A stretch of DNA of 64,000 nt, from NCBI GenBank assembly GCA_029261035.1, contig JAJDCD010000023.1:38501-102500 (forward strand). The letters are read 5' to 3'. A program made the translations under genes and the position numbers. The DNA comes from Candidatus Omnitrophota bacterium (lineage in GTDB: Bacteria > Omnitrophota > Omnitrophia > Omnitrophales > JACROU01). The notes below the pieces were generated by a model. It did not search any database. It saw nothing but the letters and a program-made list of their open reading frames with translations, and was not told the DNA's origin. How positions within the stretch are numbered: position 1 is the stretch's first letter; each line of letters starts with the position of its first letter. Below, one piece after another: positions 1 through 64,000 of this stretch.

Positions 1-33
1 CCCTTCCTTTCTAATTTAATACTATATAAATAT

Positions 34-3000
34 ATGACTATGACACAGATTAAAAAACCCATATCCATCATTTTAGCTTTATGCTTTTTGTTTACCTTAG
101 TACCGGCAGAGTCCGTCTACGCTAAGCATCCCCCTATTTACTTAAGTTCCGTTCCTGCGGTTCCAGAGGAGTGGGCTTCAGTAAAACGCTTTTCTCCTTC
201 CAAAGCCTCTATGGGTAGAATCTATTTATTAGAAGATGCTCATGGTTACATTGAAGCACAAGAACGCGTTTTGGATTTGCTTTCCTTCCTGGAAGAAAAA
301 ACCCAAGTAGAGCTGGTCGGTGTCGAAGGAAGCTCGGAAGATTTTAATCTATTACTCTTCAGAAGTTTTCCTAATCTAGAAAAGAAGAAAAGTTGGGTTC
401 GAAACAAAGTGAGGGAAGGAGAACTTTCTGGGGCTGATGGTGCAGCGATTCTGAGCAACCAGCCCATGAAATACTTTGGTATTGAAGATGAGCAACTGTA
501 TCAAAAAAACCTCAATCGTTACTTTGATGTTCAACAACAAAAACCAAATAAGCAAATAGAGGCATTCGAAGAAAAACTGGATAAACAGTTATCTAGTAAA
601 CTGTCAACCACACTTCTAGAAGTTTTGAATTTAGAAGAAAGACTGCTTCATCAAGACCAGGCTCCCTATGAATGGATGAAACAACTTTGTTCTTATCAAG
701 AAATACTTCAGGCACCTAAGAAGTTATCTCATATCTTTTCTCTCATCAAGCGTACTGAAAACGATGAAAACTTCCACGAACCACTTCCAAAACTCGAACC
801 AGAAATATTTTTAGAAATAAAGGATTACTTTACCGAATTAAAACAAAAACTGATTCGGAGTGAAGATGAGGCAAACTTACTTAAAAGAAGAGACCAGTTT
901 TTAAGACTAAAACAGTTGCGTGACTTAAAACTAACACGTCAAGAGTGGGAAAATTTAAACAAAGATTTTGATGAACTTAGGGAGTTTTTTGAGATTCAAC
1001 GTTCTTATTACCAAACAGCCATTAAACGAGAACGATCTTTTGTTAAAAGTGCTCTAAATCAAATGGAAAGCACAAAACAGAAGGAAACCATTCTTCATGT
1101 TGGGGGTTTTCATACCCAAGGCTTAAAAGAAGCATTTTTGAATAAGAACTATGAAGTTGTTCAAATAACGCCAAAGTGGAAAAAAGAAAGAGAAAGCACA
1201 TATCAAGAAAGAATGAATTTGATTGCAAGCAGCAAGAGTTCCTTGAAAGAACCTTCTCTTGTGGGTGCCAACCTTTTAAGAGGCAGGGTCGAAGGAGATG
1301 TTCTGCAAGATTGGCTGAGTCATAACAATGCGGTTGAGTGGGGAGTTCAACTTATTTTTTCTGCTTATCGTTTGAGACAACATAAAGAAAAAAAGCTATT
1401 TGATTTGTTGGACAGGCTCACGAATCATTTAGATTCCACCACACCACGCCACGAAGGTGTAGCGTCAGCGAAAAACGGTGGATCAGTTCTAAAAGGAACA
1501 GAAAAGCTAATGACTAATGGTTATGAGTTGACCGCTAGTTTAAGTGAAGATGAAAAGGTTGTTGGAGCCAGTTTAGGTGTGAAGTTTTCAGAGAAGAAGA
1601 TCTTGATTGGAAGAATAAGAACGGGTTTCAGACAAATTGAGGAAGGTAGAGTGGAAAGAGTGGAGATTGGAGATGTGAGTTTGATTGTGCAAAAGAAAAC
1701 AGGTAGAAGTAACCATTCTTTTCCAACTCCAGATGGAGATCGTGTTAGAAAGTCCGTTAATTTTATTGCTTATGAAAATTTAGATGTAATTGAACTTACT
1801 ATTGTTAAGGGTGTTGAAGGTCAAATTACTTTAGAATTTTCTCATCAGAAAAAAGGAGAGGAGCCGAAAGTATCCAAAGTCCTTTGGAATGGAAAAGAAT
1901 ACGAAAGGGTTCTCAATAATAAAGAAAAAGAAAAACAGGCATTAATCAAAAAAATTAGAAAAGCATATCAGCAGATTAAAAGCGGAGCAGCAGAGGTAGG
2001 GGTTGGCGATATTGAGCCTTTGGTAAATCTAAAGTTTGGTTGGTTGTATAGAACATTTCCAACACCGGACGGAGGCGCTTTGAAAGATAAAAAGCCAGGT
2101 TTTAACGGTAGGAATATTAAGTCAATGGACCTTAAATTAATTGCCGCCGAGAACGGAGAAATTATTTTTGAACTGAGCTATGTAACAAAGTTGGGTGAAA
2201 CGGAAAAAACAATAATGTATTGGAAAGAGAATAGTTTGTTATCTGAAAAAGACTACCACTTAAACAAAATTATGAATGGGTTTAAGGACTTGAAAGCAGG
2301 TAACGAGAGAGTGCTTGTTGGAGGTATTGATTTTTTTGTGCGTAAGAAGCAAGGGGTCTTGTCTCATCTATTTCCTTCACCCGATGGGGAGCCTTTAGGA
2401 GAAGGGACATCTATTAGAAGTGGTCCTGATATTAAAACTCTCACATTATCTCTGCTAAAAGACAAAGCGAATCAAATATTTTTGGAGCTTCACTATACAA
2501 AAGAAAACGATGAAGAAGGGGTTTCAACACTTGTTTGGCATAACGGTAAGTATGTTCTTCCCATAAAACTACTGGATCAAAAATTCAGACAAGGTTTTTC
2601 AGATATTGAAGCAGGAGGAAGTAAGTTTGATATTGGAGAAGTTAGCCCTTTTTTTAACAAGGATTATGGTGTGTCTAGGCATACATTTCCTACTCCTAAA
2701 GGAACTGTTAAGAGAAATAGCCTTGTTCGTTTAGAGAAAAATCTGGACAGAGTAGAGCTTAAGCTTTTGAAAGTTGATGATGGGAGCCTTGTTCTTGAAT
2801 TTGAATATGAATTAAAAGGAGGGGCAAAGGGAAGTAAAAAAGTTTTTTGGAATGGAAGCAAATATGAAGCGGATGTAGAAAAAGCGGTTCGAAAAGTTAA
2901 AGAAGCATATAAAAAAGTTTATGCAGGAGAGCAAAAAGTAGTTATCGGTGATGCTAGTTTGTTAGTAAGTAAAGAAAGAGCTCATTTATATAGGGTATTT

Positions 3001-6000
3001 CCTATGCCTGATGGAAATCCACGAAGAGGATCACGTAATATTGGGATGCAATTGAATGTTCAGGAAATTGCTCTTACAGTACATCGGGGCGAGAACGGAC
3101 ATCCTACACTGGAATTTTTGTATAAAAAAGATGAAGAGGAGAAGATTCTTAAAATTTATTGGAATGGAACTTTATTTGAGACGGAAAAAGAACGGCTTAT
3201 CAACAAAATAAGAGCAGGGTTTGAACAGGTTAAAACACAGGGTCAAGAAGTTAGTATTGGTGATGTGAGTCTTCTTGTGAGTAAAACATCAGGAGGATTA
3301 CAAAAGACCTTCCCAACTCCGGATGGAGGACAAATAGACAAGCCAAAAAGATTTGGAATTAGTGAAGATTTGGAGCTGATAGAACTTACTATCGAAAAAG
3401 ATGCTCAGAGCCAAAACATTTTATTGAGATTTGACGCTAGAAAAGTAGGTGAAACTCGTTGGAGTAAACCTGTTGTTTTAGTTTGGGATGGTACAAAATT
3501 TACAACAGATCGAACTAAAAACGAAGTAAATAAAGAGTTAGTCGTACAAAAAATCAAAAATGCATTTCTTGAACTCCAAAAAGAAAAGAAGAGCATTGAC
3601 ATAGGAAATGTTACCCAACTGGTTGGATCTAAAGTAGGATACCTCTATAACATTTTCCCTACTCCGGACGGAAATAAAGTGGGAAAGCCAACAACTGTAG
3701 GTCTTGGCGTTAACATTGAATCAATTAGCCTAAAAATAGAAAAAGACGAGGAGCTTGTTTTAATATTTACTGTAAAGGGAAAAAATAAAGAGACAAAAGC
3801 AGTTCGTGTTTATTGGAATGGTAAAAATTATGAAAAAGAATATAGCCGATTTTTAAGAAAAGTAAGAGAAGGGTTTCGTCTGATTTCAAAATCTGGTACG
3901 ACAGTAGTTGAATTAGGAGATGTGAGTCGAATTGTGAATACGCAAGGAGGAACTGTTTATAAAACCTTCCCTACGCCGGATGGAGCTACTATAGGAAAGA
4001 ATTTCTCTTTAGGGACTGGGGGAAAGGTTCAAGGTATTGCGTTAACCTTAAGAAAAGAAATCAAAACTGGGAGAATATTGTTAGAGTTTAATTATACAAA
4101 AATAAAAACAAAAAATGTTTTAAGAACACAGACTCTTTATTGGAATCCAAAAATTAAAACTTATTTGCCTTATGTCAAAGAAACCCAACAAGAAGTTTAT
4201 GAATTTAATCTCGAGGATGAGTTTGACGGAGCAAGTTTGGGGGATCAGTTTGATCAAAAGAAATTCGTGATTGAGCGAATTCAAAAAGCATATAAGCAAA
4301 TTGCAGACGGGAAACAAAAGGTAGATGTTGGAGATGTTAGTGCTCTCATTGATTTAAAAAAGGGTTTGTTTATTCCCCGATTTCCTGCCCCTGATGGAAG
4401 TAAGAAGCATGGAGCTCAGGCAGTTGGAATAGGACATCATGTGAAGAGGGTTTTATTAACTTTGTTGAAGGAAAATGAGACCTTAGTTTTTAAATTCACT
4501 TATTTAAAAGAGGGTAGTAGTCAGTACCAGGAAACAAAATTGTATTGGAATGGAACTAATTTTCTTCTGACACCGAAGTGGACTAGAGTGAAAATTTATA
4601 ACGCATTTGATGCTATTAAGCCAGGAGAAACTATAAGCATTGGAGATGTTAGCTCTGTTACGAACAAAGAAAGGGGCTGTTTGCTTAAGACCTTTCCTCT
4701 TCCTAATGGAGGGCGCTTAGGGAAAAACCAAACCATTCTGAGTCAAAAGAATAATGATGTTATTAGTTTGAAAGTAATAAAAGAAACGGAAGAATTAATA
4801 CTGGAATTTAGTTATTCCTCAAAAAATGACAATAAAGTGAGGCGAACTCGAATTTATTGGAATGGTTCAGCGTATGAATTAGAGCAGGACTGGAAGATTC
4901 GAAGAATAAAAGAAGCTTATAAAAAACTAAAAGAAGGGGAAGTTAAAGATATTGGAGATGTGTCTTCCGTTATTAATATAGAACGGGGGCTATTTCAAAG
5001 TGCTTTCCCCACCCCTGATGGTAGAAGGATAAAAAAAGTTTATACAGCAGCAATAGGAGCTGATTCCAAACAAGTTTGGATGAGGGTCAGAAAAGAAAAT
5101 GGAGATTTAACCTTAGAGCTTGATTACGTGAAAGAGAAAGAGAAAGGAACGCAAATTTTATATTGGAACGGAAAAAAATTTGAAACGGATTTTGAAAGAA
5201 AAATACGAAATATTCAGGAAGGTTTTCAGCGTGTTCTAGAAGATAAGACTTCAGTTTTTTCTGTTTTAAATATTGATTTTTTAGTGAATCAGAAGTATGG
5301 ATACTTTTTGCGAAGGTTTCCAACTCCGAATGGGCGCCAAATTGGAAATGCAAAATTGCCAGGATTTGGATTGAATGTCAGAAACATACAGTTAGATGTT
5401 ATTAAAGAAGATAGTGAAATGGTGCTTAGCTTTAATTATGACAAAGAAGGAAAAGATACAAAAAGTACATTGAAACTGTATTGGGACGGACATAAGTATT
5501 TGTCCGAAGAAGAAAAAAAAGGCGAAAATAACTCAAAAGAAGTTTTGATTAGAAAGATTCGTAAAGGGTATGAAGTATTACAAAAAGACGAAAAACAAAG
5601 CATAGAAATAGGGGATATCTCTTTGCTTGTTAGCATGCAAAGAGGAAAATTCAGATCTTTCTTTCCTACTCCCGAAGGAGGGAAATTAAAAACTATGGCT
5701 TCGTTATATACAGGAGTGCGTTTAGAATCTTTAACATTAAACCTTAAAAGAGAGGGTGAGGATATCGTTTTAGAGCTTAGCTTTAAAAGACAGGGAGATA
5801 CTTCTTTGAAAAACATCCAGCTTTATTGGAATGGCACTGAATTTGAACAGTTTAAGGGAAAAAGAAGCAAGATGAATGAAAAGCAGGATTTGTTAAAAAG
5901 GATAGCGGATGGATTGAAGAAGGTTCGCAAGCAAGAAGAAGACACGGTTGACATTGGAGATGTTAGCTCTGTAATGAATATGAAGTTTGGTATGATTGCT

Positions 6001-8568
6001 ATGGTTTTTCCTGCCCCGAATGGAGGGAAAGTAGGTTTTCAAAAAACATTAGGTATGGGAAAAGTAGAAGTAATTACTTTAGAGATAACAAGAGAGTCAG
6101 AAGAGTTGGTTTTGCTATTTAAATATGAGGGAAAAAATAAGAATGGAATGGCTAAACTTTATTGGACAGGTCAGGAGTATGTAACAGGGCAGCAAAGACA
6201 GATGGAATTTGTGCGAACCAGTTACGAAAAGCTTGAAAGAGGGGATGAAGTAAGAATTCAAATAGAAGAGCATGAGTTTTTAATTAATAAAAGACATGGG
6301 TTTTTACAGGGAAGTTTTCCTACTCCTGATGGAAAAGAGATAGGAGAAATGTTGTTTCCATCTATGGGAGAAAATGTGGAGTATTTAGATTTTTTTCTAA
6401 TAAAAGAAGAAAGTACGATTTTACTTGAATTCCACTCACGTCAAAAAGGAAAAAAAGAAACGATTATTTCTAGACTTTATTGGAATGGAACAGAGTTTGA
6501 AAGTGATAAAGATATTGAGGTTGGAAAAATCAAAGAGGGGTTTGAATTTCTCTCAAGGGGAATACAGCAAAGGTTTAATGTTGGTCCCTTAAATGAATTG
6601 ATTTCTAAAGGATATGGGAAGCTTCAAGCTGATTTTCCCACCCCTGATGGCAATAAAGTAGGTAGGGTGAAGCCTATGAGCTTAGGACCGAATTTTAAAG
6701 AAATTAGTTTAGAAATATTATTAGAAGAAGGGCAAATAGTTTTGTTTTTTACTTATACAGGCGAAGGAGAAAAAGAGCAAAGGCAAGGAAAAATGTATTG
6801 GGTCCACGATAAGTATTTAACTGAAAAGGAGATGCAAAAACATCGATTAGCTGAAGCGGTTAAAGCGGTTTATAACGGAAGTTTAGATCAATATGAAGTT
6901 GAGGATGTAGTCCTTTATGTGAATAAATCAGTGGGACGACTTAACAGAAGCTTCCCAACTCCCGAAGATGGGGTCGTTGGTAAAATGAAAACAATCGGCA
7001 TAGGAAAGCCGAATGCAGAAGTGAAATTTACAGTTAAAAGAGATGTAAAAACTCAAAAGTTACAACTAGTCTTCAAGTACAGGAAAGAAGGAGAGGTGGG
7101 CTTTAGAGAGGGTCCTGTAATCTTAACTTGGAATGGAACAGAATATGAAACGCCCAAAGAGATAGAGTTGCGTTTAATTAGAGAGGGTTTCCAAACGATT
7201 CAGAATGGAAATCTGAAATCTGTAAGAGTAGGAGAGCTCAACGAATTAGTCTCAAAAGAATATGGAAAACTACAGGGAGATTTTCCTACTCCTGACGGAA
7301 ATAAGATTAAAAGAATAAAATCCTTACGGATGGGCCCTAAACATAGCTATATTGCTTTAGAAATTACCAAAGAAGAAGGTGGGATAGTTTTAATTTTTGA
7401 TTACATCTTGCATGGGACAGCGGAAATAAAAAAAGGGAAGCTTTATTGGATTGATGGCACTTATTTAACTGAAAAAGAGTTTCAAAAGCATAGATTAATT
7501 AAAGCGATTGATGACGTTAATAACGGAGCTCTTTCTTTTGCTGAAATAACAAAACTGGATTATTTTTTAAATTTTAATTATGGGGTTTTGAACGAGACAT
7601 TCCCAACTCCGATAGGAACGAAAATAGGAAAACAACAATCACTTGGAATAGGGGGTCTTCTGGAATCAGTGAAACTAATTGTAGAAAAGGAAATAAGGAC
7701 TCAAAGATTGTTGCTAAAGTTTATTTATAAACGGAAGGGAGAAGCTGATTATCATCCTGAACCCGTCATTTTGTTTTGGAATAAAAAAACAAACAAGTAT
7801 GAAAAATATGTTCGCGAAGTTCAACAAGATGTTTATGAATTTGATCCCAATGAGGAGTTTGAGGGAATGAGTTTGGGAACTCGGTTAGAACGTTACCCCA
7901 AACCAATTCAGGAGGCTTTAAGGCTTGTTAACTTTTTAGATCGAGAAAATATAAATTTAGATTTTTTAGGGCAATATGTGAAACAAATTAGAACGACTGT
8001 AGCGGATCCGTCTGTTTATCAAATTATGGATGTGGTTACGTTTAAAGATCGGATTCGAGATGAAGAGTCTTTGTTAAAGATGGTTCGTATGATTGAGGAT
8101 GGCGGAAAAATTGAAGTGGCTTATAGTGAAGAGGAGCGAGAAGAAGTTCGAGGTTTCTTGAAAAAAGGTGGCTTGCTTCATGGATCATTTAAACATTATT
8201 TCAGAGATGTTTTTGTCCCATACTCAGAATTAGGAAAATCGAATCTGTCTAATTTGATCAAGGTTGTGTTGGTTGATGAGAAGAATATGGGAAGATTGAA
8301 TCAGCTAGAAGAAGACTTTTTTAAGGTGGGTTATGAGAGTCGGTGGTTGGATTATATTCCTGGAATGACAAGCATGCTTTCCAATATCAGCATTGAGGCG
8401 GCTCGAATGAAACGAGAAGGAGTGCCAGATCAATTGGCCCAATATGTTCAAAGTTTTTATGAGACGGGAACAAGCTTCTCTCTTCAGGGAGGAGTCTTGT
8501 TTTTGGATGTGGTTGAAATGTTGAAGACGAGTATTGTAAGGGATCGAATGATTGCGAGGGCGGCGTAG
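34..8568 (+). CDS. Giant secreted tandem-repeat protein (2,844 aa); N-terminal signal peptide, ~400-aa N-domain shared with the 25701..30785 protein, 19 x ~140-aa repeats, unique ~250-aa C-terminal domain
   Basis: Uninterrupted 8.5-kb ORF. N-terminus MTMTQIKKPISIILALCFLFTLVPAESVYA is signal-peptide-like. The motifs FPTPDG (and variants FPSPDG/FPAPNG/FPTPEG) and YWNG recur 19 times at ~140-aa spacing. A terminator-like palindrome follows the stop codon. Confidence 0.85.
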   Translation: MTMTQIKKPISIILALCFLFTLVPAESVYAKHPPIYLSSVPAVPEEWASVKRFSPSKASMGRIYLLEDAHGYIEAQERVLDLLSFLEEKTQVELVGVEGSSEDFNLLLFRSFPNLEKKKSWVRNKVREGELSGADGAAILSNQPMKYFGIEDEQLYQKNLNRYFDVQQQKPNKQIEAFEEKLDKQLSSKLSTTLLEVLNLEERLLHQDQAPYEWMKQLCSYQEILQAPKKLSHIFSLIKRTENDENFHEPLPKLEPEIFLEIKDYFTELKQKLIRSEDEANLLKRRDQFLRLKQLRDLKLTRQEWENLNKDFDELREFFEIQRSYYQTAIKRERSFVKSALNQMESTKQKETILHVGGFHTQGLKEAFLNKNYEVVQITPKWKKERESTYQERMNLIASSKSSLKEPSLVGANLLRGRVEGDVLQDWLSHNNAVEWGVQLIFSAYRLRQHKEKKLFDLLDRLTNHLDSTTPRHEGVASAKNGGSVLKGTEKLMTNGYELTASLSEDEKVVGASLGVKFSEKKILIGRIRTGFRQIEEGRVERVEIGDVSLIVQKKTGRSNHSFPTPDGDRVRKSVNFIAYENLDVIELTIVKGVEGQITLEFSHQKKGEEPKVSKVLWNGKEYERVLNNKEKEKQALIKKIRKAYQQIKSGAAEVGVGDIEPLVNLKFGWLYRTFPTPDGGALKDKKPGFNGRNIKSMDLKLIAAENGEIIFELSYVTKLGETEKTIMYWKENSLLSEKDYHLNKIMNGFKDLKAGNERVLVGGIDFFVRKKQGVLSHLFPSPDGEPLGEGTSIRSGPDIKTLTLSLLKDKANQIFLELHYTKENDEEGVSTLVWHNGKYVLPIKLLDQKFRQGFSDIEAGGSKFDIGEVSPFFNKDYGVSRHTFPTPKGTVKRNSLVRLEKNLDRVELKLLKVDDGSLVLEFEYELKGGAKGSKKVFWNGSKYEADVEKAVRKVKEAYKKVYAGEQKVVIGDASLLVSKERAHLYRVFPMPDGNPRRGSRNIGMQLNVQEIALTVHRGENGHPTLEFLYKKDEEEKILKIYWNGTLFETEKERLINKIRAGFEQVKTQGQEVSIGDVSLLVSKTSGGLQKTFPTPDGGQIDKPKRFGISEDLELIELTIEKDAQSQNILLRFDARKVGETRWSKPVVLVWDGTKFTTDRTKNEVNKELVVQKIKNAFLELQKEKKSIDIGNVTQLVGSKVGYLYNIFPTPDGNKVGKPTTVGLGVNIESISLKIEKDEELVLIFTVKGKNKETKAVRVYWNGKNYEKEYSRFLRKVREGFRLISKSGTTVVELGDVSRIVNTQGGTVYKTFPTPDGATIGKNFSLGTGGKVQGIALTLRKEIKTGRILLEFNYTKIKTKNVLRTQTLYWNPKIKTYLPYVKETQQEVYEFNLEDEFDGASLGDQFDQKKFVIERIQKAYKQIADGKQKVDVGDVSALIDLKKGLFIPRFPAPDGSKKHGAQAVGIGHHVKRVLLTLLKENETLVFKFTYLKEGSSQYQETKLYWNGTNFLLTPKWTRVKIYNAFDAIKPGETISIGDVSSVTNKERGCLLKTFPLPNGGRLGKNQTILSQKNNDVISLKVIKETEELILEFSYSSKNDNKVRRTRIYWNGSAYELEQDWKIRRIKEAYKKLKEGEVKDIGDVSSVINIERGLFQSAFPTPDGRRIKKVYTAAIGADSKQVWMRVRKENGDLTLELDYVKEKEKGTQILYWNGKKFETDFERKIRNIQEGFQRVLEDKTSVFSVLNIDFLVNQKYGYFLRRFPTPNGRQIGNAKLPGFGLNVRNIQLDVIKEDSEMVLSFNYDKEGKDTKSTLKLYWDGHKYLSEEEKKGENNSKEVLIRKIRKGYEVLQKDEKQSIEIGDISLLVSMQRGKFRSFFPTPEGGKLKTMASLYTGVRLESLTLNLKREGEDIVLELSFKRQGDTSLKNIQLYWNGTEFEQFKGKRSKMNEKQDLLKRIADGLKKVRKQEEDTVDIGDVSSVMNMKFGMIAMVFPAPNGGKVGFQKTLGMGKVEVITLEITRESEELVLLFKYEGKNKNGMAKLYWTGQEYVTGQQRQMEFVRTSYEKLERGDEVRIQIEEHEFLINKRHGFLQGSFPTPDGKEIGEMLFPSMGENVEYLDFFLIKEESTILLEFHSRQKGKKETIISRLYWNGTEFESDKDIEVGKIKEGFEFLSRGIQQRFNVGPLNELISKGYGKLQADFPTPDGNKVGRVKPMSLGPNFKEISLEILLEEGQIVLFFTYTGEGEKEQRQGKMYWVHDKYLTEKEMQKHRLAEAVKAVYNGSLDQYEVEDVVLYVNKSVGRLNRSFPTPEDGVVGKMKTIGIGKPNAEVKFTVKRDVKTQKLQLVFKYRKEGEVGFREGPVILTWNGTEYETPKEIELRLIREGFQTIQNGNLKSVRVGELNELVSKEYGKLQGDFPTPDGNKIKRIKSLRMGPKHSYIALEITKEEGGIVLIFDYILHGTAEIKKGKLYWIDGTYLTEKEFQKHRLIKAIDDVNNGALSFAEITKLDYFLNFNYGVLNETFPTPIGTKIGKQQSLGIGGLLESVKLIVEKEIRTQRLLLKFIYKRKGEADYHPEPVILFWNKKTNKYEKYVREVQQDVYEFDPNEEFEGMSLGTRLERYPKPIQEALRLVNFLDRENINLDFLGQYVKQIRTTVADPSVYQIMDVVTFKDRIRDEESLLKMVRMIEDGGKIEVAYSEEEREEVRGFLKKGGLLHGSFKHYFRDVFVPYSELGKSNLSNLIKVVLVDEKNMGRLNQLEEDFFKVGYESRWLDYIPGMTSMLSNISIEAARMKREGVPDQLAQYVQSFYETGTSFSLQGGVLFLDVVEMLKTSIVRDRMIARAA
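1590..7800 (+). repeat. Array of 19 tandem ~140-aa protein-coding repeats (consensus landmarks IGDVS..LV...FPTPDG...L.L...LEF.Y.K......LYWNG..YE)
   Basis: Read directly from the translation. A higher-order duplication is visible: the block ending TQQEVYEFNLEDEFDGASLG (~nt 4180-4250) recurs as VQQDVYEFDPNEEFEGMSLG (~nt 7820-7880). Repeats 16-17 and 18-19 are near-duplicates of each other. Confidence 0.8.
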
Positions 8569-8602
8569 TGACTGTCACCAGGCTGCGTTCTCGCAGACCA
8601 TG

Positions 8603-8626
8603 GTGACTGTCACTACGTTTTTTGGC
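8603..8626 (+). terminator. Rho-independent terminator candidate after the giant gene (GTGACTGTCAC hairpin + T6)
   Basis: gtgactgtcac at 8603..8613 followed by tacgtttttt. A second copy of the palindrome overlaps the stop codon at 8568..8578, with a ctgcg-ttct-cgcag hairpin between the two. Confidence 0.5.
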
Positions 8627-8725
8627 AAATGAGTTATGTCATTCCCTTGGAATGCGGTAATCCAGCGTTGGATGACAGAGGGTGTTTTTTATAGGAGTGC
8701 TTAGTATTTAAGTTACAGTGCCATT

Positions 8726-8749
8726 GTGCCAGGTCTAAAGACCTGGCAC
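8726..8749. repeat. Family F hairpin (GTGCCAGG...CCTGGCAC), copy 1
   Basis: gtgccaggtct-aa-agacctggcac forms a perfect 11-bp stem. The same GTGCCAGG/CCTGGCAC core occurs at 54201..54252 and 61195..61235. Confidence 0.6.
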
Positions 8750-8769
8750 GACAGTCGGACCTTTGTCTA

Positions 8770-8827
8770 GGGGACACGCACTTTTGTCACAATTGCTCTC
8801 GCAATGGTTACAAAAGTTTATGTCCCC
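8770..8827. repeat. Family C imperfect-palindrome repeat (~58 bp), copy 1
   Basis: ggggacacgcacttttgtcacaattg...caatggttacaaaagtttatgtcccc. Near-identical copies lie at 35863..35919 (reverse), 45500..45559 and 60992..61048. Confidence 0.7.
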
Positions 8828-8847
8828 GGCTTCCTTTTTGTTTTTCT

Positions 8848-9879
8848 TTATACTATCTTCAGCACAATCTTTCCGAAGTTTTTTCTGTCTAGCATGTGTT
8901 GATGGGCTTCCTTTGCTGCTTCGAGTGGGAATACTTTATCGATGACGGGTTTGAAGGTTCCTTCTTCTACTTTTTTTATGACTTCGAGTAACTCTGAGAG
9001 ACCTCCCATATAATTTCCCATGATGGACTGTTGTTTCATGAATAAAAACCGAAGATCGATTTTAACTTCGGGGCCCGTGGTTGCTCCGCAAGTAACAAGA
9101 CGTCCTCTTTTTGATAGGGAAGCCATGCTTTCTTCCCATGTAGCAGGCCCTACGTGTTCGAAAACTACGTTCACGCCTTTTCCTTCAGTAATGTCTAAAA
9201 CTTTTTCTGATATTTTTTCTGTGGAGTAATTAATTGTATGATCTGCTCCGAGATCTGTGGCGAGTTTTAATTTTTCGTCATTTCCTGCTGTTGCGATAAC
9301 GTTTGCTCCAATAGACTTTGCAATTTGAATTGCCGCGATTCCAATTCCACTGCCCGCTGCTTGGATTAAAACGCTTTCGCTTTGAATTAATTTGGCTTGA
9401 GTCACAAGCATGTGCCATGAGGTGAGGAATGTAAGTGGAATCGAAGCCCACTCTTCGAAGGTGAGTTTATCTGAAATTGGAATAATGTTTCGTGCGGGAC
9501 ATTTAACCAATTCGGCATAGCCGCCGTCTCTTAGAAAGCCCATTATTTTGTAACTGTCGCACATACTGTCCCAACCGCTTGTGCATGAATCACAAGTACC
9601 GCAAGAAACTCCGGGAGCGATAAGAACTCGGTCGCCGGGTTTAATCCCTTCAACTTCAGCACCTACTTCTTCGACAATACCTGCAGAGTCACATCCTAAA
9701 ATATGAGGAAGAGGAATGGGAACGCCTGGCATGCCTAAGCGAGTCCAAATATCTAAATGATTTAAGGCACAAGCATGATTGCGGACGAGCACTTCCTTTT
9801 CGTTAATCGTTGGATCGTTTACGTCCCCGTATTGCATTACATCTACTTCACCGTGTTGATCAAAATAAACTGCTTTCAT
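8848..9879 (-). CDS. Zinc-binding alcohol dehydrogenase / medium-chain dehydrogenase-reductase family oxidoreductase
   Basis: 343 aa. N-terminus MKAVYFDQHGEVDV...VLVRNHACALNHLDIW is typical of the quinone oxidoreductase/ADH_zinc_N family. Rossmann-like AAGSGIGIAAIQIA motif. An AGGAG ribosome-binding site precedes the ATG. Confidence 0.8.
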   Translation of the reverse strand: MKAVYFDQHGEVDVMQYGDVNDPTINEKEVLVRNHACALNHLDIWTRLGMPGVPIPLPHILGCDSAGIVEEVGAEVEGIKPGDRVLIAPGVSCGTCDSCTSGWDSMCDSYKIMGFLRDGGYAELVKCPARNIIPISDKLTFEEWASIPLTFLTSWHMLVTQAKLIQSESVLIQAAGSGIGIAAIQIAKSIGANVIATAGNDEKLKLATDLGADHTINYSTEKISEKVLDITEGKGVNVVFEHVGPATWEESMASLSKRGRLVTCGATTGPEVKIDLRFLFMKQQSIMGNYMGGLSELLEVIKKVEEGTFKPVIDKVFPLEAAKEAHQHMLDRKNFGKIVLKIV

Positions 9880-10015
9880 GTTTTCTCCTTTGTTTATGGC
9901 TTATAGCTATTAGTCTTTAGCTTTTAGCAGAAACTTTTCTTTTTGTTATACTCCATTATCTTTTAAGGGGGCCAGGCCTTGGGGTCTGGCCCAAATACGG
10001 TCTTTTGTCATAAAA

Positions 10016-11215
10016 TCACTTTTGATTATTAGCTTTTAGTAACAATATAATTCCTACAGTCAGAACTACTATTAATTCTAAAATTGCGATTCTGAAATTG
10101 AATTGATCTGCAATTAAAGCAAAAAGGGCCATGGAAAAGCAAGAAAGTTTTGTTGTCATTCCATAGATCCCAAAAAATTCCCCAATTTTTTCTTTTGGAG
10201 AAATTTGAATTAAATATTTGCGACCCGAGGTCCAAATGCCAGCAAAGCTAAAGGATCCAAAAAGAATAACGCTGGATAAGGCTATAATTGGGTTTGGGGC
10301 GATGGTGAGTATGATGAGACAAATCCAAAGAGAAAGGGCAGAGAAAAAAAGAATTTTAAAAGCACCCACGCGGTCTGTAATAAAAGCGAGAGTAAATCCA
10401 AAAATAGCAGCGGCTAAGTTAGATCCAATAAGAATGAGGATGACCGAGCCTTGTTCTAGTCCAAAAGTGAATTTCAAAAAAACAGAAAGCCAAAGAATGA
10501 CGGCGTTCATCGCTTCAAGAATAAAAAAATGAGCTACAAAAAAATAAAAAACTTTTTTGTGATGAGGGATTTCTAATAATGTATGAGTTACTTCTTTGAA
10601 GTATTTACTGACATCTTTAAAACTAAAAGGCTCTGGGTTTGTGACTCTTCTTTCAGGAACATTCATAAATAGAGGTATTGCGGCCAGAAAATAAAAAATG
10701 CCGACCATTGGAAAAACAAAACGGGTTCCTAAGTAGTTTTGCACTAAGTAAGCCAATGGCAGAGCTAGAAGAACTCCCGTATAGCCTAAACCTGTTCCAA
10801 CTCCTGAAACCCAACCCTGTTTTTCGGGTGGGCTCACAACGGGAAGAAGTGAGTTGTAAAAGACCAGGCTGAGAAGAAATGAAAAATGAGCGACGGAAAA
10901 GAATACGAGTAGCCATATCAGTTGAGAAGAAAGACCTAAAAAAGCTGTAAAAAAACAGGTGAGACAGGTACTGATAAGGAGGTAAAACTTTGTTTTTCCG
11001 GTTCTGTCTGCTACGGCACCCATGGCTGGAGAGAAAACCCCAGCAAGAATCATCACTAGAGAAGCGGTTAAGCCTAATGAGGCCTTCCATTCTGTGATCG
11101 ATGTGACATAAAGGGGGAGAAATAAGGTCACAATCGCAGCAGAATAGAGGGTGTTGGCCAAGTCATACAGGGCCCAACTAGTGGTTTTCTTGTGGTCGAG
11201 TTGCTGGCTATCCAT
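10016..11215 (-). CDS. MFS transporter, UMF1/Atg22-like family
   Basis: Multi-pass membrane protein containing the WALYDLANTLYS motif characteristic of UMF1 family transporters. The start was chosen at MDSQQ (nt 11215); the longer ORF reaching 11284 is less likely. Confidence 0.7.
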   Translation of the reverse strand: MDSQQLDHKKTTSWALYDLANTLYSAAIVTLFLPLYVTSITEWKASLGLTASLVMILAGVFSPAMGAVADRTGKTKFYLLISTCLTCFFTAFLGLSSQLIWLLVFFSVAHFSFLLSLVFYNSLLPVVSPPEKQGWVSGVGTGLGYTGVLLALPLAYLVQNYLGTRFVFPMVGIFYFLAAIPLFMNVPERRVTNPEPFSFKDVSKYFKEVTHTLLEIPHHKKVFYFFVAHFFILEAMNAVILWLSVFLKFTFGLEQGSVILILIGSNLAAAIFGFTLAFITDRVGAFKILFFSALSLWICLIILTIAPNPIIALSSVILFGSFSFAGIWTSGRKYLIQISPKEKIGEFFGIYGMTTKLSCFSMALFALIADQFNFRIAILELIVVLTVGIILLLKANNQK

Positions 11216-11371
11216 AGGGATGCAGTATATATAAAAAACCCTTATGTTTATAGGACTTTTTAACCTTATTTTCCCTTCACACAAGTCTCTTTTCAGGGTA
11301 CAATACTCAGCTTATCTAGCGGCTATTTAGTCGCCTTTAGGATTTTAACTGATTCAATTTATAGGTTATTC

Positions 11372-11722
11372 ATGAATGAAGCTGTACTGATATTTACTCT
11401 TATTTTCTCTGCTTTGATTGTAGGAACCTTACTGGGATTACATCTTTTATTGAGTCCAAAGAACCCTAACTCAGTAAAGTCCGCTCCTTTTGAGTGCGGA
11501 AAGGACCCAATTTCTGAGCCTAAAGGGCGATTATCGGTACGATTTTATATTGTTGCGATGCTTTTTCTTATTTTTGATATCGAACTTGTGTTTCTTTATC
11601 CCTGGGCTGTTTTGTTTAGAGATTTAGGGGTTGTTGGATTTTTGGACATGCTTGTCTTTATTGTTATTTTGATGACAGGCTTTATTTATGCCTGGAAAAA
11701 GGGAGCTTTAAAATGGAGCTAA
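11372..11722 (+). CDS. nuoA: NADH-quinone oxidoreductase subunit A
   Basis: 116 aa, 3 TM segments, FECG...P motif typical of NuoA/ND3. Confidence 0.9.
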   Translation: MNEAVLIFTLIFSALIVGTLLGLHLLLSPKNPNSVKSAPFECGKDPISEPKGRLSVRFYIVAMLFLIFDIELVFLYPWAVLFRDLGVVGFLDMLVFIVILMTGFIYAWKKGALKWS

Positions 11723-12237
11723 CTGCCCCACAAAAAGAAAATATTCAAAAAATTGAACACTCTAACTTGTTTACTCCTGGTTTTTTTAGCTCAAAGGTAT
11801 CTGAGGTTGTGGGTTGGGCAAGAAAGAATTCGATCTTTCAGTTTCCAATGGTAACGGCTTGTTGTGGAATGGAATACATGTCTGTTGCTTGTTCTCATTA
11901 TGATATCGATCGTTTTGGAGCGGGTTTTCCTCGTTTTAGTCCGCGTCAATCCGATGTTCTCTTTGTGGTTGGAACCATTAGTCATAAGATGGCGCCTGTG
12001 ATGAAACGTATTTATGAACAGATGACAGAACCTAAGTGGGTTGTTGCCTTTGGCGTGTGTACTTGTACCGGGGGTTTTTATGATAATTATGCAACGGTTC
12101 AGGGGATCGATACGATTATTCCTGTCGATGTGTATATCCCTGGATGTCCTCCAAGACCAGAGACTGTGATTGATGGACTTATTAAACTTCAAGAAAAAAT
12201 TGAACACTCTGGTTTCGAATCCAGACCTGGAAAGTAA
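11713..12237 (+). CDS. nuoB: NADH-quinone oxidoreductase subunit B
   Basis: CCGMEYM and GCPP Fe-S ligand motifs. Overlaps the nuoA stop codon. Confidence 0.92.
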   Translation: MELTAPQKENIQKIEHSNLFTPGFFSSKVSEVVGWARKNSIFQFPMVTACCGMEYMSVACSHYDIDRFGAGFPRFSPRQSDVLFVVGTISHKMAPVMKRIYEQMTEPKWVVAFGVCTCTGGFYDNYATVQGIDTIIPVDVYIPGCPPRPETVIDGLIKLQEKIEHSGFESRPGK

Positions 12238-12245
12238 TCTAAAAA

Positions 12246-12728
12246 ATGACTGATTTAATAGAAGTAATTCAAAATAAATTCCCAGATTTAGTCGAGTCTT
12301 CTCATAGCCAATGTGGCGACCAGACCGTTGTGCTCAAAAAAGAAGGTCTTTTAACGGTAATGAAGTACGTTCAACATGAGCCTTCTCTTCATTTCAATAT
12401 GTTGATGGATCTTACGGCTGTAGATTACTGGGCTCAACTTAGAAAACCTCGCTTTGATGTGGTTTATCATTTGTATTCAACAACAAAAAATCATCGATTG
12501 CGTATTAAAGTTCAAGTAAGTGAAAAAGAGTGTGAAGTAGATTCGTTAACTTCTTTTTGGCCATCCGCGAATTGGTTTGAAAGAGAAGTGTGGGATATGT
12601 TTGGCGTTAAATTTAAGGGCCATCCAAATATGAAACGTATTTTGATGTACGAAGAGTTTAAAGGGCATCCGTTGAGAAAAGATTATATGTATAACAAAAG
12701 ACAACCTCTTGTGGGGCCTGTGAATTAA
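12246..12728 (+). CDS. nuoC: NADH-quinone oxidoreductase subunit C
   Basis: EREVWDMFGVKFKGHPNMKRIL signature of NuoC/30-kDa subunit. Confidence 0.9.
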   Translation: MTDLIEVIQNKFPDLVESSHSQCGDQTVVLKKEGLLTVMKYVQHEPSLHFNMLMDLTAVDYWAQLRKPRFDVVYHLYSTTKNHRLRIKVQVSEKECEVDSLTSFWPSANWFEREVWDMFGVKFKGHPNMKRILMYEEFKGHPLRKDYMYNKRQPLVGPVN

Positions 12729-12763
12729 GTACGGAAGTCTGATAGTTATAGAAAAAGGAAAAA

Positions 12764-14137
12764 ATGAGCGAATATTCAAAATTAGATGTAACTCAAGAAA
12801 CGATTGATGCTGAGACGGAAGGGATGACGATCAATATGGGTCCTGCCCATCCCGCTATGCATGGTGTTGTCCGTCTGATTATGAATTTAGATGGGGAACG
12901 CATCCGTAAAGTGGATGTTGAGATTGGTTATTTGCATCGAGCGTTTGAAAAGTCGGCAGAGCAAGCCGGTTATCTGCAGGTGATTCCTTATACGGATCGT
13001 TTAAATTATGTGTCTCCACTGATTAATAATTTTGGTTATGCGAGTGCCGTTGAAAAACTGATGGGCATTGAAACTACAGAACGTTGCCAATTTATTCGTG
13101 TGATCATGAGTGAAATTTCTCGTGTTTCGGATCATTTAACTTGTGTAGGAGCTTCAGCGATGGAGTTGGGAGCTTTTACGGCATTTCTGTATTTAATGAA
13201 AGCTAGAGAATATTTGTACGAGCTTGTTGAAGAAGTTACAGGGGCGCGCCTCACAATTTCTTATGTGCGCATCGGAGGGGTTAAGGCAGATTTTCCAGAA
13301 GGTTTTAAGGGAAGAGCGCTTAATGCGATTAAAGAAGTACGAAAAGTTTTAAAAGAAACAAATCAGCTGTTAACGCGTAATCGAATTTTTATGGATCGTT
13401 TAGAAGGAATAGGTCTGATCTCTCAGGAAGATGCGATTGCTCATGGAATTACAGGGCCGTTTCTTCGTTCGACAGGTTGTGATTTTGATTTAAGAAAAGC
13501 GAGTCCTTATTGGGTGTACGACCGTATTGATTTTGATGTCCCAGTTGGAAGTCGCGGAGATAACTATGACCGTTACTTAGTCCGTTTAGAAGAAATGGAA
13601 CAAAGTATGCGTATTATTGAAAAAGCATTCGCATTGATGAAAGAAGGAAGTATTCGCGTAGATGCTCAAGGAAAAGAAATTCCTGCATCTTTGATGGTGG
13701 ACGAAGCCAAGATGGGAAACACAAAAGGTTTCTGGCAGTTCGAACCTCAGGTGGACCCTACGCTAGAAGGAACCGCGAAAAAAAATCAGAAAGCTATTTA
13801 TCCGGATGTTGAAGATAAGAAAGAATTCATGTTGCCGGCGAAAGAAAATACATACGGCAATATTGAAGGGCTCATGAATCATTTTAAATTGATCATGATT
13901 GGTCATGGTACGAGTCCTCCTAAAGGGGAAGTTTATTTTCCTGTTGAGGGAGGGAACGGAGAGCTTGGTTTTTATGTTGTGAGCGATGGGACGGATCGTC
14001 CTTATCGAGTGCGAGTGCATCCTCCTTGCTTTCCTATTATGTCGGCTCTTCCTAAGATGTTGGAAGGGGACATGGTGGCGGATGTGATTGCGACGTTTGG
14101 TTCGGTGAATATGATTGCGGGGGAGTTGGATAGGTAG
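12764..14137 (+). CDS. nuoD: NADH-quinone oxidoreductase subunit D
   Basis: NMGPAHPAMHGVVRL motif; 49-kDa subunit family. At 457 aa it is slightly long for this family. Confidence 0.9.
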   Translation: MSEYSKLDVTQETIDAETEGMTINMGPAHPAMHGVVRLIMNLDGERIRKVDVEIGYLHRAFEKSAEQAGYLQVIPYTDRLNYVSPLINNFGYASAVEKLMGIETTERCQFIRVIMSEISRVSDHLTCVGASAMELGAFTAFLYLMKAREYLYELVEEVTGARLTISYVRIGGVKADFPEGFKGRALNAIKEVRKVLKETNQLLTRNRIFMDRLEGIGLISQEDAIAHGITGPFLRSTGCDFDLRKASPYWVYDRIDFDVPVGSRGDNYDRYLVRLEEMEQSMRIIEKAFALMKEGSIRVDAQGKEIPASLMVDEAKMGNTKGFWQFEPQVDPTLEGTAKKNQKAIYPDVEDKKEFMLPAKENTYGNIEGLMNHFKLIMIGHGTSPPKGEVYFPVEGGNGELGFYVVSDGTDRPYRVRVHPPCFPIMSALPKMLEGDMVADVIATFGSVNMIAGELDR

Positions 14138-14163
14138 ATGTGGGGTTTGAAAGTTGCGTCGTC

Positions 14164-14259
14164 GGAATTATATTTCCCCGGCGCTCAGACAGCACAAAAG
14201 TGACTGTCACCTGGGGTGACCGTCACTTTTGTGAACTCGCGGCGGGGAAATATAATTCC
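14164..14259. mobile_element. MITE-like palindromic element, family B copy 1 (conserved core CCGGCGCTCAGACAGCACAAAA...TTTTGTGAACTCGCGGCGG with 16-bp perfect inverted flanks)
   Basis: Flanks ggaattatatttcccc / ggggaaatataattcc are exact reverse complements. The core is shared with 35270..35353 and 44890..44970. The element sits inside the nuoD-nuoE spacer. Confidence 0.7.
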
Positions 14260-14338
14260 TCCTCCTAGAGAACCAAACGTCTCGTTTTTTATTGGTTTAG
14301 GGCGAGGTGCTTCGCGCAATATGTTTTGCTAATAGCTA

Positions 14339-14410
14339 GTGACTGTCACTTTTGCTTAGTTGAAAATAGTGGAAGAGATTGGCGGTGACAGTCACTGAAG
14401 TGACAGTCAC
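14339..14410 (+). repeat. Family A palindrome array (GTGACTGTCAC ... GTGACAGTCAC tgaa GTGACAGTCAC) immediately upstream of nuoE
   Basis: Three copies of the 11-bp palindrome. The same tripartite unit recurs at 16245..16313 upstream of nuoG. The array ends 27 nt before the nuoE ATG. Confidence 0.75.
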
Positions 14411-14437
14411 CTAAAAAGCTATAGACAAAGGAATATA

Positions 14438-14902
14438 ATGGAAATACCTGAAGAGTTAAAGAAGAAGTGGGATGAGGCTGTGGCGCGGTATGAGGAGAAG
14501 AGGGCTGCTTTGCTTCCTGTGTTGAGATTAAGCCAAGATCATTTTGGGTATATTTCTGCAGAGGTGGAAGAGGCTGTTGCTCATTATATGGGGACGACAC
14601 CTGTTCATATTCGGGAAGTGGTTACTTTTTATGAGCTTTTTCATACGAAGCCTGTGGGTAAGAACAATATTCAATTCTGCCATACGCTTGCTTGTAACTT
14701 GAATGGTTGTGAGCCGTTGATTAAACAGCTGAAAGAAAAGATTGGAATTAAAGAAGGGGAGACCTCTTCCGATGGGAAGTATTCTTTTTCTAGAGCAGAG
14801 TGTTTAGGGGCTTGTGAGATGGCTCCAATGATGAAAATCAACAAAGACATTTATGGTCCGTTGGATAAAGATAAACTAAACGAGATTATTGAGAACCTCT
14901 AA
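14438..14902 (+). CDS. nuoE: NADH-quinone oxidoreductase subunit E (2Fe-2S)
   Basis: Thioredoxin-like [2Fe-2S] NuoE pattern (C..LAC...GC...C). An AAGGA ribosome-binding site precedes the start. Confidence 0.9.
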   Translation: MEIPEELKKKWDEAVARYEEKRAALLPVLRLSQDHFGYISAEVEEAVAHYMGTTPVHIREVVTFYELFHTKPVGKNNIQFCHTLACNLNGCEPLIKQLKEKIGIKEGETSSDGKYSFSRAECLGACEMAPMMKINKDIYGPLDKDKLNEIIENL

Positions 14903-14912
14903 GTTTTAATGG

Positions 14913-14937
14913 GGGACTGTCCCTTCGGGACTGTCCC
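14913..14937. repeat. Tandem GGGACTGTCCC-ttc-GGGACTGTCCC palindromes in the nuoE-nuoF spacer (variant of family A)
   Basis: Two copies of an 11-bp palindrome of the same GNGACTGTCNC form. Confidence 0.6.
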
Positions 14938-14966
14938 AGACTAAGTCTAGAAGGCAACTATTAATT

Positions 14967-16244
14967 ATGACGGAAAAATTAATTACAAAATATTTAGAAC
15001 TTACGGATGCGAATAAAATAGATGTGTTTGAATCTAAGGACGGCTATAGCCGTATCCAAAAAGTCTTAAAAGAATTAAAGCCAGAAGAAGTGGTTGATGA
15101 AGTTAAAAAATCAAACCTTCGAGGGTTGGGTGGAGCTGGTTTCTCTACTGGGATGAAGTGGAGCTTTATTCCTAAGGATGGAAAGAAACCTGTTTATCTT
15201 GTTTGTAATTGTGATGAGGCTGAGCCGGGCACTTTTAAAGACAGACATATTGTTACATCGACACCTCATTTATTGTTAGAGGGGATGATGATTGCTGCTT
15301 TTGCTGTTAATGCACATAAAGCTTACATATTTATTCGGGGTGAGTACGAACGTCCGTACGAACGTCTGGCAAAAGCGGTTGAAGAAGCTTACGCAAAAGG
15401 GTATTTAGGAAAAAATATTTTTGGTAGTGGTTATGATTTGGACATTGTTGTGCATCAAGGTGCTGGCGCTTATATTTGCGGAGAAGAATCGGCATTACTT
15501 GAAGCTCTTGAAGGAAAAAAAGGTTGGCCCAGATTAAAACCTCCTTTCCCTGCCGTTGTTGGGTTGTTTGGCTGCCCTACGGTGATCAACAATGTTGAGA
15601 CTTTATCGTATTTGCCTTTAGTGATGCAAGGTGGGGCAGATTGGTTTTCGAAATTAGCCGGAGAAGAAAAGTCTGGAGGAACGCGTCTTTTTTGTGTGAG
15701 TGGACACGTCAATAAACCTGGAATTTATGAGCTCCCTGTTGATACAACGTTAAGATCTTTGATTTATGATCATGCCGGAGGAATCCGAGGGGGTAAGCAA
15801 TTAAAAGCAGTTGTCCCTGGGGGTATTTCTGCCCCGATATTAAGTGCTGAAGAAATTGATGTCAAAATGGATTTCGATTCTTTGAGAGCTGCTGGAACCA
15901 TGGCGGGATCTGGGGGTGTGATGGTGATGGATGAAGATACCAATATGGTAGAAGCGTTGATGGTTGCTTCTCGTTTTTTTGCTCACGAATCTTGCGGCCA
16001 GTGTTCTCCTTGTCGTGAAGGAAGTGCCTGGCTTTATAAAATTGTGAAACGTATTAATGAAGGTGAAGGCCGTGTTGAGGACTTAGATAGTATGTTGTCT
16101 ATTGCAGGTAATATTTCTGGAACGACTATTTGTGCGTTAGGGGATGCTGCAGCAATGCCTGTCACAAGTTATATTAAAAAATTTAGAAGTGATTTTGAAG
16201 ATTATATTAGTGACTGTCACTTGCCTGTGGAAACACAGAGCTAA
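14967..16244 (+). CDS. nuoF: NADH-quinone oxidoreductase subunit F (NADH/FMN binding, 4Fe-4S)
   Basis: GLGGAGFSTGMKW, ESCGQCSPCREG motifs. A GTGACTGTCAC palindrome (16210..16220) lies within the last codons. Confidence 0.93.
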   Translation: MTEKLITKYLELTDANKIDVFESKDGYSRIQKVLKELKPEEVVDEVKKSNLRGLGGAGFSTGMKWSFIPKDGKKPVYLVCNCDEAEPGTFKDRHIVTSTPHLLLEGMMIAAFAVNAHKAYIFIRGEYERPYERLAKAVEEAYAKGYLGKNIFGSGYDLDIVVHQGAGAYICGEESALLEALEGKKGWPRLKPPFPAVVGLFGCPTVINNVETLSYLPLVMQGGADWFSKLAGEEKSGGTRLFCVSGHVNKPGIYELPVDTTLRSLIYDHAGGIRGGKQLKAVVPGGISAPILSAEEIDVKMDFDSLRAAGTMAGSGGVMVMDEDTNMVEALMVASRFFAHESCGQCSPCREGSAWLYKIVKRINEGEGRVEDLDSMLSIAGNISGTTICALGDAAAMPVTSYIKKFRSDFEDYISDCHLPVETQS

Positions 16245-16313
16245 GTGACTGTCACTATTAGGGCATAGAAAAAATTAGAGAAAGACGGTGACAGTCACTA
16301 AAGTGACAGTCAC
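16245..16313 (+). repeat. Family A palindrome array upstream of nuoG
   Basis: gtgactgtcac...ggtgacagtcac-taaa-gtgacagtcac-ctaaaagcc. Its architecture is collinear with 14339..14410. Confidence 0.75.
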
Positions 16314-16347
16314 CTAAAAGCCAATAGCTATAGGAGTTCGAAGAGTT

Positions 16348-17976
16348 ATGCCAAAAGTTACCATTGATGGTCATGAGATAGAGGTTTCTCAGGGAACAAC
16401 AATCATGCAAGCCACAAAACAGTTAGCAATTGAAGTGCCTTATTATTGTTGGCACCCAGGGCTTTCTGTTGCGGGAAATTGTCGTATGTGTCTTGTGGAT
16501 GTTGAAGGTCCTCCAAAGCCTCAAATTGCGTGTTACACCCAGGTTACTGAGGGAATGGTAGTCCATACGCAGTCTGAGAAGGCGAAGAAAGCACGTAAAG
16601 GAACTTTGGAGTTTTTGCTTTCGAATCATCCTTTGGATTGTCCCGTATGTGACCAAGCTGGAGAGTGTGACCTACAAAATTTTTATATGGATCACGGGCA
16701 ATATGATTCTCGATTTGATGAACAAAAACACAAAAAGAAAAAAGCTCAGCCCGTAGGGGAAAACGTGATGTTGGATCAAGAGCGCTGTGTTCTTTGTTCT
16801 CGCTGTGTTCGGTTTTGTGATGAAATTACAGGTACCGGAGAACTGGGTATTGTGAATCGAGGAAGTCATGAAGAGATTACCGTGTTTCCTGGCAAAGAGG
16901 TCAATAATGCTTACTCAGGTAATGTTGTTGATATTTGTCCTGTCGGGGCTTTAACGGATCGTGATTTTCGTTTTAAATGTCGTGTTTGGTATCTTTCCAG
17001 TCAAGACTCGGTATGTCCGGGGTGTTCTCAAGGTTGTAACATTCGTATTGATTCTAATTTATCTCGACCTCAGCATGGAGAGGGTGAGCGAGTGATGCGT
17101 TTAAAGCCAAGAGAAAACTTGAACGTGAATGATTACTGGATGTGTGACGAGGGTCGTTATAACTATAATTTTATTGATCGTAATCGTATTCAAACAGCTT
17201 CTCGAGTTAAAGAAGGGGTTGTTGAAGAAATTTTATTTGAGGATGCAGTTGATTCTTTGGCAAGTGTTTTAGGAGATGCAGTTAGAGAGCAGAGACATGG
17301 ACGTATCGGGGTTCTTGTTTCAACGCAGTTGACCAACGAAGATCTTTTCTTTGTTAAAAAGTTCTTCAAAACTAATCTGGGGATGGATGCAGTAGAATCT
17401 CGTTTTTCATTTCCTGAAGGAAGTAGTGATGACTTTTTGATTAAAGCAGATAAAAGCCCAAATACAGCAGGGGCACAAGCTTTAGAAGTAATTGCTTCTG
17501 GAACGTATCAATCTGGGGAAGATCTAATTGATAAAACGATTGCAGGAGAGTTTGATGTTTTAATTTCTTTCGGAGTCGATATTGATGGGTTGCTAGGAAA
17601 AGAAAAATTAGATGCGATTCTTGAGAAAGTAACATTACTTGCTTATGTTGGCAGTAATCACAATGAAACATCTAAAAAAGCACAGTTGGTTATTCCGAGT
17701 ACGGTTTATGCAGAAAAAGATGGAACCTTTACCAATGTTCATGGAAGGGTTCAGCGTATTTGGCCTGCATTTCCTCCTTTAGGACAAGCTAGACCCGAAT
17801 GGCAGATTATTTGTGACCTTTCAGAAAAGACAGGTTTCTCTGTGTCTGCAGATGATGCGGAATCTATTTTTAGTGAAATCACACAAACAGTTTCTTCTTT
17901 TCAAGGGTTGAGTTATGAAAAACTAGGAAAAGAAGGAAGTCTATTGAGCACAGTTAAAGAAACTGTAGAGAAATAG
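16348..17976 (+). CDS. nuoG: NADH-quinone oxidoreductase subunit G (short form)
   Basis: N-terminal 2Fe-2S CWHPGLSVAGNCRMCLV, 4Fe-4S cysteine clusters, molybdopterin-like domain. At 542 aa it is shorter than enterobacterial NuoG. Confidence 0.9.
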   Translation: MPKVTIDGHEIEVSQGTTIMQATKQLAIEVPYYCWHPGLSVAGNCRMCLVDVEGPPKPQIACYTQVTEGMVVHTQSEKAKKARKGTLEFLLSNHPLDCPVCDQAGECDLQNFYMDHGQYDSRFDEQKHKKKKAQPVGENVMLDQERCVLCSRCVRFCDEITGTGELGIVNRGSHEEITVFPGKEVNNAYSGNVVDICPVGALTDRDFRFKCRVWYLSSQDSVCPGCSQGCNIRIDSNLSRPQHGEGERVMRLKPRENLNVNDYWMCDEGRYNYNFIDRNRIQTASRVKEGVVEEILFEDAVDSLASVLGDAVREQRHGRIGVLVSTQLTNEDLFFVKKFFKTNLGMDAVESRFSFPEGSSDDFLIKADKSPNTAGAQALEVIASGTYQSGEDLIDKTIAGEFDVLISFGVDIDGLLGKEKLDAILEKVTLLAYVGSNHNETSKKAQLVIPSTVYAEKDGTFTNVHGRVQRIWPAFPPLGQARPEWQIICDLSEKTGFSVSADDAESIFSEITQTVSSFQGLSYEKLGKEGSLLSTVKETVEK

Positions 17977-17988
17977 TTAGAGGAACGT

Positions 17989-19080
17989 ATGAGTGTCGTA
18001 TTTATCCAATCAACATTACAACTTGTAGCCGTCTTCGCTTTTTTTATGGGAGTTCTGTCTTTGGCAGGGCTTCTAACTTGGGTTGAGAGAAAGCAAAGTG
18101 CCGTTATGCAAGATCGTATTGGAGCTAACCGAGCGGAGATTTTTGGATTTCGTTTTTTTGGTTTATTTCATATTATTGCAGATGCGATTAAGATGTTAAC
18201 CAAAGAGAGCTTTATTCCCGCAAAAGCAGATAAGTTTTTATATCAGCTTGCACCCATTATTTCTGTTTTTTTTGCCTTGATTACTTTTGCAGCGATTCCT
18301 TTCGGCAATGATCTGAAATTTGGAGAGTATGTCGTTCCTCTTCAAGGGCTTGATTTCAATGTGGGTCTTCTCTTTATTTTTGCGATGTTATCTATCGCGG
18401 TCTATGGAGTTATATTGGCCGGCTTTTCTTCGCAAAGTAACTTTTCTTTTTTAGGAGGTTTACGAGCAACCTCTCAGTTACTTGCTTACGAAATGGCCAT
18501 GGGAATTTCGATTATAGGCTTGGTTATGTGTTATGGATCTTTGAATTTAAATGAATTGGTTCATTCCCAGGGGGATTATTTGTGGGGTTGGTTACCAAAG
18601 TGGGGATTTTTTTTACAGCCTTTAGGCTTTATTATTTTTCTTATTGCAGGGATTGCAGAAAGTAAGCGAGTTCCTTTTGATATTCCAGAAGGAGAGTCTG
18701 AAATTGTAGGGTACTTTGTGGAATACAGTGGAATGCGATTCGGCTTATTTTTCTTAACAGATTTCTTGGAAACAATTTTAATTTCTTGTTTGGCGGCAGT
18801 TCTTTTTTTTGGCGGCTGGCAGGTTCCAGGGCTTTTTGAGGACGGTTTTCATTTTTGGAATGGGGTTGTCTGGAATTTACCTTCATTTGTAGTTACAATC
18901 ATTGGTGTTTTTGCTTTTATTTTTAAAATTGCTTTCTTTTGTTGGTTTTTAATGACGATTCGTTGGACATTGCCTCGATTCCGTTATGATCAATTGATGC
19001 ATTTGGGATGGAAAATTCTATTTCCACTCTCTATTGCAAATATTCTTATTACAGGAACCGTCATTCTTTTATTAAGCTAA
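17989..19080 (+). CDS. nuoH: NADH-quinone oxidoreductase subunit H
   Basis: 8-TM ND1 family protein with the conserved EGESE..GY..EYSG motif. Confidence 0.92.
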   Translation: MSVVFIQSTLQLVAVFAFFMGVLSLAGLLTWVERKQSAVMQDRIGANRAEIFGFRFFGLFHIIADAIKMLTKESFIPAKADKFLYQLAPIISVFFALITFAAIPFGNDLKFGEYVVPLQGLDFNVGLLFIFAMLSIAVYGVILAGFSSQSNFSFLGGLRATSQLLAYEMAMGISIIGLVMCYGSLNLNELVHSQGDYLWGWLPKWGFFLQPLGFIIFLIAGIAESKRVPFDIPEGESEIVGYFVEYSGMRFGLFFLTDFLETILISCLAAVLFFGGWQVPGLFEDGFHFWNGVVWNLPSFVVTIIGVFAFIFKIAFFCWFLMTIRWTLPRFRYDQLMHLGWKILFPLSIANILITGTVILLLS

Positions 19081-19117
19081 ATTAGCGCTAAAGAGAAAGT
19101 GTTAGACAGAGGACGTT

Positions 19118-19678
19118 ATGGCAACAATACAAGTTGAACGAAAAAAAATGAATTTGTTGGAGCGGATATATCTTCCGGAAATTATCCGAGGGTTTAGGAT
19201 TACAACATTTCACTTCTTTAGGAATCTTTTATTTCATCTGTTTCGAGCATTTGGATTTAAAAATTTCAAAGGTGCAGTTACGTTCCAATATCCAGAAGAA
19301 CAAAGGCCTTTGTCTGACCGTTTAAGAACGCGTCATCGTCTCATGCAAAGGGAAGATGGGTCTCCTCGTTGTGTGGCTTGTATGATGTGCGAAACCGTAT
19401 GTCCTGCTAAGTGTATCTACATTGAAGCTGCAGAACATCCAGATCCGAACATTGAAAAGATTCCTGCGAGTTTTGATATTGATTTAGGAAAATGTGTGTA
19501 TTGTGGTTTTTGTGTTGAAGCTTGTCCTGAAGATGCGATTCGTATGGATACTAAAATTTTAGATATCGCGTCATTAACGAGAGGCGGACTTTATTACACA
19601 ATGGAAGAACTTCTCCACCCAGAACAGCATGGCGCTAAAATAGAAGAAGCACGTAATAAGGTTCTCCCACCAAAGTAG
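19118..19678 (+). CDS. nuoI: NADH-quinone oxidoreductase subunit I (2x4Fe-4S)
   Basis: Two ferredoxin-type cysteine motifs, CVACMMCETVCP and CVYCGFCVEACP. Confidence 0.92.
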   Translation: MATIQVERKKMNLLERIYLPEIIRGFRITTFHFFRNLLFHLFRAFGFKNFKGAVTFQYPEEQRPLSDRLRTRHRLMQREDGSPRCVACMMCETVCPAKCIYIEAAEHPDPNIEKIPASFDIDLGKCVYCGFCVEACPEDAIRMDTKILDIASLTRGGLYYTMEELLHPEQHGAKIEEARNKVLPPK

Positions 19679-19752
19679 CCATCAATTGTTAGCTAAAAAC
19701 AAAACTATTATTCCAATAAATGTCATTGCGAAGCATAGACTAAAGAGTTGAA

Positions 19753-19791
19753 GCAATCTCGGATAAAAAGATTTCTTTTGCTTGAGATTGC
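19753..19791. terminator. Hairpin between convergent nuoI (+) and nuoN (-), a candidate bidirectional terminator
   Basis: gcaatctc...gagattgc 8-bp stem enclosing an inner aaaaga-tt-tctttt hairpin. It lies in the 200-bp gap where the two nuo half-operons converge. Confidence 0.4.
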
Positions 19792-19880
19792 CGCGGCTCA
19801 TTTGCTTGCACCTCCTGCCCAACAAGATGGCGGACAGGCGTAATGACAGGCTTTTAACGTATTTGCTGATATCTATTAGC

Positions 19881-21299
19881 TTAGAAAAGGCTTGTTGCAG
19901 CTTGCTGACATAAGTGAATAAATGGACCCGGAACAACTCCCAAGATAACTACGAAACCAACCGTTAAATAAAGAGAAATTTGAGTGGATAGAGGAATGTT
20001 AATAGGAGAAGTGTCTTTGGGTTTTTCAAGAAACATTTTTCCAACAATAGAAAGATAGTAATAAGCGCTTAAGATAGCCATAAAAATTCCAATCACAGCT
20101 AACCATAAAAAACCTTCATTAACAGCGCTGTACAGCACAAGTAGTTTTGCAACAAAGCCACTGGTGGGTGGGATGCCTGTTAAAGACAATAGAGAAACAA
20201 AAAGACATGTCGCAAGCATTGGAGACTTTTCTTTTAAGCCTTCATATTCGATGACACGATCATTTTCGGAATGATTTGCAAGTAATGAAAGCACAAAAAA
20301 AGCAGCTAAGTTTGTTGCGATTAAACTAAAGAGATAAAAAAGTACAAATCCTACTCCAATAGCATCGGAAGCTAAAAACCCCATTAGAATAAAGCCAGCA
20401 TGAGACATGCTTGAGAATCCAAACAACCTCTTAATATTTTTCTGTGGAATGGCTGCAAAGTTTGCGTAAACCAATGTAGCAGCGATGATGACCGCAAAAA
20501 TAATAGAAATCTGATTTTGGATTGGCAAAAAGATTTCATAGAAGATTCTCAAAAAAATTGTTATAGCGGCTGTTTTTGAAGCAATAGAAAAGAAGGCGGT
20601 AACAGGTGTTGGCGAACCTTCGTAAACATCTGGAGCCCAAACTTGAAAAGGAACAATGGCCATCTTAAATGTTAGAGAAATAAAGATAAAAAGAAAACCT
20701 ACAATGAGCAAAGTTTGATCGGATCCGCTAGAGAGCAAAGCATTTTTAATCGTTAGGATGTCTAAGCTAGCAGAACCTCCATAAATTAAACTCATCCCTA
20801 AGAGCCCAAAAGCAGTAGAGATAGCTCCAAATATTAAGTATTTGATACCTGCTTCAATCGATGCTCGTGCATGCTTTAGGTAAGAGGTCATGATATAACT
20901 GGAAAAAGTAATAATTTCGAGGCCAATAAAGATGAGTAAGAGGTTGGTGCTGGAGACACCGAAGCTCATGCCGATAATGGCGGCAATGAGAAGAAGATAA
21001 AACTCTCCTTGTCCGCCTACTAGTTTCGTTGCGTAGGTACGAATCATTAGAGATAGAAAAAAACCAATAATGAGAAATAAAACTTTTGCCAATTTAGAAA
21101 ATTCATCTTGAACATACATTCCTTCAAACAGGGATCCGGATTCGTTCCAAAAGAAAATTTGAGCAACTAAAGCTAAAAGAAAACCCAAAGCGGTTAGTAT
21201 GCCCAGAAGAGATCTTTTATTTTTAGACAGAAGTAAATCTGAAAATAGAACAATAAATAAGGTGGCAATGAGAAATATTTCAGTAATCATTAAAAACAT
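19881..21299 (-). CDS. nuoN: NADH-quinone oxidoreductase subunit N
   Basis: 472 aa, ~14 TM segments, ND2/NuoN antiporter-like family. Confidence 0.88.
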   Translation of the reverse strand: MFLMITEIFLIATLFIVLFSDLLLSKNKRSLLGILTALGFLLALVAQIFFWNESGSLFEGMYVQDEFSKLAKVLFLIIGFFLSLMIRTYATKLVGGQGEFYLLLIAAIIGMSFGVSSTNLLLIFIGLEIITFSSYIMTSYLKHARASIEAGIKYLIFGAISTAFGLLGMSLIYGGSASLDILTIKNALLSSGSDQTLLIVGFLFIFISLTFKMAIVPFQVWAPDVYEGSPTPVTAFFSIASKTAAITIFLRIFYEIFLPIQNQISIIFAVIIAATLVYANFAAIPQKNIKRLFGFSSMSHAGFILMGFLASDAIGVGFVLFYLFSLIATNLAAFFVLSLLANHSENDRVIEYEGLKEKSPMLATCLFVSLLSLTGIPPTSGFVAKLLVLYSAVNEGFLWLAVIGIFMAILSAYYYLSIVGKMFLEKPKDTSPINIPLSTQISLYLTVGFVVILGVVPGPFIHLCQQAATSLF

Positions 21300-21304
21300 A
21301 ATGC

Positions 21305-22813
21305 TTATATGAGCTCAGAATTTGTCTTAAGCTCTTCTCCTTTTTCTATGATCTTTAATTGTGTTAATCCATTTTCAAAATCTTTGAGTGCCAGCGTGGG
21401 ACAAAAACCAATTAAGAGCAAAAAGCCAATAAGAAGAAGGAACGGCACTTTACAAAAAAGACTTTTAACAGGTTCTTCTGTATTTTGGTGACTTTCTTTA
21501 ATGGGACCAAAGAAAATATTTCGAATTGCCCTAAACATATAAATTGCAGTTAATAGGACGCATATCAGAACTCCAATGGTCAGCCATTGATATTGATTCC
21601 AAACGGCAAATAAGATAACAAGTTCGCCTGCAAAGTTTGCAAACCCAGGAACGCTGGATGCGGCAAGTGCGGCTAAAGAGAAGCAGGTTGCGGTGAAAGG
21701 CCAATTAATTGCAAGCCCTCCTAAAGCATCAATCTGTGTTGTTCCCATTTTTCTTTCAACCAGTTCTGCAATCAGAAAGAGCAGTGCGACAAGCAACCCA
21801 TGAGAAAACATTACGAGCATAGCTCCTGCTGTACCTAAACTTGTAAAACAGGCGAGTCCAATAATAACAAAACCCATATGGCTTGAACTGGAATACCCAA
21901 TTAAATTTCTTAATTCTTTTTGCGCTAGAGCAATAAAACCGACGTAAACCAAATTCATCATAATCCACAAAGCAAGCCAAGGCATCCAAAGGGCTGCTGC
22001 ATCTGGCAACATAAGAAGTCCAAAGCGAATGAGCCCATAAGCACCTACTTTTTTAAGGACACCGGCAAGAAGCATACTTCCAGCGGTAGGAGCAGAAGAA
22101 TAACCAATAGGTCCCCACGCATGAAAAGGCCACACAGCAGAAAGAATTCCAAACCCGATTAAAAAGAAAGCGAAGAGCTTATGCTGAAGGGCTAAGCTTA
22201 AAGGGTTTGCTTGAAGATGTGCGCCGAGTTGAACCATATCCATTGTTTGAATGGCAGGTAAAAAATACAATCCGAGAAGGCCGACCAAAACAAATGCAGA
22301 AGCTAAAATCGCGTAGAGTGTAAATTGCATTGCTGCAAATTTTTTCTCTCCCCGACCCCAGTTGCTAATAAGAGGGTAAGAAACTAAAGCTTCAATTTCT
22401 AAAAAGAGAAAGAAGAAAAACAAATTAACAGATAAGAATGTGCCGTAAGCACCTAAAGTGAGTAAAAGGTATAAAAGGTAAAATCCTTTAGCGTCTTTTT
22501 GAATAGAGCTACACGCATATAGCCCAGCAAAGCTGACTAAAGAAGTTAAAACAATAAGCCAAACATTAATTCCATCGACCCCTAAGTGAAGATTGATTTC
22601 AGGGGTTTGAATCCATGATAATTGGGAGATGAATTGAAAGCTCGTGTTTGTTCTGTCTAATTTTAAAAGGACAAATAGAGCGAGTGCTAAACAAGCTGAG
22701 GAGCTAATCCAAGCTATGGTTTTGATTAGCTTCAATTGAGAAGAAGGGACTAAGGCCATTAAAGCCAGAGAAGCCATTGGGATTGCAATAAAGTAAAAAG
22801 ATAAATCAATCAT
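21305..22813 (-). CDS. nuoM: NADH-quinone oxidoreductase subunit M
   Basis: 502 aa, ND4/NuoM family. Confidence 0.88.
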   Translation of the reverse strand: MIDLSFYFIAIPMASLALMALVPSSQLKLIKTIAWISSSACLALALFVLLKLDRTNTSFQFISQLSWIQTPEINLHLGVDGINVWLIVLTSLVSFAGLYACSSIQKDAKGFYLLYLLLTLGAYGTFLSVNLFFFFLFLEIEALVSYPLISNWGRGEKKFAAMQFTLYAILASAFVLVGLLGLYFLPAIQTMDMVQLGAHLQANPLSLALQHKLFAFFLIGFGILSAVWPFHAWGPIGYSSAPTAGSMLLAGVLKKVGAYGLIRFGLLMLPDAAALWMPWLALWIMMNLVYVGFIALAQKELRNLIGYSSSSHMGFVIIGLACFTSLGTAGAMLVMFSHGLLVALLFLIAELVERKMGTTQIDALGGLAINWPFTATCFSLAALAASSVPGFANFAGELVILFAVWNQYQWLTIGVLICVLLTAIYMFRAIRNIFFGPIKESHQNTEEPVKSLFCKVPFLLLIGFLLLIGFCPTLALKDFENGLTQLKIIEKGEELKTNSELI

Positions 22814-22824
22814 AAAGAGTCTCG

Positions 22825-24687
22825 CTATAATTTAAATAAAATAACAACTAAAGTAAAAATAACTACAATTTGAACTGCAAGAATCAAAGCGTACGTTTGT
22901 ACATTGCCCGTTAATAATTTTCTAGAAACATTTCCTACTTGGTAAACAACGATCCCTGTCCAGTGACTGAGAGCTTTAATAGCAATCCACTCGTTTGTAA
23001 TATCGCAGAGGCGAGCAAAGGGTTGTTGGATTTTGGAAACGTAAAAATTATAAATTTCATCTATAAAATATTTTCTTTCAAATAGTGTGTAAAGAGGACC
23101 TAATCCTTTAGATAAAGGATCTTGAGATTGAGTTTTCCTCCCGTAAATTAAGTAGGAAGAAATAAGTCCGAATAAAATAACTCCTGTTGAAATGAGAGCG
23201 AGAAAATTTCCTTCAGTGCCATGATGAGATTCATGAGCAGCTCTTCCTAAGAGTTCTGGAATTCCAAAGAACCCTGCGAAGATGGAGAAAAAAGATAAAA
23301 CAATTAAAGGAAAGAGCAGAATAAAAGGAGATTCATGAATGTCGCTTGGTTTTCTTTGTGGGCCTAAAAAGGTGAGGCTAAAAACTCTCCCCATATAAAA
23401 CGAGGTTAGAAATGTTGTTCCTAAAACAACAATGAAAGCGAGCATGGAATGTCCATGCGCGAGTGTTAAGATTTCTTCTTTACTAAAAAACCCTGATGTT
23501 GGAAACAGACCGCAAAGAGCAAGAGTTCCGATTAAAAATGTGAGTGTGGTGATAGGCATCTTTTTTGAAAGGCCACCCATTTCAAATAAGTTCTGGGTAT
23601 GCACCGCATGAATGATACAGCCTGAGCCTAAGAATAAAAGGGCTTTAAAAAATCCATGTGTGAGCAGGTGATACATTCCCGAAACGGGTCCTGCGAGACC
23701 CATGGCGAGTACCATAAACCCGAGTTGACTCATCGTAGAGAATGCGAGCACACGTTTGATATCGCTTTGGCAAACCGCCATTGTTGCTGCTGTAATCGCT
23801 GAAAGACCCCCGATTATCGCAACAATAGTAAGTAATTCTTCAGAAATCGTAAAGATGAAAAAAGTTCTGGCTAGTAAATAAACACCTGCGGCAACCATGG
23901 TTGCCGCATGGATTAAAGCGCTGACGGGTGTGGGTCCTTCCATAGCGTCTGGCAACCAAACGTGTAATGGAAGTTGAGCGGACTTACCAATAACACCACA
24001 TAAAATAAGAAGTCCTGCTAAAAGAATAGCTCCAGAAGAGATGACGCCTAGTTGAACTTGAGTGGGAATACTTTGAGCGAGCCCTGCAAAGTCAACGGTT
24101 CTAGAAACTCCAGTTGGATCAGAAAGAAACCACAAAAATAAAATTCCTAATATAAAACCAAAATCACCAACGCGATTAACTAAAAAAGCTTTTTTACTGG
24201 CGTCAGCAGCACTGTCTTTTGAAAACCAAAAACCAATTAAAAGATAAGAAGCAAGCCCAACTAATTCCCAGAAAATAAAGGTTTGAACAAAATTATTAGA
24301 AAACACAATGCCGAGCATAGCCGATGCGAAAAGTGCTAAGTAAGCAAAAAATCGAGAGTAGCCTTTATCTTCTTCCATATAACCCATCGAGAAAATAAAA
24401 ATAAGACTTCCTACTCCAGAAACCAATAACCCCATCAAAATAGAGAGTTGATCGAACAGAAGCCCCAGTTCAAAGTGAAGCCCCATTATAGAAATCCAAG
24501 GAACGGATATAACTTGAGGAAAACTGCTTGGATTGGATTGCATTTGCATGAAGAGTTGAACAATCAATACGAACGGAATAAGAAGGCTACCCACAGAAAT
24601 CCATCCACACAGCTTTTTCCATCGAAACAGAAAAAGACTGATTAAAGCAAAGCCTATAAGTGGAGAAAGAATGATGAGTGAAGTCAT
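22825..24687 (-). CDS. nuoL: NADH-quinone oxidoreductase subunit L
   Basis: 620 aa, ND5/NuoL family. Confidence 0.9.
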   Translation of the reverse strand: MTSLIILSPLIGFALISLFLFRWKKLCGWISVGSLLIPFVLIVQLFMQMQSNPSSFPQVISVPWISIMGLHFELGLLFDQLSILMGLLVSGVGSLIFIFSMGYMEEDKGYSRFFAYLALFASAMLGIVFSNNFVQTFIFWELVGLASYLLIGFWFSKDSAADASKKAFLVNRVGDFGFILGILFLWFLSDPTGVSRTVDFAGLAQSIPTQVQLGVISSGAILLAGLLILCGVIGKSAQLPLHVWLPDAMEGPTPVSALIHAATMVAAGVYLLARTFFIFTISEELLTIVAIIGGLSAITAATMAVCQSDIKRVLAFSTMSQLGFMVLAMGLAGPVSGMYHLLTHGFFKALLFLGSGCIIHAVHTQNLFEMGGLSKKMPITTLTFLIGTLALCGLFPTSGFFSKEEILTLAHGHSMLAFIVVLGTTFLTSFYMGRVFSLTFLGPQRKPSDIHESPFILLFPLIVLSFFSIFAGFFGIPELLGRAAHESHHGTEGNFLALISTGVILFGLISSYLIYGRKTQSQDPLSKGLGPLYTLFERKYFIDEIYNFYVSKIQQPFARLCDITNEWIAIKALSHWTGIVVYQVGNVSRKLLTGNVQTYALILAVQIVVIFTLVVILFKL

Positions 24688-24989
24688 TATTGTTTTAAAT
24701 CCGTAAAGTCTGTTACATCGATTGTTTTTTGAGTTCTAAAAAGTAAAATACAAATAGCCAGTCCTATGGCAACTTCTCCGGCGGCAATGGCCATAGAGAA
24801 TAGGGTGACAATTTGGCCTTCCAAATTACCATGAGCTTGAGAGAAAACAACAAAACTTAAATTCACAGCATTAAATAAGAGTTCTATAGAAAGTAAAACT
24901 AAAATTGCATTTTTTCGTGTAAAAATGCCAATCAGACCAATGGCAAAGAGAACGAAAGCGACTGTTAAATAATGAGATAAAGGAATCAT
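24687..24989 (-). CDS. nuoK: NADH-quinone oxidoreductase subunit K
   Basis: 100 aa, 3 TM segments, ND4L family. Confidence 0.9.
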   Translation of the reverse strand: MIPLSHYLTVAFVLFAIGLIGIFTRKNAILVLLSIELLFNAVNLSFVVFSQAHGNLEGQIVTLFSMAIAAGEVAIGLAICILLFRTQKTIDVTDFTDLKQ

Positions 24990-25487
24990 TTACAAATCTT
25001 TCTTCGCTAAAACTACCGAGCCAATAATGGCTACGAGCAAAATTAAAGATAAAAGTTCAAATGGAAGTAAGTATTTTGAAAATAAGAGTTTTCCTAAGCT
25101 TTCAACGGTACCTTCAACTAATACGATGTTTTCAGACGTAGTTTCTTTGAAAGAACGAACCAACATAAAAAGTCCTGCAAGAGAAAGAATGCTCAGTCCA
25201 AGACTTAGGCCATAGCGAACCGGATTTTTCCAGAAAACAGGAGACTCATTGTTGTATCCAAGCAACATGAGTACAAATAGAAACAGGACTAAAATAGCGC
25301 CAGCATACAGAGTGATATGGATTATGGCGACGAAATAAGCCTTTAAAAGCAGAAAAAGGATAGCTAAAGAGAACATGCCTACAAGAAAGCTCAGCACGCA
25401 ATAAACGGGATTTCTTAAAGTTATCGCTAAAAGTGCCGAAAATAGCAGGATACTCGAAAATAAATAAAAGGATGTTGTTTCTAGCAT
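24990..25487 (-). CDS. nuoJ: NADH-quinone oxidoreductase subunit J
   Basis: 165 aa, ND6 family; carries the VLYAGAILVLFLFVLMLL motif. Confidence 0.88.
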   Translation of the reverse strand: MLETTSFYLFSSILLFSALLAITLRNPVYCVLSFLVGMFSLAILFLLLKAYFVAIIHITLYAGAILVLFLFVLMLLGYNNESPVFWKNPVRYGLSLGLSILSLAGLFMLVRSFKETTSENIVLVEGTVESLGKLLFSKYLLPFELLSLILLVAIIGSVVLAKKDL

Positions 25488-25700
25488 AGCCCTCTGAACC
25501 GGTAAATGGGTTAGGTAAAGTTGAGTATAATAACTTAAAATGCAGCTCCTGTAAAGATGTCCAAAAGGTTACTCCTTAGGGCAATTTTCCACTAAATTAT
25601 TCGCTAAAATCTGTTCTCATTGACACATAGAATAGAATATTAGCTTCACAAATTATTAAAGACTTTAACAAGTTTTTATAAACAAAATTTTGAGAGGTTT

Positions 25701-28700
25701 ATGAGGTTTTTTTTAGTATTTCAGCAACAATTGAGAGTCCTAACCTATTTCCTTATTCTTACCTTCGGACTCGACTCTATTTCCCTGGCCCATGCTCAAT
25801 CTGTTACTGCATCCGTGAACGTTGCACCGAGCATTGGGTTGGGGGATTATTCTTCTTTTCCAGATAATCTTGGAAATATCATTCAAAAAAACGAAATATC
25901 TAAAAATGCCTTTAATCTGATTCACTTACAAGACGCCCACGCTAATCCTGAAGCCCAAAAAAAAATTGCGGAACTCATTCGATACTTTTCAGAAGAACAA
26001 GGGTATAACACTGTTTTTGTTGAAGGAGCGTATGGGAGATTGGATAAACGTTATATTGAATTTACAGATGATTTTTCATTAAATCAAAAAATTGCAGAGC
26101 GCCTCACTGCTTTGGGAGAGTTTACAGCGCCGGACGTTTATTTATCAAAAAATAAAAAAAGCACCCTTCAATTTTTAGGAATCGAAGACCCCCAACTTTA
26201 CAGAAAAAATGTAACGCATTTAAAAAAGATATACCAATCTAGAGAAGAAATTGAAAGTTGGATTGAAGCAAAAAAATTAATATTGGATCGAAAAAACTCT
26301 CGTCTAAAAAACAAAAACCTTTTCTATTTATTTAAAACATTTTTAGAACTTTCTGAAAAAACGAACAATTTCAGCCGTCATTTAGTTCAATTAAATACGA
26401 TCTCCAAAAGAGAGTTGGGAAGAGACCTTCAGGATGCGAAAGAACAAATAGAATATCCTAATATTGTTCGATTTTTAAGACTCTTTAAAGAGCAAAAGCT
26501 GGACCGCGAAAAAGCTCGTGTGGAGTGGGAGGAAATAGTAAAAACAATCTCGAAACAAAAGCAGTTCTTAAAGAGAGCACCTTCTTTTAAAGAACTCAAC
26601 GATCTAAATGTTAGGGTTCTTCTAGAAACCTTAGTGGAGGAGCAGGGGGTTGATTTTAAAGGGTTTCCCATTTTTTCAAAGTACGCAAAGGCTCTTATTT
26701 ATCAACAAGAAATGGATGGGGCGGCTTTGTTTGCAGAGCTTAACACGTGGCTCTTATCATTAATCAATCATTTTAGTTTGGAAGCTCAAAGCAAGAATCT
26801 TTTCAAAGAAATTCAGCTTTTTATTTTAATTAAAAAACTTTTGAAGCTCGAGTTAAAAAGAGAAGAGTGGGGTCTGATTAAGGATGAAGAAATCAAAGAT
26901 AAAGAAGTGCAAAACTTAATTGATGAAGCGCTTCTTTTTTATAAAGCTGCTGAGAAAAGAGAACAACCCTTTTTGGAACAAATTCAGAATCAGATCAAAA
27001 ATAAAAAAATAAAAAAAGCAATTTTACTTACGGGAGGATTTCATACTCCTGCGTTATTGAAACATGCAAATGAAGATGGCTGGAATTCTGTGGTTATTGC
27101 TCCTCAGCTTACTTCAGCAGTGGATCAAGATGATTATTTCAAAAATTTTATGGGAAGAGACCCTAAAGACATTGATGTCTCACAAGTAGTAACTCAGCCT
27201 TATTCTATTTCTCCAGAAACGGCAGTTGCGCTTGGTGTCGATCTTGCTAATAGACAGCAATTAGTAAACACTATCACTAGAGAGTTTGTGAAGGCGAGTA
27301 GCCTTGGGGAAAGGAAAGAAATCCTTCCGGGGTTTTTTGAAGAACGCCCTCTTTTTATTCCTAAAGACGGTCGTATTTTACGTTCCAATGAGAGACTTTT
27401 ACTTCAAGCAGGAGACCACTATTTTTATGTTGATGAAAAAAGAGTTGTTCAGGTGGATTCGACTGGGAAAAAAATAAAGCAAATTAAAATTGCAAATAAG
27501 CCTTTAAAACGATGGGAACTCTCTGAAGGAAAGAAGATGGTTTCTCGATCGCATTGGGCGTCTAATGAGAAAGAATTTATATGGTTGAAACACTATTTTC
27601 AATGGCAGAGATTGGCTAAAAAGGTTTATTTGAACGACCCGGTACTTATTGGACAAGGAGTTACATCTAAAGTTTACTCAATGAACGTTGCTATGCCTCA
27701 AGACGGTGTTGTTAGAACCTTAATAGGCACAGAATTTGTGAAGAAAAAAGACAAGACGATAGGCAGAAAAAGGGATTATGGTTTAGTGGGATATGAGGTT
27801 CAAAAAGGAGATTTCCAAGATGAGCCTGTTCCTGTGGGGGCAGTTAGAAAGTTGATTATAAAGACAAGCTCATTTAGCACAAAACGCTCTATTGCTTATC
27901 AAGAACTGATTCGCGATCGATTTGCGAGTACTTTTATTGCAAAGACTGCAGAGTTGCCTTCGAGGCACCCTGTAGCGCATGAGTTAGGATTAGAGCAGTT
28001 TGGCCGCGAACGCATCTTGCTTCAAGAGCCTTTGATTCCTTTAAGCCAAATTTTAAGAGAAGCTCGTGGCTATGAGAGACAATATTGGGCTAATCAATTT
28101 GTTCGGAGAGTGGAGGATTTTTGGAAGAGAGGCTACGTAGACTTAGATGCCAGGACAGATAATTGGGGCGTTAACAGCGAGGGTAAGCTTGTGTTTCATG
28201 ACTTTGATTTCGTTATGAGCTTATCGGAGATGGATAAGGGAATTAAGGGTAAAAGAGAAGACAAGTTAACCGTGTTGAGTCGTAAAATTCAGTTTTTTGC
28301 TAATTTTATTATTAATAATGTGTCATTTTTATATTCTTTAGATCCTGAGTTGGCTAAGCACTTTTATGAGCGTGTTGTTCATATTTCTTTTGAGTTAGAA
28401 AATAAGCAGAAGCTTTATTTGTTTAATGATATTTTGTCTAACGCGGCCGGGACATCTAAGCAATTAAAAAACTGGGAACAGCATTGGAAACGTATTGAGG
28501 TATTTGCTAAGCAGCTGATTCAAGCACATGAAGAACAAGCTTCTAAAGAAAAGCGAAAAGAAATAGTGAAAGATGTTTTCAATTTTTTAAGAGCTTCAGT
28601 GAAGAAAAGGCAAGCATTGATGACTCAGGTTTTACGTTTAGTAGCTCCGGCTTCACAAAGCGAACTTAAAGGAGATCAAATTAGAAGGCAAAAAGGGCGC

Positions 28701-30785
28701 ATCATTAAAAAATGGGCAGAGAAATATTCAGAGCCCTTCGCTTCGAGAGATCATGATTTTGAAAAATTTATAGAGCTAACAACAAAGTTAGTTACAGAAG
28801 GCTTTAGTGGCTTTGTGGATGGGGATCGAGCAGCAATTAGAGACATTATTGACAGTCGTCCTGTGCAATATGAAGGTGTTAGAGAGGTTGTTGTTGGTGA
28901 GATTGTGAGAATAATGAATGGCATCAACTCTTCTACATTAAATGCATTTTCCAGAAAACAAATAAATAATTTTTTCAGTTTTTTGGTTGCTAGAGATTTT
29001 TTCAAAAGACATTTTACTGCAGGAGAATCATTCGATGGCGTTCAAGAAATATATATAGGTTCTAAAGCGCCTCATTTTCAATTTCAGATAGCATCCAACC
29101 AATTGCAACCCTACCACTTTGTCGTTTTGCGTGTCCCTTTTGGAGATAGAGGAAAACATCGAGTGGTGATTTTTGACATGAGCGTTTTGAATGGCGAAAA
29201 AAGCCAAACTCAATTTAGAGGTATTTCTGAACAGGCTTATTCTAGCTTGTTATGGCAACCCTTCCGAGTAGATGGACGCGTTGTGGAAATGAGTTTGAAT
29301 ATAGATTCGTCTCAACAGCAGACGATGGAATTGCCGGAGGATGAAATTGGAGGAACTCGGCTACCTTATTTCTCTCAGACCATGATTGGAAGACTCGTTG
29401 ATTGGATGGGGGATATACAGGCTTTTGAAGCTCAGTTTGCAGACACTCAAGTTGTTCCACATGCTCCTCGAGAGGTTCCTGTTTTTACAAAACCAAGGCA
29501 TTCCAGATATAGACCCAGACATCATAGAATGGGGTCTCGGTCTATTCGAGCTAGAAAGAGAAGAAATATACAATTAGATCGGAATGATATAGAAACTAAT
29601 GTTAGACCAGGAAACTCTGCGAACTCGAGAACGTATGTTGATGCCACTCAAGCACCTAAAACGCGAGCAAAGTCAGAGGTTGTGAAAAAAAGACGTCGTT
29701 TAGGGTTGGGAAGACGGCCAGTAGAATTGCCGCCGTTGTCACCCAGAACTTCTTTTTCACCACCGATTCCAACGTCTGTGCCTAATCCGTTAAAACGATT
29801 TAAACCTATGTCGTTACCGCAAGGAGGTCTAACGTCATTTAATCGCCCTCCAGCTAGACAAAACCCAACTCCTCAGGGAGAAGGGCCGAACGTTGCGGAT
29901 CTTAGGAATCAGCATAAACGTATGTTTGGAAAAAGGCTTTCTATTTGGGATCATAGGATGCCTCCTCAGCAAGAGAAAAGACGCGGATTGAGGGGAAATA
30001 GTTTAGGCTCTATTGTTTCTGTGGCTAATCTTGTTGCAGATAAAATTGTTGCTCCTCAAGACTTAGAAAATGAAGTCATTGTATCAGCTGTTTTGAGACA
30101 GGAAGTATCTTTGGAACAACTCTTTAAACTTAGAGAGCTCTTTGATCAGGTGGGAGGAGATGGTTTTTATAAGAAATTGTTTGGCGCCAACTCCAACTTA
30201 AGTGTTGTTCTGATGCAATCTTCTCAAGTGACGGATGCGTTGGCCGCGGGGATAGATTGGGCTTTGGTGAATCAACCGAATTTAATTCTTCGAATTATTA
30301 ATGACGGAACGCAAAATGAGCAGATTGAACAATTGAAGCGCAAGGTGAAAGATTTAAATGTAAATCATAAAGCAGAGAGATTTAAAATCGTGATGTCTGA
30401 TTTGAGCGTTGTTGATACAATTAATTATATTCTCCGAGACAAAGGGAATCTCTATAAAGTGGCTCATACTTTAGATTCCGGTTTGGCAAGAATAGATGTA
30501 ACCAAGCGAACTGTTGTTTTGGCTAAGGAGCAAACCTTAGAAGATATTGATAAAGGGCTTTCCTCTAAAGTTATATTCATTCCTTCTGAAGTTGAAGGCT
30601 CAGCTCTTTATCAATTTGGAATTTCTACGGCTTTAGCAGCAAATGAGGGACGATTAACAGCAGACCTAAAAGAACATCTACGAATCTCCAAATCTGGACA
30701 TTTTGTTTTCCAGGATTTTTCTCGAATCCTTCATGAGCTGATGACAGCACACCAGGCTTTAAAAGCTATTCTACAAGCAGCCTAG
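25701..30785 (+). CDS. Giant secreted multidomain protein (1,694 aa): signal peptide, N-domain paralogous to the 34..8568 protein, kinase-like domain, basic/Pro-rich low-complexity tract, C-terminal domain
   Basis: Signal-peptide-like N-terminus (…LILTFGLDSISLAHAQS). LIHLQDAHANPEAQ / VFVEG / GGFHTPALL align with LLEDAHGYIEAQ / VGVEG / GGFHTQGL in the first giant protein. See findings for the kinase-like motifs. Confidence 0.85.
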   Translation: MRFFLVFQQQLRVLTYFLILTFGLDSISLAHAQSVTASVNVAPSIGLGDYSSFPDNLGNIIQKNEISKNAFNLIHLQDAHANPEAQKKIAELIRYFSEEQGYNTVFVEGAYGRLDKRYIEFTDDFSLNQKIAERLTALGEFTAPDVYLSKNKKSTLQFLGIEDPQLYRKNVTHLKKIYQSREEIESWIEAKKLILDRKNSRLKNKNLFYLFKTFLELSEKTNNFSRHLVQLNTISKRELGRDLQDAKEQIEYPNIVRFLRLFKEQKLDREKARVEWEEIVKTISKQKQFLKRAPSFKELNDLNVRVLLETLVEEQGVDFKGFPIFSKYAKALIYQQEMDGAALFAELNTWLLSLINHFSLEAQSKNLFKEIQLFILIKKLLKLELKREEWGLIKDEEIKDKEVQNLIDEALLFYKAAEKREQPFLEQIQNQIKNKKIKKAILLTGGFHTPALLKHANEDGWNSVVIAPQLTSAVDQDDYFKNFMGRDPKDIDVSQVVTQPYSISPETAVALGVDLANRQQLVNTITREFVKASSLGERKEILPGFFEERPLFIPKDGRILRSNERLLLQAGDHYFYVDEKRVVQVDSTGKKIKQIKIANKPLKRWELSEGKKMVSRSHWASNEKEFIWLKHYFQWQRLAKKVYLNDPVLIGQGVTSKVYSMNVAMPQDGVVRTLIGTEFVKKKDKTIGRKRDYGLVGYEVQKGDFQDEPVPVGAVRKLIIKTSSFSTKRSIAYQELIRDRFASTFIAKTAELPSRHPVAHELGLEQFGRERILLQEPLIPLSQILREARGYERQYWANQFVRRVEDFWKRGYVDLDARTDNWGVNSEGKLVFHDFDFVMSLSEMDKGIKGKREDKLTVLSRKIQFFANFIINNVSFLYSLDPELAKHFYERVVHISFELENKQKLYLFNDILSNAAGTSKQLKNWEQHWKRIEVFAKQLIQAHEEQASKEKRKEIVKDVFNFLRASVKKRQALMTQVLRLVAPASQSELKGDQIRRQKGRIIKKWAEKYSEPFASRDHDFEKFIELTTKLVTEGFSGFVDGDRAAIRDIIDSRPVQYEGVREVVVGEIVRIMNGINSSTLNAFSRKQINNFFSFLVARDFFKRHFTAGESFDGVQEIYIGSKAPHFQFQIASNQLQPYHFVVLRVPFGDRGKHRVVIFDMSVLNGEKSQTQFRGISEQAYSSLLWQPFRVDGRVVEMSLNIDSSQQQTMELPEDEIGGTRLPYFSQTMIGRLVDWMGDIQAFEAQFADTQVVPHAPREVPVFTKPRHSRYRPRHHRMGSRSIRARKRRNIQLDRNDIETNVRPGNSANSRTYVDATQAPKTRAKSEVVKKRRRLGLGRRPVELPPLSPRTSFSPPIPTSVPNPLKRFKPMSLPQGGLTSFNRPPARQNPTPQGEGPNVADLRNQHKRMFGKRLSIWDHRMPPQQEKRRGLRGNSLGSIVSVANLVADKIVAPQDLENEVIVSAVLRQEVSLEQLFKLRELFDQVGGDGFYKKLFGANSNLSVVLMQSSQVTDALAAGIDWALVNQPNLILRIINDGTQNEQIEQLKRKVKDLNVNHKAERFKIVMSDLSVVDTINYILRDKGNLYKVAHTLDSGLARIDVTKRTVVLAKEQTLEDIDKGLSSKVIFIPSEVEGSALYQFGISTALAANEGRLTADLKEHLRISKSGHFVFQDFSRILHELMTAHQALKAILQAA
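27600..28330 (+). other. Atypical protein-kinase-like domain inside the 25701..30785 protein
   Basis: Glycine-rich loop IGQGVTSKVYS, downstream VKKK lysines, catalytic-loop-like VDLDARTDNWGV (D-x4-N spacing as in HRDLKPEN), and HDFDF in the DFG position 14 residues later. Confidence 0.5.
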
Positions 30786-30875
30786 CCACGCATTTTGCAA
30801 TTCCCTTACCTAGATGGTACAACTTAATTGATGGTATTGAACTAACTTAAGTAGTCAAGGAAGGGAGAATAAGCT

Positions 30876-31352
30876 ATGAACTTTCCAGCCAAACAGAAAG
30901 CGCTTCATGATTTTTGCTACGGACTTTATGTTTTAACCACGCATGATGGGAATGAGATTAATGGACTTACTGCGTCATGGGTAAGTCAAGTTTCATTTGA
31001 GCCACCATTAATCATGGTTGCTGTCGAAAAAACTCGTTACACAAGTCAAATGATCGAAAAAAGTAATGTTTTCACGCTTAATGTTCTTCGAGATGATCAA
31101 GAAGCTGTGGCGAAGCATTTCGTAATTCCTCATTGGAAAGTAAAAAACAAATTTGAGGGACACAAGTACCACCTAGGAAAATCAGGCTGTCCTATTTTGG
31201 ACGAGGCCAGTGCTTATGTGGAATGTCGTGTTATTCAGAAAGTAGATCCTGGGGACCATATGATTTATGTAGGTCAAGTCGTTGATGCGGCACCCTTACA
31301 TGAAGGCCGTGCTCTTTGTATGATGGACACTCCTTTATCTTATAGCGGATAA
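30876..31352 (+). CDS. Flavin reductase-like FMN-binding domain protein
   Basis: 158 aa with LTASWVSQVSFEPPLIMVAV, typical of the flavin reductase (PF01613-like) family. Confidence 0.75.
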   Translation: MNFPAKQKALHDFCYGLYVLTTHDGNEINGLTASWVSQVSFEPPLIMVAVEKTRYTSQMIEKSNVFTLNVLRDDQEAVAKHFVIPHWKVKNKFEGHKYHLGKSGCPILDEASAYVECRVIQKVDPGDHMIYVGQVVDAAPLHEGRALCMMDTPLSYSG

Positions 31353-31491
31353 AGAGTGCTTCTTATATCCATTCTTTGACGAACCCTTTAGGGGGTGTCG
31401 AATTGGGAGATTAGAGAATTGTTTCATAAGATGCTACTCTCAAAGAAACCAATTCCATCCCCTTTTATTTATGTCTAAATTTTAAACTCTT

Positions 31492-33063
31492 CTAGATGAC
31501 GCGTTCGTATTCGTCTTTTTTAAGTTTCCAGACAGGCTTACCGCAAAAACGATCCCCTTCAGGGCAGAATGGAGTTACTTTAGCATTGAAGCGCATATGA
31601 CATGGAGGGTATATGTGTTTAACTAAATTAGGTTGTACTTTTTCGACTTGTTTTACCTCATCGAGACAGTTGTGCCAAATTTCTTCTTGGGCGGTATAAC
31701 ATAGACGGTGAACCCATTTGTGATGAAAGTTCAGCAAATCCCCAGACTCCACAAAACGAATAGGAAAAGAGTTTGGTACCAGATAAGTAGCAAACTCTTC
31801 CGAAACACCCAAGTCGAGTAATTTGTTAATTCCTTCCCAAATTTTTTGATGGGCCTTTTCATAGATTTCCGTTGCTTCAGCACTTTCTGAAATGAGAGGA
31901 GGAGTGATGAAGTCTACTTTATCTCGAACAAATTGAGTGATGAAAATAGGGCGAGACCCTGGAGTCATTCGATGACGTTGATCTTGAGAGTCTGCGGTGT
32001 GGCTTATTTTTTTTCTAAAAGTGAAGTGAGGATGCAGCATCGTTCGTGTTAGCTTCGCGTGCGATGTTAAATTTAAAGCTTCTTTGTAGTACGTATTTTT
32101 AGCTGGGGACATAGCCGCTTCGATGGCGTCTTCATTTGAAAGCTTTTCTTTTGGGATACCCAATACAGTTCGGACGGCTTCTCCCATTGTCTCTTCCGCA
32201 TTTGTTTTGTAGTCGATCAAAAAAGAAGTGCTATTGCCGAGATTCTTATCAAACTCTTCAACAAATTGTCGTGAGAGACCCTTGTTGCTTTGGTTGTGAA
32301 ACTGATGAAATAATTGGTATTCCGGAGTTTCTTCGATTGGGATAGAGTCTTCAATGTTTTGAAAGAAAAGAGGGTCTTGTTCTGTTACGGCGGCAATCAT
32401 TTTTCCAACGACTAACTTTTGTTCATGAGGAGTGTCATAGGAATTAACCAGTTTGTTGTAACGGTGCAATGTTAACCCGCTGATAGTGTGGTACAGGTGA
32501 GCGTGTGTTGCAACAGGCAAAATATAACGAGCGACTTCCTGAGTTTTTTTCTTAAGAGAACTCTGCCAACGTTTTTCTTCCGTATTTCTATTGGGAAATA
32601 CTTTTGAATACGATTTTAGTGTAGGCGTCATGAGAACTTCATTTAACTTGTGATACGTATCCATTTGGAAATTGGCGATTGATTCGTAAACATCAAGTGC
32701 TTCGCCTTCCAATGGAGGAACCCAAAAAGTACCTGGTTTTACAGAAACGTAGCGTTGACTGACTTGTTCTGAATTGTAGAACATATGACTATGTAGAAAG
32801 GCCCAAATAAATTGACGAGAAACTTTCTCGAGGACAAACTGAAATGTTGCATGCTGAATTGTTGTGTGATGCCCTGCTTGGTAGATACTCGTGGCAATAC
32901 GGTCTCTTAAATCCCGAGAACGCTCGTCTTTGTCGACGTCTTCAGAGTAGATTACCTTAGAAGAATAACAGGTTCGAGCTGTGGCAACGGCATTATTGTA
33001 AGGCGTTTTAAAGATATTAATCAGCTTTACTTCAGGTTGTGTGGGAGTCAATGTTGTTTGCAT
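31492..33063 (-). CDS. thyX: FAD-dependent thymidylate synthase ThyX, double-length (tandem-domain) form
   Basis: 523 aa with an RHRM..S ThyX-type motif. This length matches the ~530-aa ThyX characteristic of Chlamydiae. Confidence 0.7.
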   Translation of the reverse strand: MQTTLTPTQPEVKLINIFKTPYNNAVATARTCYSSKVIYSEDVDKDERSRDLRDRIATSIYQAGHHTTIQHATFQFVLEKVSRQFIWAFLHSHMFYNSEQVSQRYVSVKPGTFWVPPLEGEALDVYESIANFQMDTYHKLNEVLMTPTLKSYSKVFPNRNTEEKRWQSSLKKKTQEVARYILPVATHAHLYHTISGLTLHRYNKLVNSYDTPHEQKLVVGKMIAAVTEQDPLFFQNIEDSIPIEETPEYQLFHQFHNQSNKGLSRQFVEEFDKNLGNSTSFLIDYKTNAEETMGEAVRTVLGIPKEKLSNEDAIEAAMSPAKNTYYKEALNLTSHAKLTRTMLHPHFTFRKKISHTADSQDQRHRMTPGSRPIFITQFVRDKVDFITPPLISESAEATEIYEKAHQKIWEGINKLLDLGVSEEFATYLVPNSFPIRFVESGDLLNFHHKWVHRLCYTAQEEIWHNCLDEVKQVEKVQPNLVKHIYPPCHMRFNAKVTPFCPEGDRFCGKPVWKLKKDEYERVI

Positions 33064-33209
33064 ATCTAGCCATTATAAGCCTCCTCATACCTTCCGTCAA
33101 TCGGTCAGAAAATGATGCTCTCATATTGTATTCAGACACAAAGGTAAGTTTAGCCCCATTTTCTGGCTATCACACGTTTTATGATTTTTTGTGTTAAAAT
33201 AGGTCTTCT

Positions 33210-33863
33210 ATGGCAAATCCAAATCTTTATATAAAACAGATGGAAATGGGTCCTATGCAGAATTTTGTTTATTTTGTAGGGGATAAGAAGACAAGAGAAG
33301 TGGCAGTCGTGGACACCGCTTGGGACGTCCCTGAGATATTAAAGGCGGCCGAAAAAGAGGAAGTTACGATTACGCATGCTTTGGTTAGCCACTATCACTT
33401 TGATCATACCAATGGTCTTCCAGATTTGTTGAAAGAATTAGATGTTCCTGTTTATATTAATAAAGCGGAAGAGCAGTGGATGAAAGGATTAGCAGCAGAA
33501 AATACAAAAGCTGTAAAATCAGGAGATAAGATTAAATTAGGAGAGATTGAGATTGAGTTTTTGCATACTCCTGGACACACTCCGGGTTCTCAATGTTTCT
33601 TAGTGGATGGAAATTTAATTTCGGGGGATACCTTATTTATTGATGCTTGTGGAAGAACAGACTTGCCTGGAGGGAATCCAGAAGATTTGTATCATAGTTT
33701 AACGACGAAGTTGATGAAGCTGGACGACAGCACTATTTTATTTCCAGGGCACAATTACTCAGAGCTACAAACAGTGACTATGGGAGAACAGAAAGAGACA
33801 AATCCTTTTCTGAACATTCCCACCTTAGATGATTTTTTAAAAAAGTTTGGATATAAAGAATAG
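33210..33863 (+). CDS. Metallo-beta-lactamase-fold hydrolase (glyoxalase II-like)
   Basis: HYHFDHTNG (HxHxDH) metal-binding motif; 217 aa. Confidence 0.8.
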   Translation: MANPNLYIKQMEMGPMQNFVYFVGDKKTREVAVVDTAWDVPEILKAAEKEEVTITHALVSHYHFDHTNGLPDLLKELDVPVYINKAEEQWMKGLAAENTKAVKSGDKIKLGEIEIEFLHTPGHTPGSQCFLVDGNLISGDTLFIDACGRTDLPGGNPEDLYHSLTTKLMKLDDSTILFPGHNYSELQTVTMGEQKETNPFLNIPTLDDFLKKFGYKE

Positions 33864-33907
33864 CGGGTAGCGCGTAGCGTAGAGCGTATAGTTTCTGTTG
33901 TCTTTTT

Positions 33908-33946
33908 CCTTCTCCCTCCGACGGAGGGAGAAGGTTAGGATGAGGG
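33908..33946. repeat. Family D element (CT-rich hairpin + GTTAGGATGAGG tail), nested within a larger ~120-bp palindrome (33866..33990)
   Basis: ccttctccctcc-gac-ggagggagaagg then ttaggatgaggg. Flanked by inverted gcgtagcgtagagcgtatag / ctatacgct..ctacgctatacgc. Confidence 0.65.
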
Positions 33947-34004
33947 TGGTGGGCCCTATACGCTAAACGCTCTACGCTATACGCTAGTAGACAAAGGATA
34001 AAAC

Positions 34005-34517
34005 ATGTTACCAATTTTTCTTGGACTTGCAATTAGTAACACCATTTTACTTTTATTAACGATGGGCGTTGGAACTCAATATTCTGGAGGTCAAGCTGTT
34101 TTCGGTGCACACTTCAGCGCAGCTCTTTTTACAGGGATTTTCACTCTTTTTGTTCACTGCATTGTTTTTACTTATTTTGTGGGGACAGGAAAGTGGATTA
34201 AGGAAACGATTAGTAACGGAGTACTTAAAGAAGAAGAGTGGTGGCCTAAGATAAAAGCGTTCAAGAGAAAAGTGTTTCCTATTAATTTGTATGCGATGAT
34301 TGCTGTGATTGCGACTGCAGTTCTTGGGGCTACAGCATATGCTAAAGATTCTCATCTGTCTTCATGGATTCATCAGATGGTAGCTTATTTTACCTTAGTT
34401 CTTAATTTGTATGCTTTCTATGTGGAAGGAAAGAATATTAAAGAAAATTCAGAGTTGCTGGCAAAGGCAGTAGATATCAAACAAAAACATATTGATGAAC
34501 AGGAGCCCGGTTTATGA
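34005..34517 (+). CDS. Small integral membrane protein (4 TM), co-transcribed with cytochrome c
   Basis: Hydrophobic segments throughout. Its stop codon overlaps the start of the downstream cytochrome c gene (ATGA). Confidence 0.6.
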   Translation: MLPIFLGLAISNTILLLLTMGVGTQYSGGQAVFGAHFSAALFTGIFTLFVHCIVFTYFVGTGKWIKETISNGVLKEEEWWPKIKAFKRKVFPINLYAMIAVIATAVLGATAYAKDSHLSSWIHQMVAYFTLVLNLYAFYVEGKNIKENSELLAKAVDIKQKHIDEQEPGL

Positions 34518-34876
34518 GGGTTTATATCACTCTACCTTTTATTTTAGTAGGCTTACTATTTTGTTCTCATAGTTTTGCTGAAGAGGCTTTGGAAGACACG
34601 ATTTCATACGAACAGTCAAAAGAATTATACCGAGATAATTGCGCGTCTTGTCATGGGAAGAAGGGAAATGCAAAAACTTTGATGGGGCGAATGTTAAAAC
34701 CTAAACCAAAAGCCTTTCAAAGTGTTTTGAGCGACCCGAGTATGAATGATGAGAAACTGTTTTCTGCAATTTCTGATGGAAAACCGGATACAGCAATGCG
34801 TGCTTTTAATACGGATCTCTCAGAGGATGAGATTAAAGCTGTGATTACCTATATCAAAAAAGAATTTGAAGATTAA
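34514..34876 (+). CDS. Class I c-type cytochrome (single heme, secreted)
   Basis: Signal peptide followed by the CASCHG heme-binding motif (CxxCH); 120 aa. Confidence 0.8.
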   Translation: MRVYITLPFILVGLLFCSHSFAEEALEDTISYEQSKELYRDNCASCHGKKGNAKTLMGRMLKPKPKAFQSVLSDPSMNDEKLFSAISDGKPDTAMRAFNTDLSEDEIKAVITYIKKEFED

Positions 34877-34884
34877 TTACATTC

Positions 34885-34920
34885 TGTCATTCCCGCGAAG
34901 GCGGGAATCCAGGGGATGAC
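34885..34920. repeat. Family E hairpin (TGTCATTCCCG-loop-CGGGAATCCAG), copy 1
   Basis: attcccgc-gaag-gcgggaat stem-loop. An outer tgtcat...atgaca pair is also present. Related copies at 45067..45091 and 53689..53721. Confidence 0.6.
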
Positions 34921-34937
34921 AAGTAGAGGGGGAGAAA

Positions 34938-35249
34938 ATGGGAAAAACAATTACCGAGTGGACAGAAGAATGTTTTCAAAGTTCAAAAGAAAAAGGGTTT
35001 TGGGAGAATGATCGAAATGTAGGGGAAATGTTGATGCTGATTGTTTCCGAATTAGGGGAAGCCGTCGAAGCTCATCGAAAAGGGGATATGGGTTTAGAGG
35101 CGAAAGATACTTTTGAAGATGAACTTGCAGATACAGCGATTCGTTTGTTTGATATGTGTGGGGGTTTGGGGATTGATCTTGAAAAGCAGATTGAGTGGAA
35201 GATGAATTTTAATAAGAGTAGGGAAGTTAGGCATGGGAAGGCTTATTAA
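34938..35249 (+). CDS. MazG-like nucleotide pyrophosphohydrolase domain protein
   Basis: 103 aa; the ELGEAVEAHRKGD...ELADTAIRLFD pattern matches the MazG/NTP-PPase fold. Confidence 0.7.
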   Translation: MGKTITEWTEECFQSSKEKGFWENDRNVGEMLMLIVSELGEAVEAHRKGDMGLEAKDTFEDELADTAIRLFDMCGGLGIDLEKQIEWKMNFNKSREVRHGKAY

Positions 35250-35269
35250 GAAGTTGGGTTTTGTTGGGC

Positions 35270-35353
35270 GACCTGGAAAGGTTCCCGGCGCTCAGACAGC
35301 ACAAAAATTGTGATGCGATTTTTGTGAACTCGCGGCGGGAACCTTTCCAGGTC
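35270..35353. mobile_element. MITE-like palindromic element, family B copy 2
   Basis: gacctggaaaggttcccg / cgggaacctttccaggtc perfect inverted flanks around the conserved core cggcgctcagacagcacaaaaat...cgatttttgtgaactcgcggcgg. Confidence 0.7.
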
Positions 35354-35388
35354 GCTTAAGTTATAACTTTTTTTTGGTATTGGGGGTT

Positions 35389-35423
35389 GAAAGCCAGAGC
35401 TACATCGAGTAGCTCTGGCTTTC
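35389..35423. other. Perfect 14-bp stem-loop, first of three consecutive hairpins (35389..35490)
   Basis: gaaagccagagcta-catcga-gtagctctggctttc. Followed by cgttatc-tgtaa-gataacg and atcccaata-aat-tattgggat. Confidence 0.6.
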
Positions 35424-35538
35424 TTGGTTTAGGGTGTTCGTTATCTGTAAGATAACGAAACGCGTATTTGTTGTTAGGGATCCCAATAAATATTGGGATA
35501 ACGGCGTTTTCTTCGTTAGAGGTTGGTTTAGGATTTAT

Positions 35539-35748
35539 TTAGAAGTCGAAGGTGTCTTTTCGGTATTTGAAGGTGTGGTTATCGAAATCGCGTTTGGTGA
35601 CTTTCCAGATTTTTTCGCAGAGTGGGCATGTGCAGATATAGTTTTTCCCCCACTTGCTGTAATGCCAATGTCCGAAGTGAACTAGCCTACAGATGATAAA
35701 CTTAAACAGTGTTGTGAAGTAGCCCTGGCGGGCTTTGGTCTTACCCAT
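35539..35748 (-). CDS. Possible small Cys/His-rich protein (69 aa)
   Basis: ORF with CRLVHFGHWHY...CTCPLC, a possible zinc-ribbon-like arrangement. There is no family-level support and it sits in a repeat-dense region. Confidence 0.3.
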   Translation of the reverse strand: MGKTKARQGYFTTLFKFIICRLVHFGHWHYSKWGKNYICTCPLCEKIWKVTKRDFDNHTFKYRKDTFDF

Positions 35749-35862
35749 AGTAAAACACCTCTTGCTTTTATAAGTCTAGCATATGATGCTGGGATGTGCA
35801 TATTTCTCTATCTCTATATCAGTTATTAAGTTGCAGACATTACTTCACATTTTTAGGGAGTC

Positions 35863-35919
35863 GGGGACATGGGCTTTTGTAACCATTGCTAAGTAATTGT
35901 GGCAAAAGTGCGTGTCCCC
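35863..35919. repeat. Family C repeat, copy 2 (reverse orientation)
   Basis: ggggacatgggcttttgtaaccattgctaagtaattgtggcaaaagtgcgtgtcccc. Confidence 0.7.
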
Positions 35920-36016
35920 TATACAAAGGGTGGGCTGTATTCCTTTTAAAACCATTAGCAGCAATGACATTTATCCTATTTACTAAATTGACTAATAAGA
36001 TATAATCTTTCACCTT

Positions 36017-37423
36017 ATGGCTAAAACACTATTTGAAAAAATTTGGGAACAACATGTGGTTACTACCTTAGAGGATGGAACTTCGATCATGTATATTGAT
36101 CGGCATTTAATCCATGAGGTGACCAGCCCACAAGCATTTGAAGGGCTTCGTTTAACGGGTCGGAAAGTACGTCGACCTGAGTTGACGTTTGCGACGATGG
36201 ATCATAATGTGCCTACCGATGATCGTTATAATATTAAAGATCCTATTTCCAAAGCTCAGATTGAAGCATTGACGGACAACTGTAAAGAGTTTGGAATTCA
36301 GCTTTTTGATTTAAACAGCGACAAACAAGGTGTGGTACATATTATTGGTCCTGAGTTAGGCATTACGATGCCAGGCACTACGATTGTATGTGGAGATTCT
36401 CACACTTCGACCCATGGTGCTTTTGGAACCTTTGCGATGGGTATTGGAACATCCGAAGTGGAGCATGTGCTAGCGACGCAATGTTTGCCCCAAAAAAAAC
36501 CAAAGACATTTAAAGTAGAGTTTGCTGGTATTCCGAAGGCCCCCGTTTCAGCGAAAGATTTGATCTTAAAATTTATTGGAGTAGTTGGAACCGCAGGTGG
36601 GACAGGGTATGTTTTAGAATATTGTGGTGAAGCGATCCGAGCTTTATCTATGGAAGAAAGAATGACTATTTGTAATATGAGCATTGAGGCGGGAGCGCGC
36701 GGCGGTTTGATTGCACCGGATGAAACGACCATTGATTACATTGTTAAGAACGACAGACCTTACGCGCCTAAAGGGGAAGAACTAGAAAAAGCAATTGAGT
36801 ATTGGAAGTCTTTACCTTCAGATCCTGGGGCTACTTATGATCGAGAAATTACCATTGATGTTACGAATCTTTCTCCTCAAGTTACTTGGGGAACGAGTCC
36901 GGGAATGGTGATGGATGTTACAGGAACGATTCCTAACGTAGATGAAGTGCCAGGGTACAGCCCAAAAGATGTTCAACATACTTTGGATTATATGGGCTTA
37001 ACACCAGGGACCCCATTGACGGATATAAAGGTGGATACCGTATTTATTGGCAGTTGTACCAACGGACGTATTGAAGATTTAAGAATTGCCGCAAAGTACT
37101 TTAAAGGGAAAAAAGTTGCTGAGGGTGTGCATGCTTTAATTGTGCCAGGATCACAGCAAGTAAAGAAACAAGCTACGGAAGAAGGTTTAGATAAAATTTT
37201 TGTTGAAGCGGGTTGTGACTGGAGAGAGTCTGGTTGTAGTATGTGTTTAGCGATGAATCCAGATCAGTTGAAGCCGGGTGAGCGCGCAGCCTCTACATCG
37301 AATCGTAATTTTGAAGGACGGCAAGGCAAAGGCGGCCGCACCCATTTAGTTAGCCCACAAATGGCAGCTGCGGCTGCAGTCGAAGGGCATTTTGTAGATA
37401 TTAGAACTTGGGAAGAGGATTAA
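36017..37423 (+). CDS. leuC: 3-isopropylmalate dehydratase large subunit (aconitase family)
   Basis: [13 protein letters not shown] and [11 protein letters not shown] aconitase-family cluster-binding motifs; 468 aa. Confidence 0.85.
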
Positions 37424-37426
37424 GTT

Positions 37427-38080
37427 ATGTCAGAGCCCGTTAAAAACTTTAAAGGAATACTTGCAACTTTAGATCGTGCTAATGTAGATACCGACCAAAT
37501 TATCCCTAAACAATTCTTAAAATCAATTAAAAGAACTGGGTTTGGAGAGAGTCTTTTTTTTGATTGGCGCTATGATGAAGCTGGGAAAGATAACCCAGAA
37601 TTTGAATTGAATGCAGAGCGTTTTAAAGGAGCTTCTATTTTAATTACGAGAAATAACTTTGGATGCGGTTCAAGCCGAGAACATGCTGTGTGGGCGGTGG
37701 ATCAATATGGGTTTCGAGCCATTGTGGCTCCATCTCAAGGTGAAGGGGAAAACAAAATCCAGGCCTTTGCAGATATTTTTAAAAACAACTGTGCTAAGAA
37801 TTCTATTATCACAATTGAATTAACTGAGGCAGAAGTTGAAGAAATTTTTCAGATGGTGGGACGCTATGAAGGTTTAGAAGCTACGGTAGATTTGGAAGAA
37901 CAAAGATTGATTTTGCATCTACCTGAAGAGATGGCTTTTCACTTTGACATTGATCCTGCAGTGAAAAAAAATATTATTCATGGTTTGGATGATATTGGCT
38001 TAACCCTTCAAAAAGAAACAGATATTGAAGCGTTTGAGTTAAAGCACAATACTCAAATTGCTCCCTCGAATGTCTCTTAA
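37427..38080 (+). CDS. leuD: 3-isopropylmalate dehydratase small subunit
   Basis: 217 aa aconitase swivel domain, immediately downstream of leuC (4-nt gap). Confidence 0.8.
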
Positions 38081-38090
38081 GGAATCGGAA

Positions 38091-38441
38091 ATGAATCTTC
38101 AATTAAAAACTGTTTATGCTAAACCTTCAGAAAATGATGGAATTCGTCTATGGACTGAGGCTTTGTGGCCTAATGAAGTGGATACCCGAAATATGCATTT
38201 GGATCGCTGGATTAAAGAATTGGCACCCTCTTTTGATATAACAGAACTCTATAGAAGAGGAGAAATTGATCGTCAAGGTTTTAAAGAAGCTTATTGGGAT
38301 GAGTTGGCTCAGAAGGATAAACAAACTCAGATCCAGTACATCAAAAACAAACAAGAAGAGCACACCATTACGTTGCTTTATTCCTCAAAAAATGAACAAA
38401 ATTCTATAGCCTCTTATCTAAAAGAATTCCTCGAAAAATAG
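38091..38441 (+). CDS. yeaO: YeaO-like DUF488 family protein
   Basis: LKTVYAKPSENDGIRLWTEALWP...TLLYSSKNEQNS parallels the E. coli YeaO pattern (KRVYDP..DGYRVLVDRLWPRG...TLLYSAKN). The start was set at MNLQLK, which has an AAGGA ribosome-binding site. Confidence 0.65.
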   Translation: MNLQLKTVYAKPSENDGIRLWTEALWPNEVDTRNMHLDRWIKELAPSFDITELYRRGEIDRQGFKEAYWDELAQKDKQTQIQYIKNKQEEHTITLLYSSKNEQNSIASYLKEFLEK

Positions 38442-38759
38442 CCTTTTTTCCTTCTAAATAGCTCTTTTTTTATTCGTATTTACCTATAAAAAATAAAGTT
38501 ATCAACAGTCTGCTTTTCTTGGAAAGTATCTGTGGTTTTGAACCGATAACTATATATACGTTAGGAACTGAAAGTTGATTTTAGGCAATTACATGTCATA
38601 ATTGAATAAAGATCAAACTAAACCAGTCAAAGAATACGTAGATTATAATAGAGTATGAATTGGGAGATTCATACGACCCTATCTTAGACAATTTTGAAGA
38701 TAGGCATCTAATCCGGAATAAAGCCGGTACTAGCTATGCGATGAAGGGAGGACACTAAA

Positions 38760-38969
38760 ATGCTTACTAAAACTAAAGAACAAATCATGGTGGAAATCAA
38801 CGATATTTCCAAGAGAATGTGTCATCCTCTAAAGACGACGGCTTTGAAGTATTTAAAAGAAGCCATTGAGGAAGAGCGTTTCGAGATGTGTCAACAAATC
38901 ATACAAGTGGCTAAAGAATTTGGTGCCGATCGATGGGAAATTAAAAACAGTCTCATTCTGAGGAGTTAA
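38760..38969 (+). CDS. Hypothetical small protein (69 aa)
   Basis: A GGAGG ribosome-binding site precedes the ATG. A terminator hairpin with a T8 tract follows (38986..39034). Confidence 0.45.
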   Translation: MLTKTKEQIMVEINDISKRMCHPLKTTALKYLKEAIEEERFEMCQQIIQVAKEFGADRWEIKNSLILRS

Positions 38970-38985
38970 AACTCCTTTAAAATTA

Positions 38986-39034
38986 GGCCATAGATCAGAG
39001 CTGATTACAGCTCCTGGTTTATGGCCTTTTTTTT
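38986..39034 (+). terminator. Rho-independent terminator (ggccata...tatggcc + T8) overlapping the last codons of the convergent ccsA
   Basis: Stem ggccata/tatggcc with an inner atcag/ctgat pairing, then tttttttt. The T-run encodes the KK of the CcsA C-terminus on the other strand. Confidence 0.5.
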
Positions 39035-40689
39035 AGATTTCTTTTTCCTAGTATTCCAAGAATAATAACAAATGCTAAGTCGGCAATAACGAATGTGCTT
39101 ACCGTCCCCACACCGCCGCCTCCAAATCCGTAGCTATGCAGTCCTGCAGACAAAACATAATTAACCCCATACCAAGCCATTAAAATTCCTAAAAAACAAA
39201 CAACAGAGCTCACCGCCAAACCAAAATGTCCGATCCAGTTGATGAGACGTGCGTGTAGAACAATCAGATAAAAGATAAGTGCAATGAGTGCCCATGTTTC
39301 TTTTGGATCCCATCCCCAAAAACGTCCCCAAGAGTAATGCGCCCAAACGCCGCCTAAAATGGTTCCTGTAGCGAGAAGAATAATTCCGATTTGAATGCAT
39401 CGATAAATAAAATACCCTAAGCTTTCGATTAAATTTTTGTTACCCGGTTTGAATGCATATGTGATGAGTTGAATATGACCCACGGCCATGGCAAGGGCGA
39501 GGACGCCATAGCTGAGCGTGATTGTAAGGACATGAATTGTAAGCCAATAGTTACTTCTTAATACGGGCACTAGAGGAGTAATGCTTGGGTCTAAATAAGC
39601 AGGTAGATTGTCACACAGAATGAGCCCTAACCCTGCAACAGCACTCGCTCCAATCCAAACTGTTTTAGATCGATTAAACAGATAAATAAGAAAACAAAAT
39701 CCTATTGAGGCCCAAGAAACCCAGATGACAGACTCATACATATTGCTGACAGGTGGACGTCCTGCAATCAAACAACGGAGCAGGATTCCATAGGTTTGCA
39801 GTAAGAAGCCCACTACCAAAGAAACGGTTCCTAGTAAAGAAAGAGCTCTAAGAGACTTGAACGAGCCAAGAGAAAACATAAAAAAACTAAAAAGGTAAAG
39901 AACCCACGTCCAACGAAAAGGACGAAGGTCATTGTATTGAACTTCTAAAGGATAAGGGTTGATGCCTTTATATGAATTTAGAGCATTGATGTAAAAAGGG
40001 TTTGCTTCTGAAATAGCACGAATTGCTTTTAAAGAGGAGGCTAGCTTTTCTGAGTTGTTCTCTTTATAAGCGGTGAAAAAATCAGCGTAAGGTTCTTGAT
40101 AGCTGGATAAAGATTGAGTTTTTGAAATTTGATTTATAGGCAGCCAATTTTTAGACGTATCTTGAGGGGGAATTAAATTCCAGGTTAGCCCTTGGCTTGC
40201 AGCATAAAAAAAATTCATACGATTATAGAGTTCAATCTCTTTCTTTTCTAAGAAGGTGAGCTCTTCGTCTGCTGATTGTCTTTTCTTATGCTTCATTACC
40301 TTTTGCATAAAAAGATTGTTTGAAGCGACGGACTCAGGGCTGACTGTTTTAGTCTTGGCATTGAGGCCGAGAGAAAGAGCTAACTCTTTGGTTGAGATTG
40401 GCAAGAAAGCCTTTTGTTGCCAATCATTTCCATTAGTAATCCACTGCATTAAAATATGAGATGCGTCCTGACCCTTAATGGATTCTTTGCCAGCGGTGAC
40501 AATTAGAGTTTCTTTAGCGAAACTGGAAAAAGGTTTTATGCGGCCGCTATGTTGCATAGGCATTTTCTTTAACTCAGATAAATTAATAGAGGATGTTTCG
40601 GCGAGGCATGGGGATATTAAAAAGGCGCTTATAATTAAACTCAAATAGATTATTTTAAATTTCATGATGGTTCCTTTCATTATTAACAA
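39019..40689 (-). CDS. ccsA: Cytochrome c biogenesis protein CcsA/ResC (system II heme lyase component) with a long N-terminal periplasmic extension
   Basis: Signal peptide; WGWDPKETWALIA tryptophan-rich (WWD-like) heme-handling motif; multiple TM segments. Confidence 0.8.
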   Translation of the reverse strand: MLIMKGTIMKFKIIYLSLIISAFLISPCLAETSSINLSELKKMPMQHSGRIKPFSSFAKETLIVTAGKESIKGQDASHILMQWITNGNDWQQKAFLPISTKELALSLGLNAKTKTVSPESVASNNLFMQKVMKHKKRQSADEELTFLEKKEIELYNRMNFFYAASQGLTWNLIPPQDTSKNWLPINQISKTQSLSSYQEPYADFFTAYKENNSEKLASSLKAIRAISEANPFYINALNSYKGINPYPLEVQYNDLRPFRWTWVLYLFSFFMFSLGSFKSLRALSLLGTVSLVVGFLLQTYGILLRCLIAGRPPVSNMYESVIWVSWASIGFCFLIYLFNRSKTVWIGASAVAGLGLILCDNLPAYLDPSITPLVPVLRSNYWLTIHVLTITLSYGVLALAMAVGHIQLITYAFKPGNKNLIESLGYFIYRCIQIGIILLATGTILGGVWAHYSWGRFWGWDPKETWALIALIFYLIVLHARLINWIGHFGLAVSSVVCFLGILMAWYGVNYVLSAGLHSYGFGGGGVGTVSTFVIADLAFVIILGILGKRNLKKRP

Positions 40690-40737
40690 AGGGTATTCCT
40701 TATCCTTCTTTAGAGGAGGGAAGGAATAAAATTTTAT

Positions 40738-42522
40738 CTATTTTCCAACTTCCGTATCTTCAAATAAAGGTTTTGGATTGGAGTATTTTTTTGTGAAGAA
40801 AATTAAAATAATACCAATCACCATAATGATCGAGCCTGCGTATTTTAGAGGGATTCCGATGTCTTTGCTGACAGTAAAAATAGAAATATCCGGTTTTCCT
40901 TCTTTGCCTAATTGATATCCGGATTGGTAGATGCGATATCCTTTGTGAATTAAAGGCTCATTCATGCTAATTAAGACTTCCTTAAACAAGCCTTCTTCAG
41001 GGTCTTTTAATAGAACTTTACTTTTAAACTCAGCAGGCTTGTTTGTGCCTTGATAATATTCCACTATAAAATCTTTAAGCTCAATCTCAAAACCCAGGGG
41101 TTGGTTCAGAGATCCTTGCGAAATGCGATAATGGTGATTGTCTAACGCAACAATCGTTTTGACGGCATGAGAGAACCATTGTTCTTTTGTGTCATTTCCT
41201 CTACGAAACTCAAAGAGAGCTGCAGGCTGAGCTCTCTTTCCACCAGAGGGAATAGGCCTTTGGGCATAGGAGGAAGAGAGGAATCCTGAGGGCTCATAGC
41301 GATCGATAATAAACTGCAAGCTCATCCAACCTGTATTATATTCTGTATTCAGAATCATAGGCTGTATTTCAGAAATTCCATTTTTAGATTTAATTTGATA
41401 GCTTAAACTTTTGTCTTCATTCACAATAATTCGAAGTTCATTAGAAGGTTTAGATGCGTCTGAAGCATTTGTGGTAAATGAAACTTTAAAACCGGACTTG
41501 TTGGTTTGTTTTCCATGAAGAGTTGTGAAGTTAGGAAAAAGAGAAAAAACGGTGTGTTTTTCTTCAACGTTGTTTCCACTAATTAAAATCTCACAAGCGG
41601 GGTTCGTAGGGTTTTCGGATTTAGTAATTAATTTGCCGTCTTCAACAATTGCATGTGGAAGGAATCGTAAGACTTGGACTTCGAAACCAGTGTCCTTTAA
41701 TGGAATTTTTCGTTGGAGAGCTTCTTCTAATGGAATTTTAATTTCCACACCCTCTTTTTGAAATAGAAGAATACCTTTGGATGAAGATCCGGGGCCTTCA
41801 GTTATGGGTTGAGTCGAAAGGCTTATTTGAGCAGGCCCTAAATTAAGGAACGCGTCTTTGTTGTTCAGACTGAGAAACCCTTCTGTTTGTGTAAAATTAT
41901 TATAAAGTGAAATATGAATAGAAGGTTCCCCATTTTCCTGTTTTGAAATAGATTGAACGGGTTGTGCATGAGGAAAATATTTTTTAAGAGAAATACTTAA
42001 ATCAGCTGTTTGGCCAAAGATAGCCAAAGGATCATTTCCTTCCCAAATAAAAGGTTTGGTTGGAATGGGTGCAATTGCTTGCGACTTTATTTCTGCATTT
42101 TGGATAAAGAGGAGAGGTTCGTCTAATATAATTCGATTAGTTTTTTCTCCCTCAGATAAAGCAATGTTCGCGTCCACCATGGTTCGTGCTGTTAATAAAG
42201 AACCGAAAAGAATAAGGATAATTCCTAAGTGTGTGATAAGAAAGCCAACGTGGTTTTTCCTCCAAGGAAGGCGGGTGAAGGGAACTAGAGTAACATTAAG
42301 ACCGATGAGAAGAAGTAGAATCACAAACCATAAACTAAAATAAACTACTTGTTGAGCTGCTTTAGCTCCGTGAAGAGATTCTATGATGGTTCCAGCAGCG
42401 AGAGAAATAGCCAAGGAACTTAACAGAACAATGGCTAGCTGTTGAGAAGCAAGGCTTTTGAAGATAGTATTACAAATTTTAAAAAGGGTATTCATTGGCT
42501 TAAAACCTCTTAGGTAAGCCAA
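40738..42522 (-). CDS. resB: Cytochrome c biogenesis protein ResB/Ccs1
   Basis: 594 aa; N-terminal TM segments, a large periplasmic domain and a C-terminal TM segment. Lies adjacent to ccsA on the same strand. Confidence 0.7.
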   Translation of the reverse strand: MAYLRGFKPMNTLFKICNTIFKSLASQQLAIVLLSSLAISLAAGTIIESLHGAKAAQQVVYFSLWFVILLLLIGLNVTLVPFTRLPWRKNHVGFLITHLGIILILFGSLLTARTMVDANIALSEGEKTNRIILDEPLLFIQNAEIKSQAIAPIPTKPFIWEGNDPLAIFGQTADLSISLKKYFPHAQPVQSISKQENGEPSIHISLYNNFTQTEGFLSLNNKDAFLNLGPAQISLSTQPITEGPGSSSKGILLFQKEGVEIKIPLEEALQRKIPLKDTGFEVQVLRFLPHAIVEDGKLITKSENPTNPACEILISGNNVEEKHTVFSLFPNFTTLHGKQTNKSGFKVSFTTNASDASKPSNELRIIVNEDKSLSYQIKSKNGISEIQPMILNTEYNTGWMSLQFIIDRYEPSGFLSSSYAQRPIPSGGKRAQPAALFEFRRGNDTKEQWFSHAVKTIVALDNHHYRISQGSLNQPLGFEIELKDFIVEYYQGTNKPAEFKSKVLLKDPEEGLFKEVLISMNEPLIHKGYRIYQSGYQLGKEGKPDISIFTVSKDIGIPLKYAGSIIMVIGIILIFFTKKYSNPKPLFEDTEVGK

Positions 42523-42647
42523 CCATTTTATAGCAAAAAAAGACGACTGTCATCTATCCCGCAACAATAAAGCAAGATAGTTTCAAAATAAGCCGAATCT
42601 TTCATTTTTTAAGGGTAGAGAGATGTTTTTCGCTTCACAGCAGGCTG

Positions 42648-43049
42648 TTATGCTTTTGTTGCCCAATCCCCATTTTCGAGTTGTATTTTGTGCCCTTTAC
42701 TGGCTTTTGTTCTTTGAGTTTCAGCAAAGACTTTTTCGACGGTGGAAATTTCGCTTAGAGGGAGTTTGTTCTGTTTCAGAATAGCTTCATAGATAGTTCT
42801 TCGATCTTGATTTTCAGCACTGGCAACTTCATTCACTTTGTCGTCTCCGTTAAAGTAAATCACGTAACCTTTGTTGCCCTCACCAATTTTTTCTTGGCTC
42901 ATCAATGTTTCTAATTGGCTGAAACGAGAGCGTCTATCATCAAGAGCTTTCTTGATTTCAGGAGTTATTTTTTTTAAGTCATAACTACCTGCATATACAA
43001 GAGGTGTAACTAAAATAAGAGTGAGTATAAAGAATAATATTTTTTTCAT
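42648..43049 (-). CDS. ydbL: YdbL-like periplasmic protein (DUF1318)
   Basis: Signal peptide plus GYVIYFNGDDKVN..ENQDRRTIYEAI, resembling YdbL. Sits in a ydbH-ynbE-ydbL-type operon. Confidence 0.6.
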   Translation of the reverse strand: MKKILFFILTLILVTPLVYAGSYDLKKITPEIKKALDDRRSRFSQLETLMSQEKIGEGNKGYVIYFNGDDKVNEVASAENQDRRTIYEAILKQNKLPLSEISTVEKVFAETQRTKASKGHKIQLENGDWATKA

Positions 43050-43066
43050 TGTCTGTACCTCTGTTT

Positions 43067-43312
43067 TTAAATTGTTTCAGTATTACCGCTGACATAATCT
43101 TCAATTGAATCAGCAGTTTGTTTTAATTCTCGAATATCAACAATTACGTGAGCCTTGATGGTGATAGGGCGATTAGGATCTCCAACGGCTTTCACGGTAC
43201 AACTTTGAAAGAGGGGGGTGGTAAGTAAAATAAGCAAACTCAGCAAAGCAAAGAAAGAATTTCTTTTTTGCATATGCTTTATTGAGAAACTTGAAACCCT
43301 CTTAATTTCCAT
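43067..43312 (-). CDS. ynbE: YnbE-like small lipoprotein
   Basis: Lipobox-like LFQSC, then TVKAVGDPNRPITIKAHVIVDIREL matching the YnbE family pattern. Confidence 0.6.
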   Translation of the reverse strand: MEIKRVSSFSIKHMQKRNSFFALLSLLILLTTPLFQSCTVKAVGDPNRPITIKAHVIVDIRELKQTADSIEDYVSGNTETI

Positions 43313-44372
43313 TTTCTAATCTCCTTAAGACCTTCAGTATTTTGTTTAGATAATTGTCGAGAATCTCTTGATCAAAATTAATGTCTACAAGCACCTCTAT
43401 GTCTAAATTGAGTTTCTTGCTGATAAAGGTAATCTTTGCTTGAAAAGACTTTTCATCTTTATTCTTAAGCAAAATGATGAACTTGTCAAATGGAACTCTG
43501 TTTTTTTCACTCAGCAAACTTTCTATCTTTGTCTTATCGGCATTAGACGGTAATTTGTCCAACAATATTCGAACGACTTCGGAGTTTATTTCTCCAAGGG
43601 TAATGGAGTGGGTGTTCCCCTCTATTTGAGTGATTTTACCTTTTTCTACAACCAGATGAACATTTCCATCAAAAAAGCCTTTTGCTGGAGCGATCCACGA
43701 GATCCCAAGATCGGCAAGCCCTTGAATGTTGGCTTCATGGAGTGTTCCGTCTAATATAAGAAGTTCTTTTTCGGGCTCGAATTCAATATGAGCCGTAATT
43801 TTTCCTTCTAGAAATCGGGCGCTGACAATGTCTAGGGTTAAAGGGGTCATTTCTGAAATAACCCCTGATATTTGATCGAGTGCATATTCCTGAAATTGAA
43901 GTTTGTCTATTTGAAAAGATCCATATCCCGTAGGGATTGCCACTCGATAAGCGGGGCTCCATTGAATTTGGGCCTTTTCTATTTGAATCTCTTTAGACTC
44001 GAGATCCATATCCTCTATCCAGAGGAGAGGGCTATTTAACTGTTTGAACGGAGGAAGTTCTAACCCCGCTTCTGAAAAGCGTAATGTGTAATCGTTTTGA
44101 GGGTCTGAGAATTCAAAATGTCCCTGGGTTGACTTAAGGCCATAAACCGCAAAGCTTAGTTCGTGACCATGAAGGTCGGTTTCTTTTCTTTTATAAGGCT
44201 TGATCGTTCCAAGGGAAACCTTATTTAAAGTAATGTCCGGCAAAGCTTGTTTTGCAATCAAGGGAAGAGATATTTTTAGACCAGAAGGAGTTAAGAAGAA
44301 AAAGAAGGTGATGAGAACAAAACCGCTTAAGATCAAAAAGAGCGTTAAGAGAAGCTTAAAAAAAATTCGCAT
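43302..44372 (-). CDS. ydbH: YdbH/AsmA-like membrane-anchored protein (short form)
   Basis: N-terminal TM anchor, 356 aa. Its position upstream of ynbE/ydbL mirrors the E. coli ydbH-ynbE-ydbL operon; direct sequence-level support is weak. Confidence 0.45.
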   Translation of the reverse strand: MRIFFKLLLTLFLILSGFVLITFFFFLTPSGLKISLPLIAKQALPDITLNKVSLGTIKPYKRKETDLHGHELSFAVYGLKSTQGHFEFSDPQNDYTLRFSEAGLELPPFKQLNSPLLWIEDMDLESKEIQIEKAQIQWSPAYRVAIPTGYGSFQIDKLQFQEYALDQISGVISEMTPLTLDIVSARFLEGKITAHIEFEPEKELLILDGTLHEANIQGLADLGISWIAPAKGFFDGNVHLVVEKGKITQIEGNTHSITLGEINSEVVRILLDKLPSNADKTKIESLLSEKNRVPFDKFIILLKNKDEKSFQAKITFISKKLNLDIEVLVDINFDQEILDNYLNKILKVLRRLENGN

Positions 44373-44376
44373 GCAT

Positions 44377-44838
44377 TCAACTTTTTTGTTGAGAGTTTTC
44401 TAGTTTGCTTTTCTCTGAATTAATTTTTGCATTAGGATTATAGGTTAATGTGTTGTTTGGCCCTTCCCAAACAGTAATGTCCTGAAGTGTTGCTCCCTTC
44501 AATAGTTCGGGTTGGTTTAATTCGTTATAAAACCAAATAGCAATATTTTCAGATGTAGGGCTTATCTTGTCGAACGGAGCTATGATGTTGAAGAAGTTAT
44601 GATCAAAGCGTGATGAGAGCTCTTTCAATTTTGTTTCAATTTTAACGAAATCAACGCTAATGTCTTCGTGGTCTAAATTATTTGAAGTCAAACGAGCTTC
44701 GACACACCAGCTGTGTCCATGAATAGGTTCAGGCTCTCCATAATAGGCTGTTAAATTATGGGCGGCTTCGAAACGCGTCTCTACTTTGATCGTGTATACA
44801 GAATCTGTCATAATTTGAAAGGTCCTTTTTCTAAGCAA
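44377..44838 (-). CDS. queD: 6-pyruvoyl-tetrahydropterin synthase family protein (QueD-like)
   Basis: TRFEAAHNL...PIHGHSW zinc-binding His motif of the PTPS/QueD family. Confidence 0.7.
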   Translation of the reverse strand: MLRKRTFQIMTDSVYTIKVETRFEAAHNLTAYYGEPEPIHGHSWCVEARLTSNNLDHEDISVDFVKIETKLKELSSRFDHNFFNIIAPFDKISPTSENIAIWFYNELNQPELLKGATLQDITVWEGPNNTLTYNPNAKINSEKSKLENSQQKS

Positions 44839-44889
44839 TATTTGAGAATTATTGTAACATAGAGGGGATAAGGGCGATAGAGGAGCGTA

Positions 44890-44970
44890 GAAAAACAGTT
44901 TCTCCGGCGCTCAGACAGCACAAAAATAACCCGCGATTTTTGTGAACTCGCGGCGGAGAAACTGTTTTTC
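44890..44970. mobile_element. MITE-like palindromic element, family B copy 3
   Basis: gaaaaacagtttctccg / cggagaaactgtttttc perfect inverted flanks around the conserved core ggcgctcagacagcacaaaaat...cgatttttgtgaactcgcggcgg. Confidence 0.7.
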
Positions 44971-45066
44971 TACTTAGGGGCTATCGCTGGGGTGGTGGGG
45001 GTGTGAGCAAAGAGTCTTAACGTCGAGTAAGACTCTTTGCAAGAGATCCTTTGTAGTTTCTCTTAA

Positions 45067-45091
45067 TTGTCATCCCCGTGAACGGGGATGC
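45067..45091. repeat. Family E hairpin, copy 2
   Basis: ttgtcatccccg-tgaa-cggggatgc. Confidence 0.55.
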
Positions 45092-45116
45092 TTTCTATTT
45101 AAAAGGAGGGTTTATT

Positions 45117-45428
45117 ATGGTTACGGTTGATTTTAGTGCTTTTCCAGTTGGGAAGGGCGAACATGTATCTAAGCAGGTTGCGAAGTCTTTGGATATTATT
45201 GATAAGAGTAAACTAAATTATCAGTTCGGTCCTATGGGAACGACTATAGAAGGTTCTTGGGACGAAGTGTTCAAAGTAGTTAAGAAGTGTTTTTTGGCTA
45301 TGGGTAAGGACGCGAATCGAGCTTATGGAACAATTAAGATTGATTATCAATTCAAAGATAATAAGGGGATGAAAGCTCGTGTGAGTCGTGTTGAGAAAAA
45401 GCTGGGTAGAAAGCTGAATAAGGCTTAA
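45117..45428 (+). CDS. MTH1187/YkoF-family (UPF0045) small protein
   Basis: MVTVDFSAFPVGKGEHVSKQVAKSLDII...GPMGTTIEGSWDEV matches the YkoF/MTH1187 fold pattern. The start was set at MVTV, which follows an AGGAGG ribosome-binding site. Confidence 0.6.
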   Translation: MVTVDFSAFPVGKGEHVSKQVAKSLDIIDKSKLNYQFGPMGTTIEGSWDEVFKVVKKCFLAMGKDANRAYGTIKIDYQFKDNKGMKARVSRVEKKLGRKLNKA

Positions 45429-45499
45429 AGAACAATAGAAGATGAAAGGATGTTCATTTACTAGATGTATTTTAATTAGTATAGCCTGTCCTCTGCCTA

Positions 45500-45559
45500 G
45501 GGGACACGCACTTTTGCCACAATTACTTATTCGTAATGGTTACAAAAGTCCATGTCCCC
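45500..45559. repeat. Family C repeat, copy 3
   Basis: ggggacacgcacttttgccacaattacttattcgtaatggttacaaaagtccatgtcccc. The ORF-track entry 45442..45636 is an artefact of this repeat. Confidence 0.7.
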
Positions 45560-45661
45560 ATCTTCCTTTTTTTTACTTCTGGAAAAGGGCTTGCTTTTTA
45601 GGGGTAATTTTAGTAGTTTTATTCTTTTGTTTATGAGTTTTAGAGCTCGTTACATTATAGG

Positions 45662-46162
45662 ATGTCTAGGAGATCGGTTTTGGCTTTTCATTTTGTGGAT
45701 AAAATTGTGGCCTTGAAGAAGGGTGAATCTATCTCTATTTCAAGGGTTCTAAGAGAAGATGAGGAGTATCTTCAAGATCATTTTGCGAAGTTTCCAACAA
45801 TGCCAGGTGTGTTGATATTGGAATCCGCCATTCAGGCAGCCACATGGCTATTGCGATATACAGATTCTTTTAAATATTCCTTTTATACGGTTAAAGAAAT
45901 TAAAGCAGTAAAGTTTGGGCAATTTGTGAGACCTGGAGATGAGCTTCAAGTCCAGGCAGATCTCATGAAAGAGGAAGAAGGTCTTATACAATTTAAGGCC
46001 CAAGCAATACTTAATGGGGCTTCTGCTATTCGAGTTCGATTTCAGATGGAAAGACAATCTATTCAGGAAGAGAATGCTTCATTAAAATCGTTACATGAAA
46101 ACATCGTTGAGAGAGATCAAAAAAGTTTCAAAAAATTAACAGAAGAAGCAGTTTTTCAATAG
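45662..46162 (+). CDS. FabZ/FabA-like hotdog-fold 3-hydroxyacyl-ACP dehydratase
   Basis: DHFAKFPTMPGVLILESAIQAATW follows the FabZ signature (HF..P.MPGVL.E...Q). Confidence 0.7.
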   Translation: MSRRSVLAFHFVDKIVALKKGESISISRVLREDEEYLQDHFAKFPTMPGVLILESAIQAATWLLRYTDSFKYSFYTVKEIKAVKFGQFVRPGDELQVQADLMKEEEGLIQFKAQAILNGASAIRVRFQMERQSIQEENASLKSLHENIVERDQKSFKKLTEEAVFQ

Positions 46163-46173
46163 GAATAATATAT

Positions 46174-46929
46174 ATGAGTCGACTTAAAGATAAAGTGGCA
46201 TTAGTTTCTGGAGGTTCTCGCGGAATTGGAGAGGCTATTGTTCGCAAGTTAGTAAGCGAAGGCGCTCATGTCGTTTTTACTTATAATACCAACAAAGAAC
46301 GTGCGGAATCCATTTGCTCTGAATTGGGGTCGGATACAAGTAAAGTAATTGCTTACCCATGTTCCTTAGAAGATAAAAGCAGTATTCAAGCGGTTGTGGA
46401 TCAAACGCTAGAGCAGTTTGAAACTTTGGATATTCTGGTTAACAATGCGGGAATTATTCGAGATGGTCTTTTCTTAGCAATGGATGACAAAGATTGGGCG
46501 GATGTGATTCAGGCAAATTTGGGTGGGACCTACTTTTTTTCTAAAGCCGTTTGTCAGCAAATGTTATTTCAAAAAAAAGGAAGAATTATAAATTTGTCTT
46601 CTGTGGTGAGTTTAATTGGAGGCATTGGTCAGGCTAATTATGCCGCTTCAAAAGGTGCTATCAATTCGATGACAAAAGCATTAGCGGCCGAGTTGTCTGG
46701 AAAAGGGATTACCGTAAATGCTGTTGCTCCTGGTTTGATCGAAACAGAAATGATTCAGAATTTAAAAAGCTTGGTAGGAGACCTTAAGAAGAAGGTCCCT
46801 TGTGGACGTTTTGGGGAGCCGAGCGAAATTGCTTCTTTGGTGGCTTTTTTAGCCTCTGATGAAGCGGCTTATATTACCGGCCAAATTATTACGATTGATG
46901 GTGGTATTAGTTTACAGTCGAGACACTAG
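46174..46929 (+). CDS. fabG: 3-oxoacyl-ACP reductase (SDR family, FabG-like)
   Basis: GGSRGIGEAI cofactor-binding motif, NAG, YAASKGA catalytic Tyr-x3-Lys; 251 aa. Confidence 0.85.
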   Translation: MSRLKDKVALVSGGSRGIGEAIVRKLVSEGAHVVFTYNTNKERAESICSELGSDTSKVIAYPCSLEDKSSIQAVVDQTLEQFETLDILVNNAGIIRDGLFLAMDDKDWADVIQANLGGTYFFSKAVCQQMLFQKKGRIINLSSVVSLIGGIGQANYAASKGAINSMTKALAAELSGKGITVNAVAPGLIETEMIQNLKSLVGDLKKKVPCGRFGEPSEIASLVAFLASDEAAYITGQIITIDGGISLQSRH

Positions 46930-47140
46930 CTTGGTAAGCGCGGTAAATGTCCTTCTGAGCAGAATAGGGACAAAGAATCCCTTGTAATAGTAAGCATTTA
47001 GCATATATCTACATATCTTTTTTATAAAGAGATGAGTCGGAAGGATAGAAGAGTTTTTTAGTTTTTAGGGCCAGATAATTTCATAGTGGCATAAATAGCT
47101 TATTTTTAGTAGTATTGAGGGTCAAAAAGGAGGCGTAAGA

Positions 47141-47542
47141 GTGGATAAAAGCAAAGATGAAATACTTCAAGGCGTAACAGATTGCCTTGTTAATGCTCTG
47201 GGTGTTGGTGAGGATGAAGTAAAGCTGGAATCTTCTTTAGTAAAGGATTTAGGAGCAGAATCCATTGATTTTCTAGATGTGGTTTTCCGGTTGGAAAAAA
47301 ACTTTGGAATTAAGATTCCTAGAGGCGATCTTTTCCCAGAAAATCTTTTAACAAACCCCGCATTTATCTCAGACGGTCGTATTACTGATTCAGGCATGCA
47401 GGAGCTTAAAACGAAGCTTCCTCATATTGATTTCTCTGAATTTGAAAAAGAACCTTTAGTTAGTAATCTTTCTGATGTATTTACGGTGGGCATGATTGTA
47501 GATTATTTATTTGGCAAATTAGCAGAAAAAACCGGAGCTTAG
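47141..47542 (+). CDS. Acyl carrier protein with a ~55-aa C-terminal extension (GTG start)
   Basis: DLGAESIDFLDVVF phosphopantetheine-attachment-like serine context. An AGGAGG ribosome-binding site precedes the GTG. At 133 aa it is long compared with canonical 78-aa AcpP. Confidence 0.65.
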   Translation: MDKSKDEILQGVTDCLVNALGVGEDEVKLESSLVKDLGAESIDFLDVVFRLEKNFGIKIPRGDLFPENLLTNPAFISDGRITDSGMQELKTKLPHIDFSEFEKEPLVSNLSDVFTVGMIVDYLFGKLAEKTGA

Positions 47543-47660
47543 TTCAAAGAACTGAGCTCCTTAAACCTTCTATTACCCTCAGTTTCATGACCAAAAAAAC
47601 GATTAACAAACTGTCGTTAGACAAAACACACACATTTTTTTTATTTGAGGAGATTTACCG

Positions 47661-48059
47661 ATGACCGCTCTCACAAGAAGGCCTCAAGGTATTGGTGTGG
47701 ATATTGTTGATGCAACTCGAATTCAGAATTTTATAGAGAAGCATGAATCGAGTTTAAATAAGATTTTAACCGAATCTGAATTGCAGAAGATGATGGAAAG
47801 CACAGATAGAGTTAGTTATTTAAGCTATTTGTTTTCGGCAAAAGAAGCGGTGTTTAAAAGTTTAGATTTAGCATGGTTTGGAATAGAAGGTTTTAGAATG
47901 ATTGAAGTGACTTTGAATTTAGAGCAAAACCAAGCAACGGCAGTATTAACAGACAATCTTTTAGAGCAAACTCAAAGTTGGTGGGATGAAACACTTATCG
48001 ATTTTGAAACGAAAGATAACAGCGTTGTTGCAAAGGCGATCAGTTACAGCAAAACATAA
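47661..48059 (+). CDS. acpS: Holo-ACP synthase (4'-phosphopantetheinyl transferase, AcpS type)
   Basis: GIGVDIVDATRI N-terminal motif and FSAKEAVFK are typical of AcpS; 132 aa. Confidence 0.8.
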   Translation: MTALTRRPQGIGVDIVDATRIQNFIEKHESSLNKILTESELQKMMESTDRVSYLSYLFSAKEAVFKSLDLAWFGIEGFRMIEVTLNLEQNQATAVLTDNLLEQTQSWWDETLIDFETKDNSVVAKAISYSKT

Positions 48060-48146
48060 TGTCAGAGGAAAGTTTGTCATCCTAGAGCGAAGCGAAGGAT
48101 CTGTTTACTTCTATTAAAGAGGCCGTTCTATAAAGGAGAATTTAAT

Positions 48147-48635
48147 TTGCGTTGGTATATGTTGGATAAATTTAATTTTATTGATGTAGAGAAGAACCAG
48201 TCTCAAGCTGTAAAAGCCCTATCCCGTGGTGATGGTTTTTTTGAAGAACATTACGATTTATATCCCGTACTTCCAGAATCTGTTCAGATTGAGATGATTG
48301 CTCAAGCCGGAGGAGTTCTTGTAGGGGCCGCTTTAGATTTTAAAAAAGAAATTGTTCTAGGAAAAATTGATTTTGCGCGTTATGAAAAAACAATCTTACC
48401 GCCCGCCCAATTGGTGATAGATGCTTGGGTCGAAGAAAAACATGATGAAGGAGCTCGGATCCAGGGGGAAATTACCTGTGACGGACAGCTTGTAAGTGAG
48501 GCGAGCATTTTATTGATTTATATGGATCAACTTGATTCAAAAACAGATCTTAAAAGTGGAGAGTCTATTGTATTTAGTGATAACTTTCTAAATGCACTTC
48601 AAATCAGGGAGCATTTAAAGGTGTCTACTTCATGA
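48147..48635 (+). CDS. Divergent FabZ-like hotdog dehydratase
   Basis: EEHYDLYPVLPESVQIEMIAQAGG resembles the FabZ active-site region. TTG or a downstream ATG is the start. The stop overlaps the next gene (ATGA). Confidence 0.6.
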   Translation: MRWYMLDKFNFIDVEKNQSQAVKALSRGDGFFEEHYDLYPVLPESVQIEMIAQAGGVLVGAALDFKKEIVLGKIDFARYEKTILPPAQLVIDAWVEEKHDEGARIQGEITCDGQLVSEASILLIYMDQLDSKTDLKSGESIVFSDNFLNALQIREHLKVSTS

Positions 48636-49927
48636 AGCGTAGAGTTGTAATTACGGGTTTGGGGGCAATTTCTTGTTTGGGCCATGGAGTGAATCCTTTG
48701 TGGGAGGCGGCCGTTAAAGGAGAAAGTGGTCTTAAAGAGATTGATTCTTTTGATTATGGTGATTTTCCTGTGCGATTGGCAGGTGAAGTTAAAGAATTTA
48801 AACCTCAGGATTACATTAAGAATCGTAAATCCATTAAAGTGATGTCGCGGGATATTCAGCTGGCCTGTGCTGCCAGCACCCTTGCATTTCAAGATTCTAA
48901 AATTAAAGAGGAGGAGCTCAACCCCGAAAGAGCGGGGGTTTGTATGGGAGCGGGTCTCTTAGATAATGAAGTTGATGAAATTGCGGCAGGGATTAAGAGT
49001 TCTTTGGATGAGCAAGGTATTTTTCAGATGAAAAAATTTGGTTCGGATGGATTGGACTCGTTATTTCCTCTTTGGATGTTAAAGTACTTGCCCAACATGC
49101 CGGCTTGTCATATTTCCATCAATCATAACCTTCAAGGGCCTAGCAACACGATTACCACTTCTTGTTCTTCTTCGATCCAGGCGGTTGGAGAATCTTTTCG
49201 TATTATTGAACGGGGAGATGCAGACGTGATGTTTGCTGGAGGCGCTGAAAGCAGAGTAAATCCTTTGGGGATTTCTCGCTATCATTTATTTAATGCGCTT
49301 CTTCAAGGCAAAGATAAAACAAAAGAAGATTACAGCCCTTTTGATAAGAGTCGTTCGGGGTTTATTGTTGGTGAAGGTTCTGGGGTTGTTATTTTAGAAG
49401 AGTTGGAGCACGCTCAAAAACGAGGAGCGCGTATTTATGCAGAAGTTCGAGGTTACGGAAGCTCTGCAGATTATAATTATTTCCCCAATGAATTAACGGA
49501 TTCGGATGGTAGAGAGATTGCGATGTCTACAGCGTGTAGTGATGCGGATATTCAACCCGATAATGTAGACATGATTCATGCACATGGGAGCGGGATAGAT
49601 AAAGACGACTTGTTAGAAGCTCGAGCCATTCATGAAGTGTTTCAAGCAAAAGCGAAAGAAATTCCAGTCGTAGCAACTAAGGCATTAATGGGTCACTCTG
49701 GTTTTGCTTCTGGAGCCTTTCAAGTTATCCTTTCGGCAAAGATGTTAGAGGAGCAAAAAATATTATCCACGCTTAATTACACAACCCCAGATTCAGATAT
49801 TAACCTTAATATGAGTAAAGAGCTAAAAACAGGCGTTGATGTTTCAACGATTCTTTCTAATGCATTTGGTATGAGCGGGCAAAACGCTTCTCTCGTTTTA
49901 ACTTCTACACCCGGAGGGGATAAGTAA
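48632..49927 (+). CDS. Beta-ketoacyl-ACP synthase (KS), first of a tandem pair
   Basis: Active-site Cys in TITTSCSSSIQAV, His motifs HAHGSG and KALMGHSG; thiolase-fold KAS I/II family. Confidence 0.8.
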   Translation: MKRRVVITGLGAISCLGHGVNPLWEAAVKGESGLKEIDSFDYGDFPVRLAGEVKEFKPQDYIKNRKSIKVMSRDIQLACAASTLAFQDSKIKEEELNPERAGVCMGAGLLDNEVDEIAAGIKSSLDEQGIFQMKKFGSDGLDSLFPLWMLKYLPNMPACHISINHNLQGPSNTITTSCSSSIQAVGESFRIIERGDADVMFAGGAESRVNPLGISRYHLFNALLQGKDKTKEDYSPFDKSRSGFIVGEGSGVVILEELEHAQKRGARIYAEVRGYGSSADYNYFPNELTDSDGREIAMSTACSDADIQPDNVDMIHAHGSGIDKDDLLEARAIHEVFQAKAKEIPVVATKALMGHSGFASGAFQVILSAKMLEEQKILSTLNYTTPDSDINLNMSKELKTGVDVSTILSNAFGMSGQNASLVLTSTPGGDK

Positions 49928-51216
49928 TGACGAGAAGGGTAGTGGTGACAGGGTATGGGATTGTTTCTCCAATGGCTCATAACGTTAAAGAAACATGGGA
50001 AGGGTTAATTCAAGGCCGTTCTGCAGTGGGCCCGATTAATTTATTTGACGCCTCTTCTTTTCCAACTCAAATTGCAGGTGAAGTTCGAAATTTTGATTTC
50101 GACCCTTGGCGGAAAAAAGATCCTCATTTAAAGTATGCTGCTCGGAATACGCAATTTGCAGTTCAGGCAGCCCACGAAGCTTTTACGAATGCGGGGTTGG
50201 ACACCTTCGATTATGACCCAAAAAGAACAGGCATCTACTTTGCTGCGGGAGATGGCGGAACCAATATCGCAAGTTTTGTTCAAGCTTTGTCGGAGTCTTG
50301 GGGGCAAAACGGACAAGTGATTAATAAAAGTAAATATTTGGAAGTCAGTCAGCCAGCATTTGATTATCATGATGAACTTGAGATTGATCCTTGTATGACG
50401 TTAGCTCACTTATCCCGAATCTTTCGTGTTCGAGGACCTGTGTCTAATTGTTTAACTGCTTGCGCGGCATCGAGCCAAGCAATCGGAGAAGCCTTTCAAT
50501 CGATTCGAAGAGGGAATGTAGATATTATGATTACGGGAGGATCTCATTCGATGATTCATCCATTTGGTCTTGCTGGATTTAATTTATTAACAGCCCTTTC
50601 TACCCAAAATGAACACCCTGAAAAAGCGAGCCGTCCTTTTGATCGAAATAGAGATGGTTTTGTTTTAAGCGAAGGTTCCGGAGTTCTTATTTTAGAAGAG
50701 TTGGAATATGCCAGAAAACGAGGAGCGCATATCTATGGTGAAGTGACTGGATATGGTTCTACAGCAGATGCTTATCGATTAACAGATACACACCCCGAAG
50801 GTCGCGGAGCTATTAAGGCAATGGAGCTTGCCTTACAAAGTGCCGGGTTAGAACCTAAAGATATTGGATACATTAATGCGCATGGAACTTCAACTGTGGT
50901 GAATGACCTTGTAGAAACGCAATCCATCAAAAAAGTGTTTGGAGATCAAGCTCAACAGATTCCTGTAAGTTCTATTAAATCCATGTTAGGGCATTTGATT
51001 GCCGCCGCTGGAGCTGTTGAACTAATTACTTCTCTGTTAGTGACTCAAAATGGAATTATTCCTCCAACCATCAATTATGATGAAAAGGATCCGAAGTGTG
51101 ATTTAGACTATGTGCCTAACCACTCAAGAGAAAAAAAGGTGGATGCGGTTTTAAGTAACTCATTTGGGTTTGGTGGCCAAAACGTTTCATTAATAGCAAG
51201 GAAGCTTAGCTCATGA
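49927..51216 (+). CDS. Beta-ketoacyl-ACP synthase II-like (KS), second of the tandem pair
   Basis: LTACAASSQAIGEA (Cys), INAHGTST, KSMLGHLIAAAGA motifs. The start ATG shares an A with the preceding TAA. Confidence 0.8.
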   Translation: MTRRVVVTGYGIVSPMAHNVKETWEGLIQGRSAVGPINLFDASSFPTQIAGEVRNFDFDPWRKKDPHLKYAARNTQFAVQAAHEAFTNAGLDTFDYDPKRTGIYFAAGDGGTNIASFVQALSESWGQNGQVINKSKYLEVSQPAFDYHDELEIDPCMTLAHLSRIFRVRGPVSNCLTACAASSQAIGEAFQSIRRGNVDIMITGGSHSMIHPFGLAGFNLLTALSTQNEHPEKASRPFDRNRDGFVLSEGSGVLILEELEYARKRGAHIYGEVTGYGSTADAYRLTDTHPEGRGAIKAMELALQSAGLEPKDIGYINAHGTSTVVNDLVETQSIKKVFGDQAQQIPVSSIKSMLGHLIAAAGAVELITSLLVTQNGIIPPTINYDEKDPKCDLDYVPNHSREKKVDAVLSNSFGFGGQNVSLIARKLSS

Positions 51217-52190
51217 TGTGGATTTATATTGTCTTAGGCATTTTTGTTGTAGCACTGTTTATTGCTTCTGCAGTTATCTCTCTAAAATATATTCGCATTG
51301 TTGCAGATAATATTTTAAATGTTCCTTTTCCTTTAGATCATCCCCGCACAAATACAGTTGTGAGCCAAGAAGTAGAATTTTCTTCTTATGACGGCACTCT
51401 CTTTCATGGCCAATTCATTGCATGTCCAAGTAGTTCCAAGAAAACCGTTATCTTCTGTCATGAGTATGGGTCGGAGCAAAGCTCTTGGAGTAAATATCTT
51501 TTTTATTTACCTCAAAATGGTTTCAATGTATTTACTTTTGATTTTAGAAAAGGAAAAGACAGGACGGGCCTTCATAAAAAAGGATTTAGCCCAAAGCAAT
51601 GGCCTACAAAAAAAGAATTACGAGATCTGCAAGCCGCTATTAATTACCTTCAAAAGCGCAATGACGTTGATGCTGAAAATTTAGGAGTGTTTGGAGTTTC
51701 TAAAGGAGGGGGGCTTGCGTTGTGTGCCGGAGCAAAGTCAAAACGAGTACGGGCTGTGATTGCTGACGGAGCTTGTCCTGTGGTTGCAACCATTAAAGAC
51801 TATATCGATAAATGGGCCAATATATATATTTACGAACCCGTATTAAAAAGACTTCCACAATTTATTTTGTACTCGCTGGCTTATTTCAGTATTCATTTTG
51901 CTTCCTTTAGATTGAGATCTAGAATTCTTTTTGTGGAAAATTATATTAAAAGATCAAAATCTCCTGTTTTTATTATTCATGGAGAAAAGGACAGTTATAT
52001 TCGTTCGGCGCATGCTAATTACCTTTATGACCGTGTGCCTACAGAAAAAGATGTGTGGGTTTGCTCTGGCGCTGCTCATAATGAGTCGGTTGTAACAGAG
52101 CCGGAAGAATACCAAAAGCGTGTCCTGTCTTTTTTTCAAAAGCATTTGAATGAAGAGAATTTAGAGCCGTCCTATAGTAAAAAGGAATAA
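51213..52190 (+). CDS. Membrane-anchored alpha/beta-hydrolase (possible thioesterase/acyl-hydrolase)
   Basis: N-terminal TM helix; GVSKGGG nucleophile elbow (GxSxG); 325 aa. Overlaps the previous stop (ATGA). Confidence 0.7.
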   Translation: MMWIYIVLGIFVVALFIASAVISLKYIRIVADNILNVPFPLDHPRTNTVVSQEVEFSSYDGTLFHGQFIACPSSSKKTVIFCHEYGSEQSSWSKYLFYLPQNGFNVFTFDFRKGKDRTGLHKKGFSPKQWPTKKELRDLQAAINYLQKRNDVDAENLGVFGVSKGGGLALCAGAKSKRVRAVIADGACPVVATIKDYIDKWANIYIYEPVLKRLPQFILYSLAYFSIHFASFRLRSRILFVENYIKRSKSPVFIIHGEKDSYIRSAHANYLYDRVPTEKDVWVCSGAAHNESVVTEPEEYQKRVLSFFQKHLNEENLEPSYSKKE

Positions 52191-52194
52191 TCTT

Positions 52195-52902
52195 ATGTTT
52201 AAAACGAAACTCACCGCACTTCTTATTTCTATTTTATTTATAAGCGGACCACTCAATGCAGAAACCCCAAAAACAACAGTAGAGTTGTTTGAGCTATTTA
52301 AAAACTTTGAGCCATCTTATGAAAAAATAGGGAACTATTCTGCGACTCTCAATAAAGAAGAGTTAGTTCGCGGAAAATGGGTCAAAGAGACACTGATATT
52401 TCATTTTCAAAAACCTTTTAAGATCAAGATCGAATGGTTAGAAGGGCCGAAGAAAGGTCGTAGAGCTTTTTTTGAAGAAGGAAAAAATAGTAATAAAATT
52501 ATAATCAAATTAGGCGGAGCTCTTGGAAAGATGTTTCCTAAGGTACGGATAGATCCTGATGGAGAGTTGGCAAAAGATGATGCGGATAGGACAATTCGGC
52601 AAGCTGGGTTGGGTTATCTCATGCAGGAAGTTTTTAAAGTGACTCAGGCGGGTTTGAATAACCAAGACTTAGAACTTACTTTATTGGAATCTGAAGACCC
52701 TAATGTATTTAAGGTCGAAAGAAGACTGCCATTAAAACCAGAAATTTACCCTAATGTTAAATTAATTGCCTACATCGATAAGATTACCGGAGTTCTTTTA
52801 GGTGTTGAAGAGTATGGTCTTGATGAAAAACTAAAAGGCACCTATGTTTATAATAACCTTAAAGTTAATGGACCCTTTACCGAAGAAAATTTTAAAGTTT
52901 AA
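52195..52902 (+). CDS. Secreted LolA-like / outer-membrane lipoprotein-carrier-like protein (tentative)
   Basis: Signal peptide; ~210-aa mature domain. The call rests on context within the lipid cluster and general resemblance to LolA-like proteins; the sequence assignment is tentative. Confidence 0.45.
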   Translation: MFKTKLTALLISILFISGPLNAETPKTTVELFELFKNFEPSYEKIGNYSATLNKEELVRGKWVKETLIFHFQKPFKIKIEWLEGPKKGRRAFFEEGKNSNKIIIKLGGALGKMFPKVRIDPDGELAKDDADRTIRQAGLGYLMQEVFKVTQAGLNNQDLELTLLESEDPNVFKVERRLPLKPEIYPNVKLIAYIDKITGVLLGVEEYGLDEKLKGTYVYNNLKVNGPFTEENFKV

Positions 52903-52909
52903 AATAAAT

Positions 52910-52998
52910 TCCCTTCTCCTCTTTGAGGAGAGGGTTAGGGTGAGGTGTGGTTTAAATTACCCTCATCCCAACCTTCTCCCTCTAAAGAAGGAGAAGGA
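52910..52998. repeat. Two family D elements in inverted orientation (52910..52944 and 52958..52998)
   Basis: cccttctcctc-tttg-aggagagg+gttagggtgagg, then the reverse-complement-type copy ccctcatcccaacc+ttctccctctaaagaaggagaagg. Confidence 0.65.
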
Positions 52999-53013
52999 GT
53001 ACAGTTGGTAAAC

Positions 53014-53676
53014 ATGAATTCTAAATACTCCCTTATTATATTTGATCTCGACGGCACACTCATAGATTCCCGCCAAGATATTGTAGATTCTGCAAACCGA
53101 ATGTTAAATGAGTTAGACTTACCCCAAAAAGGAGAAGAAGTAATAGCATCCTTTGTCGGACACGGTTTGGGCAATTTACTTTTGGACTGCATTGGTCTTG
53201 AAAACAAACATCTTGCAGATAAGGCGCTTGCGTTCTTTAAAAAAGATTACGAAGAACATATGCTTGATAAGACATGTTTGTTTCCAGAAGTGGATGATGT
53301 GCTGCAAACCATTTTTAATGGTTATTTTGATTCTGAAGTGATTCAGACGGTCGTGACGAACAAACCTCTTTATTATTCCGAGAAAATTTTACAGTTACTT
53401 AAAGCACACCACTATTTCAAAGTTATTTTAGGCGGGGATATGCCTATGCCAAAGAAACCTGCCCCGGACTCTGTGCAGCACTTATCTGAAACGTTTAAAG
53501 TGCCTAAAGAACAAATTTTATTTGTGGGGGATAGTCTTGTGGATATGCAGACAGCGAATAACGCTGGAGTTGATAGCTGTGCTGTTACCTTTGGTTTTGG
53601 ATCCTTAGAATCATTGACCAATGAAAATCCCACATATGTCATCAATAATTTCTCAGAACTCCTTGAAATTATTTAA
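53014..53676 (+). CDS. HAD-superfamily hydrolase (phosphoglycolate phosphatase-like)
   Basis: IIFDLDGTLIDS motif I. The start was set at MNSKYS (AGGAG ribosome-binding site), because the longer ORF would read through the family D repeats. Confidence 0.75.
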   Translation: MNSKYSLIIFDLDGTLIDSRQDIVDSANRMLNELDLPQKGEEVIASFVGHGLGNLLLDCIGLENKHLADKALAFFKKDYEEHMLDKTCLFPEVDDVLQTIFNGYFDSEVIQTVVTNKPLYYSEKILQLLKAHHYFKVILGGDMPMPKKPAPDSVQHLSETFKVPKEQILFVGDSLVDMQTANNAGVDSCAVTFGFGSLESLTNENPTYVINNFSELLEII

Positions 53677-53688
53677 GAGAATAGGAAA

Positions 53689-53721
53689 TGTCATTCCCGA
53701 AATCTTTTGTCGGGAATCCAG
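53689..53721. repeat. Family E hairpin, copy 3
   Basis: tgtcattcccga-aatcttttg-tcgggaatccag. Followed at 53732..53741 by atgactgtcac, a variant of the family A palindrome. Confidence 0.55.
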
Positions 53722-53816
53722 TTTTATTTAATGACTGTCACTTTTGAGACAGGGTGAGAAAAGTGGAATGTCTCAGATTGCCACAACTCCTTTGTTTATG
53801 TTTCGCAATCCAGTGT

Positions 53817-53858
53817 CTTTTCCCCTCTCCCCTTAGGGTAGAGGGTTAGGGGAAAAGA
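53817..53858. repeat. Family D variant
   Basis: cttttcccctctcccc-ttag-ggtagagggttaggggaaaag. Confidence 0.5.
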
Positions 53859-53921
53859 CCAAAGAAAAGTCCATTTTACGCTTCACCTATAACGCTTCAC
53901 GAGCGAAGAGGAACAGCCGTT

Positions 53922-54149
53922 ATGAGCAGCAATTTAGACTCCATTTTGACCGAAATGATCCTTCACCAGGAAAAAAAAGTGTTTGAAATAGCCCGCCAAA
54001 TCATCCCTCATATTACCCCCGAGGATGTGCTTAACCCCCAAGATTTCGCACAGTTAGAGCAAAACAGCCAATTCAACTATGAGGACGGAATTCTCTCGGG
54101 CCTCAAAAGTGCGCAAATGGCTGTTAGACAATCAGATACGACATGCTAG
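53922..54149 (+). CDS. Hypothetical small protein (75 aa)
   Basis: ORF only; flanked by repeat elements; no recognisable family. Confidence 0.3.
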   Translation: MSSNLDSILTEMILHQEKKVFEIARQIIPHITPEDVLNPQDFAQLEQNSQFNYEDGILSGLKSAQMAVRQSDTTC

Positions 54150-54200
54150 AATTTATAATACTAAGACTGTAGTAGAGGTCTGCCTAAATAGGCCACCCCC

Positions 54201-54252
54201 CAAAGTGCCAGGCCATTCGCGACAAAAATGTAGTGAATGGCCTGGCACTTTG
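54201..54252. repeat. Family F long hairpin (18-bp perfect stem) upstream of mutY
   Basis: caaagtgccaggccattc-[16-nt loop]-gaatggcctggcactttg. Confidence 0.65.
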
Positions 54253-54276
54253 GAAGAAAGTTGAATTTTTGTTGCT

Positions 54277-55365
54277 ATGAAAAAAAAATTGATACCCGAA
54301 ATTCAACAATCGCTTCTTCGATGGTATCAGAAAGAAAAACGAGATCTCCCTTGGAGAAAAACAAAAGATCCCTACTCTATATGGATCTCTGAGATCATGC
54401 TTCAACAAACTCAGGTAGACACCGTTATTCCTTACTACAACCGATGGATGAAAAAATTTCCAACAATCCAAAAACTTGCTAAAGCAAACGAAGATGTCGT
54501 TTTAAAACATTGGGAAGGCCTTGGCTATTATTCTCGAGCTCGAAATATCCAACGTGCAGCTAAAACTGTTGAAAAAGACTTTGGAGGAAGGTTTCCAAAA
54601 ACAAGGGAGGACCTCCTCTCTCTTCCAGGAATTGGACTCTATACCGTAGGAGCTATTCTTAGCATTGCTTACAACAAAAGCGTTCCTTTGGTAGATGGTA
54701 ATGTAATTCGAGTTTTAACTCGTATTTTTAACATACACGATGATGTTCTAAAAGAAGACACAAAGAAAAAAATTTGGAGCATTGCTGGAGAATTAGTCCC
54801 CGAAAAAAAAGCGGGTGATTTCAATCAATCGCTTATGGAATTGGGTGCAACTCTCTGCACTCCGGGCACACCCCTATGTTTAATTTGTCCCGTCAACAGT
54901 TTATGTAAAGGGTTCAAAGAATCTACACCGAGTCTTTTACCCGTAAAGAAGAAAAAGATGGAAATAGAAAAATTCTTAGGATGGATGTTTTTAATTGAAA
55001 AAGATGGCCACTTTTTATTACAAAAAAGAAAAAAAGGAACGGTGATGGGCGGACTATGGGAATTCCCTTCTTTCAGAGAAGGTATTTATGACCATCCGAA
55101 ACTAGCCTTGAAAGCCAAAACAAAAATACTGTGTCCCAAAGCAGAGCTTAAAGGCACTGTCCCTGCCGCATTCACTAAGTACCGTGGGCTATTCCAGTTA
55201 ACCCACTGTCCTATGAGTAAGTCAAAAAGCATCAAGCCGGTTTTGGAGGAAGCAGAAGAAACCGCTTGGGCTAAACCAAAGGATTTTAAAAAATACACCT
55301 TCTCTGCCCCTACGAGAAAAGCGGTAGAGAAACTATCCCTTTCAGACTCAAGAAATAAGATTTAA
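54277..55365 (+). CDS. mutY: A/G-specific adenine DNA glycosylase
   Basis: HhH-GPD region (LLSLPGIGLYTVGAI), 4Fe-4S loop CTPGTPLCLICPVNSLC, C-terminal NUDIX-like domain; 362 aa. Confidence 0.85.
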   Translation: MKKKLIPEIQQSLLRWYQKEKRDLPWRKTKDPYSIWISEIMLQQTQVDTVIPYYNRWMKKFPTIQKLAKANEDVVLKHWEGLGYYSRARNIQRAAKTVEKDFGGRFPKTREDLLSLPGIGLYTVGAILSIAYNKSVPLVDGNVIRVLTRIFNIHDDVLKEDTKKKIWSIAGELVPEKKAGDFNQSLMELGATLCTPGTPLCLICPVNSLCKGFKESTPSLLPVKKKKMEIEKFLGWMFLIEKDGHFLLQKRKKGTVMGGLWEFPSFREGIYDHPKLALKAKTKILCPKAELKGTVPAAFTKYRGLFQLTHCPMSKSKSIKPVLEEAEETAWAKPKDFKKYTFSAPTRKAVEKLSLSDSRNKI

Positions 55366-55370
55366 AAACC

Positions 55371-56216
55371 TTATGTCTTGAGATGCTCCGAATACATGTA
55401 CCCGTTATGAGTTTCTTGATCAAATTGTTTATTTATTTTTTGCTCGTGAGTTTCTTTAAGAGGAATGGAAAAATTTTGAACTTTAATGGCAGAATTCTGA
55501 ATTGCAGAACTTAATTCTTGAGGCGTCATTTCCAATACTTCCTCTCGCTTTGGAGGAATTTTTGGCGTTTTGATTCTTGTTCGAGAACCAATTCCCAATT
55601 CACGATATTCTGTTTCTGTTGGAGCTTCGAAAACAACAGGGGTAGTTAATCCTTCAGATGTATCCTTTGGAATAGCTAATTTAATATATTCAAAACGACA
55701 ATTAGGAGGACTTGTTCCGTATCCAATAGGACGTACGTTCGCACCTAAAATACGAATGAAATTTTGATTTCCCAAATAAAAGAAAGAAGATGAGATTTTT
55801 ATCTTATAAGTTCCTATTTCATCAATAACAACTTCTTTGATAACCGGCTTTACCCGATTAATATTCGTGCCGGCATCGATATTAAGTTTAACCGGGATAT
55901 CATTTTCATAATCTTTTTGGAGCACTTTAAAAGATAATTCAAAGTAAGGCGTATTTAACTGACGTGAGGTGAGTCTAAATATAAATGTGGTTTCATTCCC
56001 CTGCCAACCAAACTCATAAGGAATCAACTTTTCCACCCGAGCTCGATTTACATCTACTATTCGCTTTCCAAAAAAAACCATCGCATTTGCTCGTGAGGGC
56101 ACAACTTTCCATAGAGTATTCTCCTTAGACGGAGCCCCAAAAACCTCCGGAGATGGCGCCTGCAACACAAGCCCTATGATAAGAAATAAAATCCAATTTC
56201 GCATTATTGCTTCCAC
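55371..56216 (-). CDS. Hypothetical secreted protein (281 aa)
   Basis: N-terminal signal peptide; no recognisable family. Confidence 0.5.
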   Translation of the reverse strand: MEAIMRNWILFLIIGLVLQAPSPEVFGAPSKENTLWKVVPSRANAMVFFGKRIVDVNRARVEKLIPYEFGWQGNETTFIFRLTSRQLNTPYFELSFKVLQKDYENDIPVKLNIDAGTNINRVKPVIKEVVIDEIGTYKIKISSSFFYLGNQNFIRILGANVRPIGYGTSPPNCRFEYIKLAIPKDTSEGLTTPVVFEAPTETEYRELGIGSRTRIKTPKIPPKREEVLEMTPQELSSAIQNSAIKVQNFSIPLKETHEQKINKQFDQETHNGYMYSEHLKT

Positions 56217-56365
56217 TCCTCTATTTCGAGATTTTTCTAAACTACAACTCGTAATCCACTACTAAATAAGGGGTTATGCCAATATTACCCTTTATTAAAG
56301 TGTAACACCTACATGAGAAAATGGGAGTTTTGTACCTAAGGAAGACTAAGTTAAAACAAGAGTGG

Positions 56366-59300
56366 TTATTTCTGGTTCCCAATGGGGTCTACCCATACTT
56401 CGGGTTTTTCACCCCTCTTTAACTTATTAACGTTCATGGCAAGCTCAGACTTTATCTTTGTTTCTGTTGGAGTAGGAGAAACTTTCCAAAAATGAGGCTT
56501 AAATTCAGCCCAATTTTCGAGGATATTACGGGCATAAGCACTACTCGTAAAGTCGACATGTTTTTGAATTAGTGCTTTTAAATCTGCTTCATCTGAAGCT
56601 TCTTCAAGGCGATCAATTCGAATCAATTGTGGGTTAAACCGCTTTTCAAAACCATTCTCTAAATCGAGGACATAGGCTAAACCACCCGTCATGCCTGCAC
56701 CAAAATTTCTTCCTGTCGCGCCCAAAACAACAACGGTTCCACCCGTCATATATTCACAACAATGGTCTCCAGAACCCTCTACAACGGTATTCGCTCCTGA
56801 ATTCCGAACACAAAAACGCTCTCCTGCTTTTCCAGCAGCAAATAAATATCCTGAAGTTGCGCCATACATAACTGTATTTCCGATAATTACGTTTTCATTT
56901 GATTTAAACGTAGCATCCTGAGAAGGGCGAACAATTAGTTCACCACCACACAGGCCTTTGCCCACATAATCGTTTGCTTCTCCATTTAAAGTTAATCGCA
57001 ATCCCTTAACGGCAAAAGCACCAAAACTTTGCCCTGCTGTTCCCGTTAATTCAACGTCAATGGTTCCTGCCGGTAACCCTGCATCACCATAACGCTTTGC
57101 TACTTCATAAGACAGCTGCGTTCCGACCGAACGATTAATGTTACGAACCTCTTTTTTAATAGAAACAGTTTGTTTATTTTCTAAAGCTGCTTGAGCTTCA
57201 GAAATTAAATCCAAATCAAGGGGGTGGTCATTTTGCCAATCATTCCGCTCCATGGTTTGCTTTATATCACGGGATCCATCGGGGTTCGCGTTTGCAAGTA
57301 AACGCTCTAAATTTAATTTCTCTGCTTTTGGATACCCTTCTGGAACCATTGCTTCAAGAAGATCTGTCCGTCCAATAATTTCATCTAAAGATTTGGCTCC
57401 GATAGACGCTAAAATTTCTCTTATGTCTTCTGAGATTCCTCTAAAAAAGTTTACAACCATGTCTGCCGTTCCAGCATACTTAAGGCGTAACTTTTCATCT
57501 TGTGTCGCAACACCTACAGGACATGTATTTAAATGACATTGACGAATCATACAACAACCGGCTGCAATCAACGCCATCGTACCAAATCCATACTCTTCAG
57601 CACCTAAAAGAGCCGCCACAACAACATCTCGGCCTGTTTTCATACCTCCGTCAGCCCTCAGACGAATTCGACCTCTTAAATCGTTAAGAACCAGCACTTG
57701 CTGTGCTTCTGCAATACCCAACTCCCACGGCCCTCCTGCATTTTTAATCGAACTTAAAGGAGAAGCCCCTGTTCCACCATCGTGGCCACTAATCAAAATA
57801 TTATCTGCATGCGCTTTAGCCACACCGGCTGCAATAGTCCCGACCCCCGCAACACCCACTAGCTTTACAGTCACTCTAGCTTTTGGGTTTGCTTGTTTTA
57901 AATCATAAATAAGCTGTGCTAAATCTTCAATACTATAAATATCATGATGAGGAGGTGGAGATATTAATGTAACACCGGGTGTTGAATTTCTAAGCGCTGC
58001 AATTTCCGCTGTTACTTTATGGCCTGGTAATTGGCCCCCTTCTCCTGGCTTAGACCCTTGAGCTACTTTAATTTCCAATTCATCACATGCGCCTAAATAT
58101 TCAATCGTAACTCCAAAACGTCCAGAAGCAACTTGTTTAATTCGACTATTAGCCCAATCTCCATTTTCATAGGGTTTATATCTACTCTTATCTTCTCCGC
58201 CTTCTCCACTGTCTGATTTTCCGCCAATTCGGTTCATCGCAATAGCCAAGGTTTCATGAGTCTCTTTACTCAAAGCACCCAGAGACATTCCCGGTGTATT
58301 AAAACGAGAATAAAAATTTTCAACAGGCTCTACTTCATCGATAGAAATAGCTGCTCCCAAAGAGTTTATTTTTAAAATATCTCTTAGCGCGGTTACGGGA
58401 CGTTCTTTTACGAATTTAGCATAAGCATCATAGTCTTCCTTCTCACCACTCTTTACAAACTTATGAATCGTTTTAATTACATTAGGATTAAAAGCGTGAT
58501 ACTCACCCCCACCCCGATAACGGTAAAATCCGCCCACATCTAATTTTTTCAAAGGTTCTTGTCCATAAGCTTCTTCATACCAGCCCAAAACATCTTTTGC
58601 TAAATCTTCATAGTCAATACCGTCCACTTGAGAAACGCAGCCCGTGAAACATTCTTCAATCATTTTTTGACCTAAACCAATAGCTTCAAAAACTTGTCCG
58701 CCACAATAACTTGTAATCGTTGAAATTCCCATTTTTGAAAGAATTTTGAGCAACCCTTTAATCACTGAATATTGAAAATTTTTATTTGCTTGTTCTGCTG
58801 TCAGTTCCTTAATTTGCCCTGATGTTACCAGCTGATCAAGGGATTCTAAAGCAAGCGAAGGACAAACGGCATTAGCTCCAAAACCCACCAAAGTAGCAAA
58901 GTGATGAATCTCTCTAGCATCTCCAGTCTCTGCAACAATACCGGCTTTCATCCTCTTTCCTTGACGAATTAAATGGTGATGACACGCCCCTACAGCTAAA
59001 AGCATTGGAATGTGTGCCTGACCTTCAGAACTACCCGTATTATCCAAAACAATAATTTTTGCTCCGGAATCAATCGCCTTTTCTGCTTCAAGTACCATTT
59101 GTTTAATAGACTTTTCTAGACCGCTCACACCGTCTGCAACAGAAAAAAGACATGGAATCGTCACTGTTTTAAAAGCAGCATCTTTGCCAGACTTTATCGC
59201 TTCTAACTCTTCCCTTAGAAGACAAGGTGATGGAAGCTCAATTAAACGTGCATGCTCAGGAGTTTCATCAAATAAATTTTTTCTTTCTCCTAGATAAGTG

Positions 59301-60946
59301 ACGGACGACATCACCAACTCTTCTCGAATAGGATCAATTGCTGGGTTGGTAACTTGAGCAAAAAGTTGTTTAAAGTAGGTATACAACAATCGAGGTTTCG
59401 TAGAAAGCACTGCCAAAGGAGTGTCGTCTCCCATAGAGCCTACAGCGTCCTTTGCCGTTTCACCCATCGGCCTTAACACCATAGAAATTTCTTCAGCATT
59501 ATAACCAAAAGCTATTTGTCGTTTAAGCAACTCTTCATCAGATTTGTTTTTACTACTGTCATACTTTTGGACATCTAAATCCTCAATGCGCTTTAAATTA
59601 TCATCAACCCATTGGCCATAAGGATGTTGAGAAGAAATTTGGTTCTTAATTTCTTCATCAAAAAGAAGCTCCCCTTTGTGAGTATCAATCGCCATTATTT
59701 TTCCTGGTCCCAAACGATCTTTTAAGCGAATGTTGGATTCTGGTATTTGAACCATCCCTACCTCAGAACCCATAATAACAACGTCATCTTTAGTAACAAC
59801 AAAACGAGCAGGTCTAAGACCATTTCTGTCCAAAGTAGCTCCTACGGTGACTCCGTCCGTAAACGCAATCGCTGCAGGACCATCCCAAGGCTCCATAGAG
59901 CACACATGATATTCGTAATAAGAACGCCATTCTGGGTGAATCTCCTCATCTGCTCTCCAAGCTTCTGGAATCATCATTGTGATGGAATGAAGAATATCTC
60001 GCCCAGACATCATGATCGCTTCTAAAGCATTGTCAGCGCTCGCAGAATCGCTCGCATCCCCTTCTAAAATAGGCTTCAACTTTTCGACATCCTCTCCGTA
60101 AAAATCCGAAGACAAAGACCCTTCTCTTGCTTTCATCCAGTTTCTATTCCCCTCTACCGTATTAATTTCTCCATTGTGTGCAATCATTCGGAAAGGTTGA
60201 GCTAAACTCCAATTCGGAAAGGTGTTCGTGCTATAACGTTGATGAAATAAAGCGATCGATGTTTCATAATCCGGGTTGGCTAAGTCAGGAAAAAATTCCT
60301 TTAGCTGTGCCGCTATTAACATCCCTTTATAAATAATTGTTTTGGAAGAAAAAGAGGGAATATAAAAATCACTATCGTGAAGAGCTTCGATTTCGTGTTC
60401 CGTTTGTTTGCGAACGAGAAAAAGAATTTGTTCGAAATTTTCTGAGGAAACAGAATCCGGTCTAGAAACAAAAAGCTGTTTAATCAAAGGCATCGTTTCT
60501 CGAGCATTATCTCCAATAAGAGATGGCTCTACGGGCACTTCTCTCCAACCTAAAATATTAAGCCCTTGTTCTCGAACTACTTTTTCAGCAATTTGAGTTT
60601 CAGTCTTTTGCTTATTTGCTTCTTGAGAAAGGAAAAATACTCCAACACCCAAATCGCCTTCAGCAGGCATTTCGGCACCTATTTCCTTAAAGAAGGGTAA
60701 AAATAATTTTCGAGGAATTTGAGTGAGAATACCGGCTCCATCTCCAGTCTTCGCATCAGCACCAATAGCACCACGATGGGTAATATTAACCACCGACTCA
60801 ATCGCTTGCTCCAAAATAGAATGGCTTTTCTCGCCCTTAATATGGGCAACAAAACCCGTTCCACAAGCATCTTTCTCAAACCGAGATTGATACAGGGTAT
60901 TCTCTGGTAATGGTTTTAACCTACTATCTACTCTATACTTACTCAT
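56366..60946 (-). CDS. gltB: Glutamate synthase (GOGAT) large subunit
   Basis: 1,526 aa. N-terminal amidotransferase CGTGFVAHIKG, then the FMN-binding and C-terminal GXGXG domains. Confidence 0.92.
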   Translation of the reverse strand: MSKYRVDSRLKPLPENTLYQSRFEKDACGTGFVAHIKGEKSHSILEQAIESVVNITHRGAIGADAKTGDGAGILTQIPRKLFLPFFKEIGAEMPAEGDLGVGVFFLSQEANKQKTETQIAEKVVREQGLNILGWREVPVEPSLIGDNARETMPLIKQLFVSRPDSVSSENFEQILFLVRKQTEHEIEALHDSDFYIPSFSSKTIIYKGMLIAAQLKEFFPDLANPDYETSIALFHQRYSTNTFPNWSLAQPFRMIAHNGEINTVEGNRNWMKAREGSLSSDFYGEDVEKLKPILEGDASDSASADNALEAIMMSGRDILHSITMMIPEAWRADEEIHPEWRSYYEYHVCSMEPWDGPAAIAFTDGVTVGATLDRNGLRPARFVVTKDDVVIMGSEVGMVQIPESNIRLKDRLGPGKIMAIDTHKGELLFDEEIKNQISSQHPYGQWVDDNLKRIEDLDVQKYDSSKNKSDEELLKRQIAFGYNAEEISMVLRPMGETAKDAVGSMGDDTPLAVLSTKPRLLYTYFKQLFAQVTNPAIDPIREELVMSSVTYLGERKNLFDETPEHARLIELPSPCLLREELEAIKSGKDAAFKTVTIPCLFSVADGVSGLEKSIKQMVLEAEKAIDSGAKIIVLDNTGSSEGQAHIPMLLAVGACHHHLIRQGKRMKAGIVAETGDAREIHHFATLVGFGANAVCPSLALESLDQLVTSGQIKELTAEQANKNFQYSVIKGLLKILSKMGISTITSYCGGQVFEAIGLGQKMIEECFTGCVSQVDGIDYEDLAKDVLGWYEEAYGQEPLKKLDVGGFYRYRGGGEYHAFNPNVIKTIHKFVKSGEKEDYDAYAKFVKERPVTALRDILKINSLGAAISIDEVEPVENFYSRFNTPGMSLGALSKETHETLAIAMNRIGGKSDSGEGGEDKSRYKPYENGDWANSRIKQVASGRFGVTIEYLGACDELEIKVAQGSKPGEGGQLPGHKVTAEIAALRNSTPGVTLISPPPHHDIYSIEDLAQLIYDLKQANPKARVTVKLVGVAGVGTIAAGVAKAHADNILISGHDGGTGASPLSSIKNAGGPWELGIAEAQQVLVLNDLRGRIRLRADGGMKTGRDVVVAALLGAEEYGFGTMALIAAGCCMIRQCHLNTCPVGVATQDEKLRLKYAGTADMVVNFFRGISEDIREILASIGAKSLDEIIGRTDLLEAMVPEGYPKAEKLNLERLLANANPDGSRDIKQTMERNDWQNDHPLDLDLISEAQAALENKQTVSIKKEVRNINRSVGTQLSYEVAKRYGDAGLPAGTIDVELTGTAGQSFGAFAVKGLRLTLNGEANDYVGKGLCGGELIVRPSQDATFKSNENVIIGNTVMYGATSGYLFAAGKAGERFCVRNSGANTVVEGSGDHCCEYMTGGTVVVLGATGRNFGAGMTGGLAYVLDLENGFEKRFNPQLIRIDRLEEASDEADLKALIQKHVDFTSSAYARNILENWAEFKPHFWKVSPTPTETKIKSELAMNVNKLKRGEKPEVWVDPIGNQK

Positions 60947-60991
60947 GAATCTAATATCCTTTTTCTAAGGGGCTCTCAATTTCTAACACTA

Positions 60992-61048
60992 GGGGAAATG
61001 GATTTTTGATACTGTTGCAAAGCAACTGTGTCAAAAATGCGTGTCCCC
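60992..61048. repeat. Family C repeat, copy 4 (divergent inner region)
   Basis: ggggaaatggatttttgatactgttgc-aaa-gcaactgtgtcaaaaatgcgtgtcccc. Confidence 0.55.
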
Positions 61049-61194
61049 ACAACCCCACTTATATATGTAAAACCTAATCAGCGTAAAAGGGCTAGAATTA
61101 TACAAGGGACGGCACCTCTATATCAAGCTTTAAAATATTTTTGATTATAGGACAGTTTATGGGGTTTTCCTACGACCCTACAAAATGCTCCACT

Positions 61195-61235
61195 CCCTAA
61201 GGTGCCAGGCTCCTGAGGAGCCTGGCACCTTAGGG
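61195..61235. repeat. Family F long hairpin (19-bp perfect stem, 3-nt loop)
   Basis: ccctaaggtgccaggctcc-tga-ggagcctggcaccttaggg. Confidence 0.65.
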
Positions 61236-61264
61236 ATAAAATGGCTACAGTTATAGGACATTAA

Positions 61265-61298
61265 CCCTCTCCTTCATGAGGAGAGGGTTAGGGTGAGG
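61265..61298. repeat. Family D element
   Basis: ccctctcct-tcat-gaggagagg+gttagggtgagg, directly 3' of the 61316.. minus-strand gene. Confidence 0.65.
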
Positions 61299-61315
61299 AG
61301 TTCATTTTTAGAAAT

Positions 61316-64000
61316 TTAGGCCGCAACCTTAAGAGCTTGTTGAGCTTGGTGATATACGTAGAGATTTTGGATAAATTCTTGGGTCATCTGCCAAAGACCA
61401 TTTTGATTTTTAAGACCCAAAGAATGATAAAGCTGTTTTCGAGTTCTCTCATCTTGAACTAAAGCAATGCTTGTCATTAATTCCAATAGATCTGAAGTTC
61501 TAATACCGCTCTGTTCTACCAACTCTGAGTTCCAACGAACGCGTTCATAACTCTTCTTAATTTTAGGAAGATTCTGTCGGTCTGTTAAAGATTGAAAACT
61601 AATCCCGTTAGAAATTTCTTTCAATTCTTCCTTTACCTCGGAAACAAGAAAGTGTTGTTTGGCAATTACCTCAACCCCTTCTAAAGCCAACACTTGTTTT
61701 AACCCCTTCAGTTCTTCTGTTTCTTGCTGAAGTACAATAATTTTACTCCCTCGACGTCCTTTAAAAATAGAAACTAATTCTTCCTGTGCTACTTCATTTA
61801 ACATGGCTTCGCTTAAAATCCAAGCGATAGGCTCCAACTCTTTCTGTCCTAAACTCTGCGCTTTAACAATTACACCTTTAACACTATTAAGCGAAATAGC
61901 AAATTCAGATACTTGTCCAGGACCAACCTGTTTTATGTTAGATTGAATAAAGTCAAATAGAGTCTTATCCAATTGAACCTTATCTTGCTTTAACCATTGC
62001 TTTACAAGTCCTTCAGAAAAAAGATTTTTTGCGAATTCAGGAATTAACGAAATAACTTCACTATAAATTGCTTTTGTTTTTAACTTATACAGATTCTCTA
62101 TTGCAAGCTCTGATGTCTCTTCGTTAATAACGATAGCTGATGAAGATACGCTGCTAGGATCTAATCCCTTTGAAAATAATTTCATAACATACTGTCCAAC
62201 AGCATTTTGGAATACAGAAGCGTTTAGCCAAGTTTGAACATCTTCTAATGACAGGTAAGGACGCACATCTTCCGGCAATCTTTTTTCTATACCACGAAAT
62301 AACATCTCACTTATTGTTCCATGCTGTTCTTTTAATCGATACACTACCCCATGGTCTGAAGAAGACTGCATCATCGGCATTATCTTTTTAATTTCAGCCA
62401 TTTTGTCTCCAGAATACAATGCTGTTGGAACAAGATGACTCGCTTCTATTTCTACCCCTCTTTGCTTAAGCGCTTGAATAACCCAATTGTTTATAGGAGG
62501 CTTTGGAGTTGTTGTTTGTAAAATGCTAATAAAAACACTTCCACCAAAAGGACGCTTAACTCGAGCGATCAAATTCGACAAATCTTTCATCTCATCTATC
62601 GTTGAAAGTCCCCTCTCGGTATGTCCAATAAGAAAGTCTCTTCTTACCATAGACAAATAGTTTTCTGTAGACATTAAATCTACGGCCCATACATGATCAT
62701 ATGATTCATCTACAAGAATCTGACTGCTGACTTCAAATACACTTTTTTGTATCAAAGTAAAGCTACCTCCAGACTCTTGAATCTTATCTTTTACCTGTTG
62801 ATACAATGCATTTAATTGCGGCGCATAAACCGTTGAGGGTTCCACAACAGTCACCTGAGCACCCATCATTGCTGAAATTAATGAAAACACCGTATGTCCT
62901 GGCCCTATCTCCAACAACCGATCTCCAGGCTGAACGGAGACAGAATTAAAAATTTTCTCTACTTCTCTTTCAGACAAAAAGAACCCTGATTTGTACTTAA
63001 AACTTTCAACACCTGTTAAAACGCTCATTGCACTAGGAGCTGCTTTACTTGCTTTCTCAAAATCAAGGTTTTCTTTTAAATATTTAAAAACTTCTTTAAC
63101 ATCTCCTGGTTCGTTCCTGTCTAGTTTTTGCGACATTTCAGGAAAAGAAACACCTAAGCTAGCTGCTTTTACAGAACTAGCCTCTTCTACCAACCTCGAA
63201 AAAACATTATCGGTATTCAAAGAAATACTTCCTGGTAAAACTTTTGGTAAACCTGCATACGCATTCTTAATACTTATCACCTCAGAAAGCCAAGGCAAGT
63301 CCCTTTTAGCAACTACCCAATCGGCAAGACGAACAATTTTTTTTACAGACTCCAAGCTTCTCCCTTCTCGGGCTAGCTTTTCCGCAAATAGCAGCTCTGC
63401 TTGCGAGCCCAAACTTTGAGCATCAATACGATTAAAATGAAAACCACTTCCGTTATCCAACATATTGGTTCGCCAATCAATTTGACCACTTTCATCTAAC
63501 AAATTCCGATCTCCAAGCACCACTCTTACAGCAGACAAATGAGTTCCATGCCCAAATAGCACAACAACTTTTTCGTTGTCTTGATAAGTATCATTTATTT
63601 TTTCCATCAATTTCTTTGCTCGGTCTAAAACTTTTAAGAAACTCTCTCCCCTAGGAAATTGAATTCGCGCATTGGCAGCATAACGATACATGTATTCAAG
63701 CTCAAGTTCTTGAGAATCAAAGTTGGCAACTGATTTTTGATCTGCTGTACCAAAGCTCATTTCATTCAACAAGGGTTCTTCAACAACTTCCAGATTAGTT
63801 CCCGTCCGTTCTTGAAAATGCTGAATAAAAGCATCTGCAGTCTCCTTTGAACGTCCCAACTCGCTTGTCATAACAACAACCTGTTTCCCATCAAGTACTA
63901 ATTCTTCAAGTTGAGCATATAATGCTTCAGCTGCCAGCTTCGCCTGCAACTGCCCCTTTTCATTTAACTGGTTATCCGGCTCGTCTACATTCCCCTGGAA
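61316..64000 (-). CDS. Large multidomain protein (histidine phosphatase/PGAM-like N-domain + class I SAM methyltransferase + C-terminal region); N-terminus runs off the window
   Basis: …QAKLAAEALYA…VVLFGHGTHL is a histidine-phosphatase-like pattern. LLEIGPGHTVFSLISAMMGAQVTVVEPS is a methyltransferase motif I/II-like glycine-rich patch. The ORF is open to nt 64000. Confidence 0.7.
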   Translation of the reverse strand, partial: FQGNVDEPDNQLNEKGQLQAKLAAEALYAQLEELVLDGKQVVVMTSELGRSKETADAFIQHFQERTGTNLEVVEEPLLNEMSFGTADQKSVANFDSQELELEYMYRYAANARIQFPRGESFLKVLDRAKKLMEKINDTYQDNEKVVVLFGHGTHLSAVRVVLGDRNLLDESGQIDWRTNMLDNGSGFHFNRIDAQSLGSQAELLFAEKLAREGRSLESVKKIVRLADWVVAKRDLPWLSEVISIKNAYAGLPKVLPGSISLNTDNVFSRLVEEASSVKAASLGVSFPEMSQKLDRNEPGDVKEVFKYLKENLDFEKASKAAPSAMSVLTGVESFKYKSGFFLSEREVEKIFNSVSVQPGDRLLEIGPGHTVFSLISAMMGAQVTVVEPSTVYAPQLNALYQQVKDKIQESGGSFTLIQKSVFEVSSQILVDESYDHVWAVDLMSTENYLSMVRRDFLIGHTERGLSTIDEMKDLSNLIARVKRPFGGSVFISILQTTTPKPPINNWVIQALKQRGVEIEASHLVPTALYSGDKMAEIKKIMPMMQSSSDHGVVYRLKEQHGTISEMLFRGIEKRLPEDVRPYLSLEDVQTWLNASVFQNAVGQYVMKLFSKGLDPSSVSSSAIVINEETSELAIENLYKLKTKAIYSEVISLIPEFAKNLFSEGLVKQWLKQDKVQLDKTLFDFIQSNIKQVGPGQVSEFAISLNSVKGVIVKAQSLGQKELEPIAWILSEAMLNEVAQEELVSIFKGRRGSKIIVLQQETEELKGLKQVLALEGVEVIAKQHFLVSEVKEELKEISNGISFQSLTDRQNLPKIKKSYERVRWNSELVEQSGIRTSDLLELMTSIALVQDERTRKQLYHSLGLKNQNGLWQMTQEFIQNLYVYHQAQQALKVAA

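Follow-up and report, generated by a model that had tools for sequence, protein, structure and literature searches.

The bacterial DNA analyzed here (a stretch of 64,000 nucleotides, referred to below as the window) contains three same-strand (+) copies of a repeat, at positions 14164-14259, 35268-35355, and 44887-44973. An invariant, imperfectly palindromic core, which comprises 22 + 19 nt in the part common to all three copies and 24 + 24 nt in copies 2 and 3, is enclosed in each copy by arms that are exact reverse complements of each other and that are unrelated in sequence between copies. This three-copy pattern is real and statistically beyond chance. From three copies in one genome we infer, tentatively, that the core was recently copied, probably read as a folded single strand, and that the arms were made locally by template switching. 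A layout that is conserved inside and locus specific but symmetric outside is unusual, and the definitions of the described bacterial repeat families do not cover it.

An invariant core within copy-specific arms

Each core half occurs exactly three times in the window, without a mismatch and always on the + strand: the 5' half, CCGGCGCTCAGACAGCACAAAA, starts at 14178, 35285, and 44904, and the 3' half, TTTTGTGAACTCGCGGCGG, starts at 14227, 35320, and 44938. The expectation for either half in shuffled sequence was 0.00 to 0.01 occurrences, and a search that tolerated up to 7 mismatches in 24 positions revealed no further or decayed copy of the core in the window. Copies 2 and 3 share extra core bases, two on the 5' side and five on the 3' side. 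Core identity was 100%, both across the 48 nt that copies 2 and 3 have in common and across the 41 nt that they share with copy 1, with no substitution across 89 aligned positions, whereas the arms, the apex, and the further flanks were unrelated between copies.

Copy 1 (14164-14259, 96 nt) begins with the copy-specific left arm GGAATTATATTTCC (14164-14177), which pairs perfectly with the right arm GGAAATATAATTCC (14246-14259). Its 5' core half occupies 14178-14199 and its 3' core half occupies 14227-14245. The apex between them (14200-14226) consists of two GTGACNGTCAC motifs (14200-14210 and 14216-14226) that form a further hairpin, and it stands where copies 2 and 3 have an apex of 5 to 6 nt and the adjacent AT...GCGAT. 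In copy 2 (35268-35355, 88 nt), the 24-nt core halves CCGGCGCTCAGACAGCACAAAAAT (35285-35308) and GCGATTTTTGTGAACTCGCGGCGG (35315-35338) flank the apex TGTGAT (35309-35314), which is unrelated to the apex AACCC (44928-44932) of copy 3 (44887-44973, 87 nt), whose 24-nt core halves CCGGCGCTCAGACAGCACAAAAAT and GCGATTTTTGTGAACTCGCGGCGG lie at 44904-44927 and 44933-44956. Counting the CCG/CGG pairs, the arms are 20 bp long in both copy 2 and copy 3, which have cores of 54 or 53 nt, and 17 bp long in copy 1. Copy 3 has an additional outer helix (44874-44987), in which GCGATAG (44874-44880) pairs with CTATCGC (44981-44987) beyond a 6 × 7 internal loop. All of these features are on the + strand.

The copy-specific part of the arms (GGAATTATATTTCC in copy 1, GCGACCTGGAAAGGTTC in copy 2, and GTAGAAAAACAGTTTCT in copy 3) is 14 to 17 bp long, without a mismatch and without a G·T pair. 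Every one of the 48 variable arm pairs is Watson-Crick. When the three copies were aligned, 31 of 31 pairs were Watson-Crick in every copy; the variable outer pairs differed on both sides in 13 of 14 cases and on one side in none, and no G·U pair was present. An unpaired remnant between arm and core was seen in none of the three copies. These counts bear out the earlier note on this DNA, which had described three copies with a shared core and self-complementary flanks particular to each copy, as well as a palindrome in copy 1 in place of the short center. The exact complementarity of the arms also stood, but in copies 2 and 3 the arms run 2 to 3 bp further out than had been described.

All copies are predicted to fold in the same way, whether as RNA or as DNA and on either strand, with folding z-scores between -8 and -13. 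Starting from the outside, the fold consists of the outer stem with CCG:CGG, a G·G mismatch, CGC:GCG, a 3-nt bulge (TCA), GA:TC, a 3 × 3 internal loop (CAG·AAC), the helix CACAAAA(AT):(AT)TTTTGTG, and a variable tip. Taken as inverted repeats, the core halves pair at about 17 of 22 positions. The arms are palindromes at the level of DNA, with no G·U pairs and with both strands folding alike.

Copy 3 was matched base for base by independent Logan assemblies of two runs, SRR15505518 and SRR15505516, and the 5' part of copy 1 is present in another Logan contig. Therefore, the repeat structures are not assembly artifacts. The suggestion that a Logan contig ending within copy 1 marks a repeat-induced assembly break was dropped, as the retrieved contigs are short (1.1 to 4.9 kb) and several of them stop at or near hairpins.

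A shared geometry downstream of copies 2 and 3

A second perfect hairpin follows copy 2 and copy 3 on the + strand, in both cases after a spacer of exactly 33 nt. The one after copy 2 (35389-35423) has 15-bp arms and the center CATCGAGTA, and the one after copy 3 (45007-45040) has 13-bp arms and the center CGTCGAGTA. The arms of these second hairpins are mutually unrelated, and their centers have C(A/G)TCGAGTA at the same offset. Both spacers are G/T-rich, and their identity at 15 of 33 positions is no better than composition allows. Copy 2 and its second hairpin are possibly part of a composite unit.

A weak hairpin on the + strand (14271-14302; AACCAA, a 15-nt loop starting with ACGTC, and TTGGTT) lies 11 nt downstream of copy 1, starting at offset +12. 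It overlaps the 11-mer TTGGTTTAGGG, which has just two exact occurrences in the window, one 32 nt past the end of copy 1 (offset +33) and the other at 35424, directly 3' of the second hairpin of copy 2. The link of the weak hairpin and of TTGGTTTAGGG with the repeat is uncertain. Two other candidates for shared downstream features were rejected: TTAGGG is not a common tail after the hairpins, as the window shows no enrichment of this hexamer, and no paralogy was found between the small open reading frames (ORFs) downstream of copies 2 and 3.

Copies 2 and 3 keep this geometry despite the turnover of sequence, a feature that is best explained by selection on a structured module, either RNA or single-stranded DNA. 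The three loci would then be paralogs of a two-hairpin unit of about 155 nt, which we consider unlikely. A partner might bind the core and the center of the second hairpin, with stems that need only pair, and this too is rather doubtful. It is similarly improbable that the stems were turned over under pairing selection, possibly via template switching, with cores kept identical by constraint or gene conversion. Consistent with such a module, 13 outer pairs and one inner pair covary with pairing at 100%, the asymmetric internal loops are invariant, as expected of a protein-binding site, and every copy has the orientation of the gene downstream of it and is probably transcribed. However, G·U pairs account for none of the 48 variable pairs, and both strands fold almost equally well. 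Furthermore, the contrast between the randomized arms and a core without a substitution in 89 positions, including helical positions that would tolerate covariation, is too sharp for this explanation. The proposal in the earlier note that the outer helix is a covarying RNA structure fits the geometry of copies 2 and 3 but not the lack of G·U pairs or the combination of an identical core with unrelated arms.

Genomic setting and distribution

The window is part of a bacterial chromosome of about 39% GC that carries the nuo operon, leuCD, and fab genes. A phage origin, considered on account of a giant ORF and a MazG-like ORF, was rejected in view of the nuo operon, the housekeeping genes, and the lack of phage similarity. 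Copy 1 is in the nuoD-nuoE spacer within nuoABCD-EFGHI, 26 nt past the nuoD stop codon. Copy 2 is 18 nt past the stop of the MazG-like ORF, which encodes 103 amino acids, and upstream of leuCD-type aconitase genes. Copy 2 had previously been placed directly after the stop of a MazG-like gene; the position is confirmed with an offset of 18 nt, but the MazG label is below threshold, with a Pfam match of 18.7 bits versus a cut-off of 27. Copy 3 lies between the divergent queD (-) and thiamine-binding-protein (+) genes. The unrelatedness of these contexts (between cistrons, 3' of a gene, and in a divergent promoter region) is a further argument against a selected module. GC skew is positive in the region of the three copies, which share one strand. 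The protein collection contained none of the small ORFs called across the element. The other genes of the window have housekeeping roles. The earlier observation that no transposase gene is adjacent extends to the whole window, in which none of about 55 genes encodes a transposase, integrase, or nuclease.

The best named homologs of NuoD and LeuC are in Candidatus Omnitrophica/Omnitrophota metagenome-assembled genomes, and the exact proteins of the window were found only in the NCBI record of the source and in two Logan runs (SRR15505516 and SRR15505518). NuoD is the sole member of its cluster, and no relative above 81% NuoD identity was present in the protein collection. Among the genomes in the collections, a 2.17-Mb JGI contig is closest (NuoD 81% and LeuC 88% identical), with synteny over the nuo region and over the interval from nuoN to the fab genes; NuoD of a second relative is 79% identical. 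The nuoD-nuoE spacer is 300 nt long here, 206 nt in the 81% relative, in which it is filled with that genome's own GAGTTAAG repeats, and 16 nt in the 79% relative, in which a ribosome-binding site directly follows the nuoD stop codon. The stop of the MazG-like ORF is separated from a small, conserved ORF on the minus strand by 289 nt here versus 112 nt in the relative, and the excess of 177 nt is the block with copy 2, the spacer, and the second hairpin. In the interval between queD and the thiamine-binding-protein gene, the relative carries a NUDIX gene. Thus, judging from spacer sizes and gene content at the same places in relatives, all three copies lie in lineage-specific intergenic DNA. 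No palindrome was visible at the syntenic positions of the relatives, whose intergenic DNA is too distant to align and hence offers no true empty site, and the Logan contigs from two runs recovered in the search for empty sites were identical to the window.

The core is absent from the 2.17-Mb syntenic relative. A core 19-mer gave two matches in a collection with one genome per species, both of them chance matches in unrelated sequence without the 3' half, and a core 20-mer gave three matches in JGI metagenomes, all of them chance matches in coding sequence. Nothing relevant was found in viral contigs, plasmids, or phages. A covariance model built from the three copies scored 93 to 101 bits on them (92.6, 100.7, and 98.6 bits for copies 1, 2, and 3, respectively) and at most 23 bits elsewhere in the window, on generic hairpins; it found nothing in 34 kb from two relatives (L003 and L012). 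No Rfam family matched at the gathering threshold anywhere in the window, and in E-value mode only generic models of miRNA-precursor hairpins were reported, far under their thresholds. In the data searched here, the element is known from one genome only, and the repeat is lineage restricted and dispersed. The absence of the core from the syntenic relative and from every collection scanned, together with the lack of a matching Rfam family, also counts against a selected module.

Comparison with described repeat families

In behavior the repeat is most like REP/BIME sequences, given its intergenic location, its hairpins in operon transcripts, and an irregular hairpin that would suit recognition as a folded single strand. 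Shared with the REP/BIME/REPIN group are short, dispersed, intergenic imperfect palindromes, often in operon spacers and at 3' ends, and stable mRNA hairpins. The irregular hairpin of REPs is recognized as single-stranded DNA by an enzyme encoded elsewhere, the RAYT Y1 transposases. In REPs the whole palindrome, 20 to 40 bp with a GTAG or CGTC tag, is the conserved unit (PMC3733652). In contrast, the outermost 14 to 17 bp of the repeat are locus specific, and the conserved part amounts to 41 to 48 nt plus the apex, itself variable between copies, within a whole of 87 to 96 nt. The REP tetranucleotides are inconsistent and could be due to chance, with GTAG at the start of copy 3, CGTC just ahead of copy 1, and neither of them at copy 2. 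There are three copies and no RAYT gene within the 64-kb window.

MITEs are usually 100 to 400 bp long, carry terminal inverted repeats that are conserved at the true ends of the element, and are flanked by direct target-site duplications. The ends of the palindromes described here are copy specific, and only the internal core halves are conserved. The sequence adjoining the core is repeated in inverted rather than direct orientation, no direct repeat lies outside the arms, and the repeat is under the usual size range. The description of the repeat as MITE-like in the earlier note is therefore not supported. As for an autonomous IS with matching ends, there is no transposase and no other match to a core half within the window. 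Bacterial MITEs, such as the Correia elements and Coxiella QMITE1/2, are small, noncoding, repeated sequences with a long stem-loop fold (PMC5896051), and the likeness of the repeat to them lies in this fold and in core halves that are imperfect inverted repeats.

The only trait in common with IS200/IS605-derived elements is the absence of direct duplication. The repeat has one hairpin rather than two subterminal hairpins, and the core is preceded by TTTCC, GGTTC, and TTTCT in the three copies, which gives no fixed 5' target of the IS200/IS605 type. attC sites consist of an outer stem, an unpaired center with extrahelical bases, an inner stem, and a variable tip, and they are read by shape on one strand while their sequence varies. 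The repeat has the same architecture of outer stem, inner stem, and variable terminal structure. However, the outer boxes RYYYAAC / GTTRRRY that are conserved in attC sites are absent here, where it is the outermost helix that varies. The ends are CCGGCGC...GCGGCGG, the copies do not form a cassette array but are 10 to 21 kb apart amid housekeeping genes, and no integrase is encoded in the window.

Origin of the core and the arms

Another family in the window, GGGGACA...TGTCCCC, behaves like an ordinary REP-type repeat: it is 57 nt long and has conserved ends, imperfect stems, copies in both orientations, and a mean identity of 84%. With this value as a yardstick of drift, the 100% identical core stands out, and its identity amid unrelated arms, apexes, and flanks argues that it was recently copied alone. 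Only the core would then be actively copied between loci. Its conserved asymmetries may be the mark of a site that is read in folded single-strand form, and the reader protein would be encoded elsewhere in the genome, as with the hairpins of HUH-type or structure-specific recombinases. No candidate enzyme for movement of the core was found in the window.

The arms could have formed locally, after the core arrived, by template switching during replication. The core hairpin of the nascent strand would fold back, and the polymerase would briefly copy the adjoining flank in reverse complement. One such fold-back event would yield a perfect stem continuous with the terminal helix of the core itself, and the same process may work on other hairpins of the genome. 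Template switching (quasipalindrome correction) is known to generate reverse-complement copies of adjacent sequence, and thereby perfect Watson-Crick stems in one step and apparent multibase compensatory changes (PMC8794818, PMC7202029). The difference from the present case is that it has been described as sporadic mutations in rRNA, miRNA, and reporter genes. We know of no description of template switching as a regular companion of a dispersed repeat.

Fold-back copying is favored because all 48 variable pairs are Watson-Crick, there is no one-sided change, and no remnant separates arm from core. Neither insertion into a loop nor compensation at the RNA level predicts arms with these properties. 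Template switching also accounts for the additional helix around copy 3 and for the outer arms of the GTGCCAGG...CCTGGCAC family, in which a conserved inner palindrome has 0, 5, or 8 bp of copy-specific, perfect outer arms. A dispersed core with locally templated arms is ranked first because template switching explains all three of these observations. This reading is further supported by the approximately 8-fold enrichment of perfect hairpins in the window (nine short-looped hairpins with stems of 10 bp or more versus about 1.2 expected), the near absence of G·T pairs from all long hairpins of the window, the lineage-specific sites, and the location of all copies on one strand where the GC skew is positive. 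Against it, events of 14 to 17 nt in three of three copies are much to ask of a sporadic mutation process. Template switching also leaves unexplained the equal 20-bp arms, the 33-nt spacing, and the similar centers of the second hairpins in copies 2 and 3, as well as the wholly different apexes of 5 to 6 nt between otherwise identical cores.

The enriched hairpins, several of which have centers of 0 to 2 nt, could also be targets for insertion. It is conceivable, although unlikely, that the core is a tiny nonautonomous element inserted at the dyad of preexisting palindromes or hairpins and that the arms are the halves of the older palindrome. The involvement of a structure-specific transposase or recombinase that puts the core at the tip of extruded hairpins is likewise improbable. 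The nested layout, with the GTGACNGTCAC hairpin at the tip of copy 1 and with copy 3 inside a further outer helix, is consistent with such insertion, and there are precedents in IS elements that insert into REP sequences (IS1397/ISKpn1 and the IS110-family ISPpu9/ISPa11; PMC1525189, PMC12288879) and in group IIC introns at terminator stem-loops (PMC1702495). In these systems the insert is flanked by the halves of a palindrome or adjoins a stem-loop. However, these are autonomous elements of 1 to 2 kb or introns, with one conserved repeat family or terminators as targets, whereas the insert here is about 54 to 76 nt, the supposed targets are unrelated in sequence, and none of the three copies has a loop remnant, although the perfect hairpins of the window mostly have loops of 1 to 8 nt.

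The earlier note had suggested insertion into terminator-type hairpins in particular. The arms do not resemble terminators. The sequences 3' of the arms (TCCTCC, TTAAGT, and TTAGGG) contain no T run, and a terminator scan made no call on the elements. The positions of the copies do not fit either: the operon junction occupied by copy 1 measures only 16 nt in one relative, a separate terminator-like hairpin follows copy 2 at a distance of 33 nt, and the genes on the two sides of copy 3 diverge. In addition, the equal arm lengths and downstream geometry of copies 2 and 3 would be unlikely for independent older hairpins, and no palindrome stands at the syntenic positions of the relatives, although they are too distant to provide true empty sites.

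A very improbable alternative is that the arms are a payload, with the core serving as the handle for a processing enzyme that releases a 17- to 20-bp duplex as a guide-like small RNA, the copies together forming a dispersed guide store without an array. The sole observation that suggests this is a perfect duplex of 17 to 20 bp beside an invariant asymmetric platform. The arms match nothing else in the window at up to 3 mismatches, a search of 2.9 million viral contigs gave no exact match to the arms of copies 2 and 3, and no Argonaute or nuclease gene is nearby.

More than one of these readings could hold at once, as a selected helix might be maintained by template switching, and we reserve about a fifth of the probability for explanations beyond those weighed here.

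If transcribed, as part of the nuo operon mRNA, a 3' untranslated region, or a 5' leader, the hairpin would be very stable (-40 to -62 kcal/mol). As a side effect, a stable transcript hairpin might act as a barrier to exonucleases or as a site of double-stranded-RNA processing.

Implications

The perfect copy-specific arms may even be a regular product or a requirement of the dispersal of the element, although we regard this as quite unlikely. Two forms of such dispersal are possible. Hairpin-primed copying might duplicate the target flank at each insertion in inverted rather than direct orientation, or an enzyme might place the core precisely at the dyad of any perfect palindrome, whatever the sequence of that palindrome. 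Either form, if true, would be a signature of transposition that has not been described for bacterial repeats.

REPs and MITEs are normally recognized by conserved ends and direct target duplications. An element that is conserved inside and has locus-specific, symmetric ends would be missed by standard repeat finders. Such an element would point to structure-directed insertion or to template switching as a routine builder of long, seed-centered hairpins. If the template-switch reading is true, the repeat would be a bacterial case of long stems with apparently massive covariation that arose without selection at the RNA level, and it would call for caution in covariation-based RNA discovery. The repeat also illustrates how compact operon junctions in Omnitrophota-like genomes fill with lineage-specific hairpin DNA.

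Other repeats and motifs in the window

The motif TTGTGAA was considered as a Rex- or CRP-type operator and rejected, as it is only a half-site and the two halves are everted. Several other repeat families are present in the window. One of them, CCCTCTCC...GGAGAGGGTTAGGG, includes the hairpin at 33908-33934 (center CCG·A·CGG), which had been a candidate for an "empty" target and was set aside once its membership in this family was recognized.

Organization of the nuo genes and neighboring open reading frames

The nuo genes are arranged in two convergent blocks, with nuoA to nuoI on the plus strand (11372-19678) and nuoJ to nuoN on the minus strand (19881-25487), and the same two-block convergent arrangement is found in both relatives, the syntenic relative and the second, whose NuoD proteins are 81% and 79% identical, respectively, to that of the window. 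Cumulative GC skew rises from position 1 to approximately 54 kb and falls thereafter. The turn, at about 54000-56000, could be a replication landmark, or it could merely mark the switch to minus-strand genes.

An open reading frame of 1694 amino acids (25701-30785), which had no match in Pfam or NCBIfam, lies between nuoJ and a flavin-reductase gene. Because the syntenic relative has only approximately 360 nt at this position (L013, a retrieved stretch of its DNA with local coordinates), the locus represents a lineage-specific insertion of approximately 5 kb. The giant open reading frame at 34-8568, which is cut by the window start and encodes at least 2844 amino acids, contains internal repeats spaced at approximately 310 and approximately 650 nt. 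It had no confident Pfam domain; the syntenic counterpart in the relative encodes 3907 amino acids with multiple Pkinase matches.

A minus-strand open reading frame of 69 amino acids (35539-35748) is conserved with the relative at the DNA level (alignment A7) and had no family match. This reading frame is probably a genuine small gene, whereas the overlapping plus-strand open reading frame of 83 amino acids (35434-35685) looks spurious.

A near-palindromic motif in intergenic regions

The near-palindrome GTGAC(T/A/C)GTCAC occurs at 11 sites in the window versus 0.19 matches expected, with both strands counted. All 11 are intergenic, located 3' of the giant gene, in the nuoD-nuoE spacer, and in the nuoF-nuoG spacer (8568-8578, 8603-8613, 14200-14226, 14339-14349, 14385-14410, 16210-16220, 16245-16255, and 16288-16313). 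The motif may serve a nuo regulator as its operator, or it may be one more small repeat. A 59-nt module carrying two tandem motifs is present upstream of both nuoE (14374-14432) and nuoG (16277-16335), with 83% identity between the two. In both relatives nuoF overlaps nuoG, and thus the DNA of the nuoF-nuoG spacer in the window is lineage specific.

Additional hairpin repeats

Other families of hairpin repeats were observed in the window. The first is a REP-like 57-nt family, GGGGACA...CTTTTG...CAAAAG...TGTCCCC, whose four copies (8770-8827, 35863-35919, 45500-45559, and 60992-61048) occur in both orientations with a mean identity of 84% and have imperfect stems. In the second, an inverted GTGCCAGG pair forms the basis of hairpins (8726-8749, 54200-54253, and 61194-61236); the sequence on either side of the motif, inner as well as outer, is perfectly complementary and differs from copy to copy, a layout reminiscent of uptake-signal pairs within terminators. 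The hairpin at 61194-61236 is a perfect palindrome of 43 nt with a 1-nt center. The third family consists of CC(C/T)TCTCC-loop-GGAGAGGG followed by TTAGGGTGAGG (33908-33946, 52912-52948, 52960-52998, 53823-53859, and 61262-61301), and 33908-33934 is nested within an imperfect inverted repeat of 31 nt (33861-33891/33956-33986).

Post hoc inspection of the invariant-core hairpin repeat revealed that the variable arms of copies 1 (14164-14177; GGAATTA followed by TATTTCC) and 3 (44890-44904; GAAAAAC-A-GTTTCTC) are themselves near-palindromic, with 6 of 7 internal pairs each. Therefore, the left and right arms of these copies are also near-direct repeats. In the arm of copy 2 only ACCT...AGGT is self-complementary. 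By eye, copy 1 alone has an outward-facing sigma-70-like promoter pattern (14227-14254), formed by TTGTGA of the core and, 16 nt downstream of it, TATAAT of the right arm; neither copy 2 nor copy 3 has such a -10 hexamer in its arms.

The NUDIX gene found between queD and the thiamine-binding-protein gene in the relative (L013 18272-18873) is missing at this position in the window (44839-45116). The window (45071-45090) and L013 share a hairpin, TGTCATCCCCG..., just 5' of the thiamine-binding-protein gene. This hairpin is a member of a GTCAT(T/C)CCCG...CGGGAATGAC repeat, another of which is at 53690-53716. The nuo spacers and the MazG-leuC spacer of the relative contain a different hairpin repeat of approximately 100 nt (9855-9986, 12070-12174, and 16808-16909 in the retrieved stretch L003; about 9600-9660 in L013). 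Its conserved sequences are TGTCATTGCGAGG...CCTCGCAATGACA at the outer ends and GCCGTGGCAATC on the inside, an ordinary, MITE-like layout.

Follow-up and report, generated by a model that had tools for sequence, protein, structure and literature searches.

REPs are short imperfect palindromes, of about 20-40 nt, that lie in extragenic space and are able to fold into a stem-loop. In the published REP/RAYT systems, a single-copy RAYT gene is accompanied by abundant REPs around it, and REP doublets form hairpins (PMC5581495, PMC3116915). Work on TnpA-REP of Escherichia coli provides the basis for the view that the REP hairpin, in single-stranded form, is both the binding site and the cleavage substrate of a RAYT (PMC3479197). 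Most of the described REPs are marked by an unpaired GTAG or CGTC tag, conserved at one palindrome end, but untagged REP-like families are acknowledged as well (PMC3733652), so that what the tag delimits is superfamilies, not the REP class itself. In E. coli, REP stem-loops of the malE-malF type keep 3' exonucleases from degrading the mRNA that lies upstream (Higgins et al. 1988, as cited in PMC3733652).

The repeats analysed here, with the motif GTGACWGTCAC, come from a 64-kb stretch of an Omnitrophota genome, hereafter ‘the window'. The window contains 10 exact copies (starts 8568, 8603, 14200, 14339, 14385, 14400, 16210, 16245, 16288 and 16303), compared with 0 across 100 dinucleotide-preserving shuffles, and 12 matches to the looser pattern GNGACWGTCNC, compared with 0.13 expected; the two matches added by the looser pattern are copies of GGGACTGTCCC that start at 14913 and 14927. 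In addition, GTGACCGTCAC at 14216 is a one-mismatch partner of the 14200 copy. Every copy lies between 8.5 and 16.3 kb, in 5 clusters within 8 kb (the count covers the 64-kb window), and the remaining ~48 kb hold a single 1-mismatch match (53731). The palindrome arrays noticed in an earlier, sequence-only reading are thus real, and the copies that it listed are all present, including the variant in the nuoE-nuoF spacer and those at the nuoF end (16210) and the stop of a giant gene (8568), although the 14200 copy and its 14216 partner had been overlooked.

Four of these clusters belong to the nuo operon, in which the identities of nuoA-nuoH are supported by Pfam. The genes nuoD (12764-14137), nuoE (14438-14902), nuoF (14967-16244) and nuoG (16348-17976) are all on the forward strand within 12764..17976, with D-E, E-F and F-G spacers of 300, 64 and 103 nt, respectively; in the nearest relative, nuoD and nuoE are 16 nt and nuoE and nuoF 51 nt apart, and nuoF and nuoG overlap by 8 nt. 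Hardly any D-E or F-G spacer is present in L121, so that the corresponding spacers in the window are insertions. The motif was not found in the nuo loci of four relatives (L121, L122, L150 and L151), and in three of these four motif-free relatives unrelated hairpins occupy the same nuo junctions.

Strong folding is predicted for all clusters in the window, with z ranging from -2.6 to -12. The only cluster outside nuo is the REP doublet hairpin CGTAGTGACTGTCACCA..TGGTGACTGTCACTACG with a small inner hairpin (8564..8623, forward strand as all clusters described here; -41.1 kcal/mol, z = -7.3), in which the 8568 copy overlaps the TAG stop of a 2844-aa ORF; with a TTTTTT tract directly 3', this hairpin looks like an intrinsic terminator. 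The most stable structure, a composite 96-nt hairpin 3' of the nuoD stop (14164..14259; -63.1 kcal/mol, z = -12.0), combines two repeat families: its outer arms and core CCGGCGCTCAGACAGCACAAAA..TTTTGTGAACTCGCGGCGG represent a second family, and its apex (14193-14233) is the REP doublet GTGACTGTCAC-ctggg-GTGACCGTCAC, which occupies the position of the short loop in the two paralogous copies of that second family. Next comes the tripartite unit AGTGACTGTCAC(T) - 35 nt - GTGACAGTCAC tgaa GTGACAGTCAC C (14338..14411), located 27 nt from the nuoE ATG (14438), for which two isoenergetic folds of -29.1 kcal/mol are predicted, one with T1/A3 pairing and the other with a local A2/A3 hairpin. The variant doublet GGGACTGTCCC-ttc-GGGACTGTCCC (14912..14938; -18 kcal/mol, z = -2.6) begins 10 nt past the nuoE stop and folds into a hairpin whose centre is mismatched (U.U); this variant also occurs outside nuo in a related genome (L124, 4113/4133, and L133, 5613/5626). 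The last cluster is a four-copy REPIN-like unit, T(16210) T(16245) A(16288) A(16303) (16207..16316; -49 kcal/mol, z = -8.2), with two nested perfect helices and an inner CCUGUG-gaaa-CACAG hairpin. This unit spans the last 11 codons of nuoF, where the 16210 copy resides, along with the stop, and the C-terminal tail of NuoF, SDCHLPVETQS, is not conserved. The three nuo-internal units at 14338-14411, 14912-14938 and 16207-16316 are followed by ctaaaa or agacta, with no sense-strand U-tract.

The tripartite geometry and the alternation of centre bases hold as originally described, with copies upstream of both nuoE and nuoG: the centre is T at 14339 and 16245, and A at 14385/14400 and 16288/16303, the long spacers are 35 nt (nuoE) and 32 nt (nuoG), the short linkers read tgaa and taaa, and the second unit ends 34 nt from the nuoG ATG (16348). 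The two units are 80% identical across ~116 aligned nt, and the alignment extends over the spacer, which is not palindromic, and over the flank CCTAAAAGC.AATAG on the 3' side.

Beyond the window, the exact doublet was detected at 22 places in a metagenome scan; the high-G+C actinobacterial matches of the genome scan were set aside as coding VTVT repeats. A related genome, with a gltB gene 73% identical to that of the window at the nucleotide level, has exact doublets on two contigs, of 2.17 Mb (at least 11 doublets) and 462 kb (3 doublets). These doublets adjoin unrelated genes, directly behind or over the stops, and are commonly flanked by A-runs and T-runs. A tblastx comparison of the window with the motif-bearing genome loci found that shared genes were limited to distant nuo and other homologues. 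Among the 47 clusters in Omnitrophota-type loci, 30 of the 31 that could be classified lie between tandem (23) or convergent (7) genes, and one between divergent genes, typically at positions -4 to +35 relative to the stop of the upstream gene; single copies within genes are essentially absent. The doublets of the family, which take the forms GTGACNGTCAC and GGGACNGTCCC, are 26-54 nt in size, and TT..AA and AA..TT quadruplets are seen in L124, L126, L127, L131, L132 and L135. The flank profile of 44 doublets consists of AAAAR upstream and YTTTT downstream, and nothing else: the GTAG/CGTC tag was not found in these flanks, with a chance GTAG in one copy (8565).

Because the repeats sit behind the stops of many unrelated genes in related genomes, they do not represent a control site specific for NADH dehydrogenase. 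The proposal that the motif is a regulatory site of the N-module is contradicted by this distribution and by the motif-free nuo loci of the four relatives, and the arrays, instead of being placed ‘in front of each N-module gene', are more aptly described as lying directly behind the stop of the previous gene, as elsewhere in the family. Sequence-specific regulation by the nuo repeats is unlikely.

The repeats are linked to a transposase gene. One Omnitrophota locus (L016) encodes a 205-aa protein with the Pfam domain Y1_Tnp (E = 7.7e-12) and carries the motif on both sides of the gene. In an independent test, loci were retrieved from four further genomes solely by homology to this protein, and these loci contain T/T doublets ~40 nt upstream of the transposase ATG and another copy over its stop. 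Thus, five Omnitrophota genomes possess a lone Y1 (IS200-like) gene in a conserved syntenic slot, flanked by doublets (L016, L145, L146, L147/L148 and L149), and such flanking is present at every Omnitrophota RAYT locus examined. In the loci examined, the transposase gene invariably follows a ComM/YifB-type Mg-chelatase gene, and in the three exact-motif 20-kb loci (L145-L147, ~62 kb), 14 of the 16 motif copies fall within 500 nt of the transposase gene. In L149, the pair GGTGCCTGTCAC..GTGACTGGCACC shows a compensatory change, such that the hairpin is retained and the palindrome is lost. Two Chloroflexota loci (L002 and L064) likewise contain Y1_Tnp genes flanked by the motif, and in this phylum the centre bases of the partners covary, with 72 of the 81 pairs being Watson-Crick, 11 of them G/C or C/G. 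The RAYT proteins of Omnitrophota and Chloroflexota are ~22-26% identical and thus belong to clades that are only distantly related. No RAYT gene was detected within the 64-kb window.

The dispersal of doublets next to unrelated genes and the flanking of a Y1/IS200-like transposase gene in both Omnitrophota and Chloroflexota bear out one of the earlier suggestions, that of a REP-like family within an operon, and the GTGACWGTCAC copies quite likely belong to a REP-type repeat family. The complete account, namely an Omnitrophota REP-type family that is linked to a RAYT and has accumulated at the nuoD-G junctions, appears probable. Similarly to the REP/REPIN-RAYT systems of E. coli and Pseudomonas fluorescens (PMC3116915, PMC5581495, PMC3479197), the family consists of short extragenic imperfect palindromes that form hairpins and inverted doublets, is found at gene 3' ends and within operons, and, in the relatives, includes a single-copy, syntenic Y1 HUH transposase gene with the repeats on both sides; where one spacer contains several clustered units, the arrangement resembles BIMEs. 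Unlike the described REPs, the repeats carry no GTAG/CGTC tag, and each hairpin arm is itself an 11-nt palindrome, so that direct and inverted copies can both pair. Furthermore, the Omnitrophota copies, unlike the REPs of E. coli and Pseudomonas, retain the central T.T mismatch, and apparently number in the tens in the related Omnitrophota genome, compared with hundreds. The host also differs, the core being common to Omnitrophota and Chloroflexota, and the RAYT is known from relatives rather than from the window. As dispersed hairpin repeats by gene ends and potential terminators or RNase targets, the repeats are also comparable to the Correia elements and DUS pairs of Neisseria and to other MITE-type hairpin repeats, but the units are much shorter, and terminal inverted repeats accompanied by target-site duplication are missing; moreover, the transposase associated with the repeats is of the Y1 type, not the DDE type, and their density is far lower than that of DUS.

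In the proposed mechanism, the functional unit is the pair of 11-mers, not the single palindrome, with the consensus AAAAR-GTGACTGTCAC-(TTTA/TTCA/GYTTTTY)-GTGACTGTCAC-YTTTT, which folds, as single-stranded DNA or RNA, into an 11-17-bp hairpin that usually carries a central T.T (or A.A) mismatch, and inverted pairs of doublets yield REPIN-like units. The single-copy, doublet-flanked Y1 HUH (IS200-like, RAYT-type) transposase is the likely dispersing agent, acting via single-stranded hairpin intermediates; such dispersal is suggested by the known REP/RAYT paradigm, and by the same analogy the RAYT of this family would bind and cleave the single-stranded doublet hairpin. The copies lie directly behind or over stops and look terminator-like where a U-tract follows, as at 8564-8623. 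In this genome, four clusters have built up at the junctions nuoD-E, E-F and F-G; duplication of a ~100-nt unit would explain at least part of this build-up, and one of these clusters seems to have rewritten the last 11 codons of nuoF. With 4 clusters in 2.2 kb, the density at nuo is far above that in the related genome (~1 cluster per 50-200 kb), so that neutral insertion alone is insufficient to explain the nuo placement, and local amplification or selection must be added to account for the nest.

Given that sense-strand U-tracts are missing, the most likely role of the nuo copies would be that of intercistronic RNA stem-loops. Such transcribed stem-loops could be barriers to 3' exonucleases or processing sites, shifting the relative stability of the nuoA-D, nuoE, nuoF and nuoG segments. 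The malE-malF REPs are similar in being stable U-tract-free hairpins between cistrons, just past stops, and differ in that one unit at nuo invades the 3' end of the nuoF coding sequence. An effect of the nuo copies at the RNA level, the remaining candidate of the sequence-only reading (an RNA stability or processing element), is plausible but is proposed only tentatively.

A broader version of the REP-type account combines three further suggestions and, as a whole, is rather doubtful. The REPs may comprise a third superfamily, lacking GTAG or CGTC and represented in several phyla, with GTGAC-N-GTCAC as its core; MAGs labelled Bacteroidota, Ignavibacteriota, Planctomycetota and Alphaproteobacteria contain similar pairs. 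Insertion of the doublets may favour the apex of existing hairpins or terminators, which would account for the copy-specific complementary flanks and for the doublet in the loop of 14164-14259. Finally, the N-module nest may have been kept for decoupling the stability or stoichiometry of the nuoE, nuoF and nuoG mRNA segments.

Among the alternatives, the one that fares best, albeit improbable, is that the repeats are relics or are independent of any RAYT, having spread by local duplication, gene conversion, recombination or as the MITE of another element, with no active Y1 transposase and no function. The missing RAYT in the window, the resemblance of the nuoE and nuoG units to a local segmental duplication and the tight clustering of copies, as opposed to dispersal, within 64 kb are all compatible with this possibility. 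What argues against it is that the RAYT association held at every Omnitrophota RAYT locus examined, and that the related genome has the same doublets, and also the GGGAC variant, at non-orthologous sites.

Still less credible is the interpretation of the tripartite units as evolved RNA switches, in which palindrome 1 would pair with palindrome 2 or 3 and thereby control the translation or processing of nuoE and nuoG. The two isoenergetic folds before nuoE and the paralogous units at 27 and 34 nt from the start codons would fit such a riboregulator, and alternative pairing, as claimed initially, stands as thermodynamics. It does not stand as evidence of a switch because alternative pairing arises automatically in any cluster of such near-palindromic repeats. 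Moreover, the helices stop well upstream of the Shine-Dalgarno regions, so that these are not sequestered, and the relatives have no such unit, their corresponding junctions bearing either unrelated hairpins or no hairpin at all. There is also no Rfam family that corresponds to the units: the whole window produced no match at gathering thresholds, and a search of local regions at E <= 1 returned merely generic miRNA-precursor-like hairpins, far below threshold.

The 11-bp palindromes could also be viewed as duplex sites for a dimeric factor that controls nuoE, nuoF and nuoG, considering that perfect 5-1-5 palindromes are arrayed upstream of three successive genes. This operator hypothesis, one of those raised in the sequence-only reading, was rejected and is very improbable: the motif is not conserved upstream of the nuo orthologues of the four relatives, the giant gene of the window, although unrelated, has copies at its 3' end, and in relatives many unrelated genes are followed by copies. 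The L149 variant drops the palindrome and keeps the pairing between copies, and the covariation of centre bases in Chloroflexota would not be imposed by a symmetric dimer. Half-sites 6 bp apart, as in this motif, are unusually close for a helix-turn-helix dimer. The promoter signal is not above shuffle expectation either, with 15 promoter-like sites observed between 8 and 20 kb, fewer than the 25.7 in shuffles, and no internal nuo promoter is claimed because the best candidate before nuoE (14229-14256) lies inside a hairpin arm.

The possibility that the motif serves a DNA-uptake or other sequence-specific machine, with pairs acting as terminators like the DUS of Neisseria, would agree with the terminator-like hairpins behind genes and with the linked transposase gene always adjoining a ComM-type gene but was rejected on density and is hardly worth entertaining: known uptake sequences occur about once per kb, so that one cluster per 50-200 kb on the 2.17-Mb contig is orders of magnitude too sparse, single copies inside genes are essentially absent, and flanking of the Y1 transposase gene better fits REP/RAYT. 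A CRISPR-like array was dismissed because there is no regular repeat-spacer periodicity.

With the repeats assigned to a REP-type family, a candidate respiratory regulatory site turns into ordinary genome furniture, and the hunt for a regulator can be spared. The findings add a REP/RAYT-type system in Omnitrophota, to our knowledge a phylum known from uncultured cells only. A literature search for either 11-mer returned only primer and oligonucleotide coincidences and no description of such repeats. The unusual traits of the system are the palindromic arms, the central mismatch conserved in Omnitrophota, the missing tag, the fixed position of the transposase gene beside comM and the core shared with Chloroflexota. 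The repeats rewrite protein C-termini, as exemplified by the NuoF tail, and are liable to confuse terminator and operon predictions in such genomes. Short-read assemblies, too, are affected: they break on these repeats exactly where nuoF borders its neighbours (L120).

The GTGACWGTCAC repeats constitute a real family, whose hairpin-forming units are tied to the 3' ends of genes and are missing at the orthologous nuo loci of relatives. The motif occurs exactly 10 times in the window (8568, 8603, 14200, 14339, 14385, 14400, 16210, 16245, 16288 and 16303), compared with 0 in 100 shuffles, which confirms the palindromes that the sequence-only reading had placed at the nuo junctions. The relaxed pattern GNGACWGTCNC adds two sites (GGGACTGTCCC at 14913 and 14927) and, with mismatches permitted, there is one more (GTGACCGTCAC at 14216), which forms with 14200 a pair overlooked in that reading. 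Every copy falls within 8.5-16.3 kb; the identities of nuoA to nuoH (11372-19080) are confirmed by Pfam. The units preceding nuoE and nuoG share 80% identity over ~116 aligned nucleotides and, because this identity extends into the A-rich spacer and also into the 3' flank, are paralogues of a single element of roughly 100 nt.

The 11-mer is palindromic apart from the centre base, so that pairing is possible between any two copies in either relative orientation, and the working unit is a pair of 11-mers (doublet) forming a hairpin. Strong hairpins are predicted, by fold energy and z-score, for all five clusters in the window: 8560-8625 (-41.1 kcal/mol, z -7.3), 14160-14262 (a composite hairpin; -63.1 kcal/mol, z -12.0), 14335-14415 (two isoenergetic folds; -29.1 kcal/mol, z -3.7), 14908-14942 (the GGGAC variant; -18.0 kcal/mol, z -2.6) and 16204-16320 (two nested perfect helices; -49.0 kcal/mol, z -8.2). 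Only the first of these is directly followed by a U-tract (UUUUUU); the sequence after the three nuo-internal units is ctaaaa or agacta, with no U-tract.

A motif-pair scan of 185,579 species genomes yielded at least 119 loci (L001-L119). Among the matches listed, the majority come from Chloroflexota MAGs (Anaerolineae, Caldilineae) and have the form (G)GTGACAGTCAC(C)-N7-(G)GTGACTGTCAC(C), and 7 loci come from Omnitrophota MAGs, with same-centre pairs located between A-runs and T-runs; in one of the latter (L037), GTGACAGTCACtaaaGTGACAGTCAC is identical to window positions 16288-16313. Among the 81 pairs of the Chloroflexota type, 72 have Watson-Crick centres (11 of these G/C or C/G), and a T/T or A/A mismatch is retained in 7 of the 8 Omnitrophota pairs. 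The Chloroflexota copies (e.g. L002, L020, L064) are perfect hairpins with a 7-nt loop, a covarying centre base and the window's 11-mer core. Similar pairs appear, among the matches listed, in MAGs labelled Bacteroidota, Ignavibacteriota, Planctomycetota, Zixibacteria and Alphaproteobacteria; the core shared across phyla may reflect one ancient REP (repetitive extragenic palindrome) superfamily, transfer or binning errors.

The window NuoF groups among Omnitrophota-named proteins (best non-self matches, 81% and 72-74% identity). When metagenomes were scanned for the exact A/A doublet, 22 loci emerged, 11 of them on one 2.17-Mb contig, whose gltB shows 73% nucleotide identity to that of the window; a 462-kb contig from the same sample holds 3 more. 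On these related contigs, doublets and TT..AA / AA..TT quadruplets adjoin unrelated genes, and the GGGACWGTCCC variant is also present in the related genome outside nuo; the family is tied neither to the nuo locus nor to the window's genome. Among 47 clusters at Omnitrophota-type loci, 23 lie in tandem gene gaps, 7 in convergent and 1 in divergent ones, usually at -4 to +35 nt relative to the stop codon upstream, which frequently is the TGA within GTGAC. The doublet consensus, AAAAR-GTGACTGTCAC-(TTTA/TTCA/GYTTTTY)-GTGACTGTCAC-YTTTT, contains no GTAG or CGTC tag.

In relatives, the doublets are linked to genes of the RAYT (REP-associated tyrosine transposase) type. The Omnitrophota locus L016 encodes a 205-aa Y1_Tnp protein (Pfam, E = 7.7e-12; HFH motif and YIEYNPVRAG) that is bracketed by the motif (position 12 and 680/698), and Chloroflexota L002 and L064 encode homologues (tblastn, Pfam-confirmed) with motif clusters on either side. 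The Y1_Tnp proteins of Chloroflexota arrays, which sometimes surround the gene, show only 22-26% identity to the Omnitrophota protein. In an independent test, homology to the L016 protein was the sole criterion for choosing loci; this protein has ~110 homologue clusters, all named ones labelled Omnitrophota/Omnitrophica. In four more genomes, the transposase gene occupies the same slot, behind a gene for a ComM/YifB-type Mg-chelatase, with T/T doublets ~40 nt upstream of the ATG and a motif copy across the stop codon. In the three 20-kb exact-motif loci L145-L147 (~62 kb), 14 of the 16 motif copies are at most 500 nt from the transposase gene; in the fourth genome (L149), GGTGCCTGTCAC-gtttttt-GTGACTGGCACC is a compensated change that retains the hairpin and the T.T mismatch and loses the 11-mer palindrome. 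The Mg-chelatase gene lies just upstream of the RAYT-type gene in L145, L146, L147/L148, L149 and L016, frequently with an 88-aa ORF in between; L145 contains, 2 kb away, a second partial Mg-chelatase and 88-aa ORF copy with its own doublet.

This arrangement matches the published definition of RAYTs with REPs/REPINs, in which a vertically inherited, single-copy gene for a Y1 transposase lies between copies of an abundant hairpin repeat (PMC5581495, PMC3116915); RAYT group 4 is common in Caldilineae (PMC5581495). The REP-like family suggested by the sequence-only reading is thus borne out by the dispersed doublets near unrelated genes and the RAYT-type link in relatives, and the doublets are a further example of an already known repeat class. 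No RAYT gene was located for the window's genome in the 64-kb window searched; we infer that a RAYT mobilizes the repeats in this genome as well.

The nuo loci of relatives lack the motif in both L121 (NuoF 81% identical), where nuoD and nuoE are 16 nt apart, nuoF and nuoG overlap by 8 nt and the E-F spacer carries a different hairpin (GGGACGGTTCTT..AAGAACCGTCCC), and L122 (72%), where most of the nuo spacers examined contain low-complexity hairpins of unrelated sequence. In L150 and L151 (the latter from the same MAG as L037 and L118), other hairpin repeats span the nuoF 3' end and also encode a variable NuoF tail. In the window, the GTGACWGTCAC element itself encodes the C-terminal tail of NuoF, SDCHLPVETQS, which is unconserved. 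Given the motif-free relatives, the short or overlapping L121 junctions and this unconserved tail, the long nuo spacers of the window are lineage-specific insertions. At least one of these junctions carries a hairpin in three of the four relatives examined, each time with a different sequence. Long hairpins built of lineage-specific simple repeats (cgaaattcgaaat, gtcctgagtcctg, tgaaaagtgaaaa, cgtcagtcgtcag and cgtacttcgt, for example) occur in L122 (spacers B-C, C-D, D-E, F-G, G-H, H-I), L150 (1290-1365) and L151 (2060-2141), often extending into the nuoF 3' end and yielding variable C-terminal tails. In L151 (GCA_016206875.1), a gene for a 121-aa 23S_rRNA_IVP / bAvd-like four-helix bundle (442-807) is inserted between nuoE and nuoF.

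Since the nuo copies lack U-tracts, we favour read-through stem-loops that would serve as exonuclease barriers or processing sites, the role described for intercistronic REPs of E. coli. A switch based on alternative pairing within the tripartite units lacks comparative support across the relatives' nuo loci. An operator array, also proposed in the sequence-only reading, is contradicted by the distribution of the copies, which adjoin unrelated genes and are missing from the relatives' nuo loci, the loss of the palindrome with the hairpin kept in L149 and the covarying centres. Clusters are dense at nuo, with 4 in 2.2 kb vs roughly 1 per 50-200 kb on the related contig; local amplification, apparent in the nuoE/nuoG unit paralogy, would add to this density, and selection may contribute.

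Other repeats accompany the doublets. A second family has three copies, all on the + strand (14164-14259, 35268-35355, 44887-44973; -59 to -70 kcal/mol), with a conserved core, CCGGCGCTCAGACAGCACAAAA[A]..[T]TTTTGTGAACTCGCGGCGG, copy-specific yet perfectly complementary outer arms of 14-17 nt and a variable apex; it has no Rfam match, and its core is absent from all 151 loci searched. The apex of the nuoD-E copy is the GTGACTGTCAC/GTGACCGTCAC doublet in place of the 10-12-nt loop of the other two, which suggests that doublets can land in hairpin loops. A third family, GGGGA.A.G.A.TTTTG...CAAAA...GTCCCC, is found in the window (8770-8827, 60992-61048) and in L132 (6364-6434, 10821-10891); two copies on the related 2.17-Mb contig match the window copy at 60992-61061 with 90-92% identity, far above the 73% of the neighbouring gltB. 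Near-perfect long intergenic hairpins (8727-8749, 54200-54253, 61194-61236; up to 21-25 bp), with the core GTGCCAGG(Y)C..G(R)CCTGGCAC resembling the L149 RAYT-flanking variant GGTGCCTGTCAC, may be a further family.

The sole public short-read contig with the exact window NuoF (L120, a Logan contig from SRR15505518) corresponds to window 14911-16296, beginning within the GGGACTGTCCC doublet and stopping within the nuoF-G unit. The repeats interrupt de Bruijn assemblies precisely at the nuoF borders, an indirect sign of multiple copies in this sample. For two very large ORFs (34-8568, 2844 aa; 25701-30785, 1694 aa), Pfam gives no significant domain, the lone match being a sub-threshold one to DUF2278. 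The nuo cluster (11372-25487) is split, with nuoA-I on the + strand and five - strand ORFs converging on nuoI that are candidate nuoJ-N, matched by size alone to the - strand proton-antiporter/Oxidored genes of L121 and L122.

Follow-up and report, generated by a model that had tools for sequence, protein, structure and literature searches.

A stretch of DNA from an uncultured Omnitrophota bacterium encodes a long protein, here called P0001, in which several motifs of protein kinases lie behind what looks like an export signal. The window (the whole stretch that was analysed, 64,000 nucleotides in length) had previously been described in a sequence-only reading, according to which these motifs belong to an atypical kinase-like domain of a secreted multidomain protein, perhaps a translocated effector. 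This locus raises two questions: (i) does P0001 contain a kinase-fold domain with an intact catalytic site?; and (ii) if so, where and on what might such a domain act?

Organization of the protein

P0001 is the product of the open reading frame 25701..30785 on the forward strand, the single frame in which all four of the motifs noted in the sequence-only reading are present. Its central part is a conserved module which was aligned in seven family copies (alignment A1). The following features can be distinguished:

25701..30785 (+): complete open reading frame of 1694 aa, with an ATG start and a GAGG Shine-Dalgarno sequence 5 nt upstream
25701..25796 (+): signal-like N-terminus, aa 1-32, recognised by sequence rules
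25848..27305 (+): domain of the TIKI/TraB/erythromycin-esterase/ChaN type, aa ~50-535, interrupted by a large helical insertion
27378..29240 (+): conserved module of ~620 aa, aa 560-1180, from alignment A1 and the structural model
27633..28385 (+): predicted protein-kinase-like core, aa ~645-895, closest to AceK, from Pfam, profile and model
27645..27680 (+): predicted Gly-rich loop LIGQGVTSKVYS, aa 649-660, from sequence and model
27729..27827 (+): lineage-specific insertion containing VKKKDK, aa 677-709, predicted to be disordered, from alignment and pLDDT
27843..27869 (+): predicted beta3 strand VRKLIIKTS, aa 715-723, from alignment and model
28131..28172 (+): predicted catalytic loop GYVDLDARTDNWGV, aa 811-824, from sequence and alignments to AceK and kinases
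28197..28211 (+): HDFDF, aa 833-837, from sequence and alignments to AceK and kinases
29043..29225 (+): small beta domain closing the ~620-aa module, aa ~1115-1175, from model and conservation
29448..30020 (about) (+): Arg/Pro-rich basic tract, aa 1250-1440, from composition
30018..30782 (+): C-terminal domain, aa 1440-1694, from comparison with the related protein P0026

The ~620-aa module opens with a beta-rich segment, continues with the kinase-like core and then a helical region, and ends in the small beta domain, in which G1120, H1139, D1159 and S1168 are invariant. The whole module is present twice in one relative, P0025.

The basic tract described in the sequence-only reading is real (Arg 16%, Pro 13%, net charge +31), and P0026 has a tract of similar composition. 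The ~70 residues before aa 1250, together with aa 1250 itself, at which the structural model ended, have a pLDDT below 50. The C-terminal domain matched no known family, and a PDB sequence search with it gave nothing significant; among the 28 proteins compared, it is common only to P0001 and P0026 (39% identity).

A divergent kinase fold closest to AceK

At the level of sequence, the kinase signal of P0001 is faint. In a Pfam scan, no kinase model was matched at its curated cut-off, and AceK_kinase was the only kinase family matched at all (aa 772-853; E 0.005; 16.9 bits vs. a cut-off of 29.3). The general protein kinase model PF00069 was not reported for P0001 at E<=1; P0025 matches it with an E of 0.025 (14.4 bits vs. 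a cut-off of 31.7). When compared with PDB sequences by phmmer, P0001 aligns to AceK with an E of 1.3; its identity to AceK is only about 10-13%. The profile built from A1 yielded 219 matches at E<10 in PDB sequences. Every one of the 60 among the matches listed is a protein kinase, and in the four for which an alignment was given, it extends from helix E, through the catalytic loop with the HRD and Asn positions, to DFG. Finally, A1 was compared by hhalign with six ABC1-type kinase units of P0027, a Chromera velia protein of the ABC1/UbiB type, and this stretch from helix E to DFG was again matched, with a probability of 82% (E 1e-5).

The kinase-like fold proposed in the sequence-only reading was borne out by structure prediction. 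With 7 aligned sequences as input, AlphaFold2 gave a moderately confident model for aa 560-1250 (mean pLDDT 65, with 70-90 in the core) and, in a Foldseek search against the PDB, its fold retrieved AceK chains at ranks 1-8 (E 1.5e-5), followed by kinases. The predicted elements appear in the order beta1, Gly loop and beta2 (aa 648-664), disordered insertion (677-709), beta3 (715-723), helix C (729-738), beta5 (771-775), helix E (791-809), catalytic loop and DFD strands. The modelled core is bilobal, as in the protein-kinase-like superfamily: its N-lobe is rich in beta strands and its C-lobe is helical. On these predictions, P0001 has a genuine, though highly divergent, domain of the protein-kinase fold, whose nearest solved relative is AceK.

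AceK (PF06315; PDB 3eps, 3lc6) is the kinase/phosphatase of isocitrate dehydrogenase and also has ATPase activity. The likeness to it has clear limits. P0001 lies under the PF06315 cut-off and has the low identity given above, there is no sign of the AceK regulatory domain, and no sequence similarity extends beyond the kinase core. Furthermore, unlike AceK, the P0001 domain is found in a signal-bearing Omnitrophota protein of 1694 aa, preceded by a TIKI-like domain and followed by a basic tract.

Predicted active-site residues

In the alignment produced by phmmer, D816, N821, D834 and D836 of P0001 fall on D457, N462, D475 and D477 of AceK, and the spacing of the catalytic Asp, the Asn, the metal-binding Asp and the second Asp of the D-x-D motif is identical in both proteins (+5, +13, +2). 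In AceK, these residues are the catalytic triad and a further active-site Asp (PMC3747045). The assignment of the D-x4-N of GYVDLDARTDNWGV as the catalytic loop holds: not only in AceK but also in kinases, the residues facing D816 and N821 are those of the catalytic loop, namely the Asp of HRD and the Asn. The family catalytic loop reads D-x-[RK]-x-x-N, with Arg or Lys at +2 after the catalytic Asp, in a protein-kinase-like manner. The distance from N821 to D834 (13 residues) is likewise that of protein kinases, and D834, the Asp of HDFDF, aligns with the DFG Asp, just as had been suggested from its position.

The glycine-rich loop LIGQGVTSKVYS was also correctly recognised: its LIGQGVT stretch lies between two predicted strands, aa 648-652 (beta1) and 656-664 (beta2). 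G653 is invariant in six active-looking copies, and the set G653, K721, R729, D816, N821, H833, D834 and D836 is kept in six of the seven copies of A1.

A correction is needed for the beta3 lysine, for which the sequence-only reading had proposed VKKKDK (aa 680-685; nt 27738-27755). This motif sits in the insertion of aa 677-709, where pLDDT is below 50 and which is absent or unrelated in all homologues, so it was rejected as a beta3 strand. The lysine is instead K721 (nt 27861-27863), the candidate for anchoring ATP, which lies on the predicted beta3 strand VRKLIIK, is invariant in the six copies and aligns with the VIK lysine of P0028, a protein with a canonical-looking G-x-x-S-x-V-Y...V-I-K stretch.

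From the alignments and the order of the strands, the motif residues would be expected to cluster in a cleft. Two parts of a canonical kinase could not be recognised. The predicted helix C (aa 729-738) has no conserved acidic residue, E735 being specific to P0001 and R729 the residue that is conserved, and neither an APE motif nor a canonical activation segment was seen by eye after HDFDF. The apparent lack of a canonical activation segment is shared with AceK. In comparison with eukaryotic-type Ser/Thr kinases (PF00069; e.g. PAK4, CK1 and ROCK), P0001 has in common the Gly-rich loop, the beta3 Lys, the D-x-[RK]-x-x-N motif and the Asp at the DFG position, whereas it has DFD for DFG, VDLD for HRD and a variable insertion between beta2 and beta3, and lacks both a conserved helix-C Glu and, by eye, the APE motif.

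A pseudokinase-like counterpart

The seventh copy in A1 is P0026, the architecture-equivalent protein of a sister genome (its NuoD is 81% identical to that of the source genome of P0001). Both proteins are collinear over their full length: aa 11-1175 are 30% identical and aa 1431-1694 are 39% identical; between the neighbourhoods of their genes, no synteny was found.

P0026 is changed at 12 of the 36 positions that are invariant in the other six copies, and these changes include G653N, K721E, R729E, D816S, H833T, D834K and D836R. By contrast, Q775, P777, W808, N821 and G823, among other structural residues, are kept, and five of the six predicted active-site residues are changed (hypergeometric P = 0.01). 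This is the pattern of a putative pseudokinase derived from an active enzyme. The fact that G653, K721, D816, D834 and D836 have been lost together is indirect evidence that they form one functional site. It also follows from P0026, which manages without the catalytic residues, that catalysis is not essential to this type of protein.

The N-terminal domain

The N-terminal domain of P0001 was modelled with a pLDDT of 81.9 and a pTM of 0.75, and its alpha/beta TIKI fold with a conserved His/Glu set places it, on this prediction, in the TIKI/TraB/EreA/ChaN superfamily. Invariant in the domain are H80, Q86, E108, G109, R420 and G445-G446-F447-H448 (the invariance of H80, E108, R420 and G445-G446-F447-H448 was counted across 17 sequences). 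The conserved His, Glu and His in x-A-H ... E-G ... G-G-F-H resemble TIKI, TraB, erythromycin esterase and ChaN, and the pattern recalls the 2His/2Glu site of the superfamily (PMC6254334). P0001 differs from the superfamily in (i) a helical insertion of ~250 aa; (ii) the absence of any Pfam match to the domain; and (iii) its recurrence at the head of long proteins that differ in their cargo. In PDB sequence searches, neither the domain nor its profile gave anything significant.

This head domain is common to at least 24 long proteins; the eight with a named source belong to seven Omnitrophica/Omnitrophota MAGs and one Endomicrobium sp. Among the relatives that share it, some carry metabolic enzyme domains (PGK, PPDK, UDPGP). 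The first giant open reading frame of the window (34..8568) is also headed by a TIKI/TraB/erythromycin-esterase-like domain. As a separate observation, the sequence-only reading had mentioned neither this TIKI/TraB/EreA-like domain nor the ~620-aa module nor the pseudokinase-like nature of P0026.

Possible export of P0001

The sole hydrophobic segment of P0001 is found at aa ~11-30, with a hydrophobic core at aa 13-24; R2 and R12 precede the core, and A-H-A precedes Q33. The same n-h-c layout is common to all complete relatives. The N-terminus would accordingly have the shape of a Sec signal peptide, and an N-terminal export signal is plausible. Its n-h-c/AXA layout is not that of a type III signal.

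In cells of this phylum, such a layout is in keeping with what has been described for long proteins, 94% of which have a signal peptide or TM helices (2026 preprint, 10.64898/2026.06.07.730766). An ATP-dependent enzyme behind a Sec signal and with no obvious supply of ATP is, in any case, a paradox. The same export paradox has been noted for giant proteins of the Omnitrophota that contain glycolytic domains (West-Roberts et al., 2023 preprint), and ultra-small cells and host-dependent traits have been ascribed to the phylum (PMC10066038). Given this paradox in an ultra-small, host-dependent phylum, action on a partner cell is conceivable.

Distribution and gene context

The kinase-module family is rare: when 1.84 billion representatives were scanned in full with HMMER, 8 family proteins were recovered, seven bacterial and one from Chromera (of the ABC1 type). 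Besides P0001, three of the bacterial members come from Omnitrophota MAGs, and the remaining three either share the N-terminal domain family or lie on a contig with an Omnitrophota-like NuoD. By their sequences, the seven are long Omnitrophota-type proteins, with signal-like N-termini in the complete ones. A homologue search with the kinase domain alone gave nothing at E <= 0.01 among 3795 candidates, and searches of NCBIfam and PADLOC returned nothing.

A locus scan with a core alignment (A2), which covered 185,579 species genomes and the JGI metagenomes, found one genome locus and two metagenome loci; all were already known, and they correspond to P0025, P0003 and, probably, P0004 (locus L005, with matching ORF length). 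Within the window, the family profile detected no second kinase module.

With regard to context, the NuoD of the source genome is 71-73% identical to those of Omnitrophica MAGs, which supports its placement in the Omnitrophota. The genes around that of P0001 are housekeeping ones: complex I, thyX, aconitase-family genes, cytochrome c assembly, fatty-acid synthesis and gltB. The three loci of the paralogue lineage (P0003, P0025 and L005, probably P0004) share synteny, with pepP on one side and a PriCT_1 gene on the other. Neither the gene neighbourhoods nor this pepP/PriCT_1 synteny gave any functional hint.

Proposed mechanism and alternative explanations

The explanation that we consider probable is that P0001 is a Sec-exported modular protein in which aa ~645-895 form a catalytically competent, atypical kinase domain nearest to AceK. 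Such a domain would transfer phosphate, with a protein as acceptor, and the protein itself would leave the cytoplasm. The Gly-rich loop (G651/G653) and K721 on beta3 would hold ATP, N821 and D834 would bind Mg2+, D816 would act on the acceptor hydroxyl, and D836 would assist at the gamma-phosphate, as D477 does in AceK. Since no canonical activation segment or APE motif was seen by eye and the flanking module is conserved, it seems that the substrate is probably a folded partner, contacted via the surrounding ~620-aa module in an AceK-like manner, and not a short peptide; the recognition of a folded partner has been described for AceK (PMC3747045; PMC3415841).

As to the place of action, the enzyme might work at or inside a partner cell, be it host or prey, or else before or during export, because ATP is scarce outside cells.

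An unlikely alternative is that the kinase fold serves a purpose other than protein phosphorylation. The domain could then be an ATP-binding scaffold or an ATPase, a role that has been proposed for RIO-type proteins, or it could catalyse another nucleotide-dependent reaction, for instance AMPylation or glutamylation, which are known from kinase-fold enzymes (SelO, SidJ); P0001 could also be an incipient pseudokinase. P0026, which lost the Gly loop, K721, D816, D834 and D836 and kept the fold-defining residues, speaks for such a use, as do the lack of a conserved Glu in helix C and the failure to see an APE motif or activation segment after HDFDF; against it, the Lys, Asp, Asn and Asp set is intact in P0001 and five other copies with the spacing of AceK and kinases, and the Arg/Lys at +2 of D-x-[RK]-x-x-N is that of protein kinases. 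It is quite unlikely that the domain phosphorylates a small molecule, lipid or sugar, be it a nutrient or a component of the envelope, in the manner of the Kdo, aminoglycoside or choline kinases that belong to the same superfamily. Although P0027, the closest non-bacterial sequence match, is of the ABC1/UbiB type and the relatives of the N-terminal domain carry PGK, PPDK and UDPGP, AceK and Ser/Thr kinases, rather than APH or ChoK, are matched best in both structure and sequence, and no Pfam APH or ChoK model was found on P0001 at E<=1.

The idea that P0001 is an effector kinase which a type III system delivers into a eukaryotic host, to which the sequence-only reading inclined, appears very improbable and was rejected. 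The kinase fold, the basic disordered tract and the multidomain build would all fit it, and HopBA1, RRSP and PMT, which are effector or toxin domains, are found among the proteins structurally related to the N-terminal domain. But the relatives of that domain also include many non-effectors (EreC, ChaN, TraB), the Sec-like N-terminus, ending in AHA-Q, is conserved as such in all complete relatives, and no secretion-system family, type III included, was matched by Pfam among the window ORFs scanned. Moreover, the genes described as adjoining long Omnitrophota proteins are those of type II / type IV pilus systems, and type III is not described there (10.64898/2026.06.07.730766). Chance resemblance of motifs in a non-kinase protein is barely credible: every individual sequence match does lie below its curated threshold, yet the AceK_kinase match (E 0.005), the profile matches to kinases and the predicted fold contradict it.

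The reading of P0001 as an exported, active AceK-like kinase can be carried one step further, in a form which, taken as a whole, is unlikely. Ultra-small, host-dependent Omnitrophota would export a family of modular proteins with a TIKI-like hydrolase head and ATP-dependent enzymes as cargo, and P0001 would carry its active kinase onto or into a partner cell (host or prey), where ATP is available. It would thus represent a new family of Sec-dependent, non-type-III effector kinases, in which the Arg/Pro tract might aid in binding or crossing the target envelope.

Comparison with known systems and significance

Secreted effector kinases such as OspG/NleH, HopBF1 and Legionella LegK are found in pathogens of eukaryotes, carry type III or type IV signals and present a divergent or minimal kinase fold in proteins that leave the producing cell. 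P0001 resembles them in its divergent kinase fold and its predicted export, and differs from them in its Sec-type signal and in belonging to uncultured Omnitrophota. The domain of P0001 is a new family within the protein-kinase-like superfamily, placed in a new, apparently exported architecture. If active, it would represent (i) a very rare protein-kinase-like family recognised by no curated model; and (ii) a widening of the range of AceK-like kinases, whose one role known so far lies in the control of metabolism.

The closest comparison within the phylum is with the long and giant Omnitrophota proteins (West-Roberts et al., 2023 preprint; 10.64898/2026.06.07.730766). Like them, P0001 seems to begin with a signal peptide, which precedes enzyme domains that are typical of the cytoplasm, and it has divergent domains that are detectable mainly by structure; it differs in its size of 1694 aa, far under the 10,000-aa class, and in having one hydrophobic segment only. 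Kinases mentioned in both preprints are histidine-kinase, ROK and PPDK domains (West-Roberts et al., 2023; 10.64898/2026.06.07.730766), and a TraB-like head domain is not mentioned in either, the term TraB being absent from both.

In these uncultured, probably host-dependent bacteria, it is a paradox that enzyme domains dependent on cofactors of the cytoplasm are found behind export signals in long proteins. Giant proteins are hard to express. With one signal-like sequence, no other predicted membrane segment and a catalytic site that appears clear, P0001 (1.7 kaa) could be a tractable test case for where and on what such domains work. The TIKI-like head domain common to many long Omnitrophota proteins is, for its part, a lead of its own.

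Domain organization of the long ORF

Apart from its kinase-like core, the long ORF of the window (P0001, 1694 aa, + strand) comprises the following domains:

25848-27305 (aa ~50-535): N-terminal domain with a TIKI/TraB/erythromycin-esterase/ChaN-like fold
29043-29225 (aa ~1115-1175): small beta domain at the end of the conserved module
30018-30782 (aa 1440-1694): C-terminal domain

The N-terminal, TIKI-like head is not recognised by Pfam and has the invariant residues H80, E108, R420 and GGFH448; a role as a hydrolase or in self-processing is possible. Many long Omnitrophota proteins share this head with different cargo: TPR, PGK, PPDK, GDH, ParB-N or receiver. Within the window, it is also found in the first giant ORF:

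34-8568, + strand: 2844-aa ORF with a signal-like N-terminus, followed by a TIKI-like head as in P0001

The kinase module was not found in this first giant ORF, and for its other ~2400 aa Pfam gave no family above threshold.

Four residues of the small beta domain (G1120, H1139, D1159, S1168) do not vary among the copies, the predicted pseudokinase described below (P0026) included, and the domain could act as a second catalytic or acceptor element. As for the C-terminal domain, searches against Pfam and PDB sequences returned no significant match, and, of the 28 proteins compared, P0026 is the only one that shares it (39% identity).

Relatives carrying the kinase module

Two of the relatives are located as follows:

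L002 10001-15433 (contig k141_187506 / Ga0315338_1000003): P0026, the architecture-equivalent of P0001 in a sister genome
L001 3366-10313 (Omnitrophota MAG JACROU010000044): P0025, with two tandem kinase modules

P0026 carries the substitutions G653N, K721E, D816S, D834K and D836R (P0001 numbering) and is a predicted pseudokinase. The two proteins are only ~30% identical despite the 81% identity of NuoD between the same two genomes and, in consequence, the protein evolves very fast.

In P0025, the whole ~600-aa kinase module is present twice in tandem, with intact catalytic residues in both copies. The loci of this paralogue lineage are syntenic in three genomes: P0025 (L001), P0003 (L004) and a 2279-aa ORF (L005) which is probably P0004. 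On the upstream side of each is a gene for aminopeptidase P (M24); the downstream neighbour, which runs in the opposite direction, encodes a PriCT_1 domain. The only non-bacterial match is P0027 from Chromera velia (UniRef100_A0A0G4HWU2), which is 2436 aa long and contains six ABC1-type kinase-like units in tandem. Among eukaryotic sequences, the closest match is its stretch from the catalytic loop to DFG.

Other genes in the window

The complex I genes (11713-25487) form two separate convergent blocks, and 213 nt separate the nuoJ-type gene from the start of the divergent long ORF. The remaining features are:

11713-19678, + strand: complex I block, B-to-I type subunits
19881-25487, - strand: complex I block, J-to-N type subunits
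31492-33063, - strand: ThyX-type protein, 523 aa
61316-63949, - strand: 877-aa protein with a histidine-phosphatase domain and a weak rRNA adenine dimethylase-like match

Two Thy1 model matches in the ThyX-type protein suggest a duplicated or fused thymidylate synthase. The pairing in the 877-aa protein is an unusual fusion.

Follow-up and report, generated by a model that had tools for sequence, protein, structure and literature searches.

We conclude that the five short hairpin-bearing repeats in this DNA are probably dispersed intergenic DNA repeats of the BoxC/PIT/'triplex motif' (TM) class, which would be either DNA-level structures or selfish sequences. The window, by which we mean the whole 64-kb stretch that was analysed, has a GC content of 38.8% and belongs to an Omnitrophota host. 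The copies have a common anatomy, covary as mirrors, are enriched over chance, lie between genes, are present in a lineage-specific manner and are kin to E. coli BoxC. The initial annotation had listed five copies of a C/T-rich hairpin with a conserved 3′ tail, and had taken the changes in their stems as the covariation pattern of a structured RNA or of a substrate for a structure-recognising enzyme. Reading of the regions and a hairpin scan of the whole window recovered all five copies where they had been placed. They are listed here with a possible relic and with the two arms of a palindrome that surrounds copy 1.

33908-33949, plus strand: copy 1, intact triplex motif with a perfect 12-bp Y/R hairpin and loop GAC; Y-arm 33908-33919 CCTTCTCCCTCC, R-arm 33923-33934 GGAGGGAGAAGG, turn TTA 33935-33937, third strand 33938-33949 GGATGAGGGTGG.
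52912-52947, plus strand: copy 2, CCTTCTCCTC ttt GAGGAGAGGG tta GGGTGAGGTG; 10-bp stem with one Watson-Crick mismatch.
52959-52997, minus strand: copy 3, CCTTCTCCTTC ttta GAGGGAGAAGG ttg GGATGAGGGT in the minus-strand reading.
53822-53858, plus strand: copy 4, decayed, CCCCTCTCCCC tta GGGTAGAGGG tta GGGGAAAAGA, with a stem mismatch.
61265-61299, plus strand: copy 5, CCCTCTCCT tcatg AGGAGAGGG tta GGGTGAGGA(G); 9-11-bp stem.
40693-40727, minus strand: possible relic, imperfect Y/R hairpin TTCCTTCCCTCCTC taaa GAAGGATAAGGAA without a third strand.
33861-33891, no strand assigned: left arm of the outer palindrome that encloses copy 1, with TAGCGNN 7-mer repeats.
33956-33986, no strand assigned: right arm of the outer palindrome, 77-88% complementary to the left arm.

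Each unit is 35-42 nt long and carries three blocks on one strand, in the order C/T arm, 3-6-nt loop, complementary G/A arm, 3-nt turn and G/T/A block. The second turn reads TTG in one copy and TTA in the other four, and the tails begin TTAGG... or TTGGG.... As had been proposed, the family is defined by structure and not by a fixed sequence, its arms staying complementary across copies, from the perfect 12-bp stem of copy 1 to the 9-11-bp stems of copies 2, 3 and 5, which have no more than one mismatch. Four of the five copies (1, 2, 3 and 5) are intact; copy 4 is degenerate, with a tail that decays after GGGG, and is recognisable by its alignment to copy 2 (68% identity). There are two subfamilies in the window, copies 1/3 and copies 2/5, the arms of which differ at three positions. 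Copy 3 belongs to the copy 1 subfamily (33924-33947 versus 52959-52982, 24 nt at 96% complementarity), and the description of it as the inverted partner of copy 2 was borne out: it is read on the minus strand and faces copy 2 tail-to-tail across an 11-nt spacer. The possible relic is 82% complementary to the copy 3 hairpin and is intergenic, with a cytochrome c biogenesis gene on either side; its membership of the family is uncertain. Folding with ViennaRNA, which covers the hairpin part only, gave −13.5 kcal/mol for the DNA hairpin of copy 1 (z = −4.5 versus shuffles) and z = −5.1 for that of copy 5, whereas the copy 4 hairpin was no better than shuffled sequence (z = 0.02).

The 3′ tail, which had been described as conserved, turned out to vary in step with the stem as a mirror of the purine arm. 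Following the TTA/TTG turn, the tail reads as the purine arm reversed, with G opposite G, and A or T opposite A. The copy 1 arm GGAGGGAGAAGG becomes GGAAGAGGGAGG on reversal and the tail is GGATGAGGGTGG, a match of 12/12; in copies 2 and 5 the reversed arm is GGGAGAGGAG and the tails are GGGTGAGGTG and GGGTGAGGAG (10/10 each, the value for copy 5 being that of the extended arm and 9/9 otherwise). Copy 3 matches at 10/11 and the degenerate copy 4 at only 6/10. Because the arms in the window lack mirror symmetry, the mirror register can be told apart from a direct repeat, which would match at 10/12 in copy 1, where it requires an odd loop, and at 7/10, 7/11 and 7/9 in copies 2, 3 and 5. All three arm changes between the subfamilies are tracked by the third strand. 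Third-strand position 9 is T versus A between copies 2 and 5, both of which are permitted opposite A. The mirror rule is exactly that of an intramolecular purine-motif DNA triplex, reverse-Hoogsteen and antiparallel, with the triplets G.G:C, A.A:T and T.A:T. Part of the covariation among copies may stem from the expansion of a small number of subfamilies and not from independent selection.

A MAFFT alignment of the five copies left the 5′ arms out of register, and a covariance model cannot encode G-G and A-A mirror 'pairs'. The covariance model that had been suggested was replaced by an ITxF-style triplex scan and by a hairpin-only scan with permutation controls. Our Python re-implementation of the ITxF class II rule (stems of 6-15 nt, loops of 1-6 nt and at most one mismatched triplet) called copy 1 with a 12-nt stem and no mismatch, copies 2 and 3 with 10-nt stems and one mismatch, and copy 5 with a 9-nt stem and no mismatch; it made no call at copy 4. 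Copies 1, 2, 3 and 5 thus follow the stem, loop, mismatch and triplet rules of ITxF class II, a class that is defined by foldability and not homology, such that membership says little on common origin. Motifs of this class are strongly over-represented in general versus scrambled genomes, and G/C-rich examples have been described in, for example, Microcystis, Nostoc/Anabaena, Neisseria and Pseudomonas (PMC4666352). In the window, our scan gave 4 G-rich class II motifs whose stems reached 9 nt or more, and in 100 dinucleotide shuffles it gave none. The tail motif GGTTAGGGTGAGG occurred 17 times in the window with up to three mismatches, against 8.7 expected, a count that was reached by no shuffle; with up to two mismatches it was found in copies 1, 2, 3 and 5 and at one non-family site at 14295. 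A chance origin is rejected by the excess of GGTTAGGGTGAGG and of triplex motifs over shuffles. The scan of the window also returned one A/T-rich 8-nt match that looks like chance.

The window carries housekeeping genes, among them a nuo operon, a LeuCD-like aconitase, cytochrome c biogenesis genes, a FabA/KS cluster, tandem ThyX, MutY and GltB. All five copies are intergenic and lie in short gaps between co-directional genes. The statement that they lie just 3′ of genes is true as far as it goes but is not specific, as each copy is also 5′ of the next gene and copies 3 and 5 are antisense. Four copies are on the plus strand and one is on the minus strand; relative to transcription, copies 1, 2 and 4 are sense and copies 3 and 5 antisense. 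The stable hairpins of copies 1 and 2 are found 10-45 nt past stop codons, copy 2 starting 10 nt past the stop of the DUF1571 gene, and copy 3 ends 17 nt upstream of the ATG of a HAD hydrolase gene at 53014. Copy 5 lies 17 nt past the stop of the minus-strand gene 61316-63949 and is antisense to that gene. A reading of the copies as coding sequence was rejected on their positions between Pfam-supported genes.

We also recovered the larger palindrome in which copy 1 had been reported to be nested, and the fold of 33860-33995, which takes in the palindrome and copy 1, has z = −6.1. The TAGCGNN motif was found only around copy 1 within the window, and the palindrome is a context of copy 1, outside the repeat family. 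Several other palindromic repeat families are present in the same genome.

The best named homologues of two window proteins come from "Candidatus Omnitrophica" at no more than 65% identity, which points to an Omnitrophota host, and the window proteins tested are all singletons at 90% identity. At copy 1, two short SRA (Logan) contigs match the window letter for letter; one of them stops exactly at the 3′ edge of the element, a kind of break that repeats typically cause in assemblies. The two nearest relatives keep the gene order FabA-KS-KS-hydrolase-DUF1571-HAD, and neither of their 20-kb syntenic loci contains a class II triplex motif. The DUF1571-HAD gap, which holds copies 2 and 3 in the window, is 2 nt in one relative and 95 nt with a different palindrome in the other. 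Since the syntenic loci lack the element, the elements at this locus are lineage-specific gains or there have been losses elsewhere.

A full-text search of the literature with TTAGGGTGAGG led to Holder et al. 2015 (PMC4666352), who described 23 'TMECO' elements in E. coli K-12, for example CCCTCTCCCTTGAGGGAGAGGGTTAGGGTGAGGGT, with the consensus CCCTCNCCC N3-6 GGGNGAGGG N3 GGGNGAGGG and a 'type A' second loop of TTA (PMC4666352). These elements had earlier been named BoxC (Bergler 1992) and PIT, for potential intrastrand triplex (Hoyne et al. 2000; Hoyne & Maher 2002). A search with reverse-complement sequence retrieved only the sequence upstream of E. coli fepB, where a tail-to-tail arrangement like that of copies 2 and 3 is seen. 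TMECO oligonucleotides form a triplex by circular dichroism (CD) and NMR, with 18 imino signals and a Tm of 70-82 °C, and the elements arrest DNA polymerase in vitro (PMC4666352). In the genome they are always intergenic, lack a strand bias and include five inverted pairs, and their loci show more strain-to-strain variability than control sites (PMC4666352).

Common to the BoxC/PIT/TMECO elements of E. coli and other Enterobacteria and to the window copies are the succession of Y-arm, R-arm, 3-nt turn and G-rich third strand, the core GGAGAGGG-TTA-GGGTGAGG with its 'type A' TTA turn, and a strictly intergenic distribution on both strands with inverted pairs and no linked mobility genes. Of 5426 complete E. 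coli genomes, 5409 carry sites that are 84-89% identical to copy 5 over 92-97% of the length of the copy. Such sites have a median of 14 per genome, are chromosomal in 69,092 cases and plasmid-borne in 36 (of 69,128), and are annotated in none. The window copies differ from TMECO in that their arms, of 9-12 triplets, are longer, contain more A and lack mirror symmetry, in that they lack the four GGG tracts and in that their host is a low-GC Omnitrophota bacterium whereas TMECO hosts are proteobacterial; a regular expression for the strict TMECO consensus had no match on either strand of the window. The asymmetric arms show directly that the third block mirrors the purine arm in antiparallel orientation instead of repeating it, a distinction that the symmetric E. 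coli consensus cannot make. The copies are best described as G/C-rich class II triplex motifs whose core is homologous to that of BoxC/TMECO. The window element is a variant-armed member of these known repeats, for which we found no earlier description in this lineage. This removes a false lead, as what had looked like a new RNA is a BoxC/PIT/triplex-motif repeat of a kind described since 1992-2015, and it extends the host range of the family to a low-GC Omnitrophota genome.

The core also occurs far beyond these hosts. The 21-mer GAGGAGAGGGTTAGGGTGAGG, shared by copies 2 and 5, was found exactly in at least 120 contig stretches of species-representative genomes, a number of loci that gives breadth and not counts. 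Hosts among the matches listed include Nitrospirota, Alpha-, Gamma- and Deltaproteobacteria, Bdellovibrionales, several Patescibacteria (CPR) lineages, Chloroflexota, Planctomycetota, Verrucomicrobiota, Bacteroidota, Chlorobiota, Ignavibacteria, Cyanobacteria, Melainabacteria, Armatimonadota, Eisenbacteria, Stahlbacteria, Binatia, one Omnitrophica genome and one archaeal metagenome-assembled genome (MAG) of Methanomethylophilaceae. We counted 190 G-rich class II motifs in about 0.86 Mb around the genome matches listed and 198 in about 1.1 Mb around the viral-contig matches listed. The anchor sequence is absent from 172 of these 388 motifs; the purine arms of these 172 come in 49 distinct forms in the genome set and 30 in the viral set, and their second loops vary.

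In 102 anchored copies, drawn from about 100 species, the ninth base of the Y-arm and that of the third strand varied together: a T in the former was accompanied by T or A in the latter in 56 of 62 cases, and a C by G in 36 of 40 (Fisher p = 7e-17). The surveyed copies are phylogenetically non-independent, so that p-values overstate the evidence, though the effect clearly points one way. Where the anchor was missing, 19% of 439 perfect Y/R hairpins had tails that obeyed the rule at 89% or more of positions, compared with 4.9% (maximum 7.3%) in the permuted-tail control. These surveys show that the triplex rule is general beyond the window. Metagenome contigs were seen to break at the element.

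An exact 19-mer was present in at least 120 IMG/VR contigs. These contigs probably represent host-derived sequence; some form of horizontal vector is possible. Curated phage genomes yielded about 6 near-full matches in 50,697 records, and plasmid matches were mostly to megaplasmids, chromids and mislabelled chromosomes. A phage or plasmid vector was rejected as a simple explanation on these phage numbers and on the chromosome-like character of most plasmid matches.

On a DNA-level account of these repeats, a replication fork, a transcription bubble or negative supercoiling would leave the G-rich strand single-stranded for a short time. Its C/T and G/A arms could then pair as a hairpin, and the third block would fold back onto the purine arm in antiparallel orientation, forming reverse-Hoogsteen triplets (G.G:C, A.A:T and T.A:T), to give an intramolecular purine-motif triplex. 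By analogy, the window copies may fold and act like their E. coli homologues. Any action of the element would thus be that of DNA, with no RNA gene involved, and the likeliest consequence would be polymerase pausing with local instability in the form of indels or rearrangements. It might persist as a non-autonomous selfish or near-neutral repeat, or the fold might be mildly useful. In vivo DMS footprinting of the E. coli elements saw no stable triplex, the duplex form competing with it (PMC4666352), and in vivo folding is for this reason unproven even for the E. coli members.

The mirror rule is kept, and the identical 21-nt core recurs, in genomes that cover well over a dozen phyla and include at least one archaeal MAG. 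This could mean that there is selection in vivo for the triplex or for its reading by a universal host factor, a speculation that we regard as distinctly unlikely. If it were true, the repeat would be a pan-prokaryotic functional non-B-DNA signal, for instance a programmed replication or repair pause site, or would be spread by some ubiquitous host pathway and need no transposase. The window copies, G4-free and with asymmetric arms, would then be natural separation-of-function variants for triplex versus quadruplex.

The copies might instead be a REP- or MITE-like mobile element, with hairpin and tail recognised by a structure-specific enzyme that would copy them from one intergenic site to another (such as a Y1 transposase of the RAYT/IS200-IS605 type, or a nuclease or recombinase of the host) and with the triplex-compatible symmetry being either what the enzyme reads or incidental. 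We consider this unlikely. A dispersed, multi-copy and strictly intergenic family with lineage-specific presence at syntenic loci is what such an element would produce, as are the frequent inverted pairs (51 of 61 close pairs at the surveyed loci), the contigs that break at the element as expected of a high-copy repeat, and a genome with several other palindromic repeat families. Set against this, there was no candidate enzyme for the structure-recognising activity that had been suggested: no transposase or integrase, and no Y1 (RAYT) transposase gene, was found among about 50 open reading frames (ORFs) of the 64-kb window, and no transposase or integrase has been found near E. coli TMECO sites (PMC4666352). 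Shared flanks, terminal repeats and visible target duplications common to the copies were likewise not seen in the four copy regions that were read. Recognition by a protein would not predict the G-G and A-(A or T) mirror rule, and the element's near-absence from curated phages (6 near-full matches in 50,697 records) and its rarity on E. coli plasmids (36 of 69,128 sites) also speak against mobility of this kind. REP/BIME sequences with RAYT resemble the window repeat in being short, high-copy, intergenic, palindromic and often arranged in inverted pairs; they have in addition a conserved GTAG-type 5′ tetranucleotide and a cognate RAYT gene, neither of which was found in the window, and they lack a triplex-compatible third block. 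It is possible that the repeats of the triplex-motif class are also mobilised by an enzyme in the manner of REP/MITE elements, and this would be compatible with the structural reading.

A structured RNA, as originally suggested, would take the form of a 3′-UTR hairpin terminator, a REP-like stabiliser of mRNA 3′ ends or a small RNA. The short distance of the copy 1 and 2 hairpins from the preceding stop codons, the sense orientation of copies 1, 2 and 4 and the covarying stem arms would all suit such a role, which we nonetheless judge to be highly unlikely. The hairpins continue as TTAGG... with no T-run, and terminator and promoter scans called nothing at any copy. Orientation is mixed, copies 3 and 5 being antisense to the adjoining genes, and the G-G, A-A and T-A mirror rule is meaningless as RNA base pairing. 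Rfam 15 gave no match in the whole window at the gathering score and, at E ≤ 5, only sub-threshold matches to hairpins of eukaryotic miRNA precursors. The E. coli PIT elements have neither terminator nor promoter activity (PMC4666352), and RNA strands are reported not to take part in purine-motif triplexes (Semerad & Maher 1994, cited in PMC4666352).

A related arrangement is known from intergenic repeats of Methanomicrobiaceae that combine a potential G-quadruplex sequence (PQS) with a C-rich track, and that likewise consist of G-rich blocks and a complementary C-rich block (PMC8044849). They form a hairpin and an antiparallel G-rich triplex in vitro, with switching between triplex and G-quadruplex (G4), and differ from the window copies in that the G-rich blocks come first and the C-rich track is 3′, in their longer G-runs and real G4 potential, and in their archaeal hosts (PMC8044849). 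A switch between G4, hairpin and duplex (HPGQ), proposed for the E. coli motif by Kaplan et al. 2016, in which the G-rich half would compete as a G4 with the hairpin and regulate neighbouring genes, has in its favour these archaeal repeats, the four GGG tracts of the E. coli consensus and the G4-like CD spectra of its oligonucleotides (PMC5100583), and is extremely unlikely for the window copies, which have only two or three runs of three or more G in arm and tail. The pattern (G3+N1-7)x4 had no match on either strand of the whole 64-kb window; weak two-tetrad G4s in the copies are possible. Retention of the triplex rule together with loss of canonical G4 potential favours a triplex or mirror constraint over a G4 switch.

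For practical purposes, repeats of this type break metagenome assemblies and can be absorbed into predicted ORFs, as in the HAD hydrolase, whose database protein begins within copy 3.

The open reading frame call for the HAD hydrolase has swallowed a triplex repeat. The database protein (P0001, 243 aa; window 52945-53676) starts at GTG 52945, within the pair formed by copies 2 and 3 of the triplex motif, and its reading frame runs across copy 3, giving MWFKLPSSQPSPSKEGEGVQLVN... in the predicted product. Since homologues are 214-219 aa long, compared with 243 aa for P0001, the true start is likely to be ATG 53014.

The motif also coincides with the ends of assembled sequences. L002, a contig of the same organism from the Logan SRR15505518 metagenome, stops precisely at the 3′ boundary of copy 1, with its position 1 corresponding to about 33953 in the window, and many of the triplex-motif matches listed in other genomes lie at contig ends. 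Together, these observations suggest that the triplex motif is a frequent assembly breakpoint. We found the exact 19-mer GGAGAGGGTTAGGGTGAGG in at least 120 IMG/VR contigs (L129-L248), with full class II motifs in 113 of these loci. It was almost absent from curated phage genomes. The IMG/VR matches probably stem from host DNA flanking proviruses, or from contigs that were misclassified.

In loci from Nitrospirota / Thermodesulfovibrionia (L003, L060, L066, L098 and L099), the first loop of the motif is long and carries its own palindrome, in the layout CCCCTCTCCCC TTGTGGCCATGGCTCGTA GAGGAGAGGG TTA GGGTGAGGGG, which suggests that the triplex motif exists in composite forms specific to particular lineages.

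Several unrelated types of palindromic repeat crowd the intergenic regions of this genome. The following were located in the window and, where indicated, in L123, from the nearest relative:

8751-8835, 35855-35952, 45467-45567 and 60992-61048, intergenic: palindromic repeat GGGGACAYG...TTTTGT...GTGTCCCC
about 10660-10715 of L123, intergenic region downstream of the HAD gene: similar palindromic element
14173-14250, 35268-35355 and 44887-44973: third palindromic family, CCGGCGCTCAGACAGCACAAAAGTGAC / GTCACTTTTGTGAACTCGCGGCGG
14374-14432 and 16277-16335, between nuo genes: small hairpin family GGTGACAGTCACTRAAGTGACAGTCACC
54200-54253 and 61196-61235: small hairpin family GTGCCAGGC

The GGGGACAYG...GTGTCCCC repeats, about 57-100 nt long in the window, form a family separate from the triplex motifs. 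The nearest relative has a similar element between genes, downstream of HAD, so the two genomes seem to have this family in common, which is not the case for the triplex motifs. Members of the CCGGCGCTCAGACAGCACAAAAGTGAC / GTCACTTTTGTGAACTCGCGGCGG family have arms of 24 nt that are 96% complementary, and one copy lies within the nuo gene cluster. The second GTGCCAGGC hairpin precedes triplex-motif copy 5 by 30 nt.

The window also contains two giant open reading frames:

34-8568: 2844-aa protein
25701-30785: 1694-aa protein

Internal repeats are numerous in the 2844-aa protein, with TTGGAATGG... units spaced at roughly 310 or 650 nt. At a threshold of 1e-5, the 1694-aa protein matched nothing in Pfam.
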